A stretch of DNA of 64,000 nt, taken from positions 79,050,001-79,114,000 of the forward strand of contig OZ024741.1 of assembly GCA_964016885.1 (NCBI GenBank). Direction: 5' to 3'. Source of the DNA: Eledone cirrhosa. Taxonomy: Eukaryota. Of this stretch, positions 1 to 64,000 are shown piece after piece. The notes under the pieces were generated by a model. The model saw only the letters and a list, made by a program, of their open reading frames with translations, had not been told where the DNA came from and searched no databases. A program made the translations under genes and the position numbers. How positions within the stretch are numbered: position 1 is the stretch's first letter; each line of letters begins with the position of its first letter.

Positions 1-2052
1 TATGCTGACACGGATATTCCGCATCCTAGTTCGCGCGGGACTCCCCTCAACGTCTCCAGTTTGTGCAGTAATGGCTCGAGAGTCAATACGTACAAGAGGG
101 ACGAGAGGGGACATCCTTGGCGGACCGAGCGCATGATGTTGAGCGGTTCCGAAAGGTGACCGTTCACTCTCACCACAGAGCAGATGTCGCTGTGCATGGC
201 AGCGATCCAGCCTCTGAAGACGGGCCCAAAGCCAGCCGCCCTCAGGACTGCGGCTAGGTAACGATGGTCGACCCTATCGAAAGCTTTCGACTGATCTAAA
301 TTGATCAAGGACCCACCCGTGCCAGGTTCCCTAGCTACCCTCTCTACGATGTATCGCATGAGGTGGAGGTTGTCGTGGATGGATCTGTCGGCAATCGCGC
401 ATGTCTGCGCGTCTCCCACCAGACCACCAATGACAAGCGCCAACCTCTTTGCTAGCACCTTGGCCAAAATCTTGAACTCTGTGTTTAGCAGAGTTATGGG
501 CCTAAAATTATCTATGTTATCCCCCTTGTTCGGATCCTTTCTCAGCAGCGCCACAGCTCTTCGGCTCACAGAGCTGGGAATTCTCCAGTTCTGTTGCCAG
601 TTGCAGTAGAGGTCCGCCAAGAGGCCTCCGAACAAGTCTGGCATCTGTACGTAAAGTTCATAGGGCAGAGCATCCAAACCAGGCGATTTATCCCTTGTGC
701 AGCTAGTCATTGCCTCCCGTACTTCAGCGGCTGTTATCGGCTTTTCGCAACACTCCGCCTCAGTGGCCGAGAGCCGCGGCAGTCCGTCGAGGTAGACACT
801 AAAGTCCATCCCTCGATCCGGCCCGCCGCTTCCCCCGAACAACTGAGCGAAGTGTCGCTGAAAAGCTTCACACATTTTCCCGGGATCGAGTAGCATGCGC
901 CCGTCGTGGTCCACCAAAGACCGGATCGTGGCTTTGTTGCCACGACGCGCCTCCGCCACTCGGGCCCAATGAACGGCTTTCGTCCCTTCGTGTCTGGGAG
1001 CACGGACCCTTGCTCTGACAACGCAGCATTCGTGCTTTGCATTGAAGAATTAGTCAAGGGCCAATTTCGCCGCAAGTACGTCGGACGCGATGCCTTTGCT
1101 AAGCGCCTCGCTTTCTAACTAGTTCTCCCTCTGCTCTGTTTTTCTCTGTTGCTAAAGCCTTACTAAACCCAATGGACTCTATTCTAATTGCTCTTTTCAG
1201 AGCAAACCAACACTTGTTGTTGACGATGGCCCCCGTCAACGCCTGCTTAACTAGTTCGCTAATCCGGCCTCTGTAGGCCTTGCGCGCTGGTAAGGAAGCG
1301 TTTAGCTTCCAGTAGCCGGGTCCTCGTCTATGAAGCCTATCTAAGTCAAGCACACATATCACGAATTTGTGGTCCGTGTAGCTGACTATCTTGAATTGTG
1401 GACAGCCTATGCTAGACATATCTATTTCTCTACAAAATACTCTATCTAGATATGATCTGGATGACCCTATGCGATTTGTCCAAGTCCACATTGGCACATT
1501 CGGGAAATCCAATCGGTACCTGTCAGACAGTTCAAAACGCATGAGCAGGTTGGTGAGGCTCTTGCACCCTCCTCCCATATTCGCTAATCCCACACAGTCC
1601 CAGCGTGCATCTAAGATCCCGTTCCAGTCACCCACCAACACTAAAGAGCTGGACGTTCCAAGAGAGGTCTCCAGACGCCGGAAGAAATCAGGCCGCCCTG
1701 CTCCTGTCGAGGCATAGACGGCCACTAGCCTGAAAACTTGCCCGTCTCCGCTGGTCACGTCCAGCAGCACCAACTTACCTTCTGGGCCAAGGAAGATGGC
1801 CCGTATGGCGAGATCTAAACCTCTCCGAAAAAGCACAGCAACTCCTCCACCCCGCGATCCCGGACGGCTGGGAGATGCGTACACATCGTAGCCACCGAAG
1901 ATCGGTGCAAAGGCCCTTGCTGCGGTGATTCTGGACTCGCTGATGGCCACTACATATATGTGTAGTGACCTGAGGTCGTTGAGCAGGTGGCCCTGCTTCC
2001 ATGACGACCCCAAGCCACGCGCATTTATGCTGCCTATTCTGAGTGAGGTCAT
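1..2052 (-). pseudogene. Tx1 ORF2 (APE endonuclease + RT), frameshifted near 1100
   Basis: ORF 1099..2052 has SINARG, GDWN, YLDRVF, TDHK and GYWKLN. RT motifs (DQSKAFDRVDH, RQGCPLS, SAY) continue to base 1. Confidence 0.9.
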
Positions 2053-2086
2053 GTTGAAATGGAGTGGGGAAGATGGGAAAGACCAC

Positions 2087-4057
2087 TTACCTTACTTCTC
2101 GTAGAGGAAGCATGGTTTCTCCATCCTTTCCACTGCTTCTGGAATCCTCCGGAAGGATGTCCTTATAAATCCTCCTGGAGAGTGCTTGTCGGAAGTCTCC
2201 GATGTCTTTGGGGAATTTTTGTTTTAGTGTCGTGTACGTTTTCTGTGTTATGCGAGTGATTTGTATGTGTGTAGGTAGTGTGAACTTTTGGGTTGTTGTG
2301 TAGTCTATTTCTGTGATGCTGGTGTTGTGTTGCATGTAGTGTAATAATTGGTTGTTGTTCAAATTTAATGCTGTGTAGTGTGTATCGTTTTGGTTGTTTT
2401 GTTTTGTTTGTGTTTGTTGTGGGTTTGTTTCTGTTACGCTCTTTGGTGACTTTTGTGGTGTAGGTGATGGTGGTGTTGGGGTTAATGATGGTGATGGTGT
2501 TGGTGTTTGTGGTGATGGGGTTGGTGATGCTGGTGTGGATGGTGGCATATCTGTCCTAACTTTTTTGTTTGATAATTTATTTGTTTCCCTCTGTATTTTG
2601 TTTTTGGAGGGGGAAGGAAGAGAATTTTTTCTTTTTTTGGTTTCTTTTTTTCTTTTTTCTGATACCGTTTCCCACTCCTCGTCGTCACAATCTGTCTCCA
2701 GTTGCGATAAGCCGGGGAGTGGAAAATCCTCCACAGGCGTTGGTTTTGGTTGTGACGTTGTGGATGGTGTCGGCGCTGGTGCTAGTTCTGGCGCGTTGGG
2801 TGGTGGTGGTGTTGGTTTTGCTACCGTTGCTGGGGTTGTTGCTGTTACAGTTGTTTCTGTTGTTGCTGCTACAGTTGTTGCTGCCATTTCTGCTGGTGGT
2901 GGTGTTGATGGTTGAGTCACTGGGGTGGGTAACAGAGGTGGCCTCAACCTTTTAGCCTGAGGGCAGAAAGCCCTTAGGTGGGTTCCTTCACCACAAACGA
3001 CACACCTAGGTCTTCTGCCCCCGACGATTACGGTGAAGTGGCTGCCGTCAGTGAGGTCTATTACCTCTGGGATTTCCTCAATGCTTTTATGGTCCGCTTG
3101 GATCAGGAGCTCCATCCCAGATCCGGACTAGTTATCCTGCTTTTCTTTCGCTATTTCAATTATCTTGGTGTTGGCCTCGATGCCGGCGAGGACGGCAGCC
3201 ATTAGCCAGGAAATTTCGATGGCCAGTGGAACGTGGGTCACCCTGATCTTCACAAGTCTCTGGCCACAATAGCTTGGGACGAATGTGAAGTCGTCACTTC
3301 TTAATGGGGCCATGGAGTGTTCTCTGGCCTCCTGTGGTGTTTAAAAGAACACGTCCACGGTTCCATACTTCTGCCCACGTCTGATGTGGATTTTCTTTGC
3401 CCACACATGTCCTAAAGCTTTTTGGATTTGGGACTCGGATGCCCGTTCCACTCGGCGCGATTTTATGTTAATTGTCCGATAAGACACCGTGCATAGGCGA
3501 CGTTGCTCCATTTTAATAGGTGGGTAGGGCGGGGGTGAGGGGTAGGTGGGGTGAGGCTGACCCTGTACCCATCTTTCTTTACCATTCCTTTGGCTTCTAC
3601 TAATTCCTCCTGAGTTACCTGGATCGCTTCGCACGTTTTTGCTACTCTGGCAAAACTCAGGTAGTTTTCTTAATTTCATTGTTGCTGTTGTTGTTATCGT
3701 TATTTTTGTTATTGTTAATTTTAGTTTCAGTTGTGGTGGTGGTGGTGGCGTCAGTGGTGTTCGGTGTGGAAGAGTTCATTTTGGTTGAATTCATTTCGAT
3801 ATCACGAATTAATTTATTTTTTCTTTTGTTTCTGTTGTCGCTGTGGTGGTGGTGGTGGTGGTGGTGGTTGTTGCGGTGGTGGCGGCTTTAACACCTGCAG
3901 TCATTGGTAATGGCGGGAAATGAACGTCTGTCTGAGACAAATTTAAAATATTGCTACTGCTTATATTTCCAGTATTGGCAAACGTAGCAATATTTACAAT
4001 GGTGGTGTCGGTGTGAGGTGTTAGATTGTGAGGAAGGAGTGACTCTGAGACATCCAT
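2087..4057 (-). pseudogene. Tx1 ORF1 (gag-like, CCHC, Pro/Thr-rich), broken into several ORFs
   Basis: ORFs 3809..4057, 3341..3679, 3128..3313 and 2087..3115 are collinear with ORF1 of copy F. Confidence 0.88.
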
Positions 4058-4271
4058 TATTTTTCAAAGAAAAATTTTTCTTTGATAATTATAAATAGTT
4101 TAAATTTTGGGCTCAAGGCCCCAATATTTTTGAGTGTCCTTTTCAGAAATCAATGTATGTGCACTTATATACAGTTTACAATAAAAATTTCCATAAATGG
4201 CAATTTTAGACAACTGAAAATAATAAACCTATGCGGAGCTCACAATAATACGATTTACTACGTAGGTCACC

Positions 4272-4304
4272 AATAATCATAATAATACTAATAATAATAA
4301 TAAT
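4272..4304. repeat. (AAT)n linker between Tx1 B and A
   Basis: Imperfect AAT run adjoining the reverse complement of AATAAAGAAAGC. Confidence 0.95.
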
Positions 4305-7300
4305 GCTTTCTTTATTGGCCACAACGGCTGACATCAAGAAAAACATTACAGACGGCACAGGACGGTACAGGACGATACGATGTGGGTTTTGTGCGTATAA
4401 ATATTTTTATTATTTATATAAGAAAAGAAAAAAAAGGTCATAGAAACATATATATAAACAATAAAAATGAAAATTGAAACAATGAAAAATTCCCCAATAG
4501 GGGGGAAACCTCCGAGGGTTACTCGTGGCGAAAACCACACAAAAGACCACGGCTACCCTCACCACCAGGGCAAGCGCCTTCTCTCAATTTTTCAATCTCT
4601 CAAACTACAGACGTATATTCAGAGCGGTCCCGTTCATTCGGACCATTCTCGCTACATTCACCCACCTTTCAATAAACTTGCTAGAAAGCAGCACTTGCCT
4701 CTCCACCCTGATTTTCTTCTACAAGTGAAACTTGAAAAAGTTAATTAGGGATTCGCCGAAGAGGAAAGTGTCTGTCTTTAACCCTTTTAACCTTGTCCAC
4801 CACACAATCTCTTTCGCCATGGCCACCAGGCAGATGAAAACCGCCTGCCCTTCCTCCTCGAAGGAAGACGGCGAGACCATCTGCACAATGGACTCAGTCG
4901 ACAACCGGATCAGTCCCACACGCGACAGCAACTGTTCGACATAGCTCCACAAGTCAGCAATGCTCGGGCACTGAACGAGTGCGTGCACGACGATTTCGTC
5001 GCTCTGCGCTGATCTTTGACAGGCTCGGCTGACGGCACTTCCGTGCCTGTAGAGCTTATCTCGAACCGGCAGCGCTCCCCGGTAGCACTACCAGGCCAGG
5101 GATTTTTGGAAGTTATCCATAGGCCATGGACTGAAAGTTCTCCGGAAGAGAGCAAACAGCTGATCTTCCTCGACGCTCAGGATCTCTCCGAAAATGCCGT
5201 CGCTCTTCCCCTCCACTATTCCTATATAGAACGCCGAGGTAGATGTTCCACCGATACTGGTGTCCAGCTGGCAGAGGGCAGTGAGCGCCTGGAGACATTC
5301 CAGTTTCCAAGCTCTATCCCTCGGTCTTTTTCTGACGCCCACATCGCCCCCAGTTTGTGCAGTAACGGCTTGAGAGCCAATACGTACAAGAGGGACGAGA
5401 GGGGACAACCCTGGCGGACTGAGCGCATGATGCTGAACGGCTGCGACAGGTGACCGTTCACCCTCACAACTGAGCAGATGTCGCTGTACATTGCTGCGAT
5501 CCAACCCCTGAAAACGGGCCCGAAACCCGCTCCCTCGAGGACCGCCGCCAGGTACCGATGCTCGACCCTATCGAAAACTTTGGATTGATCCAAGTTGATC
5601 AGGGCCCCACCCGTGCCAGGTCCTTAACCAGCCTCTCTATGATGTATCGCATGGGGTGGAGGTTGTCGTGTATGGATCTGTCCGGACTGACACATATCTG
5701 CGCCTCTCCCACCAGACCCTTGACGACAAGCGCCAACCTCGTTGCTAACACCTTTGCCAAAATCTTGAACTCTACGTTTAGCAGGGTTATGTGCCTGAAA
5801 TTATCGATAACATCCCACTTGTTCGGGTCTTTTCTCAGCAGCGCCACTGCTCCCCGGCTCACAAAACTGGGAATACTCCCGTTCTGCTGCCTGTTGCAGT
5901 AGACGTCTGCCAAGAGTTCACCGCATAAATGCATAAAGCTCGTAGGGCAGACCATCCAAACCTGGCGATTTACCCCTTGTGCAGTTAGCCATCGCTTCCC
6001 GTATTTCACCGGCTGTTATTGGCTTTTCGCAATACTGTGCTGCGGTCGTCGAGAGCCGAGGAAGTCCGTCGAGGTATGCACTGAAGTCCATGCCCCGATC
6101 CGGGCCGCCGCTGTTCCCGAACAGTTCAGCAAAGTGCTACTGAAAAGCTTCACACATCCGCATGGGTTCGAGCATCCCGCACCCGTTTTGGTCAGACTAA
6201 GACCTAATTGTGGCCCTGTTGCCACGTCGCGCCTCTGCCACCCGGGCCCATTGGACGGCTTTTGTCCCTCGTGTTTCAGAGCACGCGCTCTAGCTCTGAC
6301 AACGCAGCTTCGTGTTTTGCGTTGAAGAATTGGTCGAGTGCCAATCTCGTCAGACGCCGCTTCTAGCTTTCTGACTAGCCCTCCCTCTACTCTATTTTCC
6401 TCTATCACTACTCCTTTGTTAAACCTAATCGACTCTACTTTAATTGCCCTTTTTAGGGCGAACCACCACCTGTTGTTTACGACCGCTCCCGTCAACGCCC
6501 GCTTAACTAATACGCTAATCCGGTCTATGTAGGCTTTGCGCGCCGGGAAAGACGCGTTCAGCTTCCAGTAACCGTGTCCTTGTCTATGAAGTATCTCTAT
6601 GTCGATCTCACAAATCACAAATTTGTGGTCTGTGTAGTCGACTATTTTAAATTGTGGACAACTTATACTAGCCTTATCTAGTTCTCTGCAGAATACCCTA
6701 TCGAGATACGATCTGGATGACCCGATGCGGTTTGTCCATGTCCACATTGGCACATTCGGGTGATCCAGTCGATACCTGTCAGACAGTTCAAAACATCTGA
6801 GCAGGTTGGTGAGGCTCTTGCACCCTCTTCCCATATACACTAGCCCCACACAATCCCAGCGTGCATCCAAGATACCGTTCCAGTCGCCCACTAACACTAA
6901 AGACCGGGACGTTCCAAGAAAGGTCTCTAGACGTCTGAAGAAATCTGGCCGTCCTGCCCCTGCTGGGGCGTAGACGGCTACTAGCCTGAAAGCATTGCCT
7001 TCGCTGCCGGTCACGTCCAGCACCACCGACTTACCTTCTGGGTCTAGGAAGATGGCCTGTATGGCGAGTCCAAGCCTCTCCGAAAAAGCACGGCAACCCC
7101 TCCCGCCGATCCTGGACGGCTGGGAGATGCGTATACATCGTAGCCGCCGAAGATCGGTGCGAAGGCTTGTGCTTCGGTGATTCTGGTCTCACTGATGGCC
7201 AGCACATCTATGTTTAGTAACCTGAGGTCGTTGAGCAGGTGACCCTGCTTCTAAGATGACCCCAGGCGACGTACATTTATACTGTCTATTCTAAGTACGG

Positions 7301-9060
7301 TGATGTTGGATGAAAAACGGGGTAAGTGAGAAAGGGTCACTTACCTTGATCGTGTGGTGAAGGGACAGTAGAACCGTCCCATTCGCTGGTCATGGGTGTT
7401 TCCAAGAGGATGTCAGTGTATATCGTCTTGGTAACCGACCCTCTGAAGTCTCCAACTGCGTTGGGGAATTTTTATTTTAAAGGTTTGTATTGTTCTATTG
7501 AGATTTCAATGATGCTTATGTTTGTCGGGAGAGTTCTTGGTGTTGGTGGGGTGTAGTAGTTTTTTTCTGTGATGTCTGTGTGCTGCTTTATATATTGTAT
7601 GAGTTCTTTTTTTGCCATGTTTATGGCTGTGTACTTTTTGGGGGGAGGGGTGATTTTGTTGCTGTTTTCTTCTTGTTGCTGTTTGGTGTGTGTGTCTTGT
7701 TGTGTTTGCGTTGTTGTTTTTTTGGTGATGCTGGTGGTGGTGTGGTTGTTGTTGTCAGTGGTGCTAGTGGTGGTGTTGCTGCAAGTTTCCTTGCTGCCTT
7801 TACCCCTCTTTGTATGCCTTCGCTTTTGGAGGGTGAATCTAAGTGGTTTTTTTGTTTTTTGTTTTTTTGTGGCAGACCATTTGCCATTTCACTCTCGCCT
7901 CAAACTCCATGTCGGATTCTGTGGCGTCTGGAAGGGGTATGTGCTCCACGGCTGTTGGTGGTGGTAGTGGAGCCCTCTTCGGCAATTTTATTGCTGGTGT
8001 AGCTACTTTAATGTAGCTATTGGTGTTGCCGCCACTGATGATGCTGCTTTAGTTATCCTTGGCCTTGGTACGAGTACAACGGACGTTGCCCTCCTACTCA
8101 CCGTGGAAGGGGCCTCTGCGTTTGTTGCCTGCCCTGCTCTTGGTAGCAGTGGACCAGGTATTGGAAGGAGCGGGGCCTTCTTCTTCGCTGTCTTTTGCGG
8201 GCAAAAGGCTCTGAGGTGACCCTTCGACCCACAGAGATAACATTTTGGCCGTCTTCCTTCTACACTTATAGGGAGTTGGAGTACTTCCTCGATGTCTATC
8301 ATATCGGGGATAGCCTCGATACATTCCTGGTCAGTTTTTAGAAGCATTTGCATGCCTATACCTGACCAGTTCTCTCTCCCTATTTTCTCTACTTGCAGCA
8401 TGGTCGTCCTGTCCTCGATTTCAGCAAGGACAGACGCGGCCAGCCAAGGTATGGGCACGTCGGGTGGGACCTGGGTCACTTTGACCCTCACAATTTTCTG
8501 CCCGCGGTAGGAGGGCATCAAGACTATCTCCTCACTCTTTAGGGTTTCCAAAGAGTGAGACTGCTTCCTGGGGTGGCGAAGACTACGTCCACTGTGGCGT
8601 ACTTTCTGCCTCGGGCGATGTTGGTTTTGCGTGCCCAGACGCACCCCAAGGCCTTTTGGATTTGAGCCTCCGTGGCTCTCTCCACCCGATGTTAGATTTT
8701 GCTTACGGTGCGGTAAGTCATCATCCGTAGCTGCTGGTCCTTGAAAAAATCGGGTGGAGGTTTCAGGGAGATTCTATTGGCGCTTCTTGTCACCATGGCT
8801 CTTGCGACTGCCATCTCCTCCTCTGTTACCAACACTGTCTCGATATTTCGGGCGACACCTGCAAAGAAGTGGTCTCTTTTTCAGCAGCACCACTATTGTT
8901 GCCGCTACTGGTCTTACTGGTGGTGCTGAGATCGCTATTACAGGTATCGATGTCATTGTTGATGTCTTCGTTGAAGAAGAAGAAGAAGAAGAAGAAGAAC
9001 AACAACAACAACAATCACATTTCAAACTTTAGAGTATTCATACTAAATTTAGTTATTTCG
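4305..9060 (-). mobile_element. Tx1-clade LINE, copy B (same subfamily as C); 5' UTR missing, ~0.7 kb deletion removing YADD
   Basis: ORF1 fragment 8003..8644 (CYLCGSKGHLRAFC), endonuclease 6016..7026, RT pieces 5222..6009 and C-terminal 4719..4988. The 3' UTR has AATAAA followed by (ATT)n. The 5' boundary is approximate. Confidence 0.9.
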
Positions 9061-9295
9061 AAGATGTAGAAGAATAAAACAACTCTCGCAACAACAATTA
9101 CCATAAGAAATACTGCAACAAGAACAACAGCAACAGTGTCGTAGATAAAAGCCACATCTGCATATTTCATTCAATTTCCTATTTACTGATTAAGTTTAAA
9201 TAAAGGTAAATATAAAGAAAGAGGAAAGAGATGAAAATGATAACAAAGTATAGACAGGGAGATAAATAGATTGATAAGGAGACAGGTTATATAAA

Positions 9296-9319
9296 TGTGT
9301 GTGTGTGTATGTATATATA

Positions 9320-9400
<81 letters not shown>
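9296..9400. repeat. (TG)n microsatellite
   Basis: Seen directly. Confidence 0.97.
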
Positions 9401-9404
<4 letters not shown>

Positions 9405-9749
9405 AGCGAGAGAGATAAATAGAGGCTTAGGGATATATATAAACACACAGACAGCTTTATAGAAATATTGGTTCGTAAAAAACTTATCAAATTTATTCGT
9501 TTCTTATCCCATTTTTAATTGAACATACAAATGTACACCTAAGATATAATCTGAAAATAGGAAAATGGTGGTCTTAAATTGTTTTTATATATACATTTTT
9601 GGTTTTAAAACCCAGACTCCATATTTACCTTAACGGAGGGAGTGTTGGTATCTTCCAAATCCAGAAATGATGAGAAAGAAATTTTGAACCAATGATTACG
9701 CTAGATTATACATACATACATACATACATACATACATACATACATACAT

Positions 9750-10356
9750 GGTGGCTGCCAACTCGTTTTCGAGTACGGCCACTACTTTATATCCATGTAG
9801 GAGAACCCCTACCGATGCGCTGAACGAGTGTGACTTTTTAGTCCAGCCAGCGACTTGAAAACTCTGGTACAGACACTACACTTGTGACAATTATTGACAC
9901 ATAGTGCTGGGCCCATGGTACCATGTGACGACAAGTGCAGAGAGATCTCCAGATATAAAGCAATGCCTGTGCCGTGAAGCTTTTATAGTGAGCAAAGGCA
10001 CTGCACAAAGCCAGTCCCACTCTCTTAACCAAGATGATATTTACCAAAAAGAAGAACAAGTCAACATCATTGGATACCATCAGGGTTGCAGGTGTTATAT
10101 CAGAGTTTTCCTTCTCCTAGAATTCTGCCTTGACAAAGGCTAAGGGGTCATCTCTCCCGGTGATTTTGGATGGTCATTGACTCTTACGAGCTCCTTTGCC
10201 CTTTGACAGGTTTTGTTTTTAGTCCTGCAGGATGTCCAAAGTCACCCTCCTCACCAAGAAACCTTGGTGGGGTTGCCAGTTTAGTCGCCAACGACCCGAC
10301 CATGAGACAGGTTGTACTGGGATACATGTTACCAGTAGCACCAACTGGTGACCTGA
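9750..10356 (-). mobile_element. Non-coding ~607-bp retroposon with (ATGT)n tail, copy 1 (longest form)
   Basis: Near-identical to 13533-14141 and flanked by CATA arrays. Left ends are constant and right ends variably truncated among copies, implying minus-strand retroposition. The 3' stem-loop is GTGGCCG..CTCGAAAACGAG..CAGCCAC. Confidence 0.8.
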
Positions 10357-10899
10357 CATACATATATATATACATACATACACATATACATACATACATA
10401 TATATATACATACATACATCCATACATATATACATACATACACATACATATACATACATACATACATACATACATCCACATATATATACATACATCTACA
10501 TATACATACATACATATATACATACATACATCCATATATACATACATACATCCATATATATATACATACATCTATATATATATACATACATCCATATATA
10601 TATACATACATCTACACATACATACATACATATATATATACATACATATATATATACATACACCTATATATATATACATACATACATACATCCATATACA
10701 TATACACACATACACATATACATACATATACACACATACATACATATACATATATACACATATACATACATACATACATACACATACATACATACATATA
10801 TATACACATATATATATATATACATACACATATACATACATATATATATATACACATACATACATATATACATACATATACATACATACATACATACAC

Positions 10900-10930
<31 letters not shown>

Positions 10931-11119
10931 CATACATACACACATATACATACATACATACATATATATACATACACATATACACATACATACATACATA
11001 CATACATATACATACATACATACACACATATACATACATACATACATACACATATATATACACATACATACATACATACATACATATATACACACATACA
11101 TACATATATACATATACAT
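10357..11119. repeat. Degenerate (CATA)/(TA)/(CA) microsatellite, ~760 bp
   Basis: Seen directly; source of the spurious YIHT/MYVC ORFs. Confidence 0.97.
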
Positions 11120-11570
11120 GGTGGCTGCCAACTCGTTTTCGAGTACGGCCACTACTTTATATCCATGTAGGAGAACCCCTACCAATGCGCTGAACGAATG
11201 TGACTTTTTAGTCCAGCCAGCGACTTGAAAACTCTGGTACAAACACTACACTTGTGACAATTATTGACACATAGTGCTGGGCCCATGGTACCATGTGACG
11301 ACAAGTGCAGAGAGATCTCCAGATATAAAGCAATGCCTGTGCTGTGAAACTTTTATAGTGAGCAAAGGCACTGCACAAAGCCAGTCCCACTCTCTTAACC
11401 AAGATGATATTTACCAAAAAGAAGAACAATTCAACATCATTGGATACCATCAGGGTTGCAGGTGTTATATCAGAGTTTTCCTTCTCCTAGAATTCTGCCT
11501 TGACAAAGGCTAAGGGGTCATCTCTCCCGGTGATTTTGGATGGCTATTGACTCTTAAGAGCCCCTTTGCC
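11120..11570 (-). mobile_element. Same retroposon, copy 2, 5'-truncated
   Basis: Matches 9750-10200, then breaks into (CATA)n. Confidence 0.8.
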
Positions 11571-11667
11571 ATACATACATACATACATACATACATACAT
11601 ACATACATACATACATACATACATACATACATACATACAAACATACATACATACATACATACATGCA

Positions 11668-12066
11668 TGATGGCTACAAACTCTGCTCAGAGTATTGCAA
11701 TCGTTTGTCAGATTACAGAAAATGGTGCACCTAAGGCTACGGCCAGCCACACGAACCTGTAGCAGATCCTGAATAAGCAATGTCTGTGCTTTGAAGGTTT
11801 TTTAGAAAACACTTATCGAAAAGGAAGTTTCTTTTTCAGAGTTTCCCTCTCTTAGAAAGGTGTTGTGACAACAACTGGAGGCCTTTCACCCGCAGGTAAA
11901 TAAGAAAAAAAAAAAAAATACTATTTCGATGGCCGTTGACTCTGCCAAGTTCCTCCGCCCTTTGCTGGGTTTTGTATTTCATTCTGCAGAGTGTCCAAAT
12001 ATCACTCTCTTCACCAAGCAATCTTGGTGGGGTTGCCGGTTTAGTCGCTAATGACCCGACCATGAT
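11668..12066 (-). mobile_element. Diverged relative of the same retroposon (copy 3)
   Basis: Shares ATGGCT..GAGTA at the left end, the GAGTTTCCCTCTCTTAGAA motif and GGTTTAGTCGCTAATGACCCGACCATG. Confidence 0.65.
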
Positions 12067-12136
12067 ACATACATACATACATACATACATACATACATAC
12101 ATACATACATACATACATACATACATACATACATAG

Positions 12137-13511
12137 ATCTCCAACAGTAATGCCACAACTACCAGTCGTGTTGAATAACTGGATATTCCTCTAACTATAT
12201 CCAATGAAGACAGCTTTTATTTGAATTCGTAGCGATAGTCGACTAAATACATAATTCATTTTTCAAGGATTTGCAACAAACAGCATGACTTGACACAACA
12301 CCAACAATAAAAATTTACCGAACACAAGCAACGAAAAAAAATTACCGAAGAAAATCAATGAGAAAGGTAAACAAAATTTATTTAGTTGTAGCTACAGAAG
12401 AAACCGAAATTATAAATCGGTTTCTTTTGGAGTTACGAACGTTGTGATGATTTATTTAACTGTTATAAAATGGTAACCCTCACCCCCTCCGTTGGGTATA
12501 TGAACAGAATGAAACTATACTGGGACGAAATACATCCAGAACTAAATCACTTCACAGCCAAACAATTACGCCAACAAGCGACGTTTGTTGAACGTAAGAA
12601 TAACATAAATATTATTAATTGTAAATCCCCCAGAACAAAGATGGAATCAACAACACGTGCAACAGGTCGCCACACTAATAGACTTTCTAGCAGCCAGGTC
12701 GAACAGTTCTTTGAAACAACTATGCCGGTAAGAAATTTGACACCACGTGTATCATCTGAGTCTGCCTCGACTGCTGTGGAAAACACTATCGATAATGATA
12801 ATCCAAAGTATAAACAATTGAAATTTTCCCTCAACGAAATCTTCCAGAAAGAATTTAATTCATGTATAAACATTTCTCTAGCCGAACGCAAGAAAACAGT
12901 AATATTAAACAAAATAAAACCAAATAATGAAATCGGCAGTGAAGCATTATCTTGGTGATAGCAAAAATATTAAGAACAACGCACCACCAAAAGTACCATC
13001 ATATATAACCAAAATAGAAAAAAAGATTGCTGACCTACGAAAGACTATAGGATATGTGACAATGCTCCTTACTTGCAAACAAAAAAAGAAAAAACTTCAC
13101 TCCTTACCAACAAATAGTGAAAAATAAACTAGAAATGATGTTTGGTAACAGTTCAACCAGAAATCTTCAATATAAGCTGATCACCCTCAAACAAAAATTG
13201 AGAGCTGTCAGCGAGAAACGTCGATACCTGAAGAGGGTAGATGAAAGAAAAGTGCTTAATAAAAGATTCAGACGAAACGAAATATCAATCTATAGAGATA
13301 TGAAGGGTAAAGTAATAAATGTCACTGAGGCCCCACTACAGAACGACATATAACTCAAACCATACACATCTACACATACAATAACATCCATACCTTCACA
13401 CACATACATGCATGCAGATATACATACATATCTACGCAGTTCATGTTGTGTAAATTCCAATGAGAGAGTCTTGTATCTATGTTAGAAACCGACGCTCTCT
13501 CTATTGGTAAA
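12137..13511 (+). mobile_element. Internally deleted R4/Dong-like LINE (N-terminal region joined to 3' UTR, no RT)
   Basis: ORFs 12470..13353 are paralogous to 15173..16213. Segment 13351-13511 matches the 3' UTR at about 18365-18492. Confidence 0.85.
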
Positions 13512-13532
13512 CATATATAAATACATATATAC

Positions 13533-14141
13533 GTGGTGGCTGCCAACTCGTTTTCGAGTACGGCCACTACTTCATATCCATGGAGGAGAACCCCTACTGA
13601 TGCGCTGAACGAGTGTGACTTTTTAGTCCAGCCAGCGACTTGAAAACTCTGGTACAAACATTGCACTTGTGACAATTATTGACACATAGTGCTGGGCCCA
13701 TGGTACCATGTGACGACAAGTGCAGAGAGATCTTCAGATATAAAGCAATGCCTGTGCCGTGAAGCTTTTATAGTGAGCAAAGGCACTGTACAAAGCCAGT
13801 CCCACTCTCTTAACCAATATGATATTTACCAAAAAGAAGAACAAGTCAACATCATTGGATACCGTCAGGGTTGCAGGTGTTATATCAGAGTTTTGCTTCT
13901 CCTAGAATTCTGCCTTGACAAAAGCTAAGGGGTCATCTCTCCCGGTGATTTTGGATGGCCATTGACACTTAAGAGCGCCTTTGCCCTTTGACAGGTTTTG
14001 ATTTTAGTCCTGCAGGATGTCCAAAGTCACCCTCCTCACCAAGAAACCTTGGTGGGGTTGCCAGTTTAGTCGCCAACGACCCGACCATGAGACAGGTTGT
14101 ACTGGGATACATGTTACCAGTAGCACCAACTGGTGACCTGA
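13533..14141 (-). mobile_element. Non-coding retroposon, copy 4
   Basis: Near-identical to 9750-10356. Confidence 0.8.
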
Positions 14142-14176
14142 CATACGTACGTACATACATACAGACATACATACAT

Positions 14177-14700
14177 GATGGCTGCCCCCTCGTTATCGAG
14201 TATGGCCATTGCACGATATAAAATTATTAATTATCAATTAATGCCATCGTGCAATGCCTGCGCGTGAAGATTTTTTTAAAGTGAGGAAAGAATGTGCACT
14301 GAGCCAATCCCATTCTCTGAGCGACAGTAGCTATAACCCGAAAAGAAGAAAAGATCAACATCATCGGTAACTACTGAGCCGCAGGTTTTATGTCGGAGTT
14401 ATCCTAGTTTCCTGAGTTGCCTTCTCCTAGAAGAATGCCCTGGCAAAGGCTAGGGGTCCTTCACTCCCAGTGGTTAACACCTATGATCGGGTACCCAACC
14501 CGACATAGAGTCCCCGTACATATACATATGTATACATGTACATGCATATATACACACACACATATGTATATACATATTTACAACTCTTATGAGTTCTTCC
14601 GCCCTTTATCAGGTTTTGTTTTTTATCCTACAGGGTATCCAAAATAACCCTCCTCATCAAGTAAACTTGGTGGAGTTGCCGGTTTAGTCGCCGACGACCA
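14177..14700 (-). mobile_element. Diverged relative of the retroposon (copy 5), interrupted at about 14470-14580
   Basis: Carries GATGGCTGCCCCCTCGTTATCGAGTATGGCCA, GAGTTGCCTTCTCCTAGAA and GGTTTAGTCGCCGACGACC. Confidence 0.65.
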
Positions 14701-16439
14701 TACATACATACATACATAGATAAATACATACATACATTCATATATACATACATACATTCATATATACATACATACATACTACATGCAGTCAACGCGATCA
14801 GTCGCATATTTTGGCGTGGGAGACTATTTATTAAATTTAAGATGAATACTATCTCCGACAGTAATGCCACAACTACAGTCATGTTGAATAACTTGTTATT
14901 CTTCTAACTATATCTTCTGAAGACACCTTTTATTCGAATTCGTAGAGATATCCTACTAAATACATAATTCATTTTACAAGGATTTGCTACAAACAGCATA
15001 GCTGAACACAACATCAACAACTACATTAAGGAAGTATCGAAGATAAACAACGAGAAAGGTAAACAAAATGTATTCAGTTGTAGCTACAGAAGAAACCGAA
15101 ACTGGAGTTGCGAACATAATGATGCTTTATTTAATTGTTATAAAATTGTTATAAATTGGCTATATTAACAGAATGAAGCTACACTGGGACGAAATGCACC
15201 CAGAGCTAAATTATTTCACAGCGAAACAATTACGCCAACAAGCGACGTTTGTTGAACGTAAAAATAGGATATATATTATTAATTGTAAGTCCCCCACAAC
15301 AAACATGGGATCAACAACACGTGCTACAGGTCGCCATGCTACTAGACTTCCTAGCAACCAGGTCGAACAGTGCCTTGAAACAACTATGCCTGTAAGAAAT
15401 TTGACGCCACCTGTACCATCTAAGTCTACATCGAATGCTGGGGAAAACACTATCGATAATAATAATAATCGAAGAAATAATAATAATAATCGTAGAAATT
15501 TGACACCACGTGTACCATCCGAGTATACTTCTACTATTGTGGAAAATACTATCGATAATGATAATAATCAAAACTATAAACAATTGAAAATTTCCCTCAA
15601 CGAAATCTTCCAGAGAGAAATTAATTCATGTATAAATATCTCTCTTTCTGAACGTATTAAAACGACAATATTTAATAAAAAACCAAATAATGAAATATTA
15701 CATGTTATTGACGAAATAGGGGGTGAATATTTACGACGGATAAAACCCCCCAACATTTTGGCAAATCAACGCCTGTTTATATGCCTTAGCAACGACAGTG
15801 AAGCATTATCTTGGTGATAGCAGAGATATTAACAAGAACAGAACACCACCAAAAATACCATCATATATAACTAAAATAGAAAAAAATATTGCTGACCTAC
15901 GAAAAACCATAGGATATGTGATAATGCTCCTTACATGTAAACAAACACAAAAAACCTCACTCCTCACCAACAAAGATTGAAAAATAAAATAGAGACGTTT
16001 GGTAACTGTAGAACCAGAACTCTTCAATATAAGCTGATCACCCTCAAACAAGATTTGAGAGCTGTTAGCGAAAAACGCCGATACATGAAGAAGTTAGATG
16101 GAAAAAAAGTGCTTAATAAAAGATTCAGACGAAACCAAACATCAGTCTATAGAGATATGAAGGACAAAATAATAAATGTCACTGAGGCCCCATCCCAGAA
16201 AAATTTGGGGTGAAAAGAAGAATTTCAACCAAGATGCAGTATGACTAAAAGAAATCCGAAAGAACTTTTGTTCTTACACTACAACAAAAACATACGAAAT
16301 AAGTGAAGGTACCCTTGAGACTGTGATAGGAACTCCAAGATAAGAAAACACCAGGAAGAGACATGATTGTCTGCTACTGGTACAAAAAAAACTGATATTC
16401 TGTCGGAGGTATCTTAGTGACCTCTACCAACAAGAATGG

Positions 16440-17474
16440 TTGACATTAGCACAGACATTACTTGTCCCCAAGAACAAAGACACCCACTTGGCAAAAGACT
16501 ACCGACCCATTGCATGCCAGAACCTGATGTATAAGATGTATACAGCCTGCCTGAACCTATTCCTCCAAGATCACTGTGAAAATAATAACATCATCACAGA
16601 TAAACAAGCAGCTGGAAAGAAAGGGGTTTGGGGATGTCCTGAACAACTGCTAATCAATAAAACTGCGACGTCGGAGGTGCGACAACTTAGGAGGAATATG
16701 GCTACAATCTGGCTGGACTACAGGAAAGCTTTCGATTCTGTTGCCCACTCCTGGATGATAGAGGCCCTCCAGCTTGCTAAAGTCCCAGACATTATTGTCA
16801 GAGCCATAGAGAAGCTGTCTTCTTCTTGGGCTACTATCCACAGGTTAAAGACAGAGAGGGAGGACTCTATTTTCACTGATAAAATAAAATATCGCAGGGG
16901 TATATTTCAGGGAGACAGTCTCTCTGTGATATTATTCATCCTGTCATTAAACCCCTTGTCCTTTCTGCTCAAGAAATGTGAAGGATACATCATTGGCTCA
17001 CAAGGGGACAGAAATACGAACCTAACCCATAATTTCTTTGTGGATGATCTGAAACTCTATGCCAAGAACATGGATAGGATGAAGAAGAATCTTGAACTGG
17101 TTACAACGTTCTCAAAGAATATAGGAATGGAGTTTGGCCGAGATAAATGCTCATATATGACTGTAAAGCGGGAAAAAACAACAACCCAATCTAGCAACAT
17201 TGTCATCAATGGCCTAACTGTTTCACCGATATCTGAGGAGGACTGCTACAGATACCTGGGGATAGATGAGAACATATCCTATAATGGTATCTGTAATAAG
17301 GAACTCATAACCAGGGAATACTACACCCGAATAAGAAAGATTTGGTCATCAGAACTCTCTGCGCAAAACAAAACAGTGGCTCACAATGTGTTTGCTGTGC
17401 CTGTCCTAACATCAACGTTTGGAATACTCAATTGGGCGATAGACGAAATCCGAGCAGTTAATGTTAGAACTTGA
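16440..17474 (+). pseudogene. RT domain of the R4-like LINE
   Basis: YRPIAC, WLDYRKAFDSV.HSW, GIFQGDSLS, FFVDDLKLY, YRYLG. Confidence 0.92.
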
Positions 17475-17966
17475 AAAATACTAAACAACACCGGAAACTT
17501 CCACATCAACAATGACATAGACCGCCTTTACTTGAAACATAAGCAGGGAGGCAGAGGCCTAACATCAGTCCATACAGCATTTGAATGTCACATCATATCC
17601 CTCCGACAACATCTACGAACCTCGAAGCGTAGGAACCCGTCTCTCGAGCAAGTCTATCTGCATGAAACAGATAAGATCATGAGTGTTGGGAAGGAACTCC
17701 TCGAGAGATATTGCCTGTGTAATAATCAAAAGCTCACACCCAGGGAAATCGCAGTGAATCCATGGATGAAGAATTGCATGCTTATCAGCAAAAAATCATG
17801 CATGGATATGTTGCCAGGAAGCTCCAGAATGAGAGTAATATAGATAAGGAAAGTAGTCTATATTGGACCAACAACCGCTATATTGGCTCCCACTTTGAAG
17901 GATACGCTTTTGCAATCCAAGAACAGGAAATTAACACGAAATACCTGATTCACAAAAGAGATAGGG

Positions 17967-18326
17967 ATGCAGACAAAACACCTAGATGTGCAGACGCTGC
18001 TGATATGGGACAGGGAGAAGAAAGCATGCACATTAGTGGAAATTAGCTGCCCAGCAGATGCCAATATAATATCAAAGATTTGCGAAAACGAGAATATTTA
18101 TGCAGAACTGATGAGAAATCTGCAGATACTCCACCCTGATTACACCTTCAGATTTATGCCTGTGATTATTGGGGCACTGGGATATGTTAGTAACTGCCTC
18201 AATACAAATCTTGGGAAGCTATTCTTCACAGGAACAGAAAGAACACAACTAGTTAGGAAATTACAAGTACAATCCATTAATGGAACAGTAAAAATATGTA
18301 AAACATTCCAAAAATGTTGTATCTAA
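17967..18326 (+). pseudogene. Partial restriction-like endonuclease domain (zinc knuckle and PD motif deleted)
   Basis: LIWDREKK.C.LVEISCP, PVIIGALG. Confidence 0.8.
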
Positions 18327-18539
18327 TAACTGCATATACACATGTACAGATACACATGCACATATACAACTCAAAACATCCACATCCATATCTACACATG
18401 CATACATACATAATCTACCTAGTTGATGTTGTGTAAATTCCAATGAGAGGGTTTTGTGTCTATGTTAGAGACCGACTCTCTCTCTATTGGTAAAGATTTG
18501 TGAAATTATAAAACCAGAAGAACATACATACATAGTAGT

Positions 18540-19330
18540 TGTCTGTTCCTTGCAGATCTTGACCCTCATGTACATATAATTCTTCTTTTCCAGCGTGAGA
18601 TCTTAAACTACATTTGCGCCCTGAAAGGCGCAAATAGTGCAGCAATGTCTCATTTCAACATTGGCTCCAATTTCCGCTTGTTTATTATGAATCTTCAAGA
18701 TTCGCTGGTCTTTTGACAAACATGGCATTGAAATTGGTCATCCGGAATGCAATTCCAATACTTCATGTGTGACTTACCCACAAGAGCACGTTTGTGCGAT
18801 ATCAGACCAGCGTGAAATATGCATACGTTTGTGCCTAAGGAATGCACATACGTTTGTGCCTAAGGAATGCACATATGTTTGTGCATTTCCAAGGCTACTG
18901 CTATTGATTTCATTTATACGAACACCTCATTTCGTTTCAGCATGCTTAATTATGTCACACTCAAAATCTTTAACACCGTTCCAAATTGTTCCTCACCATG
19001 CTTCCCTATCTGCTGCGATTCAAGACTTTTGTAACAAAATGTTTCAAATTTAATTTTAAAGACTCTTTGTATCTTTTCTTTGGTCTACTATTTTTTCTCT
19101 TCCCAGCATAAACTCACCATAAAACATTTGCAGTGTCAGGAAAGAGTGAGGACTAGCTTATTCTGAGACATTTCTGGTGAAATCTTTCCAATATTTCTAC
19201 ATGACGCGTATATAGTGTCCAAGTTTCAGAAGAATACAGCAGTGCAGAAAGAACAACTGAATACCATAATGTTAATGTTAGCTTTGATATGGGGCTGTGA
19301 CCAAAGGGTTTCGCTGCTCTTTGAATGCGA
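18540..19330 (-). mobile_element. Old RTE-clade LINE 3' remnant
   Basis: The minus strand reads GKRKNSRPKKRYKESLK near 19060-19105 and AGLISHKR near 18790, which resemble RTE C-termini. Heavily decayed. Confidence 0.5.
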
Positions 19331-20074
19331 GAAGTGATTTCCGTGTCTAAGTTTCCATCAATTTACAGGTATTTAAAAGTATACAAACGCAGCAAAGAAA
19401 TCACACTAACGCATCTACACACACCAATAAGCTATGAATATATGCCCCCACAGTGTAATATAGAACAAACTTGCAAACTTACGCTCTCACAAGAGCTTGT
19501 CATTTACCCCCGGACACACAAGAAAACTTTGGCCTTCCGACTAGTACCAGTCAACTCTTCACGCTTCGCCAGCCTGTGAAATTTTGAACACAGTAGGAAT
19601 GTGACCCAACATATTTTTTCCGGGTTCCATTATCTTTTCTGATATTTTCTCCATTATAATCTCATTTTTTTTAATTGCCATTTTTTTGTCTGGATTTAAA
19701 TTATGGTATATAGAAGAATAGGAAAAAGAATGTGCAAACGGATATTCAAAATTAGTTAGCCGTCGTCTGCGTGTCATTGTGGCTTCGGATGCTTAGTAGA
19801 GTATCACACTTCCGAGGGAACTAATGGCTTATAAAATTTTGAGCTAATTGTGATAAAATGAATATACTTATACTCTGCTAACGTATTTGATACTTTTTTT
19901 ACTGTAGTTGACTCCCGATTTTCATCGAGACTAAAAAAAACCCACACACACACAGACACATGTACACACACACACACACGTATACACACACACGTACACA
20001 CACACACACGCACGCACACACACACACACGCGCACACACACTCACACACACACAAATGTATATATGTCAAAGTC

Positions 20075-21160
20075 TACAATGCCATGCTACTCAATCGTAT
20101 TCGACCGGAGATAGAAACAATTGGAGGGAAAACCAAAATGGCTCTCCAAGGATTAGATCAACATGCGCCCAGATGCTTAGAGTGCGAAGAGTTAATGAAG
20201 GAATTTGTGCGAGAAACCCGAAAGCAGTCCTACTATTTGTTGAAGTTTCTAAGGCCTTTGTCTCGATTCACAGAAGGAAAATGGAAGAAATACTCCTTGC
20301 ATACTGTATGCCAAAGGAAACTCTCAATGCTATCATGATGGTGTATAGAAATACTCAATGTATAGTTCGTTCTCCAGATGGTGACAGAGATTTTTGACAT
20401 AGTGGCTGGTGCCCTCCAGAGAGACATCTTGGCACCCTACCTATTCATTATATTCTAGATTTTGTTCTACGCATCTCTGTGGATGAAATGAAGGACAAAG
20501 GATTCATTCTTAAACCTGACAGAATGAGGCGTTTACTAAGTGTGACCATCACAGATGCTGACTATGCTGATGAAGTTTGTGATGCAAAATCTCTTTTGAA
20601 TAGCCTTGAAAGTGGTGCCAAAGATGTGTGTCTCTATATCAACAAAGACAAGACATTTTTCAAAGATTTTCCAGATGTGGAGAATCTTTGAAAAATGTCA
20701 ACGAATTCACATACTTTGGAAGTAAAATCGTAAAGATCCGTCCGCAAGTGATGTTCATGTCCGAATAGGCAAAGCTTAGGTAGCTTTAAATAAATTATCA
20801 ACAGTCTGGAAATCTAAGCTTCCATTGAACTTGAAACGTGATTTCTTTCAAGCAGTTGTGCAGTCAGTTCTGTTATATGGATGTACAACATGGACTCTAA
20901 CAAAGCGTCTTAAAAAAAACCGATGCAAACGGAATCTATATAAGAGCTTCGAGCTGCTATGAACATCTGCTGGAGGCAACACCCCACGAAAGAACTTCTC
21001 TATGGAAATTTACCATCAATATCACATGTCAACAGAGAAAGAACAAGATTCACTTTACATTGCTGGAGGGCAAAGGATGAGATCACCAGTGACATTCTTC
21101 TTTGGGAACCGACGCATGGGTATGCAAATGTTGACAGACCACATCGAACCTACATAAGCA
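20075..21160 (+). mobile_element. Decayed RTE-clade LINE RT fragment
   Basis: LLNRIRPEIE, RENQNG, SKAF.SIHR, VRSPDGD, ADYAD and W.PTHG..N..RP across frames. Confidence 0.8.
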
Positions 21161-21308
21161 ACTGTACGAGAATTATAAGTGCGCCCGAGAAATCTGGAGA
21201 GAACGAATCATGGCGACCCGTGCAATAAGCATGCCCGGATGACGGGTTTCATTCGGAGTTTCATACGAGATGATTTAAATTTTCTCAACCATCTACCAGA
21301 TAATTGTT

Positions 21309-21490
21309 TCTACTTTAGGCACAAGGCCACCAATTACCCAGTGCATTACTGGTACTTTATTTTATCGACCCCGTAAGGATGAAAGGCAAAGTCAACCTCG
21401 GCGGGATTTGAACTCAGATCGTAAAGGGACGTAACTATGCTGGAAAGCATGGCGTCCGACCCTCTACCGATACTGCCAATCCACCGCCCT
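21309..21490 (-). mobile_element. tRNA-derived SINE (octopus-like)
   Basis: B-box-like GAGTTCAAATCCC followed by GACTTTGCCTTTCATCCTTACGGGGTCGATAAA. Paralogue at 33522-33680. Confidence 0.8.
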
Positions 21491-21676
21491 GATAATATAA
21501 GCCAAAAGACTTCCACGATCTCATTGGATGCTTTAAGCATATATATATATAACAAAGTTTAATATAGTAATGGCTTATACAGGACTAAAATTGTTTCACT
21601 CGAAGGAAAAAATCACGAAATGCCCGGGACTCTCACACACACACATGCGCACGCACGCACGCACGCACGCACACAC

Positions 21677-21753
<77 letters not shown>

Positions 21754-21761
21754 TATATATA

Positions 21762-21910
21762 TAAAGTTAGTTCCACAACATTTAGCAAACCATCTTCGAG
21801 GACACGTGCTTCACCTTGCGGACTGTGGATTTTCAGCTCGACTTGAAGATCCACAAGGTGAAACACGTTTCCTCAAGGATGGTTTGCTAACTGTTGTCGA
21901 ACTAACTTTA
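21762..21910. repeat. Imperfect fold-back containing two decayed hammerhead motifs
   Basis: TAAAGTTAGTTCCACAACA...CACCTT pairs with AAGGTG...TGTTGTCGAACTAACTTTA. Confidence 0.8.
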
Positions 21911-21974
21911 CCCCGAACTCGTCCTATAGACTAAGTGCTCAACTTACTACGGATATCACCTCCCAGTCTTCTAC

Positions 21975-22034
<60 letters not shown>

Positions 22035-22329
22035 AAGTATTATGTGCGTTCGATAGTGTATATGTGTCGCAAGTGTGTGATATATTTGCTAAATAGAAGC
22101 AGTAATAACAATTAGAACTTAGTGAAAATATAAATTGTCTGGTTACCCACGCACACGTTAGTTTATGTAAGCATTACACGAACATGGTGTAAAGTATGCT
22201 ACAGGACTATACACACTCTGAAGATGCCAAACAATACAATCTCCATAAAGTGATGGAGCAACTCACTGATTTACTATAACCATACGAAAACTGCGTATCT
22301 GCTAAAGAAGTAGACTCATCTCACTAATT

Positions 22330-23800
22330 TTAGATGTAAAAAGTATAATCTCGATGGTTTGCCGAAAGTACATAAACATAAATTAATTAATGTGACCTGC
22401 AAAATGGCGAAGACTAATTGCGTTAATATATCTATACCAAATGACTTAACACTAACACATATTATAGCAGCCCCAATTTGTGAAACATACCATCTTAGCA
22501 ATTTCTTGAAACCTCTCCTCAAACACATTCGAAGTTTCATACGAGATGTTTCAGATTTTCTCAACCATCTACCAGATTATGTAAGCCAAAAGACTTACAT
22601 GGTTTCATTGGATGTTGTGAGTCTATACAGTAACATTCCACACGATTACAGAATCGAAGCCAACAAATACTGGCTAGACTCATTCCCTTATGAACTACCA
22701 GACCGCTTCATGTTTAAATATCCTAATAGCAAAAAGAACATTAGGAACTGACATATATTTCAAACCTACTGACTCCTGACAATATTTCCTCATCTATTAC
22801 AAATGTGTATCAACATCCCCCTTAACTTAGCCAAGTGAATCTGTACAATAGTCTCAAACCCAACAATTAGAAACCATAGACTAGAAGAGATGAAACAAAA
22901 ACTTATCAAGAGAAAATTTCCTCCGAATTTAATCAACAATACTATCCAAACAGTGTCAAATCAATATCCAAACACTCCGAGAAGCAAAAACAAAACAAGA
23001 AAAAAGGTTATATAATACACTTCAACTTCCAATCCAAAGAACACACACATACAACTAAACTTACCTTCCTTATTAAAGGACAAGAAAATGGAAAACATGT
23101 TTCAAAAACACCCAATCATAAAAAGTAAACAACAACGAAAATCACTAAAAATGTACTAACAAATGTAAAACTGTAAACCGTTACTAAAGAACAGGAAGTG
23201 AAAATGTGCAATCAATCTCACTGCAGAGTATGCAACTATCTGTTAGAAGACAATGAATTTAATTTCAAAGACGTCCCATCTTTAAAATTAAAAGTAACTT
23301 CTCTTGTAAATCAGAGAATCTTATATACATTATAACATTAAAGGACGCCACGAATATTATATTGCACAAACAGGCTTTTCAATCCAAAGACGAATGACAG
23401 TTCATCGTCAATCAGGGATCCCCAAACCAGAATGATCCTTCTAAACCAACATATAGAGGAATGTGGAGCACGAATTTGGCCAAATTTTGATGTCTTACCA
23501 TTCTACCAGTGTAATGAAAATTTCACCCGGGAAAAATGTATTAATTAGTTAAGATTTTTCATAAGTAAATTCCAACTAAAAATCAATATTTTTTACACTC
23601 TTAAAGCAATTTTTTTTAATTAAAAAACCCCCCTGTAGTGAACCATATTCTCCACGATATAAGCGACAAAGATAAAACCAGTTGCGTCCATTGTGGTCAA
23701 TAAGAACACAAGCTACTAGACTATATAGAAAATCCTTTTGAAAAGGCTGTAAACTCAGCTAAAACCGGTAAAAGTAAACAAAAATATAATTTAAAAAATC
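22330..23800 (+). mobile_element. Penelope-like element, decayed (RT + GIY-YIG)
   Basis: GLPKVHK, SFIRD..DFL, SLDVVSLYSNIPH (22359..22751). CKSENLIYII..EYYIAQTG near 23300-23375. Decayed hammerhead at 23734-23774. Confidence 0.85.
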
Positions 23801-23878
23801 AACAAATTACTTGGAAGATGAATGTAGAGACCTAAATAACCAAAAGATCAGTCGTTGCATTTTCCAAACCCCTATTTT

Positions 23879-23945
<67 letters not shown>

Positions 23946-24166
23946 TTAAAAGTATCATCTTCCTGTCTTCCTTCGGTTGTAACGTTTTTCGAAATATTTA
24001 CTTTTGCGTTCACAGATTGATTTTTTTTAGTTTCAGAAGATCCCGTTAGGGGTGAAAGCAGCGATTCTTTGCTTAAAATTTAATCTGTTATTTTAATAAA
24101 TATTTGCTCTATATATTTATTCTTATCGAGCCATCTTTGGATTTTAGTTTTCAAATTTATTATTAC

Positions 24167-24208
<42 letters not shown>

Positions 24209-24425
24209 GTTTTTCCGTTTCGGGCCTGTTCGTCTAATCAATACTTCTATTTCTTCTTTAATTTCTCATTCTATCTTCTGACGAAGGAATAGCGTTCGAA
24301 ACCGTAAAACTATTTTTTCTACTATATTAAGCGTAAAGCTATTAATATATCTCTTCATTGTACTGTGTCGTTTGCCCTGTCATTTCTGTTTGCCGGATGA
24401 CTGGAACAGGTAAAAGAGTAAAAAA

Positions 24426-24662
<237 letters not shown>

Positions 24663-24760
24663 ATTTTCGGCTCTGTTTGATAACATTGAGCTATATCTTA
24701 TACTGTCATTTCTCTAATATGACGAGTGTGTTTAACTCTAATGCACTCAAGTATTTTTAT

Positions 24761-24797
<37 letters not shown>

Positions 24798-25016
24798 ATA
24801 AATTAACGGAGGCATAGGCCCTCGCTATTCCCTGTAAATAATGTTCTCAAAGGAGAAGAAATCCTGAGCTCTTTAAAATACAATATGTTGAAAGTGCGTT
24901 ATCAATAATACAGGGAAAAAAACCACCAGTGTATGGAATCTATAACCTATGAAAGGCAGACTATAGACACGATAATTAAAATATAAATTAAAGCGTAAAT
25001 AAATACCTCTATAACT

Positions 25017-25457
25017 ATATAACACACGCACAAATCCAAAGATATTAATCCAAAGATATGTTTCACCAGTAATTTGTTGAAAGAAATGGGTTAGCCTCGG
25101 TTCTTCAGCATGTGTAAGGCTATACATTTCAGACAACGCTAAGAGAATTTTAAAAGTGACTGGCCAGCTACACGTGGGAGAGAGAAGTCACGGCGTGTTT
25201 AAGGGCAGTGAACCAGTGGCCTCTCAGGGACGAACTTTCTAGCAGTTCGTCCATCAGAGGCTACTGGTTCACTGCCCTTAAACACGCTGTGACTTCTCTC
25301 TCCCACGTGTAGCTGGCCAGTCACTTTTAAAATTCTCTTAGTGTTGTCTGAAATGTATAGTCTTACACACGCTGATGAACCGAGGCTAACCCATTTCTTT
25401 CAACAAATTACTGGTGAAACATATCTTTGGATTAATATCTTTGGATTTGTACGTGTG

Positions 25458-25464
<7 letters not shown>
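25017..25464. repeat. Fold-back with ~208-bp arms, a hammerhead in each arm
   Basis: 25017-25224 is the reverse complement of 25256-25464 with a few mismatches. Central hairpin GGACGAACT/AGTTCGTCC. Confidence 0.93.
25365..25458 (+). ncRNA. Type I hammerhead ribozyme motif (intact core)
   Basis: Stem I ACACACG/CGTGTGT, core CTGATGA, stem II ACC../..GGT, GAAA, stem III ACA.ATC/GAT.TGT, cleavage triplet GTA at 25449-25451. Confidence 0.75.
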
Positions 25465-25511
<47 letters not shown>

Positions 25512-25516
<5 letters not shown>

Positions 25517-26002
25517 TAAACGGAATAGAAAATGCTGACAAATTGTTCACAGTTGAAAAATGGTTTAATTAGGAATAAAAGAGTATTAGTAATTGTATGG
25601 GTTAGTATTCAGTTGTGGCTTTAAGTTTTTAAGTTTTTACCGGTTGCGCATTTCTAAATGCTTTTCAAAAATAATTTTGAGATAGAGTGTCCGTGTTGTT
25701 TGCTCTGATCTGATTAGTTTTGGGAATTCTACCTGTTTTTATGTTTAAAAAGTGGCTCCAGCGCTACTTTGGTGTTGCAAAAATTCTTGTGGTCAAAACA
25801 ATTTTGATTGGTCGGTAGAGGTCATGTGAATGTAAAAAATTGATTTTGCGCCAAGACTGTTTTTTATGTTAAAAACTTGGTGTTTGCAAAAATTCTTGTG
25901 GTCAAAACAATTTTGATTGGTTGGTCATGTGAATAAAAAATTGATTTTGCGCCAAGACTGAGAAATGACTCTTTCACAACAAATATATGTGTGTGTGTGT
26001 GT

Positions 26003-26035
<33 letters not shown>

Positions 26036-26093
26036 AGGTGTTCGATGTTGTGATAATGGTTAGCAGGGATGTGTGTCAAATGGCTATTAAGAT

Positions 26094-26183
<90 letters not shown>

Positions 26184-26524
26184 CAGAGTAATTCGTGGTA
26201 GCAGGGATGGTCAGTAGGAATGTGTCTGTAAGCAGTGGGGGGTATTTTAGCATGTCAAAAGATGTTTTTCAGCTTTTGTCTTATACGGAGAAGTGTGTGT
26301 GTGTGTGTGTGTATAAGTCTCTTTGTATGTTAATGTACGCGTGTGTATGTGTGTGTGTGTATATATGTGTGTGTGTGTGTGTGAGAATATGTGTGTGTGT
26401 GTGTGGGTGGACCAGTATTGTTTTCCCCCTGGTAAAATGGTGTACATTATTCGATTTTTTCAGTAAAATCGGTTCTCTTAATAGAACATCAAAAATCTTA
26501 ACAATAAAAGGTGTGAAATGATAT

Positions 26525-26581
<57 letters not shown>

Positions 26582-28068
26582 CACTAATGAAGGACAAACT
26601 TTTTTCATATGTAACCCATTTGCAACTCCGCAGCGCCCTTATTATCATATTTACACATATTTTTTCCTCTGCTGCTACACGTCTTTTTCGTTCTATGTAT
26701 CTTTACCCTTTCTAGCAGTCTCTCTCTCTCTCTGTTAGCCTCTTCCTCACCCTTCACTCACTCATTCTCTATCACTACCTCTCCTCCTCCTCTTTCTTCC
26801 CGTTTGACCTGTGAGTAATTCTTTTCTCTCACATTCTCGGCCAAGCTGGTCGGAATTTTTTCTCTCTCGTCTACGATTTCACAGAACTTATGTTTACCGA
26901 ATTCGCAGACCAGACCCCTTCTTCCTCCTGTTAGACCTGTGCGAAATTCCTTCCTTGCTCACATTTCAACCAGGTTTGATGGTCTTTATTCTCTCGTTCA
27001 CGATTTCACCGAACTTAAATTCATAGAAATCTGGGACTTGTCTCCTTCTTCCTCACTTTCTGTTGCTTCACCATTTTGTTTGTTTACCCTCGCGTCCCCT
27101 TTATTTACGTGTCCCAACGACTTTTTTTAGCCGTTGCTCGCACCAACCGGAGGTATATGGTCTTTAAAGCGATGAAATGTCTATGATAGTTGGAAGATCA
27201 CTGATGAAGGACAAACTTTTTTCATATGTAACCCATTTGCAACTCCGCAGCGCCCTTATTATCCTATATATACATATATACACATATATTTTTTGTGTTG
27301 CACCATAGAGCATGTGTGTTTACGTATGTCATTGTGTTTATATGTGGGTAGAGATGTGTGCTGATGTAGGTATGTATGTTGACGTGTGTATGTTGTGGGT
27401 TCGTCTTAGAATCTTTCCCCTCTACAAATTTAAAGATAATGCCACCCACACCCAGCGCATCAGCAAGGAATCTTACTTCATTAACAAATACGGACCCCGT
27501 CTAAACACTTCTCCCTAAGACGAACCCACAACATACACACGTCAACATACATACCTACATCAGTACACATCTCTACCCACATATAAACACAATGACATAC
27601 GTAAACACACATGCTCTATGGTGCAACACAAAAAAATATGTGTATATATGTATATATATATATATATATATAGTGAATACATGTGTGTATATATATATAT
27701 ATATAGTGAATATCATTTCACACCTTTTATTGTTAAGATTTTTGATGTTCTATTAAGAGAACCGATTTTACTGAAAAAATCGAATAATGTACACCATTTT
27801 ACCAGGGGGAAAAATAGTGGTCCACCCACACACACATACACACACATTCACACACACACACACACACACATATATACACACACACACACACACATACATA
27901 CACACGCGTACATTAACATACAAAGAGACTTATACACACACACACACACACTTCTGAAAAACATCTTTTGACATGCTAAAATACCCCCACTGATTACAGA
28001 CACATTCCTACTGACCATCCCTGCTACCACGAATTACTCTGCTATACACACACACACACACACACACA

Positions 28069-28139
<71 letters not shown>

Positions 28140-28217
28140 ATCTTAATAGCCATTTGACACACATCCCTGCTAACCATTATCACAACATCGAACAACTTAC
28201 TACTACTACTACTACTA

Positions 28218-28258
<41 letters not shown>

Positions 28259-28752
28259 TTTGTTGTGAAAGAGTAATTTCTCAGTCTTGGCGCAAAATCA
28301 ATTTTTTATTCACATGACCTCTACCGACCAATCAAAATTGTTTTGACCACAAGAATTTTTGCAAACACCAAGTAGCGCTGGAGCCACTTTTTTAACATAA
28401 AAACAGTCTTGGCGCAAAATCAATTTTTTGCATTCACATGACCTCTACCGACCAATCAAAATTGTTTTGACCACAAGAATTTTTGCAACACCAAAGTAGC
28501 GCTGGAGCCACTTTTTAAACATAAAAACAGGTAGAATTCCCAAAACTAATCAGATCAGAGCAAACAACATGGACACTCTATCTCAAAATTATTTTTGAAA
28601 AGTATTTAGAAATGCGCAACCGGTAAAAACTTAAAAACTTAAAACCACAACTGAATACTAAACCATACAATTACTAATACTCTTTTATTCCTAATTAAAC
28701 CATTTTTCAACTGTGAACAATTTGTCAGCATTTTCTATTCTGTTTACCAATA
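25512..28752 (+). mobile_element. 5'-truncated Penelope-like insertion with an inverted copy of its 3' region (~1.2-kb arms)
   Basis: 25512-26580 is inverted relative to about 27690-28752, and 27266-27409 relative to 27515-27660. The spacer encodes a GIY-YIG-like C-terminus, QRISKESYFINKYGPRLN*. Confidence 0.78.
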
Positions 28753-28987
28753 TATAATGTGTTACACCTCTATTCTTTTAACTATATATATATATATATA
28801 TATAATAAAGTATATATCCCTACACGCACAAAGCGCATAGGGACACATGTATTGTCCAACCAAATGCCAATGTGGTTCAATGGCAGGTTAATAAATTAAC
28901 GAGCCAGAACATATATAATCAAGGTTTAGCAAATAAGAAAAAGTTTCAAAATAAATTTTAAAAAATTAACTTTACTCACTATGGTTA

Positions 28988-29071
28988 CCTTTACCGAATC
29001 GGTTTCGAGTTTCAAAAATAAATGGACAGTCCTTACGGCATCCCTTGCAAAGAAAAACCCTCGTCAGAAGC
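28988..29071 (-). ncRNA. Type I hammerhead ribozyme motif
   Basis: CTT-CTGACGA-GGGTTTT..GAAACTC-GAAA-CCGATTCGG-TA-AAG. Confidence 0.72.
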
Positions 29072-29470
29072 ATCTTTTCACCCGGAGAATATAAAATTCC
29101 CGAGTTCAAATTACGAACTGGCGCTATTCAAAATTGTTCCCGAGATGAAAGTAAATGATGTGGGAGCAATTCCTTCAAGTGCCGTGTGTAAAGATAGAAG
29201 CAAAGGCAGGGAGGCCAGTCTACTACCACTATAACTAGCAGCAGTCAGAACGACCAAATTTTTTTCTCGACCAAGAGGAGAATAATAATAAAGTATATAT
29301 CCCTACACGCACAAAGCGCATAGAGACACATGTATTGTCCAACCAAATGCCAATGTGGTTCAATGGCAGGTTAATAAATTAACGAGCCAGAACATATATA
29401 ATCAAGGTTTAGCAAATAAGAAAAAGTTTCAAAATAAATTTAAAAAAATTAACTTTACTCACTATGGTTA

Positions 29471-29554
29471 CCTTTACCGAATCAGTTTCGAGTTTCAAAA
29501 ATAAGTGGACAGTCCTTACGGCATCCATTGCAAAGAAAAACTCTCGTCAGAAGG
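29471..29554 (-). ncRNA. Type I hammerhead ribozyme motif
   Basis: CCTT-CTGACGA-GAGTTTT..GAAACTC-GAAA-CTGATTCGG-TA-AAGG. Confidence 0.75.
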
Positions 29555-29627
29555 ATCTTTTCACTCGGAGAATATAAAATTCCCGAGTTCAAAACTTTCT
29601 TATTATTCTCCTCTTGGTCGAGAAAAA

Positions 29628-29729
<102 letters not shown>

Positions 29730-29877
29730 GTAGGTCCCGGGTTGAGTCGGGGATAACCACAGTAAGTATATATAGTACTAGTCCTGTAGAAGCTCCTTCT
29801 ATAAAATAAAAATAAAAAAATATATATATATATATATATACATACATATACATATATATATATATATATACATACAT

Positions 29878-29965
<88 letters not shown>

Positions 29966-30041
29966 CGAAGGAAATGTGGTAAAGAACCAGGTGGACCATA
30001 ACGCACCAAAGTACTCAATACTTAGGGTAGTAGAGTGGGTA

Positions 30042-30147
30042 ATAGGAACGAGTAGGACCCCGACGGCTGAGCTCAAGCCGTTTCGACGGCTAATTCTGGA
30101 CGCAACGTCGAAACGGCTTGAGCTCAGCCGTCGGGGTCCTACTCGTT

Positions 30148-30152
<5 letters not shown>
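30042..30152. repeat. Perfect 47-bp inverted repeat with 17-nt spacer
   Basis: 30042-30088 is the exact reverse complement of 30106-30152. Confidence 0.95.
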
Positions 30153-30206
<54 letters not shown>

Positions 30207-30399
30207 ATACTTGGGGAGGGTCATACTGTTGTAATAATGTTGCCAGAAATAATAATAGAACACACTCACTGTTTGGTTGGTTTTCGTTTCTGTATCCTTT
30301 ATATCTCCACAGTTAATTCAATTGGTCCTCAATGTTTATCATTGACTGACCAACGGTCAAAAATACATATATAATATAGATATAAACACATATATATAG

Positions 30400-33300
30400 T
30401 CTAACAAAGTTCTTTCGTTGCACATCTTCAATATCATCAGTGGTACTATTATGTTCCTCCTGTTGTATTGTATGTCTACGCCATTTTTATTTCATCTGTT
30501 TATTTATTTATTTATTTTTGTCTTTTTCTCTCCGCATGAATTTGCGTGTGTGTATAGTGTTTGGTGTGTGTTCGCGTTTGGGTTACTGTGTTTTGGTTAT
30601 TGTATTCTATCTTAGTTTACTAGTGTGTGTTTATATGTATTTGTTGTTATTGTGTTTGTGTATATATTTATTTATTTATTTATTTATTTATATTTCTCTT
30701 AAGTCAGTATAGTTTGTTTGGGTGTTGTTGTTATTCCATTCATTTTTTCCGTTTAGCTTTAGCCTTCTAAGCTCTATTTCGCTTGTCTCTCTGATTTGCC
30801 TACCTGCTGGGTCATTTCTATGTTTAGATATTATCTTAATTTCTATGTTGTCTATGTTACCGTCATGTTGTTGTCTGGCGTGTTCGTATAGTACTGAACC
30901 GTTTTTTCGTCCTTTTAATTCCCCCCAGTGCTGGTCTATCCTTTCTCCTATGCTTCGAGCTGTCTCGCCTATGTATGTCGTTGTCATGTTTCTGCAAGTA
31001 CCTTCTGTACATCTTATGCTATAGACTACGTTTCTAGTTTTACAGTTTATCTGGGGGTTTACTTTACATATACCACATTTCCTATTAGTATAGTGGGTTT
31101 TCTTAAAAGGGTAGGTTTTGCTGATCAGGGATTTTATGGTAGTTCCTGGCTTTTCTATCACTTTAATCTTTAAGTGGGTCTTTCTCAGGGCCTTTCTACA
31201 TTGGTTACCTAATTTCCCTCCAGGGGTAACGTCCACGAACATGACACTCTGGTATCTCTAGTTGTCGTACCATGAGGTGGCTTTCCTTATCTTATGTTTA
31301 GTCCTATCTAAGCTATTCCGTGATTTGCTCCTGTATAATGGGCAAATTCCTTTCATGTCCAGTTCTATGAGGGTCTTATACTTCTCCGTGGCTCCTTTGT
31401 ATACTCAGATTCTGTCTCTTCGGTTGTAGCCAGGGAACTGCATGCGGTTGATGAAGTGTTGGATGTGTCTTTCCATTTCTGTTGGGTCGCACATGCGGGA
31501 CACGTTCTTCATCACTCGTACCAAGTCTGCGATCAGAATATTAAACTTAGCATTACTGGACTGAATTTTTGAGTATCAGGTATTTGGAGGCCATGGATTT
31601 AGCATAGTGTGAGTGGAGAAATTGGGCCCCTTCGTCTATAGTGTTAATGCAGAGTTCTGTGTCTAATACTGGTAGTCTACTGTTAGGGTGTTTGGAAGGG
31701 AAGTCGATAGTTACAGTTATACTCTGGTGTAAGGAGTTAGCTATCTGTTGGATGCTTTCCATTGTGCTACATTCTAAATCATATTTGCTAGTACTCTCTT
31801 GTGGGAATGTCCTTATTACTATATTAATATCGTCTACGTAACGAGAATACATGATGAGGTCTATGGAGTTCTCATCAAGGAGATCTTTGAGTCTCCTTTT
31901 CCACCATAAAAAGGTTGGCAATGTTACCAGCTACGCTGACGCCAATGGCTGCTCCCTCATTTTGGGTGTAGATCTTCTCGTTGAATTTGAATATGTGGCC
32001 CTTTAGGGTTGTTTTAATACTAGCTCCTATTGCATGCGCGACCATTTTTCTTACCTGATCATTGTATTTGGGGGTCCATATGGCTTTGGTCCACCCAATC
32101 CACCTTCCCATGGGAGTCTTTTTTGCCATTGATGTTATGGTGGGGGTCTACCTCTTATGGGTCTACTGGGGCAGAAACGGCTAAGGTCATGGTTGTCTAG
32201 GTACTCGGTGTCATTGTCTAAGTAGGAGGCCCAGTTCATTTGTGTCGACGTCGCAGATTGCCCACAGCAAAATCAACGTTAATGGATGGGTATAGTGATA
32301 TCACGTCCATACTGCCTATTATGCAGTTAGATAGGTTTTTTTTTTTTTTTGCACTCATTGATTCTGCTGAGGAAGTCCTCTGTACTGTCACATACATCTG
32401 GGGACATCTTGATTATGGGGCGTAAAACCATTGAGAGGAAGTAGGAGATGCTGTAGTTGCTAGCGATATTGGCTCAGCATACAGGTCTTGTTGGTGGTCC
32501 TGTTGTCGGGTCGTTAACTGTCTTATGGTCTTTGCGGAGCCCCTACAAGGATGGTATGTCATTGTTATACGCCTGGAAGTTGTTGGCAGTGCGTCTGCTT
32601 GGCTCTAGGATGTCGGTCCACATCATCGTTTGAGCGTTGAGGATCTTCTTTCTCCCCTCATGTGTTTGTTGCGTAATTTCGCTCGTGTTGGTGATGTGGG
32701 GTTGCATAGCCTTGATGTAGTTCGGCATGCTGTCTATCGACATCCTACCAGACTTATCTGTGGGTAGACACACTACCTCACCATCCCTTGTGTGCTGCTT
32801 GAGGCTATCTAAGCCTTCTACAGGTTTCCTTCCAAGTTGTTGGTCTGCTTTGTCTCTTAGTATATCGTTCTATTATTTGTCTAATCTTATTTCTAGCTTT
32901 GGTGAACTGTGCCTCTGTCTATTTGTTGTGGTGTACAAACCCTTTTATTAAAGGGTAACCTCGTAGGATAAATATTACTCATCTTATATGTTTTGTCAGC
33001 TGGGTTGAAAAATAGTTTCTCTAAGGGGTTGTCATTATATCTATCGTTATAGTTGTGTGTGTTGCTATTATTGTTATTATGGTTGTTGTTGTTCCTACCA
33101 TTAACATTATTATTATTGTTATAATTGTTAGATGTATTGTTGTTGTTTTCTCTATTGTTATTGTTGTTATTACTGTTATTTCTACCATTGTGGTTGTTAC
33201 TTTTATTATTATGTTTCTTGTTTTTGTTGTTGTTGTCGAGGTTGTTTTTGTGTCTATCATTAATGTTGCTACTCGTATTATTTCCATTATTACTACTGTG

Positions 33301-33520
33301 GTTGTTGTTGTTGTTACTCGTATTATTTCCATTATTACTTCTGTCGTTGTTGTTGTTGTTTCTATCATTAATGTTGCTACTCGTATTATTTCCATTATTA
33401 CCACTGTGGTTGTTGTTGTTGTGTCTGTCGTTAATGTTTGCATTATTATTACTGTGGTTGTTGTTGTTGTTCTGTCTATCGTTAATATTACTACCATTAT
33501 TATTATTACTATTTCTATTA
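30400..33520 (-). mobile_element. Penelope-like element, frameshifted
   Basis: TDKSGR (32543..32773), GAAIGVSVAGNIANLFM, YSRYVDDI and a GIY-YIG domain. The low-complexity 5' part (33020-33520) is assigned tentatively. Confidence 0.85.
30688..31242 (-). pseudogene. GIY-YIG endonuclease domain of the Penelope-like element
   Basis: CKTRNVVYSIRC...YIGETARSIGERIDQH...RQIRE..EI....LN. Confidence 0.9.
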
Positions 33521-33521
33521 A

Positions 33522-33680
33522 AGGGCGGTGAATTTGCAGCATAGAGTTACGGCCATTTATTATCTGAGTTCAAATCCCGCCGAGGTTAACTTTGCCTTTC
33601 ATCCTTACGGGGTCGATAAAATAAAGTAACAGTAATGCACTGGGATAATTGCTGGCCTTGTGCCAAAAGTAGAAATAATA
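33522..33680 (+). mobile_element. tRNA-derived SINE (internally deleted)
   Basis: Same family as 21309-21490. Confidence 0.8.
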
Positions 33681-33881
33681 ATTATTACTATTTCTCACTC
33701 TCATGCTATTGTTATTGTTATGACTATTACTATTATAGCCGTTACTTCTATATTTATTGTTTATATTACTCCTATCGTTATTATTGTTGATGTCCGTATA
33801 GTTGTTTATTTTCGCATTCCAACGTATTTGTGAAACACTTTTCCAGCTCCGTTTTACACTCGATTGGATTTATCTTTTTGT

Positions 33882-34503
33882 AAACAAACAAACCGAACAT
33901 TATAATAAATGTTCGGTAAACCCATACGTACATATATATATATGTGTGTGCATGTATGTATATATATACATACTACTGTATGTCTGTTCATATATATGTA
34001 TGTACGTATACATACTTATATTTAGGTATCAGCCGTACTAAGAGTGAGAAATGAAATTTCGTTTCATTCGTTTCCATTTATCGTTTTCGGTGCGCCAGGC
34101 CGACTAACTCACTCGATATGCAAATTAGGCTGCTCAGCCATTAATATGCATAAGGAAAGTATATACTTTCAAACGTTCAATCATCTGACAGAAAGGTATA
34201 CGATGCTGACGATAGCTAATAAGCTTGAAACTAGTACATCGTTCCTGTGTCAGTGTTGAACAAAAGGGCGACGATGGTTACCGAGCACTGTACGGCTTAA
34301 TTCGGGCTGTTTGTTTACAAACAAATCGAACATTATAATAAATGTTCGGTAAACCCATACGTACATATATATATATGTGTGCATGTATGTATATATATAC
34401 ATACTACTGTATGTCTGTACACATATATGTATGTACGTATACATACTTATATTTAGGCATCAGCCATACTAAGAGAAAGGAAATTTCGTTTCATTCTTTT
34501 CCA
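33882..34503 (+). repeat. ~190-bp direct repeats (period ~433) flanking a hammerhead
   Basis: 33882-34075 is repeated at about 34320-34503. Confidence 0.88.
34200..34242 (+). ncRNA. Minimal type I hammerhead ribozyme motif
   Basis: ACGATG-CTGACGA-TAGCTAATAAGCTT-GAAA-CTAG-TA-CATCGT: 6-bp stem I and palindromic stem III ACTAGT. Confidence 0.8.
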
Positions 34504-34522
34504 TATATATATATATATATAG

Positions 34523-34558
<36 letters not shown>

Positions 34559-34919
34559 ACGTGTGTCTGTGTGTGAGAGAGAGTGTATGAATCCATGTAT
34601 GTCTTTGAGGAACAATATGTACGCATGTGTGCGTATATTTGTGTTTATTTTATTTTCATAGACGAGAGCCTGTGGCGTTGTTAAACAGATTACTTTCTTT
34701 CTTTGGCATTTTCCATATAAGGTTTATTATTGTCATTACTTCATTACAATATTTTTGTGAATCAGTTAATTTATGTGACTAATAAATCAGCCAATAAGAA
34801 CCTCGTTGATAATAAACCTGTTCTTGTCATTCTTGATTATGATTTACAGATAAACAAGTTTTCCTTTCAGTGTATTGAGGATGAATGAATGTCTTACTTT
34901 ATTTATTGTAGGATTGCAC

Positions 34920-35270
34920 GGAGGCAGCATGGCCGAATGGCTGAGAAGTTCGTTTCGCAAACATTAGGTTACGGGGGCAATCCTATAGTGTGGCATCTTG
35001 AGCAAGTTTCATATATCATAGCCATGGGTTGACCAATTATTTGTGACTGAAATTGGGAAGACGGAAACTGTTCTGAAGCCCGTTGCATTGACTGTATATG
35101 TAATTCAAAGGGCCTGCCATGTTACACACTGTGTCATGTGGAATCTACCCCGGAATTACGTTAACGATATAAGTGTCTATAGAATGCTCAGCTACTTGTA
35201 AAATTTTCAATCAGGCTGTACCATTGACGGAAGTCCATTTCTACAGTTGCATAGCGGAATCAAAGAGGGT
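34920..35270 (+). mobile_element. Decayed tRNA-derived SINE, second family
   Basis: A-box-like TGGCCGAATGG at the 5' end. The body resembles octopus SINEs from memory. Confidence 0.55.
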
Positions 35271-36188
35271 GAAAACACGGTGTGTGAGAATATTCCTTGT
35301 GTATGTATTTACGATACTTTCTCAGGCCGAATCCTGTCTGGCACCCTTTTGCCTTTTATTCCCTTTGTTCAGGGTACATAAAATAGTTACAATTAAAATA
35401 CTGAGTCGATGAAATCGAATATATCCAAAGGAAAATAAGATTGATTATTTAAAAATTTAATCAATTAGCATGATCAGTCAGGTATCCATTCTTTTCCCCT
35501 TTCCCCATTTCTTTCTCAATCTGTCTCTGGAACGCAGTGCGAGTTTTTATACTGAAAATAGGTGTGTGTGTATAGGGGGGGGGGTCACACTCAACACAAG
35601 TATTCGGTGATTTTCATGCATTTTCGGTCATCGTAACCTAACTAGTTCATTCACCTACTGAGTGATATTTTGCTAAACATATGCGCCAAGGATTTTACCA
35701 ACTACATAAACATTCCATTGTGATAAGACTACCATTATACAGGAAGTAAATTTATACACGAGTAAATACAGTATCTATTTATCTATATATCTATTTCTCA
35801 ATACACACACACACACACATACACACATACACACATACAAAGGCTTGCATATATATATATATATTAGTGATGTACAGGAACGAACGTGAGTTCTGGCGGT
35901 TCCGGGTAGTTATATGAAGAGGTAAGTAGCCAAAACCGCTTGCACTCGTAGTCGAGACACTACTTCACTAATATACATAAGTGTACTCAATATTGAAGTA
36001 GAGTTTAAATATTCACTTTGATATGGCTAAAGAGGTTCGACAAGCTTTTGATTCCAGATTCGGGTTAGATCGATACAGATCGAACTTTGAGCTGATCAGT
36101 AGCGAAACGCGCGTCACCAACCAATAAACGTAATGAAGGAGTAACCATTCGTCCTTATATTATTATTATTATTACTATTATTATTATT

Positions 36189-39100
36189 GGTCTGTTCGAG
36201 CGTCCGTTTTGCTCGCTCCCAGTAAGTCGCTTTATTTACCTGTTATAATTATTTGTTGTTAAATTTTTCTTGTTGTGTAAGGGATATATTGGAGTTTGCC
36301 CTGTGAAGGGGAAAGTATAATATTTGGGCCTTTTGGCCCAAATATTTGATTAATATTTGAACATTTTACTTTTAAAAATAAACAAAACAAAAACATGGCA
36401 GAGCCACGCCCACCAACAATATGTCTGCTGTCGTGTGACAACGGCGTAAAAGTTGAGAGGAGGGTTACAGAAATTCATACAACAAACACCACAAACAACA
36501 TGAACAAATACAACAACACTGAGAACACTAATTTAAAAAAAATTACCACACCAACTACAACAATAACAGTGACAACCAAAATACAGACAACAGAAAAAAA
36601 TGACAACAAATGTAACAACGATATTAACACCACTAACAAGAAAATAAACAGCGACAACACCAACAACAATACAAATTGCACCGAAAACAACAACGGTGGC
36701 ACCAAAAACACAACCAACTACAACAGTGATAACAGCAACAACACCAACAACACCGTTTGTAGCAGTAGCAACAGCAACAGCACCAACAACAAGACCAGTA
36801 GCAGCAGTAGCGGCAATCATAATGGTGCCGCTGAAAAAGGGGCCACTTCTTTCGCAGGTGTGGGCCGAAATATAGAGACAGTGCTAGTCACGGAGGAGGA
36901 GATGGCAGTCGCAAGAGCCATGGTGTAAAGAAATGACAATAGAGTTTCCCTGAAATCTCCACCCGATTTCGTCAAAGAGTAGCAGCTGCGCACGGTGACT
37001 TACCGCACCGTAAGCAAAATGTCACATCGGGTGGAGAGAGCCACGAAGGCTCAAATCCAAAAGGCCTTTGGGCGCGTCAGGGCGCGCAAAACCCATATCA
37101 CCCGAGGCAGAAAGTACGCCACAGTAGACGTACTTTTCGCCACCCCACAAGAAGCGAAGTCTCACACTTTGGAAACCCTAAAGAGTGAGGAGATAGTCTT
37201 GGTGCCCTCCTACTGCGGGCAGAAAATTGTGAGGGTCAAAGTGACCCAGGTCCCACCCGACGTGCCCATACCTTGGCTGGCCGCGTCTGTCCTTGCTGGA
37301 ATCGAGGACAGGACGACCATGCTGCAAGTAGAGAAAATAGGGAGAGAGAACTGGTCAGATATAGGCATGCAAATGCTTCTACAAACTGACCAGGAATGTA
37401 TCGACGCCATCCCCGATATCATAGACATCGAGGAAGGACTCCAACTCCCTATAAGCGTAGAAGGGAGACGGCCAAAATGTTATCTCTGTCGGTCAAAGTG
37501 TCACCTCAGGGCTTTTTGCCCGAAGAAGAGAGCGAAGAAGACGGCCCCTCTCCTTTCAATACCTGGTCCGCTGCTACCAAGAGCAGGGCAGGCAACAAAC
37601 GCAGAAGCCCCTTCCACGGTGAGTAGGAGGGCAACGTCCGTTGCATCCGTACCAAGGCCACGGACAACTAAAGCAGCAGCATAAGTGGCGGCAACACGAG
37701 TAGCTGCACCAGCAACAAAATTGCCGGAGAGGGCTCCACTACCACCACCAACAGCCGTGGAGCACATACCCCTCCCAGACGCCACGGAATCCGACATGGA
37801 GTTTGAGGCGGGAGTGAAGTGGCAAACGGTCGGCGATAAAAAAGAAAAAAGAAAAACCCCTTAGCTTCACCCTCCAAAAGCGAAGGCACACATAGAGGGG
37901 TAAAGGCTGCAAGGAAACTTGCAGCAACACTACCATCATAACCATCACCACCACAAGCACCACCGCCAACAACAACCACACCACCACCAGCATCACTAAC
38001 AACACCAACAACGCAAACAAAACAAAACACACACACCAAACAGCAACAAGAAGAAAACAGCAACAAAATCCCCCCTCCCCCCAAAAAGTACACAGCCATA
38101 AACATGGCAAAAAAAGAACTCATACAATATATAAAGCAGCACACAGACATCACAGAAAACAAACTACTACACACCACCAACACCAAGAACTCTCCCGACA
38201 AACATAAGCATCATGGATATCAAAATAGAACAGTACAAACTTTTAAAACAAAAATTACCCAACACAGTTGGGGACTTCAGAGGGTCGGTTACCAAGAGGA
38301 TATACACTGACATCCTCTTGGAAATGCCCATGACCAGCCAAATGGACGGTTCTACCACACGATCAAGGTAAGTGACCCTTTCTCACTTACCCCGTTTTTC
38401 ATCCAACATCACCGTACTTAGAATTGACAGTATAAATGTACGTCGCCTGGGGTCATCTTAGAAGCAGGGTCACCTGCTCAACGACCTCAGGTCACTAAAC
38501 ATAGATGTGGTGGCCATCAGTGAGACCAGAATCTTCGAAGCACGAGCCTTCGCACCGATCTTCGGCGGCTACGATATATACGCATCTCCCAGCCGTCCAG
38601 GATCGGGGGGAGGGATTGCCGTCCTTTTTCGGAGAGGCTTGGATCTCGCCATACAGGCCATCTTCCTAGACCCAGAAGGTAAGTCGGTGGTGCTGGACGT
38701 TCCGGCACCGAAGGCAACGCTGTCAGGCTAGTAGCCGTCTATGCCCCGACAGACACAGGACGGCCAGATTTCTTTAGACGTCTAGAGACTTTCTTGTAAC
38801 GTCCTGCTCTTTCGTGTTAGTGGGAGACTGGAACGGTATCTTGGATGTACGCTGGGATTGTGTGGGGCTAGTGGATAGGGGAGGAGCCTCACCAACCTGC
38901 TCAGACGTTTTGAACCGTCTGACAGGTATCGAATGGATCATTCGAATGTGCCAATGTGGACATGGACAAACCACAACGGGTCATCCGGATCGTATCTCGA
39001 TAGGGTATTCTGCAGAGAACTAGATAAGGCTAGTATAAGTTGTCCACAATTTAAAATAGTCAACTACACAGACCATAAATTTGTAATCTGCGAGATCGAC

Positions 39101-42054
39101 ATAGACGGACTTCATAGACAAGGACCCGGTTACTGGAAGCTGAACGCGTCTTTCCCGGCGCGCAAAGCCTACATAGACCGGATTAGCGTATTAGTTAAGC
39201 GGGCGTTGATGGGAGCGGTCGTAAACAACAGGTGGTGGTTCGCCCTGAAAAGGGCAATTAAAGTAGAGTCGATTAGGTTCAGCAAGGACTAGTGATAGAG
39301 GAAAATAGAGTAGAGGGAGAGCTAGTCAGAAAGCTAGAAGAGGTGTTTAGGACAGGCATCACAACCGACGTGCTTGCGGCGAGATTGGCACTCGACCAAT
39401 TCTTCAACGCAAAACACGAAGGCTGCGTTGTCAGAGCTAGAGCGCGTGCTCTGAAACATGAGGGGACAAAAGCCGTCCAATGGGCATGGGTGGCAGAGGC
39501 GTGACGTTGCAACAAAGCCACAATTAGGTCTTTATCTGACCAAAACGGGCGCGTGCTGCTCGAACCCGAGCAGATATGTGAGGCTTTTCAGCAGCACTTT
39601 TCTGAACTGTTCGGGAGCAGCGGCGGGCCGGATCGGGGTGTGGACTTCAGTGCATACCTCGACGGACTGCCTCGGCTCTCGACGACCGCAGCACAGTGTT
39701 GCGAAAAGCCAATAACAGCCGGTGAAATACGGGAAGCAATGGCTAACTGCACGAGGGGTAAATCGCCAGGTTTGGATGGTCTGCCCTACGAGCTTTATGC
39801 ATTTATACCAGACTTGTTTGGTGACCTCTTGGCAGACGTCTACTGCAACTGGCAGCAGAACGGCAGCATTCCCTGTTTTGTGAGCCGGGGAGCAGTGGCA
39901 ATGCTGAGAAAGGATCCGAACAAGGTGGATATTATCGATAACTTCAGAGTTCAAGATTTTACCAAGGTGTTAGCAACGAGGTTGGCGCTTGTCTTCAAGG
40001 GTCTGGTGGGAGAGGCGCAGACATGCGCCATTCCGGACAGATCCATACACGACAACCTCCACCTCATGCGATACATCATAGAGAGGGTGGTTAAGGAACC
40101 TGGCACGGGTGGGGCCCTGATCAACTTGGATCAATCCAAAATATTCGATAGGGTCGACCATCGGTACCTGGCGGCGTCCTCGAGGCAGCCGGTTTCGGGC
40201 TGTTTTCAGGGGTTGGATCGCTGCGATGTACAGCGACATCTGCTCAGTTGTGAGGGTGAACGTTCACCTGTCGCAGCCGTTCAGCATCATGCGCTCAGTC
40301 CGCCAGGTTTGTCTACTCTCGACCCTCTTGTACGTATTGACTCTCGAGCCGTTACTGCACAAACTGGGGGCGATGAGGGGCGTCCCACGCGAACTAGGAT
40401 GCGGGAAATCCGAGTCGGCTTACGCCGACGACGTCACCATAGTGGTGTCGAGCACCAGACACGTCCAGATGCTCGGCACCGCTCTCAAGGAATACGAAGC
40501 GGTGACAGGAGCAAAGATAACCAGGAAGGTCGGTGGGCACTTGGACAGGCAAGTCCATGCCGTCCGACAGCATCGTGGGGCGTTGGACGGACGGATTGGT
40601 TAAATTGCTGGGGGTCTGATTCGGACCGGACCTCAGGATGGAGAAAAACTGGAACGAGGTGACGAGCAAGGTGGCCTCCCTCACCTAGAAATGGGCCGAG
40701 AGGAATCTGTCCCTGAAAGGCCGGGCGAAGATGGCGAATGCGTACATCGCATCCGTCATCTGCTACCGCCTCACCGTCGTCCCTTGCCCCGGCACAACTC
40801 TCGCCAAAATAGAGCGCCTCCTCTTCCGCTTTTTGTGGAAGGGACGCGCTCTCATGGTCAGACGGCGATCCATCTGCTGTCAACACCCACTGCGTAGAGG
40901 ACTGGGCATGCCATGGCTGATGATGCGTAAACATGCGCTGAGGCTGCGACATCTCTGGTGCTTCCTTGACTGTGAACAGGTGTGGTCACCGTTCGCCAGG
41001 CACGTTTTCCCACAGCTTGTCTCCTTGACGGAGCTGCAGTCCTGGGTCAGGAAAAGACCGAGGGATAGCGCTTGGAAACTGGAATGTCTCCAGGAGCTCA
41101 CTGCCCTCTGCCAGCTGGGCACCAGTATCAGTGGAACATCCACCTCGGCCTTCTATAGAGGACTAGTGGAGGGGATGAGCGACGACGTTCTCGGAGAGAT
41201 CCTGGGCGTCGAAGAAAATCAGCTGTTTGCTCTCTTCCGGAGAACGCCCAGGGCCTATGGATAACTTCCAAAAATCACTGGCCTGGCAGTGCTACAGGGG
41301 AGCGTTGCCGGTTTGAGGTAAGCTCTACAGGCACGGAAGTGCCGTCAGCCGAGCCTGTCCGAGATGCGCGCAGAGCGACGAAATCGTCGTGCACGCACTC
41401 GTTCAGTGCCCGAGCATTGCTGACTTGTGGAGCTATGTCGAACAGTTGCTGCCACGTGTAGGACTGATCCGGTTATCGACTGAGTCCATTGTGCAGTTGG
41501 TCTCGCCGTTTTCCTTCGAGGAGGAAGGGCAGGCGGTTTTCATCTGCCTGGTGGCCATGGCGAAAGAGATTGTGTGGTGGACAAGGTTGAAAGGATTAAA
41601 GACAGACACTTTCCTCTTCGGCGAATCCCTAATTAACTTTTTCAAGTTTCACTTGAAGAGGAAAATCAGGGTGGGGAGGAAAGTGCTGCTTTCTAGCAAG
41701 TTTGTTGAAAGGTGGGTGAATGTAGCGAGAATGGTCCGAGTGAACGGGACCGCTCTGAATATACGCCTGTATTTTGAGAAATGGAAAAATTGAGAGAGGG
41801 TGATTGTCCTGGTCGTCAGGGAGGCCGTAGTTTTTTGTGTGGTTTTCGCCACGAGTAACCCTATTGGGGAATTTTTCATTGTTTAAATTTCATTTTTATT
41901 GTTTATATATATGTTTCTATGTTTTTCTTTTCTTTTCTTACATAAATAATAAAAATCTTTACATTAACAAAACCTATATCGTACCGTCCTGTACCGTCCT
42001 GTGCCCTCAGTAATGTTTTTCTTGATGTCAGCCTTTGTGGCCAATAAAGAAATC
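36189..42054 (+). mobile_element. Tx1-clade LINE, copy C, full length, decayed
   Basis: (ATT)n on both sides (36158-36188 and 42055-42072). ORF1 pieces 36395-38375 and ORF2 pieces to 41793, including SAYADD. AATAAA at 42043. Confidence 0.93.
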
Positions 42055-42288
42055 ATTATTATTATTATTATTGAATGCTATGGTTGACGGAGGCTCGGCT
42101 CTGTAAGGTACTGTAAATTTTGAACGCTTTAACAATTGTAAATTGTTTAAAACTTAGACCAACTTGTAGACAAAAACACCCTCCTCCTCGTGAGAGGGGT
42201 CTTTCTGCCCGTTATTTGGCTCTTCGAGGTTAAATAACTGCTTATTGGGGGTTTGTACCCAATATTTATTTTAAACAAAAAAAACAAC

Positions 42289-44389
42289 ATGGCTACGAAA
42301 AAGAATTTGCATAGGTCACTCCCACTCATTCCGTCTTCTTCTTCCTCAATCGTCACTACAGCAGAGAGAAGATTGTCTCTCTCCCTCCCTTCTTTAAATG
42401 TGTCTCTCTCCCTCCCTTCTCTTTCGCAAGTGACGAAAGAAAAGAAAAGTCTCGTGCAAAGCATGCAAGGTTTCTCCACGACGACGACGACAGCGACGAA
42501 ACAGGTGTGCGGGAAATACGAAAACCCAGTTCATTCGTCTGACGTCAGGAATAATAGCAGTAGCAGCCGTAATAACAACAGCAACAGTGACAATGAAAAC
42601 AAAAGTAGCAGCCGCAACAGCATCACCAGCAGCATAAACAACAACAGCATTAGCAGCAGCAACACCAACAACAACCACAGCAACAGCGGCGAAGGCAGTA
42701 GTCGTAGTACCTGCAGCAACAACAAAAGTAACAGCAGCTCTAACGACAACTACAACAGCAGCAAAGAAAAACCAATCTCATTTGCAGGTATTGCGAAAAA
42801 CTTGGAAACAATCCTCATAACAAATGAGGAATTAGAGGAAACGAAGATGATGGTGACAAAGAATGGACACCGAGCAATCTGCAAGGCAGCGGAAAATTTT
42901 TTCGAAACCCAACAGCACTGTACGGTCACGTACCGTACAGTAAGTACAAAATCCCGTAGGGTGGAAAGAGCCACAGAGGCCCAAATACAAAAAGCCTTGG
43001 GGTCTGTGTGGCAGCGGAAAACGCACATCACCCGAGGCAAAAAATATGCCACCGTAGACTTACTTTTTGCCACACCCCAGGAGGCAAAGGCCCAATCCGT
43101 AGTGACCCTAAGGAGCGAAGAAATGGTGTTGGTGCCCTCCTACTGCGGGCAAAAAAATTGTGAGGGTCAAACTGACCCACGTCCCCCCCGGAATGGCCCC
43201 TTCTTGGCTGGCCGCGTCTGTCCTCGTCGGAATCGAGGACAAAACAACTGTACTGCAAGTACAGAAAAAAGTAAGAGAAGATTGGGTCGGCACCTCCATT
43301 GAGATGCTAATCCAAACCAACCAGGAGTGCATCGAAGCTATCCCGGATGTGATAGACTTCGATAACGGCACTCAACTGCCGATAAGTGTTGAGGGCAAAC
43401 GCCCGAAATGCTTTCGCTGTGGATTGAAGACTCACCTCAGGGCCTTCTGCAACGAGAAGACCCTGAGAAAGGAGAAAACCCCCCTCCTTCCGAATCCGGC
43501 TCCACGGCTACCAGCAACAGGACAAGCGGCAACCAGGAACGATAGGTCCGTGGCACCCATACCCACGCCACGGAAATCAAAAACAGCAGCAGCAGTGGAA
43601 ATATTAACAACAACAACAGCAATACCAAATGCAGCTGCAACAGAGACTCCAGTGCAAACATCACCAACAACAACAAGTGAAAGAGTGGAGCTGGTACCCC
43701 TCCCCGACCTCACAGAATCAGACATGGAGTGTGAGGTGGGAGAGGGATGGCAAAAGGTCGTAAGAAGGCACAAACGCAGAAGCAGCGCATCGTCGCCTTT
43801 GAAAAGGGAGGAAAGAAATGAGAAAAGGGTAAAGTCTACTGCAAAGAGACCCACAGCAGCAACACCACAAACACCATCACCACCCACACTAGCACCACCA
43901 TCACCACCGGCGACAACCCCACCGCCAACAACACCTTCAACACCACCACCACAAGCACCAACATCGCAAACACAACAACAAAACACACACACCCAGCAAC
44001 AACGACAAGAAAATAGCAGAACCACACCCCACCCACAGAAAAACAAATGCACGGCAATAAATACACACAACAAGAAACTAATGACTTACATAATTGAACA
44101 CACAGACATTTCACAACAGGACTACATAATACCAGCACCAATCAAAACGCCAACTAACTTAAGACTGCTAAAAATAGCACAGAAACAATACACAAACATT
44201 AAAACGAAATTCCCCAACGCAGTTGGTGATTTCAGGGACCTAGGAGGAACCATCAATCGAAGAGTATATTCAGACATTCTCTTAGAAGAGCCGACGACCA
44301 GCCGAAGGGACGATTCAACGGTCCCTTCACCAGACGATCAAGTGAAAAGGGATGTAAAAACCATCCCTCCTCTACCAAAAGTACGGTAA
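42289..44389 (+). pseudogene. Tx1 ORF1 with one frameshift in the A-run at about 43151-43158
   Basis: ORFs 42253..43302 and 43160..44389; CFRCGLKTHLRAFC. Confidence 0.9.
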
Positions 44390-44423
44390 GTGGTCTTTCC
44401 CATCTTTCCACTCTATTTTAAAC

Positions 44424-47400
44424 ATGACCTCACTCAGAATAGGCAGCATAAATGCGCGTGGCTTGGGGTCGTCATGGAAGCAGGGTCACCTGCTCAACGA
44501 CCTCAGGTCACTAAACATAGATGTAGTGGCCATCAACGAGACCAGAATCTCCGAAGCACGGGCCTTCGCACCGATCTTCGGCGGCTACGATGTGTACGCA
44601 TCTCCCAGCCGTTCTGGATCGGGTGGAGGAGTTGCTGTGCTTTTTCGGAGAGGTTTGGATCTCGCCATACGGGCCATCTTCCTGGACCCAGAAGGTAAGT
44701 TGGTGGTGCTGGACGTGATCAGCAGAGACGGGCAAGCTTTCAGGCTAGTGGCCGTCTATGCCCCGACAGGAGCAGGGCGGCCTGATTTCTTCCGGCGTCT
44801 GGAGAACTTTCTTGGAACGTCCCGCTCTTTAATGTTAGTGGGCTACTGGAACGAGATCTTAGATGCACGCTGGGACTGTGTGGGATTAGCAGATAGGGGT
44901 GGAGGGTGCAAGAGCCTCACCAACCTGCTCAGGCGTTTTGAACTGTCTGACAGGTACCGATTGGATTTCCCGAATGTGCCAATGTGGACTTGGACAAATC
45001 GCATCGGGTCATCCAGATCATATCTAGATAGAGTATTTTGTAGGGAAATACATAGGTCTAGCATAGGCTGTCCACAATTCAAGATAGTCAGCTACACGGA
45101 CCACAAATTCGTGATCTGTGTGCTTGACTTAGATAGGCTTCATAGACGAGGACCCGGCTACTGGAAGCTAAACGCGTCCTTACCAGCGCGCAAGGCCTAC
45201 AGAGACCGGATTAGCGAACTAGTTAAGCGGGCGTTGACGGGGGCCATCGTCAACAACAAGTGGTGGTTTGCTCTGAAAAGAGCGATTAGAATAGAATCGA
45301 TTAGGTTTAGTAAGGCTTTAGCAATAGAGAAAAATAGAGCAGAGGGAGAACTAGTTAGAAAATTAGACGAGGCGCTTAGCAAAGGCATTGCGACCGACGT
45401 GCTTGCGGCGAAATTGGCCCTTGACCAATTCTTCAATGCAAAGCACGAAGGCTGCGTTGTCAGAGCAAGGGTGTGTGCTCTCAGACACGAGGGGACGAAA
45501 GCCGTTCAATGGGCCCGAGTGGCGGAGGCGCGTCGTAGCAACAAAGCCACGATCCGGTCTTTGGTGGACCACGACGGGCGCATGCTACTCGATCCCGGGC
45601 AAATGTGTGAAGCTTTTCAGCGACACTTCGCTCAGCTGTTCGGGGGCAGCGGTGGGCCGGGTAGAGGGATGGACTTTAGTGTCTACCTCGACGGACTGCC
45701 GCGGCTCTCGGCCACTGAGGCGAAGTGTTGCGAAAAGCCGATAACAGCCGCTGAAGTAAGGGAGGCAATGACTGGCTGCACAAGGGGTAAATCGCCTGGT
45801 TTGGATGGTCTGCCCTATGAACTTTACGTACATATGCCAGACTTGTTCGGAGGTCTCTTGGCGGACATCTACTGCAACTGGCAACAGAACGGGAGAATTT
45901 CCAGCTCTGTGAGCCGAGGAGCGGTGGCGCTGCTGAGAAAGGATCCGAACAAGGGGGATAACATAGATAATTTCCGGCCCATATCTCTGCTAAACACAGA
46001 GTTCAAGATTTTGGCCAAGGTGCTAGCAAAGAGGTTGGCGCTTGTCGTTGGTGGTCTGGTGGGAGAGGCGCAGACATGCGCCATTCCCAACAAATCCATC
46101 CACGACAACCTCCACCTCATGCGATACATCGTGGAGAGGGTAGCTAAGGAACCTGGCACGGGTGGGTCCTTGATCAATTTAGATCAGTCGAAAGCTTTCG
46201 ATAGGGTCGACCATCGTTACCTAGCGGCAATCCTAGTGCGGCTGGCTTTGGGCCCGTCTTCAGACGCTGGATCGCTGCCATGCACAGCGACATCTGCTCT
46301 GTGGTGAGAGTGAACGGTCACCTGTCGGAACCGTTCAACATCATGCGCTCGGTCCGCCAAGGATGTCCCCTCTCGTCCCTCTTGTACGTATTGACTCTCG
46401 AGCCATTACTGCACAAACTGGAGACGTTGAGGGGAGTCCCGCGCGAACTAGGATGCGGAAGATCGGTGTCAGCATATGCCGACGATGTCACCGTAGTGGT
46501 GTCGAACGCCAAACACATCGAGCCGATCGGCACTACACTAAGAGAATACGAAGCGGTGACAGGAGCAATGATCAACCAGGAAAAGTCAGTGGGCCTGCAG
46601 CTCGGCACCTGGAGAGGCAGGTCCATGCCGTCCAACAGCGTCGTCGGACGCTGGACGGACCGGTTAAATTGCTAGGGGTCTGGTTCGGTCCGGACCTCCA
46701 GACGGACAAAAACTGGGACGAGGTGACGAGCAGGGTGGCTTCTCTCACCCAGAAATGGGCGGAGAGGAAGCTATACCTGAAAGGTCGAGCGGAGGTGGCT
46801 AACGCGTACATCGCGTCTGTCATCTGCTACCTCCTGACCGTCGTACCTTGTCCTAAGCCTCGTCTGACTGCGCTGGAGCGTTTGCTCTTTCGCTTTTTGT
46901 GGAAGGGACGTGCTCCGATGGTCAGGCGGTCCATCTGTTGTCAACACTCGCTACGTGGAGGGCTGGGCATGCCGTGGCTGATGATGCGCAGGCACGCGCT
47001 CAGGCTACGACATGTCCACCTCTTCCTCGACGGTGATCAGGTGTGGTCGCCGTTTGCTAGACACGTATTTCCCCAGCTCGTTTCCTTGACGGAGCTGCAG
47101 TCCTGGGTCAAGCGAAGACCGAGAGGGAGCGCCTGGAGACTGGAATGTCTTCAGGCGCTCACAGCCCTCGACCAATCGGGCAATGTGATCGGTGGAAACT
47201 CCACCTCGGCGTTCTATAGAGGATTAGTGGAGGGGAAGAGCGACGACGTACTTGGGGAAACTCTAGGCGTCGACGAAAATCAACTAGTCAATCTCTTCGG
47301 AAGAACTTTCGGGCCAGGGCCTATGGACAATTTCCAGAAATCTCTGGCCTGGCAGTGCTACCGAGGAGCCTTGCCAGTTCGGGATAAACTCTACAGGCAT

Positions 47401-47838
47401 GGAGGTGCCGTCAGCCGGGCATGTCCGAGATGCGCGCAGGGCGACGAAACCGTCCTGCACGCACTCGTCCAGTGTCCGAAAATTGCTGACTTGTGGGTTT
47501 ATGTCGAACACCTGCTGTCGCGTTTAGGACGGATCCGGCTATCATCTGAGTCCATCGTGAGGATTGCCCCGTCCTCCTCCTTTAGCCGGGAAGGGCAGGC
47601 AGTTTTTATCTGTCTGGTGGCCATGTCGAAAGAGATAGTATGGTGGACACGTTTGAAAGGGCTGAAGCCGAGCACTTACCTCTTCGGTGATGCTCTGATT
47701 GACTTTTTCAAATTTCATTTGAAAAGGAAAATCAGAGTAGAGAGGGAAGTGCTCTCTTCCCAGCATTTTGTTGAAAGATGGGTGAGAGAAGCAAGAATGG
47801 CCCGAGTGAATGGGCCGACTCTGAGTATATATCTGTAA
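44424..47838 (+). pseudogene. Tx1 ORF2 (APE + RT + C-terminal Cys/His motif), two frameshifts
   Basis: ORFs 44424..46307, 46280..46675 (SAYADD) and 46363..47838 (CPRC..ETVLHALVQC). The endonuclease GDWN is changed to GYWN. Confidence 0.93.
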
Positions 47839-48098
47839 ACTAAAGGTGTAAAACTGGGAGAGGGCACTTGCCTTGGTGGTCATGGTCATTGTGGCTTTTT
47901 ACTGGGCTTTCTCCACAAATGTCCCTCCGAAGTCTCCCCCCTATTGGGGAATTTTTCATTGTTATTTTCATTGTTATTTTTGTTACATCCTCTGTTTTTG
48001 TTTTTTTACACGCAGAAATGCCCATTTGTACCGTCCTGCATTGTCCTGCACTGTCCTTAATGTCTACTTTATGTAAACCCTTGTGGTTAATAAAGAAA

Positions 48099-48142
<44 letters not shown>

Positions 48143-51100
48143 GGTGACCTACGTAGTAAATCGCATTATCGTGAGCTCCGCAAAGGTTTATTATTTTCAG
48201 TTGTCTAAAATTGCCATTTATGAAAATTTTTTATTGCTAACTGTATATAAGTGCACATAAGTGCACATTGATTTCTGAAAAGGACACTCAAAAAGATTGG
48301 GGCCTTGTGCCCAAAATTTAAACTTTTTTAATTATCAAACAAAAAAAAAATTTCTTTGAAAAATCATGGCCGACTAGCAGCTGAACCCAGTAGCTGAGAG
48401 CCTTCCTCACAAACTAACACCTCACACCGACACCACCATTGTAAATATTACTACGTTTGCCAACACAAAAAATATAAGCAGTAGCAATATTTTAAATTTG
48501 TCTCAGGCAGACATTCATTTCCCGCCATTACCAATGACTGCAGGTGTTAAAGCCGCCACCTCCACCACCACCACAGCGACAACAGAAACAAAAGAAAAAA
48601 ATAAATTAACTCGTGATATCGAAATGAATTAAACCAAAATAAACTCTTCCACACCGAACACCACTGACGCCACCACCACCACAACTGAAACTAAAATTAA
48701 CAATAACAAAAATAACGATAACAACAACAGCAACAATGAAATTAAGAAAACCACCCTGAGTTTTGCCAGAGTAGCAAAACGGTGCGAAGCATTCCAGGTA
48801 ACTCAAGAGGAATTAGAAGAAGCCAAAAAAATGGTAAAGCTAGATGGGTACAGGGTCAGCTTCACCCCCCCCCCACACCTCATAAAATGGAGCATCGGCG
48901 CCTATGCACCGTGTCTTATCGAACGATTAACATAAAATCGCGCCGAGTGGAACGGGCATCCGAGTCCCAAATCCAAAAAGCTTTGGGACATGTTTGGGCA
49001 AAAAAACCCCACATCAGACGTGGGCAGAAATATGGGACCGTGGGCGTGTTCTTTTAAACACCACATGAGGCCAGAAAACACTGCATGGCCCCATTAAGAA
49101 GTGACGACTTCACACTCGTCCCAAGCTATTGTGGCCAGAGACTCGTGAGATCAGGGTGACCCACGTTCCACCGGTCATCGAAATTCCCTGGCTAATAGCT
49201 GGCGTCTTCGCTGGCATTGAAGCCAACACCAAGATAATCGAAATAGCGAAAGAAAAGCAGGAGAACTGGTCCGGATCTGGGATGGAGCTCCTGATCCAAG
49301 CGGACCAAAAAAGCATTGAGGAGATTCCAGAGGTAATAGACCTCACTGAGGGCAGCCACCTCCCCGTAATAGTCGAGGGCAGAAGGCCTAGGTGTGTTGT
49401 TTGTGGTGAAGGAACCCACCTAAGGGCTTTCTGCCCTCAGGCTAAAAGGTTGAGGCCACCTCTCTTACTCATCCCAGTGACTCAACCATCAACACCACCA
49501 GCCGAAGAGATGGCAGCAACAACTGTAGCAGCAACAACCCCAGCAACAGTAGCAAAACCAACACCACCACCACCCAACGCGCCAGAACTAGCACCAGCGC
49601 TACACCATACACCACGCCACAACCAAAACCAACGCCTGTGGAGGATTTTCCACTCCCCGACCTATCGCAATTGGAGACAGATTGTGACGACGAGGAGTGG
49701 GAAACAGTATCAGGAAAAATGAAAAAAAGAAAAAGAAACCAAAAAAGAAAAAAATCCCATTCCTTCCCCCTCCAAAAACAAAATACAGAGGGAAACAAAT
49801 AAACTATCAAACAAAAAAGTTAGGACAGCTATGCCACCATCCACACCAGCATCACCCAAACACCAACATCATCACCATCATTAACCCCAACACCACCATC
49901 ACCAACACCACAAAAGTCACCAAAAAGCGAAACAGAAACAAACCCACAACAAACGCCAACAAAACAAAACAACCAAAACGATACACACTACACAGCATTA
50001 CATTTGAACAACAACCAATTATTACACTACATTCAACACAACACCAGCATCACAGAAATAGACTACACAACAACCCAAAAGTTCACACTACTTCCACACA
50101 TACAAATCACTCGCATCACACAGAAAACGTACACGACACTAAAATACAAATTCGCCAAAGACATCGGAGACTTCCGACAAGCACTCTCCAGGAGGATTTA
50201 TAAGGACATCCTTCCGGAGGAGGCCACAAGCAGTGAAAAGGATGGACAAACCATCCTTCCTCTACGAGAAGTAAGGTAAGTGGTCTTTCCCATCTTTTCC
50301 ACTCCATTTCAACAAGACCTCACTCAGAATAGGCAGCATAAATGCGCGTGGCTTAGGGTCGTCATGGAAGCAGGGCCACCTGCTCAACGACCTCAGGTCA
50401 CTAAACATAGATGTAGCGGCCATCAGCGAGACCAGAATCTCCGAAGCACGGGCCTTCGCACCGATCTTCGGCGGCTACGATGTGTACGCATCTCCCACCT
50501 GTCCGGGATCGGGGGGTGGAGTTGCTGTGCTTTTTCGGAGAGGTTTGGATCTCGCCATACGGGCCATCTTCCTGGACCCAGAAGGTAAGTTGGTGCTGCT
50601 TGACGTGACCAGCGGAGACGGGCAAGCACTCAGGCTAGTGGCCGTCTATGCCCCGACAGGAGCAGGGTGGCCTGATTTCTTCCGGCGTCTGGCGACCTTT
50701 CTTGGAACGTCCAGCTCTTTAGTGATAGTGGGCGACGGGAACGGGATCTTAGATGCACGCTGGTACTGTGTGGGATTAGCGGATAGGGGAGGAGGGTGCA
50801 AGAGCCTAACCAACCTGCTCAGGCGTTTTGAACTGTCTGACAGGTACCAATTGGATTTCCCGAATGTGCCAATGTGGACTTGGACAAATCGTATCGGGTC
50901 ACCCCGATCATATCTAGATAGAGTATTTTGTAGGGAAATAGATAGGTCTAGCATAAGCTGTCCACAATTCAAGATAGTCAGCTACACGGACCACAAATTC
51001 GTGATCTGTGTGCTTGACTTAGATAGGCTTCATAGACGAGGACCCGGCTACTGGAAGCTAAACGCGTCCTTACCAACGCGCAAGACCTACAGAGACCGGA

Positions 51101-53965
51101 TTAGCGAACTAGTTAAGCGAGCGTTGACGGGAGCCATCGTCAACAACAAGTGGTGGTTTGCTCTGAAAAGAGCGATTAGAATAGAGTCCATTAGGTTTAG
51201 TAAGGCTTTAGCTATAGAGGAAAATAGAGCAGAGGGAGAAATAGTTAGAAATAGTTAGAAAATTAGACGAGGCGCTTAGCAAAGGCATCGCGACCGACGT
51301 ACTTGCGGCGAAATTGGCCCTTGACCAATTCTTCAATGCAAAGCACGAAGGCTGCGTTGTCAGAGCTATGGTGCGTCTTCTCAGACACGAGGGGCCGAAT
51401 GCCGTTCAATGGGCCGGAGTGGCGAGGCGCGTCGTGGCAACAAAGCCACGATCTGGTCTTTGGCGGACCACGACGTGCGTATGCTACTCGATCCCGGGAA
51501 AATGTGTGAAGCTTTTCAGCGACATTTCGCTCAACTGTACGGGGGCAGCGGCGGGCCGGGTAGAGGGATGGACTTTAGTGTCTACCTCGGCGGACTGCCG
51601 TGGCTCTCGGCCACTGAGGCGGAGTGTTGCGAAAAGCCGATAACAGCTGCTGAAGTACGGGAGGCAATGACTGGCTGCACAAGGGGTAAATCGCCTGGGT
51701 TGGATGGTCTGTCTTATGAACTTTACGTACATATGACAGACTTGTTCGGAGGCCTCTTGGCGGACGCCTGCTGCAACTAGCAACAGAACGGGAGAATTCC
51801 CATCTCTGTGAGCCGAGGATCAGTGGCGCTGCTGAGAAAGGATCCGAACAAGGGGGATAAACATAGATAATTTCAGGCCCGTAACTCTGCTAAACACAGA
51901 GTTCAAGATTTTATCCAAGGTGCTAGCAAATGTGCTAGCAAAGAGGTTGGCGCTTGTCGTTGGTGGTCTGGTGGGAGAGGCGCAGACATGCGCCATTCCC
52001 GACAGATCCATCCACGACAACCTCCACCTCATGCGATACATCATAGAGAGGGTAGCTAGGGAACCTGGAACGGGTGGGTCTTTGATAAATTTAGATCAGT
52101 CGAAAGCTTTCGATAGGGTCGACCATTGTTACCTAGCGGCAGTCCTGAGGGCGGCTGGTTTTGGGCCCATCTTCAAAGGCTTTATCGCTGCCATGCACAG
52201 CGACATCTGCTCTGTGGTGAGAGTGAACGGTCACCTTTCGGAACCGTTCAAGATCATGCGCTCGGTCCGCCAAGGATGTCCCCTCTCGTCGCTCTTGTAC
52301 GTATTGACTCTCAAGCCATTACTGCACAAACTGGAGACGTTGAGAGGCGTCCTGTGTGAACTAGGATGCGGAAGATCCGTGTCAGCATATTCGGACGATG
52401 TCACCCTAGTTGTGACGAACGCCGAACACATCGAGGCGATCGGCACTACACTAAGAGAATACGAAGCGGTGACAGGAGCAATGATCAACCAGGAAAAGAC
52501 AGTGGGCCTGCAGTTCGGCACCTGGAGAGGCAGGTCCATGCCGTCCAACAGCGTCGTCGGGCGCTGGCCGGACGGACCGGTTAAATTGCTAGGGGTCTGG
52601 TTCGGTCAGGACCTACAGACGGACAAAAACTGGGACGAGGTGACGGGCAGGGTGGCTTCTCTCACCCAGAAATGGGCGGAAAGGAAGCTATCCCTGAAAG
52701 GTCGAGCGGAGGTGGCTAACTCGTACATCGACTGACTGCGCTGGAGCGTTTGCTCTTTCGCTTTTTCTGGAAGGGACGCGCTCCGATGTTCAGGCGGTCC
52801 TTCTGTTGTCAACACCCGCTACGTGGAGGGCTGGGCAGCCGTGGCTGATGATGCGCAGGCACTCTCTCAGGTTACGACATCTCCACCTCTTCCTCGACGG
52901 TGATCAGGTGTGGTCGCTGTTTGCTAGACGCGTTTTTCCCCAGCTCGTTTCCTTGACGGAGCTGCCGTCCTGGGTCAAGCGAAGACCGAGAGGGAGCGCT
53001 TGGAGACTGGAATGTCTTCAGGCGCTCACAGCCCAGCCCTCGACCAATCGGGCAATGTGCTCGGTGGAAACTCCACCTCGGCGTTCTATAGAGGATTAGT
53101 GGAGGAGAAGAGCGACGACGTACTTGGGGAAACTCTAGGCCTCGACGAAAATCAACTAGCCAATCTCTTCCGAAGGACTTTCGGGCCGGGGCCTATGGAC
53201 AACTTCCAGAAATCCCTGGCCTGGCAGTGCTATCCAGGAGCCTTGTCAATTCGGGATAAACTCTACAGGCATGGAGGTGCCGTCAGCCGAGCATGTCCGA
53301 GATGCGCGCAGGGCAACGAAACCGTCCTGCACGCACTCGTCCAGTGTCCGAGAATTGCTGACTTGTGGGTTTATGTCAAACACCTGCTGTCGCGTGTAGG
53401 ACGAATCCGGTTATCAGCTGAGTCCATCGTGAGTATTTCCCCGCCCACTTCCTTTATCCGGGAAGGTCAGGCAGTTTTTATCTGTCTGGTGGCCATGGCG
53501 AAAGAGATAGTATGGTGGACACGTTTGAAAGGGCTGAAGACGAGTACTTACCTCTTCGGTGATGCCCTGATTGACTTTTTCAAATTTCATTTGAAAAGGA
53601 AAATCAGGGTAGAGAAGGAAGTGCTCTCTTCCCAGCATTTTGTTGAAAGATGGGTGAGAGAAGCAAGAATGACCCGAGTGAATGGGCCTATTCTGAGTAT
53701 ATATCTGTAAATTAAAGGTGTAAAACTGGGAGAGGGCACTTTTTTGCCCTGGTCTTCAAGGTTACTGTGGCCTTTTAATGGGCTTTCTCCATAAATGTCC
53801 CTCCGAAGTCTCCCCCTTATTGGGGAATTTTTCATTGTTATTTTTTTTGTTACATCCTGTTTTTTTTTTTTTACACGCAGAAATGCCCATTTGTAACATC
53901 CTGTATTGTCCTGCGCTGTTCTTAATGTCTACTTTATGTAAACCCTTGTGGTTAATAAAGAAATC
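48143..53965 (+). mobile_element. Tx1-clade LINE, copy E, full length, decayed
   Basis: GGTGACCTACG start, ORF1 and ORF2 fragments, and an (ATT)7 tail at 53966-53986. Confidence 0.93.
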
Positions 53966-53986
53966 ATTATTATTATTATTATTATT

Positions 53987-56900
53987 GGCGACCTACGTAG
54001 TAAATCGTATCACCGTGAGCTCCGCAAAGGTTTGTTATTTCCGTTTGTTAAAAATTGCCATTTATGGAAAATTTTTATTGTTAACTCTATATAAGCGCAC
54101 ATACATTGTTTTCCGAAAAGAACACCCAAAAAGATTGGGGCCTTGTGCCCAAAATTTAAACTTTTATGATTATCAAAAAATTGCTTTGAAAAAAAATGGC
54201 TACTTCACCTCTGCACCAAGCAGCTGAGAGCCATCCTCACAAACTAACACCTCACACCGACACCACCATTGTAAATATTACTACGTTTGCCAACACTAAA
54301 AATTTAATCAGTAGCAATATTTTAAATTTGTCTCAGGCAGACATTTATTTCCCGCCATTACCAATGACTGCAGGCGTTAAAGCCGCCACCACCACCACCA
54401 CCACCGCGACAACAGAAACCAAAGGAAAAAATGAATCAACTCGTGATATCGAAATGATTTCAACCAAAGTGGACTCTTCCACACTGAACACCATTGACGT
54501 CACCACCACCACAACTGAAGCTAAAATTAATAATAACAAAAATAACGATAACAACAACAGCAACAATGACATTAAAAAAACCACCCTGAGTTTTGCCAGA
54601 GAAGCAAAACAGTGCGAAGCATTTACGGTAACTCAGGAGGAATTAGAAAATGCCAAACAAATGGTAAAGAAAGATGGGTACAGGGTCAGCCCCCCCCACA
54701 CCTAATAAAATGGAGCATCGGCGCCTATGCGCCGTGTCGTATCGAACAATTAATGTAAAATCGCGCCGAGTGGAACGGGCATCCGAGTCCCAAATCCAAA
54801 AAGCTTTGGGACATGTGTGGGCAAGAAAAACCCACATCAGACGTGGGCAAAAGTATGGAACCGTGGACATGGTCTTTGAAACACCAGAGGAGGCTAGAGA
54901 ACACTCCATGGCCCCATTAAGAAGTGACGACTTCACACTCGTCCCAAGCTATTGTGGCCAGAGACTCGTAAAGATCAGGGTGACCCACGTTCCACCGGCC
55001 ATCGAAATTCCCTGGCTAATAGCGGCCGTCCTCGCCGGCATCGAAGCCAACACCAAGATAATAGCAATAGCAAAAGAAAAGCAGGAGAACTGGTCCGGAT
55101 CTGGGATGGAGCTCCTGATCCAGGCGGACCAAAAAAGTATTGAGGAGATCCCAGAGGTAATAGACCTCACTGACGGCAGCCACCTCACCGTAATTGTCGA
55201 GGGCAGAAGGCCTAGGTGTGTCGTTTGTGGTGAAGGAACCCACCTAAGGGCTTTCTGCCCTCAGGCTAAAAGGTTGAGGCCACCTCTCCTACCCACTCCA
55301 GTGACACAACCATCAACACCACCAGTAGCAGAGATGGCAGCAAAAACTGTAGCGGCAACAATAGAAGCAACTATAACAGCAACAACCCCAGCAACAGTAG
55401 CAAAACTAACACCACCACCACCCAACGCTTCAGAACTAGCACCAGCGCCTACACCATCCACCACACCACTACCAAAACTAACGCCTGTGGAGGATTTTAC
55501 ACTCCGCGGCCTATCACAACTGGAGACAGATTGTAACGACGAAGAGTGGGAAACGGTATCAGGAAAAAAGAAAAAAATAAACCAAAAAAGAAAAAATTAT
55601 CTTCTTTCGCCCTCCAAAAACAAAATACAGAGGGAAACAAATAAATTAACAAACAAAAAAGTTAGGACAGATATGCCACCATACACACCAGCATCACCAA
55701 CCTCATCACCCCAAACACCAACACCATCACCATCATTAACCCCAACACCACCATCACCTACACCACAAAAGTCACCAAAATGCGAAACAGAAACAAACGC
55801 ACGACAAACGCAAACAAAACAAACAACCAAAACGATACATACTACACAGCATTAAATATGAACAACAACCAATTATTACACTACATCCAACACAACACCA
55901 GCATCACAGAAAAAGACTACACAACAACCCAAAAATTCACACCACCTCCACACATACAAATCACTCGCATCACACAGAAAACGTACATGACACTAAAACA
56001 TAAATTCCCCAAAGACATCGGAGACTTCCGACAAGCACTCTCCAGGAGGATTTATAAGGACATCCTTCCTGAGGAGGCCACAAGCAGTGAAAAGGATGGA
56101 AAAACTGTCCTTCCTCTACGAGAAGTAAGGTAAGTGGTCTTTCCCATCCATTTCAACATGACCTCACTCAGAATAGGCAGCATAAATGCGCGTGGCTTGG
56201 GGTCGTCAAGGAAGCAGGGCCACCTGCTCAACGACCTCACGTCACTAAACATAGATGTAGCGTCCGTCAGCCAGACCAGAATCTCCGAAGCACGGGCCTT
56301 CGCACCGATCTTCGGCGGCTACGATGTGTACGCATCTCCCACCCGTCCGGGATCGGGGGGTGGAGTTGCTGTCCTTTTTCGGAGAGGTTTGGATCTCGCC
56401 ATACGGGCCATCTTCCTGGACCCAGAAGGTAAGTTGGTGGTGCTTGACGTGACCAGCGGAGACGGGCAAGCATTCAGGTTAGTGGCCGTCTATGCCCGAC
56501 AGGAGCAGGGTGGCCTGATTTCTTCCGGCGTCTGGCGACCTTTCTTGGAACGTCCAGCTCTTTAGTGTTAGTGGGCGACTGGAACGGGATCTTAGATGCA
56601 CGCTGGGACTGTGTGGGATTAGCGGATAGGGGAGGAGGGTGCAAGAGCCTAACCAACCTGCTCAGGCGTTTTGAACTGTCTGACAGGTACTAATTGGATT
56701 TCCCGAATGTGCCAATATGGACTTGGACAAATCGTATCGGGTCACCCCGATCATATCTAGATAGAGTATTTTGTAGGGAAATAGATAGGTCTAGCATAAG
56801 CTGTCCACAATTCAAGATAGTCAGCTACACGGACCACAAATTCGTGATATGTGTGCTTGACTTAGATAGGCTTCATAGGCGAGGTCCTGGCTACTGGAAG

Positions 56901-58736
56901 CTAAACGCATCCTTACCAGCGTGCAAGACCTACAGAGACCGGATTAGCGAACTAGTTAAGCGGGTGTTGACGGGGGCCATCGTCAACAACAAGTGGTGGT
57001 TTGCTCTGAAAAGAGCAATTAGAATAGAGCCCATTAGGTTTAGTAAGGCTTTAGCAATAGAGAAAAATAGAGCAGAGGGAGAATTAGTTAGAAACTAGGA
57101 TGCGGAAGATCCGTGTCAGCATATGCGGACGATGTCACCGTAGTGGTGTCGAACGTCAAACACATCGAGGCGATCGGCACTACACTAAGAGAATACGAAG
57201 CGGTGACAGGAGCAATGATCAACCAGGAAAAGACAGTGGGCCTGCAGTTCGGCACCTGGAGAGGCAGGTCCATGCCGTCCAACAGCGTCGTCGGGCGCTG
57301 GCCGGACGGACGGGTTAAATTGCTAGGGGTCTGGTTCGGTCTGGACCTCCAGACGGACAAAAACTGGGACGAGGTGACGAGCAGGGTGGATTCTCTCACC
57401 CAGAAATGGGCCGATAGGAAGCTATACCTGAACGGTCGAGCGGAGGTGGCTAACGCGTACATCGCGTCCGTCATCTACTACCGCCTGACGGTCGTACCTT
57501 TTCCTAAGCCCTGCCTGACTGCGCTGGAGCGTTTGCTCTTTCGCTTTCTGTGGAAGGGACGCGCTCCGATGGTCAGGCGGTCCATCTGCTGTCAACTCCC
57601 GCTACGTGGAGGGCTGGGCATGCCTGGCTGATGATGCGCAGACACGCGCTCAGGCTACGACATCGCCACCTCTTCCTCGACGGTGATCAAGTGTGGTCGC
57701 CGTTTGCTAGACACGTCTTTCCCCAGCTCGTCTCCTTGACGGAGCTGCAGTCCTCGGTCAAGCGAAGACCGAGAGGGAGCGCTTGGAGACTAGAATGTTT
57801 TCAGGCGCTCACAGCCCTCGACCAATCGGGCAATGTGATCGGTGGAAACTCCACCTTGGCGTCCTATAGAGGATTAGTGGAGGGGAAGAGCGACGACTTA
57901 CTTGGAGAAACTCTAGGCGTCGACGAAAATCAACTAGCCAATCTCTTCGGAAGGACTTTCGGGCCGGGGCCTATGGACAACTACCAGAAATCCCTGGCCT
58001 GGCAGTGCTACCGGGGAGCTTTGCCAGTTCGGGATAAACTCTACAGGCATGGAGGTGCCGTCAGCCGGACATGTCCGAGATGCGCACAGGGCGACGAAAC
58101 CGTCCTGAACGCACTCGTCCAGTGTCCGAGCATTGCTGACTTGTGGGTTTATGTCGAACACCTGCTGTCGCGTGTAGGACGGACCCAGCTATCAGCTGAG
58201 TCCATCGTGAGGATTGCCCCGCCCTTTTTCCTTTAGCCGGGAAGGGCAGGCAGCTTTTATCTGTCTGGTGGCCATGGCGAAAGAGATAGTATGGTGGACA
58301 CGTTTGAAAGGGCTGAAGACCAGCACTTACCTCTTCGGTGATGCCCTGATTAACTTTTTCAAATTTCATTTGAAAAGGAAAATCAGGGTAGAGAGGGAAG
58401 TGCTCTCTTGCCAGCATTTTGTTGAAAGATGGGTGAGAGAAGCAAGTATGGCCCGAATAAATGGGCCTTCTCTGAGTATGTGTCTGTAAATTAAAGGTGG
58501 AAAACTGGGAGAGGGCACTTGCCCTGGTGGTCAGGGTCACTGTGGTCTTTTAATGGGCTTTCTCCACAAATGTCCCTCGGAAGTCTCCCCCCTATTGGGG
58601 AATTTTTTTTTGTTATTTTATTACATCCTATGATTTTTTTGTACACGCAGAAATGCCCATTTGTACCGTCCTGTATTCTCCTGTACTGTCCTTAATGTCT
58701 ACTTTATGTAAACCCTTGTTGTTAATAAAGAAAACC
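53987..58736 (+). mobile_element. Tx1-clade LINE, copy F, ~1.1-kb deletion in ORF2
   Basis: ORF1 54196-56133 in three pieces. ORF2 jumps from EGELVR to SAYADD at about 57095. (TTA)8 tail at 58737-58760. Confidence 0.93.
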
Positions 58737-58760
58737 TTATTATTATTATTATTATTATTA

Positions 58761-61700
58761 GGCACGATCTTTTTTTCTTTGTCCAAAACCACCAGGTCAG
58801 GTCTATTGTGTTCCAGTGTCTTGTCCGTCTGTATCCTAAAATCCCACACCTGATCGTTTTCTATCACCGCCTCTGGCTTATGCTCATACCACTTCTCAGA
58901 ATGTGGTAAATTGTTTACTTTGCATAGGTGCCAGTGGATCACCCTGCCCATCGCATCATGTCTCCAGCCCTTATAGTGAGTCTGGGCTAGGTGTTTACAC
59001 TCAGATACAATGTGAGCCACAGTCTCCTCTCTCTCTCCACAGATCCTGCACAGTGGGCTAGCCTCCTCCTTGTAAATGTGGTGTTTCAACCACTTCGTTT
59101 TGAGGGCCTGCTCCTGCGCAGCCATTAACATTCCTTCTGTAGCCTTTTTAAGGTCTCCTCTTTTCAACCAGTTCCATGTCTGTGGATCTCTAAATTCAGT
59201 TTTCTCAAAGAAGGTACTATGAAGGGATTTTTCCTGAAGGCTGCTCTTTCTCCTTGATGTTATTTCCTCCTTGGACATCCCCTGGCCTATTGTCCCCTCC
59301 TTCAGTACAGTTCTGAGCATTAGCTCCTTACTATCAGTCACGTATTTGTGTAGGTTGTTTTTCTCCATCTGAACACAGTCCTCTATGCTGATAAGACCTC
59401 TTCCACCTTCAGATCTCCTTAAATAGAGTCTATCGACATCACTCCTCTTGTGGAACATATTGTAGATAGTCAATAGCTTCCTAGTCTTCCTATCCATTTC
59501 TTTTTGTTCAGCAACATTCCATCTCAGAATTCCCGCACTGTACCTAATAATAGACACAGTTCGGGAATTTACTGCACTTATGGCATTCCTACTGTTCAGA
59601 TGTGACTTTAATACGCTCCTTACTCTCCGAAGGTATTCAGTTCTTATCAATTCCTTCATTTTTTTGTTCTTGATGTCATCAGCCTCCAGAACGCCCAAAT
59701 ACTTGTATCCTTCCTCAGAATCAATTTCCTTTATCGTCTCACCTGTTGGTACCTGGATTCCGTTACTTCTGCTCAACTTACCCCTCCTCATCACAATGAC
59801 TCCACATTTACTAATACCAAATTTCATACATATATCATTGCTGAAAATACGGACAGTGTCAACAAGCACATCCAACTCCTTCTCACTCTTCCCGAAGAGC
59901 TTAAGATCGTCCATGAATAGGAGGTGATTGATGGTAAGCCCTCCCTTTCCCAACCTGTATCCTGCTCTCACTTTTCGCAGTACACTGGTCAGGGGCATCA
60001 GGGCAAGGACAAACAACAGAGGGGACAGACTATCTCCCTGGAAGATACCTCCCTTGATCTTCACGCTTCCCAAGGATTCTCCAGCTGATGTCAACTCTGT
60101 TTCCCAGGACTTCATACTTTTGCCCAACAACTGTCTGATGTTATCTGCCACCTTGAAGAACTCCAGGCTTTTGGTGATCCAAGAATGAGGCACCATGTCA
60201 AATGCCTTTTTGTAGTCTATCCATCCCATGGCAAGACCAATGTGTCTCCTCTTGCAATTCCTCATTACCATCTTATCAATAAGTAACTGGTACTTTGTAC
60301 CACGTAACTTCTTTCGGCATCCTTTCTGTTCGTCCGGTAACAAGTTGTTTGTGTGGAGATGATGGTAGATTTCCTCAGACATAATGCTTGTCAACAGTTT
60401 CCACATTACGGACAGACATGTGATATGTCTATAGTTGGTAACATCATTACCCTTGATTCGGTCTTTCATTATCAGAACTGTGGTACCTTTTGTCAACCAC
60501 TCTGGTACCTCACCTGACATCAAGCAGTCATTGAACATGGTTGTCAGTTTCGGGTGGAGGGATGTTATGTTTTTAATCCAATACCCCTGCACACCATCTG
60601 GGCCTGGTGATTTCCACTTGGTTAGTTTTTTGGCCTGCCCCTTAAGAGTTTCAACTGTGATACTCAAATCAGTTTGTTGGTGTGCCTGTTCACTGATCTC
60701 CTTCTGTACTGTCTCAATCCACACTGCCTGGTCATTATGTTTAACATCCTGCTCCCATATTCCTCTCCAGAATGTTTTAGTTTGTTCCGCCTCAGGGATC
60801 AAGTCGTTGCCTCTTTCTTTCCCTTCAAGCTGTCCAAACAGCATCTTCTCGTTGTTGTCGAACATGCGGTTCTGTCTATACTGACTGACTCTGTTCTAGT
60901 ATCGCCTGATTTTTGCACTCTTTGCTACAATGCGTTGCTTCAGTTCCTCTATGATAATATTTAGCTTTTTCCTCCTAGTTTTGTACTTTATTTCCAGTCT
61001 ATTTTTAGTGTCTATGTTTTTTAGTGTCCCATTCAGTAGGGACTCAAGCTTTCCAATGTCATTTCTCATTTCCCTGATTTGACCACTCAGTCGTTTCTTC
61101 CACCAAGGCTCTGCTCTTTCTTGTCTGTTGTTTCCTCTCGCTTTTATACCAAGTAGTTTCCTCACCGTATTTGCTGTTGCTTTGAGGATATTGTTGCACT
61201 GGTGAAGGCTCCTCGCCTCAAGGTATGGGATGACTTTGTTTACCCTAGCTGTTGTTTCTTTTAACTTTTTCCTGTCTACAAATCTTAGGTTCATAGGTCT
61301 CCCACTATCATTGTTCAATTCATCTACCACTAAGTTTAGGATATCTACCAAATCTTGTCCTAGCCCGTCAGCATTCATCTCCTCAGTGGCAGTATCTCTG
61401 TTCCAGGTATTATTTATCTCAGCATTCAGATCATTGTCTGCTTCGGGTGGTTCCTCCGTTCTCTCGACCTCTTCACCTTCATTTCCCACTGGCTCGTTTG
61501 CCTGGCATACTCCACCCTCCATCTCCAAGCTAATCTCTCTGCTCAGTTCCTCCAGTTCCAGCTCGCTTATCCACCCATTAGTTCTTATTACCCGAGCCTG
61601 CCCGGCCAGTTTTTGTTCATCTAATTTAAATGGACCAATCTCGTTCCAGATGTTATGCATCCTTTTCCTATAGCCTTTCTCCTTGGGGTTACTCTTCAGG

Positions 61701-61903
61701 TAACATTGCATAACAGTTCTATTCAATTCTTTCGTCCAGTTGGTTCTGGTCCCTTTCCTTCTTCTTCTTCCTCCGACACCAGCAGTATTTGGTTGACAGC
61801 CAGGTCCCTGCTGCTGAGTCAGGGAGCACCTGTTGGGTGAGAGTCTGTCATATGACATTCTAGTCTCCATTTCACCGTTATTCGAACTGTTTAGGTTCGA
61901 CAT
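58761..61903 (-). pseudogene. R4/Dong-like LINE single ORF (RT, CCHC, partial RLE) with one in-frame stop and a 3' truncation
   Basis: ORFs 60896..61903 and 58628..60865 are in the same frame, separated by one TAG. Motifs: WIDYKKAFD, GIFQGDSLSP, FMDDLK, CRIC..ETVAHIVSEC, RHD, NRPDLV. Confidence 0.93.
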
Positions 61904-62227
61904 TTAAACACTCTTATCGAGGATTGGCGAATGTATGATTACATAACCACCGGTGAATTACTTGTCTCCGGTGGTTTCGTCACTCCACGTGACTTTTGTG
62001 TGGCATTATCACGCTGTAGACGAACCCAAATAAACAAACAAACAAACAGGCAGAAAAAAACTCCAAAAATGAATAAGCATAAGTTTCATTGTAATGTAGT
62101 GTTTGAATGTCTGACTTAGTTTTTCCCTTCCCTTCTCTGTCCGTCCGTTTGCTTTTCTCTTCATTTTTATTTCCTTTACGTTTTTCGTTGTTGCTGTGCT
62201 GCTTTGATTTTGATTTTTGTTTTTTTG

Positions 62228-63082
62228 ATTTTGACCGGGTCATCAATTCAGTCTATTTATATATTTTGATGCCTTCCTCTTTTAGTGAGAATTCTACAAT
62301 GTAGCAGGGGCTAGCGGGAGAGAATAGCAGCGGTAGTGACAATGAGGCAGCGGCGGCGGCGGCGATGGCGGTGCTGTGCCAGCAGCAACTAGCAGGAGAT
62401 AGTGGGAGAGAGTAGCGGCGGTAGCGATAATGAGGCAGCGGCGGTGGCGATGTGGTCGTATTACTGTAGCGATGGTGTTGAAGATGGAGTAGAAATTTGA
62501 GTCGACTTGACCAGAGTTTTCATCGTAGTAGTGGTGGTGGCACTGGTGGTGAAATTATCTTTAGTGAAATTATCATTAGTCGCGTATATGTGTTGACATA
62601 TTTTCTTAATATTGGAATTAAACATTTTGTTAAAACTAAAACTTTATTTTTTTATTTTTTTTTATTTTGACCGAGTCATCAATTCAGTCTATTTATATAT
62701 TTTGATGTTTTCCTCTTTTAGTGGGAATTCTACAATGTAGCAGGGGGTAGCGGGAGAGAATAGCGGCGGTAGTGATATTGAGGCAGCGGCGGCGGTGGTG
62801 GCGGCGGTGCTGTGCTAGCAGCAACTAGCAGGAGGTAGTGGGAGAGAATAGCGGCAGTAGCGATAATGAGGCAGCGATGGTGGTGATGTGGTCGTATTAC
62901 TGTAGTGACCGTGTTGAAGTTGGAGTAGAAATTTGAGTCGACTTGACCAGAGTTTTCATCGTAGTAGTGGTGGTGGTATTGGTGGTGAAATTATCTTTAG
63001 TGAAATTATCGTTAGTCACGTATATGTGTTGACATATATTTCCTTAATATTGGAATTAAACATTTTGTTAAAACTAAAACTT
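62228..63082. repeat. Tandem duplication, ~437-bp unit, two copies
   Basis: 62228-62643 is repeated at about 62665-63082. Confidence 0.9.
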
Positions 63083-63506
63083 GAGGCAATAGTAATAGTA
63101 ATTATTATTATTATGCTGAGATTGGTGGTGGTGGTGGTGAAATTGCCGGTATCTGGCTGTTGTGTTTAGTGTACACAGAGGGGTGATGGGGTAGGTGGTG
63201 TATCTAGTTTCTGATGTTGGTGAAATTGCTGTTATTTGGCTGTTCTATATAGTGTAGACAGAGGGGGTTTTCTTCCATTTATAACCATTTTCTTTTATTA
63301 ATATAAAATGTATAATACAAAATTGAATATTTGAGCGATATAACAATATATTATGGATCCGAATTTTTTGGGACTCAAGCCGGGGATGTTTTATGCAACA
63401 TTTGTACTAAGAATTGTTATTTCACAATTGATTTAAATATGTTAAAAAATCAAAACTTACGGGAGCGATTTCTCGACCTTCTATCCACCATGTGTGTCAT
63501 CTTCCC

Positions 63507-63572
<66 letters not shown>
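63507..63572. repeat. (TTA)n microsatellite; (TAA)n tail of the adjacent R4-like LINE
   Basis: Seen directly. Confidence 0.97.
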
Positions 63573-63573
<1 letters not shown>

Positions 63574-64000
63574 AGTTGCATTTATCTTGCTTTATGTTCA
63601 TACGAGTTATCACCAAGTCACAACCAGTGACCTCAAGAGACAACAATGGTCCGCCATGTTCAAGAAAGAACATACATACTCACACATGCATCTTTAGTGT
63701 TTAGGCTTGTGATGTACTTATATTGATAGAATCTTCCTTAGTATATGGGCAGTTCCCATTAGTACTATCTTTTGTATTTCTCCTATACGCGGGTTTCCTG
63801 GGATTTGCGATAAGTAATCATTAGACCCCTTAGGTATCATTCCCAGAGCGCCTACAACCACTGGTATTGTTTTAGTTCTCAATTTCCACATTTTTCCAAT
63901 TTCTATCTCTAGGTCTTTATATTTGCTCAATTTTTCAAATGTTTTTATAGATACATTCTTGTCTATTGGAACAGACATATCAATTAGCAGGCATACCCTC
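63573..64000 (-). mobile_element. 3' end of another R4/Dong-like LINE (RLE C-terminus + 3' UTR)
   Basis: ORF 63718..63978: EKLSKYKDLEIEI.KMW..PVVVGALG..EIQKIVLMGTAHILR. Confidence 0.88.

What the first reader, a model, noticed from the sequence alone, without database searches (positions are those of the whole stretch)
44381..44445. Tx1 ORF1 stop sits on a consensus splice donor; a 52-nt intron would fuse ORF1 to ORF2 in frame
Seen: all six Tx1 copies have G|GTAAGT at the end of ORF1 despite divergent ORF1s, followed by a pyrimidine tract. In D (44386-44437), E (50276-50327), A (2090-2039, minus) and F (56130-56171, 42 nt), excision to CTCAG| rebuilds an Arg codon and reads into IGSINARG. B and C have ATC and E has AAG in place of the ORF2 ATG. 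In B and C the motif lies in a perfect 9-bp hairpin (GGTAAGTGA/TCACTTACC) and the donor appears to be in a different phase, which weakens a universal model. Known: LINE ORF2 is normally made by reinitiation or frame overlap. Inference: this is either splice-gated ORF1-ORF2 fusion or a U1-binding/translational-coupling signal.
Basis: partly seen in the sequence, partly recalled or inferred. Interest (0 to 1): 0.72.

Follow-up and report, generated by a model that had tools for sequence, protein, structure and literature searches.

The report
LINE splice donor masked by helix
These jumping genes keep a near-perfect splice-start signal where their first gene ends, but no copy shows the proposed tiny intron removed; the signal is complementary to sequence 3.4 kb downstream, so the finished RNA is predicted to hide it, which likely lets only full-length transcripts escape splicing or nuclear retention.

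Summary
The motif is real; the fusion intron is not supported. All six window copies carry G|GTAAGT, but they are only two lineages. Across 13 genome-wide lineages of this Tx1-like LINE the donor core is near-invariant in all three ORF1 frames, while silent sites between deep lineages are 33-57% identical. It is the best U1-pairing site within 1.4 kb in 12 of 13. The proposed acceptor is ORF2's Leu-Arg codons: YAG in only 4 of 13, in frame in 9 of 13. No precisely intron-less copy was found against 5,121 unspliced ones. ORF2 keeps its own AUG except in one clade, and the window's ATC/AAG starts are copy decay. The junction pairs with sequence just behind the ORF2 stop, lineage-specifically (0 of 100,000 permutations). 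Best reading (0.45): a U1 docking site, open during transcription and masked once the 3' end is made; ORF2 is likely made by reinitiation. An ORF1-only splice remains possible. No run on record as RNA was available. The scan noted this donor before on other DNA of this genome (8 notes); the helix lead came from three of them and was tested here.

The parts
42073..48142 (+). Copy D, a full-length Tx1-like LINE between (ATT)n runs; ORF1 and ORF2 each carry one frameshift in this copy
   Evidence: Pfam Exo_endo_phos, RVT_1, zf-RVT
42289..44389 (+). ORF1 of D (one CCHC knuckle; ends ...PKVR-TAA)
   Evidence: intact counterpart L061 with a 702-codon open frame
44383..44391 (+). U1-type 5' splice-site motif ACG|GTAAGT, cut 44385/44386, overlapping the last Arg codon and the TAA stop
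   Evidence: host U1 5' end
44385..44413 (+). 5' arm of the predicted long-range helix (donor plus pyrimidine tract; predicted to extend upstream to about 44359)
   Evidence: core duplex -34.0 kcal/mol in this copy
44424..47838 (+). ORF2 (endonuclease, reverse transcriptase, zinc-binding) starting at its own ATG; the proposed acceptor CTCAG|A (44433-44438) is its codons 4-5
47845..47872 (+). 3' arm of the predicted helix, start of the 3' UTR (predicted to extend to about 47900)
2039..2093 (-). Copy A junction (phase 2, ATG kept)
7291..7347 (-). Copy B junction (phase 1, local 9-bp hairpin, ATC by decay)
38365..38421 (+). Copy C junction (phase 1, local 9-bp hairpin, ATC by decay)
50273..50327 (+). 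Copy E junction (phase 2, AAG by decay); its 3' arm lies behind 53710
56127..56171 (+). Copy F junction (phase 2, spacer 10 nt shorter than in A and E)

Best explanation
The motif at the end of ORF1 is a conserved match to the host's U1 snRNA and is complementary, with its pyrimidine tract, to the sequence just behind the ORF2 stop; it likely works as a U1 docking site that is open while ORF2 is being transcribed and is predicted to be hidden in a long-range helix once the 3' end is made. In this model U1 bound early would suppress premature polyadenylation, as shown for the plant retroelement EVD. Truncated transcripts lacking the 3' arm would keep an exposed donor and be spliced or retained, and only full-length RNA would mask the donor and be exported unspliced. 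ORF2 is likely translated from its own AUG by termination-reinitiation, not from a fused mRNA. Shown: motif conservation, frame independence, complementarity of the arms, lineage-matched pairing energies, absence of spliced genomic copies in the patterns searched. Inferred: U1 binding, helix formation in vivo, anti-termination, export gating, reinitiation.
For: Donor: positions -1, +1, +2, +3, +6 identical in 13 of 13 lineage representatives, -2 and +5 in 12 of 13; neighbouring columns 5-10 of 13. Only 2 of 18 four-fold sites are invariant, and four-fold identity between the three deep clades is 0.33-0.57. It sits in phase 2 (D, AEF, L, H, M, I1, I2, K, Janc, N), phase 1 (BC, G1) and phase 0 (J, G2), so no single codon constraint explains it. 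It is the strongest U1-pairing GT site within 1.4 kb either side of the ORF2 start in 12 of 13 (host U1). 93 of the first 100 copies picked by an ORF2 motif alone show it (counted by eye).

Helix: in 8 of 8 intact-type representatives the junction/3' UTR duplex (-55 to -65 kcal/mol) beat 200 of 200 shuffles and all ~130 other windows of the same element. In a 12 x 12 matrix cognate pairs are 11 kcal/mol better than row and column effects predict (0 of 100,000 permutations), with no such effect at three control offsets. One double change can be read directly: donor +5 G-C in D is U-A in lineage L (sequences).

No spliced copies: 0 precise GT-AG joins among 105 D/AEF copies with a non-canonical continuation; 0 vs 320 for lineage H.

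Precedents: U1 at a conserved donor suppresses premature termination of EVD (PMC5580714, passages); exposed 5' splice-site motifs cause U1-70K-dependent nuclear retention (PMC9074902, abstract).
Against: No run on record as RNA was examined, so U1 binding, export gating and absence of spliced RNA are untested. Global minimum-energy folds of 4-kb stretches kept the long-range helix in only 2 of 8 lineages. Raw duplex energy was best for the cognate partner in only 4 of 10 rows, because pyrimidine/purine tracts pair promiscuously. The ungapped pair table chose registers that disagree with the duplex folds in several lineages (L, G2, I1, I2, J), so it is not a formal covariation test. Poly(A) hexamers are barely skewed: 18 vs about 12 expected in the 600 nt before the donor, 6 vs about 11 in ORF2, 10 lineages. 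Lineages are related and phase 2 dominates, so stop-codon context contributes. An acceptor-like YTRTAG|G lies on the ORF2 stop in 8 of 9 lineages, which the splicing rival explains and this model explains only as the inner end of the helix.
Confidence: 0.45

Rival explanations
1. The donor is used for real splicing that removes all or part of ORF2 to make an ORF1-only mRNA (copia/EVD-like), with the helix setting the rate.
For: Acceptor-like site with a pyrimidine-rich upstream on the ORF2 stop in 8 of 9 lineages, and a YTAG acceptor-like site about 454 nt after the donor in 9 of 9. EVD precedent, where the spliced RNA terminates early and so would leave no genomic copy (PMC5580714, passages).
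Against: The abundant D/AEF lineages end ORF2 in TAA with no AG at the stop. No ORF2-less precise join was found for D/AEF, I1/I2/Janc, H (control 320) or J/K (no positive control run). The helix covers the donor and the exon side of the acceptor, whereas splicing-promoting helices usually lie inside the intron (own knowledge). The +454 site gives different frames in different lineages. ORF1 already has its stop without splicing.
Confidence: 0.26
2. The helix serves translation or particle assembly (holding the ORF2 start next to its stop and the 3' tail, gating reinitiation), and the donor look is a by-product of Arg-stop context plus helix constraint.
For: In H, I1, K and M the inner end of the predicted helix pairs the ORF2 start region with the ORF2 stop region. 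Lineage J has intact ORF1 and ORF2 but no ORF2 AUG, as tolerated in termination-reinitiation. RNA structure aids ORF2 translation in SART1 (PMC5972666, passages).
Against: Donor positions +2 to +4 are unpaired in the predicted helix of I1, I2 and J yet invariant or donor-compatible. Conservation stops at the U1-pairing edges and holds in three frames. 0 of 36 distant L1/Tx1 loci with an upstream ORF show GG-TAR-GT at the ORF1 stop.
Confidence: 0.18
3. A 39-66 nt micro-intron is removed to fuse ORF1 to ORF2, and this is how ORF2 is expressed.
For: In frame in 9 of 13 lineages. Codon 5 of ORF2 starts AG in 13 of 13 (58% of ORF2 Arg codons are AGR). The Janc clade lacks an ORF2 AUG.
Against: 0 precise intron-less copies vs 5,121, whereas about 2% of full-length human L1 copies derive from spliced RNA and L1 proteins act in cis (PMC5860796, passages). 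0 in the Cys-type lineages. YAG in only 4 of 13 and 5-10 pyrimidines of 15 before the AG. Out of frame in BC, G1, G2 and in J, which has a fully intact copy. No fused ORF1-endonuclease protein among the 9 long ORF1 relatives read (of 150 listed).
Confidence: 0.04
4. Neutral inheritance of an ancestral stop-codon context.
For: The six window copies are only two lineages; phase 2 with Arg-stop dominates.
Against: Seven of nine donor columns stay at 12-13 of 13 over a tree in which most four-fold sites have changed. The arms pair in a lineage-matched way.
Confidence: 0.05

Closest known systems
Tx1-clade non-LTR retrotransposons that target microsatellites (Kibi, Koshi; PMC4494074, passages) and L1-Tx1 families of Octopus vulgaris (PMC13282606, passages)
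   Same: Two ORFs, APE endonuclease + RT + zf-RVT, nearest solved structure human L1 ORF2p, insertion next to (ATT)n or (TATC)n and tandem arrays; ORF1 relatives named from octopods.
   Different: A donor at the ORF1 stop and a helix around ORF2 were not found in the passages read or in the listings of searches.
Arabidopsis Ty1/Copia EVD donor (PMC5580714, passages)
   Same: Conserved U1 site at the end of the structural-protein ORF; U1 suppresses premature termination of the full-length RNA.
   Different: EVD is an LTR element with a shown splice that creates the GAG stop. Here the stop exists unspliced, no splice is shown, and the donor is predicted to be masked by a 3.4-kb-range helix.
Human L1 ORF2 expression and SpIREs (PMC5972666 and PMC5860796, passages)
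   Same: Separate ORF2 behind a short spacer (63 nt in L1; 25-52 nt from donor to ORF2 start here), read by termination-reinitiation.
   Different: L1 splice products are copied back into the genome (about 2%); none was found here.
5' splice-site-motif nuclear retention by U1-70K/ZFC3H1 (PMC9074902, abstract)
   Same: An unspliced mature RNA with an intact donor would be a substrate.
   Different: Shown in human cells only; masking by a long-range helix as an escape is inferred here.

Membership tests
L1-group (Tx1-type) LINE | ORF2 with N-terminal APE endonuclease, RT and C-terminal zinc-binding domain | tested here: met
L1-group (Tx1-type) LINE | Separate ORF1 with CCHC knuckle upstream of ORF2 | tested here: met
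   CFRCGSKTHLRAFC in ORF1; no Pfam hit on the two ORF1 pieces
L1-group (Tx1-type) LINE | Target preference (here microsatellites) | tested here: met
   (ATT)n or (TATC)n directly at the 5' end in 8 of the 12 representatives and an (ATT)n flank further off in BC; target-site duplications not resolved
Tx1 clade proper | RT phylogeny grouping with reference Tx1 elements | not tested
   no named Tx1 references were fetched; the tree holds only this genome's lineages
Spliceosomal micro-intron fusing ORF1 to ORF2 | Strong conserved 5' splice site | tested here: met
Spliceosomal micro-intron fusing ORF1 to ORF2 | Conserved YAG acceptor with pyrimidine tract next to it | tested here: not met
   YAG in 4 of 13; 5-10 pyrimidines of 15
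Spliceosomal micro-intron fusing ORF1 to ORF2 | Conserved reading phase | tested here: not met
   in frame in 9 of 13
Spliceosomal micro-intron fusing ORF1 to ORF2 | Intron-less retrotransposed copies | tested here: not met
   0 vs 5,121; 0
Spliceosomal micro-intron fusing ORF1 to ORF2 | Spliced RNA reads; length above the host's minimum intron | not testable with these tools
   no run on record as RNA was listed; host intron sizes not measured
EVD-like U1 anti-termination / subgenomic splice | U1 site at the end of the structural ORF | tested here: met
EVD-like U1 anti-termination / subgenomic splice | Conserved downstream acceptor and cryptic poly(A) site | tested here: inconclusive
   candidate acceptors; no conserved hexamer in ORF2

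The most novel reading that the evidence does not exclude
An octopod LINE clade uses a splice donor as a length checkpoint: U1 loads at the ORF1 stop and protects transcription of ORF2, and a helix that can form only after the ORF2 stop is transcribed displaces U1, so that only full-length RNA is exported and retrotransposed.
Probability: 0.3. Interest if true: 0.8.

Novelty: new variant of a known kind. Interest (0 to 1): 0.56.

Why it matters
How bicistronic, intron-less LINE RNAs avoid premature polyadenylation, splicing and nuclear quality control, and how they set the ORF1:ORF2 ratio, is only partly known. Here a very young, abundant clade (thousands of near-identical copies, many with intact ORF2) carries a compact two-part signal whose arms and donor can be mutated and rescued separately, so the question becomes directly testable. 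It would extend U1 control of retroelement RNA from LTR elements (EVD) to LINEs and add a long-range RNA switch.

Tried and rejected
RNA evidence: no RNA holder listed. Contigs of six runs whose kind is not on record were laid on an intact copy. No joint at the proposed intron was listed; one search showed only 15 of 376 joints. Contigs show presence, not absence, so this is not used as evidence.

Acceptor before the poly(A) signal: rejected, AG absent in D.

Local hairpin as the conserved feature: z below -2 in only 4 of 13; the 9-bp hairpin is specific to BC.

Non-AUG start in B/C and E as a sign of splice gating: rejected as copy decay.

Apparent joins: L097 is an imprecise 30-nt deletion. 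L141 is a deletion at a 3-nt microhomology. One copy joins to ORF2 sequence behind an AG but keeps the donor's GT, so it is not a precise splice. L348 has non-ORF1 sequence upstream. Most one search hits are RT-domain look-alikes.

Searches for more distant lineages in this genome gave nothing or hits that by position and score appear to be the G lineage again (loci not opened). An ORF1 word search found nothing. One search used a wrong pattern and is uninformative; one search covered lineage K only.

Of 80 metagenome loci, 36 had an upstream ORF of 150 codons or more near ORF2 and were counted; the rest were dropped for lacking the motif, the flank or such an ORF.

Complementarity to 18S rRNA was considered and not tested. 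No structure or complex prediction was run. No paper supplements were read.
Full report
Setting. The window is a cluster of L1-group LINEs in a 3.0-Gb animal genome. ORF1 relatives are named from Octopus sinensis, O. vulgaris, O. bimaculoides and Argonauta hians, so the host is inferred to be an octopod. ORF2 has an APE endonuclease, RT and zf-RVT and is nearest to human L1 ORF2p among solved structures. The family is young: many of the 150 best of 26,052 candidates have open ORF2 frames of about 1,200 codons. Elements sit in tandem next to (ATT)n or (TATC)n. 'Tx1' is assigned by anatomy and target preference (PMC4494074, passages), not by phylogeny.

Observation. All six junctions are as described. 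D, E, A and F would fuse in frame; B and C would not. The four in-frame copies share the junction by recent descent: A, E and F match an intact D-type copy from about 45 nt before the donor onward and differ upstream. The ATC and AAG starts are decay. The acceptor CTCAG|A is codons 4-5 of ORF2.

Test of the fusion intron. A pattern bracketing the junction found 5,121 copies with a 40-65 nt spacer and 4 with 0-30 nt. Three of those four are unrelated sequence (the control gave 3) and one is an imprecise deletion; none has gap 0. The same test on lineages with Cys in the endonuclease motif gave 11 hits, none with gap 0 (no separate denominator). In human L1, proteins act in cis and spliced RNAs still make about 2% of full-length copies (PMC5860796, passages). 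If ORF2 came from a spliced RNA, intron-less copies should be common (inference; cis-preference is not tested for this clade). Across 13 lineage representatives the site at codon 5 is YAG in 4, AAG in 7 and GAG in 2, and the intron would be 39-66 nt. It is out of frame in BC, G1, G2 and J. The fusion model is rejected as the route to ORF2.

The donor is nevertheless under selection. Picking copies by an ORF2 motif alone, 93 of the first 100 listed show the donor (by eye; two more lie beyond the printed part and were seen). Against the host's own U1 5' end it is the strongest GT site within 1.4 kb in 12 of 13 lineages, fourth in L. Columns -1, +1, +2, +3, +6 are 13 of 13, -2 and +5 are 12 of 13, +4 is A or G, and neighbours are 5-10 of 13, while 2 of 18 four-fold sites are invariant. 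ORF1 crosses it in all three phases. It is clade-specific: 0 of 36 distant L1/Tx1 loci have it at the ORF1 stop. Two ORF1 proteins from other records end in GK or GKS, which would fit the phase-1 form; their DNA was not seen.

The pyrimidine tract is a helix arm. My scan for conserved acceptors showed an acceptor-like site on the ORF2 stop in 8 of 9 lineages. Earlier notes then suggested a long-range helix, which I tested. The stretch from 28 nt before the donor to the ORF2 start pairs with the 80 nt behind the ORF2 stop at -55 to -65 kcal/mol in 8 of 8 intact-type representatives, better than 200 of 200 shuffles and all ~130 other windows of the element. Window copy D gives -44.5 (0 of 200 shuffles, 0 of 131 windows), E -37.5 (0 of 200, 2 of 129) and C -45.0 (2 of 200, 0 of 129). 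With a shorter 5' arm the cognate was best in 6 of 8. In 12 lineages cognate pairs exceed row and column effects by 11 kcal/mol (0 of 100,000 permutations; controls at three offsets show none), ranking first in 8 of 12 rows. Against this, global folds kept the helix in 2 of 8, and the ungapped pair table is unreliable in several lineages. Donor +2 to +4 are unpaired in I1, I2 and J, so the helix alone does not explain the donor.

Is ORF2 spliced out? For D/AEF I listed all copies in which the ORF1 end is not followed by GTAA: 31, 26, 37 and 11 (the trailing letter of the patterns drops about a quarter, and exons starting GTAA are not covered). None is a precise GT-AG join. Lineage H gave 0 vs 320; I1/I2/Janc and J/K gave none. 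A spliced RNA that terminates early, as in EVD (PMC5580714, passages), would leave no such copies and is not excluded.

Mechanism. Shown: a frame-independent U1 match, a complementary 3' arm 3.4 kb away, lineage-matched pairing energies, and no spliced copies in the patterns searched. Inferred: U1 binds while ORF2 is transcribed and suppresses premature cleavage (EVD precedent; the hexamer skew here is weak). The helix then masks the donor, so that only full-length RNA avoids splicing and the nuclear retention that exposed donors trigger in human cells (PMC9074902, abstract). ORF2 is read by reinitiation as in L1 and SART1 (PMC5972666, passages), which fits the intact J copy without an ORF2 AUG. 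Confidence 0.45; ORF1-only splicing 0.26; translation-only helix 0.18; fusion 0.04; neutral 0.05.

Novelty. I found no description of this signal in the listings of searches or in the passages of the O. vulgaris repeat annotation (PMC13282606); subscription papers and Repbase entries were not searchable, and no supplements were read. The scan has noted the donor before on other DNA of this genome. Class: new variant of a known kind. Interest 0.56, because the feature is robust and testable but has no RNA or functional support yet.

Noticed in passing
L167 (minus strand), L168, L213-L222: Lineage J has an intact ORF1 (625-codon frame) and a 1,145-codon ORF2 but no ORF2 AUG: ATA overlapping the ORF1 TAG in J, ACA in the related copies. 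Suggests AUG-independent reinitiation or frameshifting.
   Followed up: partly
window 50232 onward vs 42073-44340; D and A/E/F share ORF2 at 92-95% but have very different ORF1s; the exchange point lies about 45 nt before the donor, just upstream of the helix arm.
   Followed up: partly
representatives: Two target classes in the clade: (ATT)n for D, AEF and BC; (TATC)n for M, I1, I2, K, J and N. Head-to-tail arrays have a period of about 6 kb.
   Followed up: partly
window 44694, 50584, 56428, 38678, 1773 (-), 7029 (-): A second GGTAAGT about 270 nt into ORF2 (Pro-Glu-Gly-Lys codons) in all six window copies; it reads GGTAAGC in the intact copy L061.
   Followed up: no
about 454 nt behind the donor in D-type ORF2: Acceptor-like pyrimidine tract + YTAG in 9 of 9 lineages, on Leu-Val/Ala codons with the less common YTA Leu codon.
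   Followed up: partly
L223, L228, L240-L245 (metagenome contigs): Distant L1/Tx1 elements with a long pyrimidine tract and CAG shortly before the ORF2 ATG, resembling a 3' splice or trans-splice acceptor, without a donor at the ORF1 stop where that stop was seen.
   Followed up: no
window 58628-61903 (-); fragments near 12416-17474 (+): A different non-LTR element (RT, Pfam RVT_1) inserted behind copy F, and further RT fragments.
   Followed up: no
window 10350-11170: Long CATA/TACA-type microsatellite that gives spurious open frames.
   Followed up: no
P0001: An Octopus sinensis tectonic-3-like gene model includes 61 residues of this clade's endonuclease, ending where the second donor-like site lies in D.
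   Followed up: no
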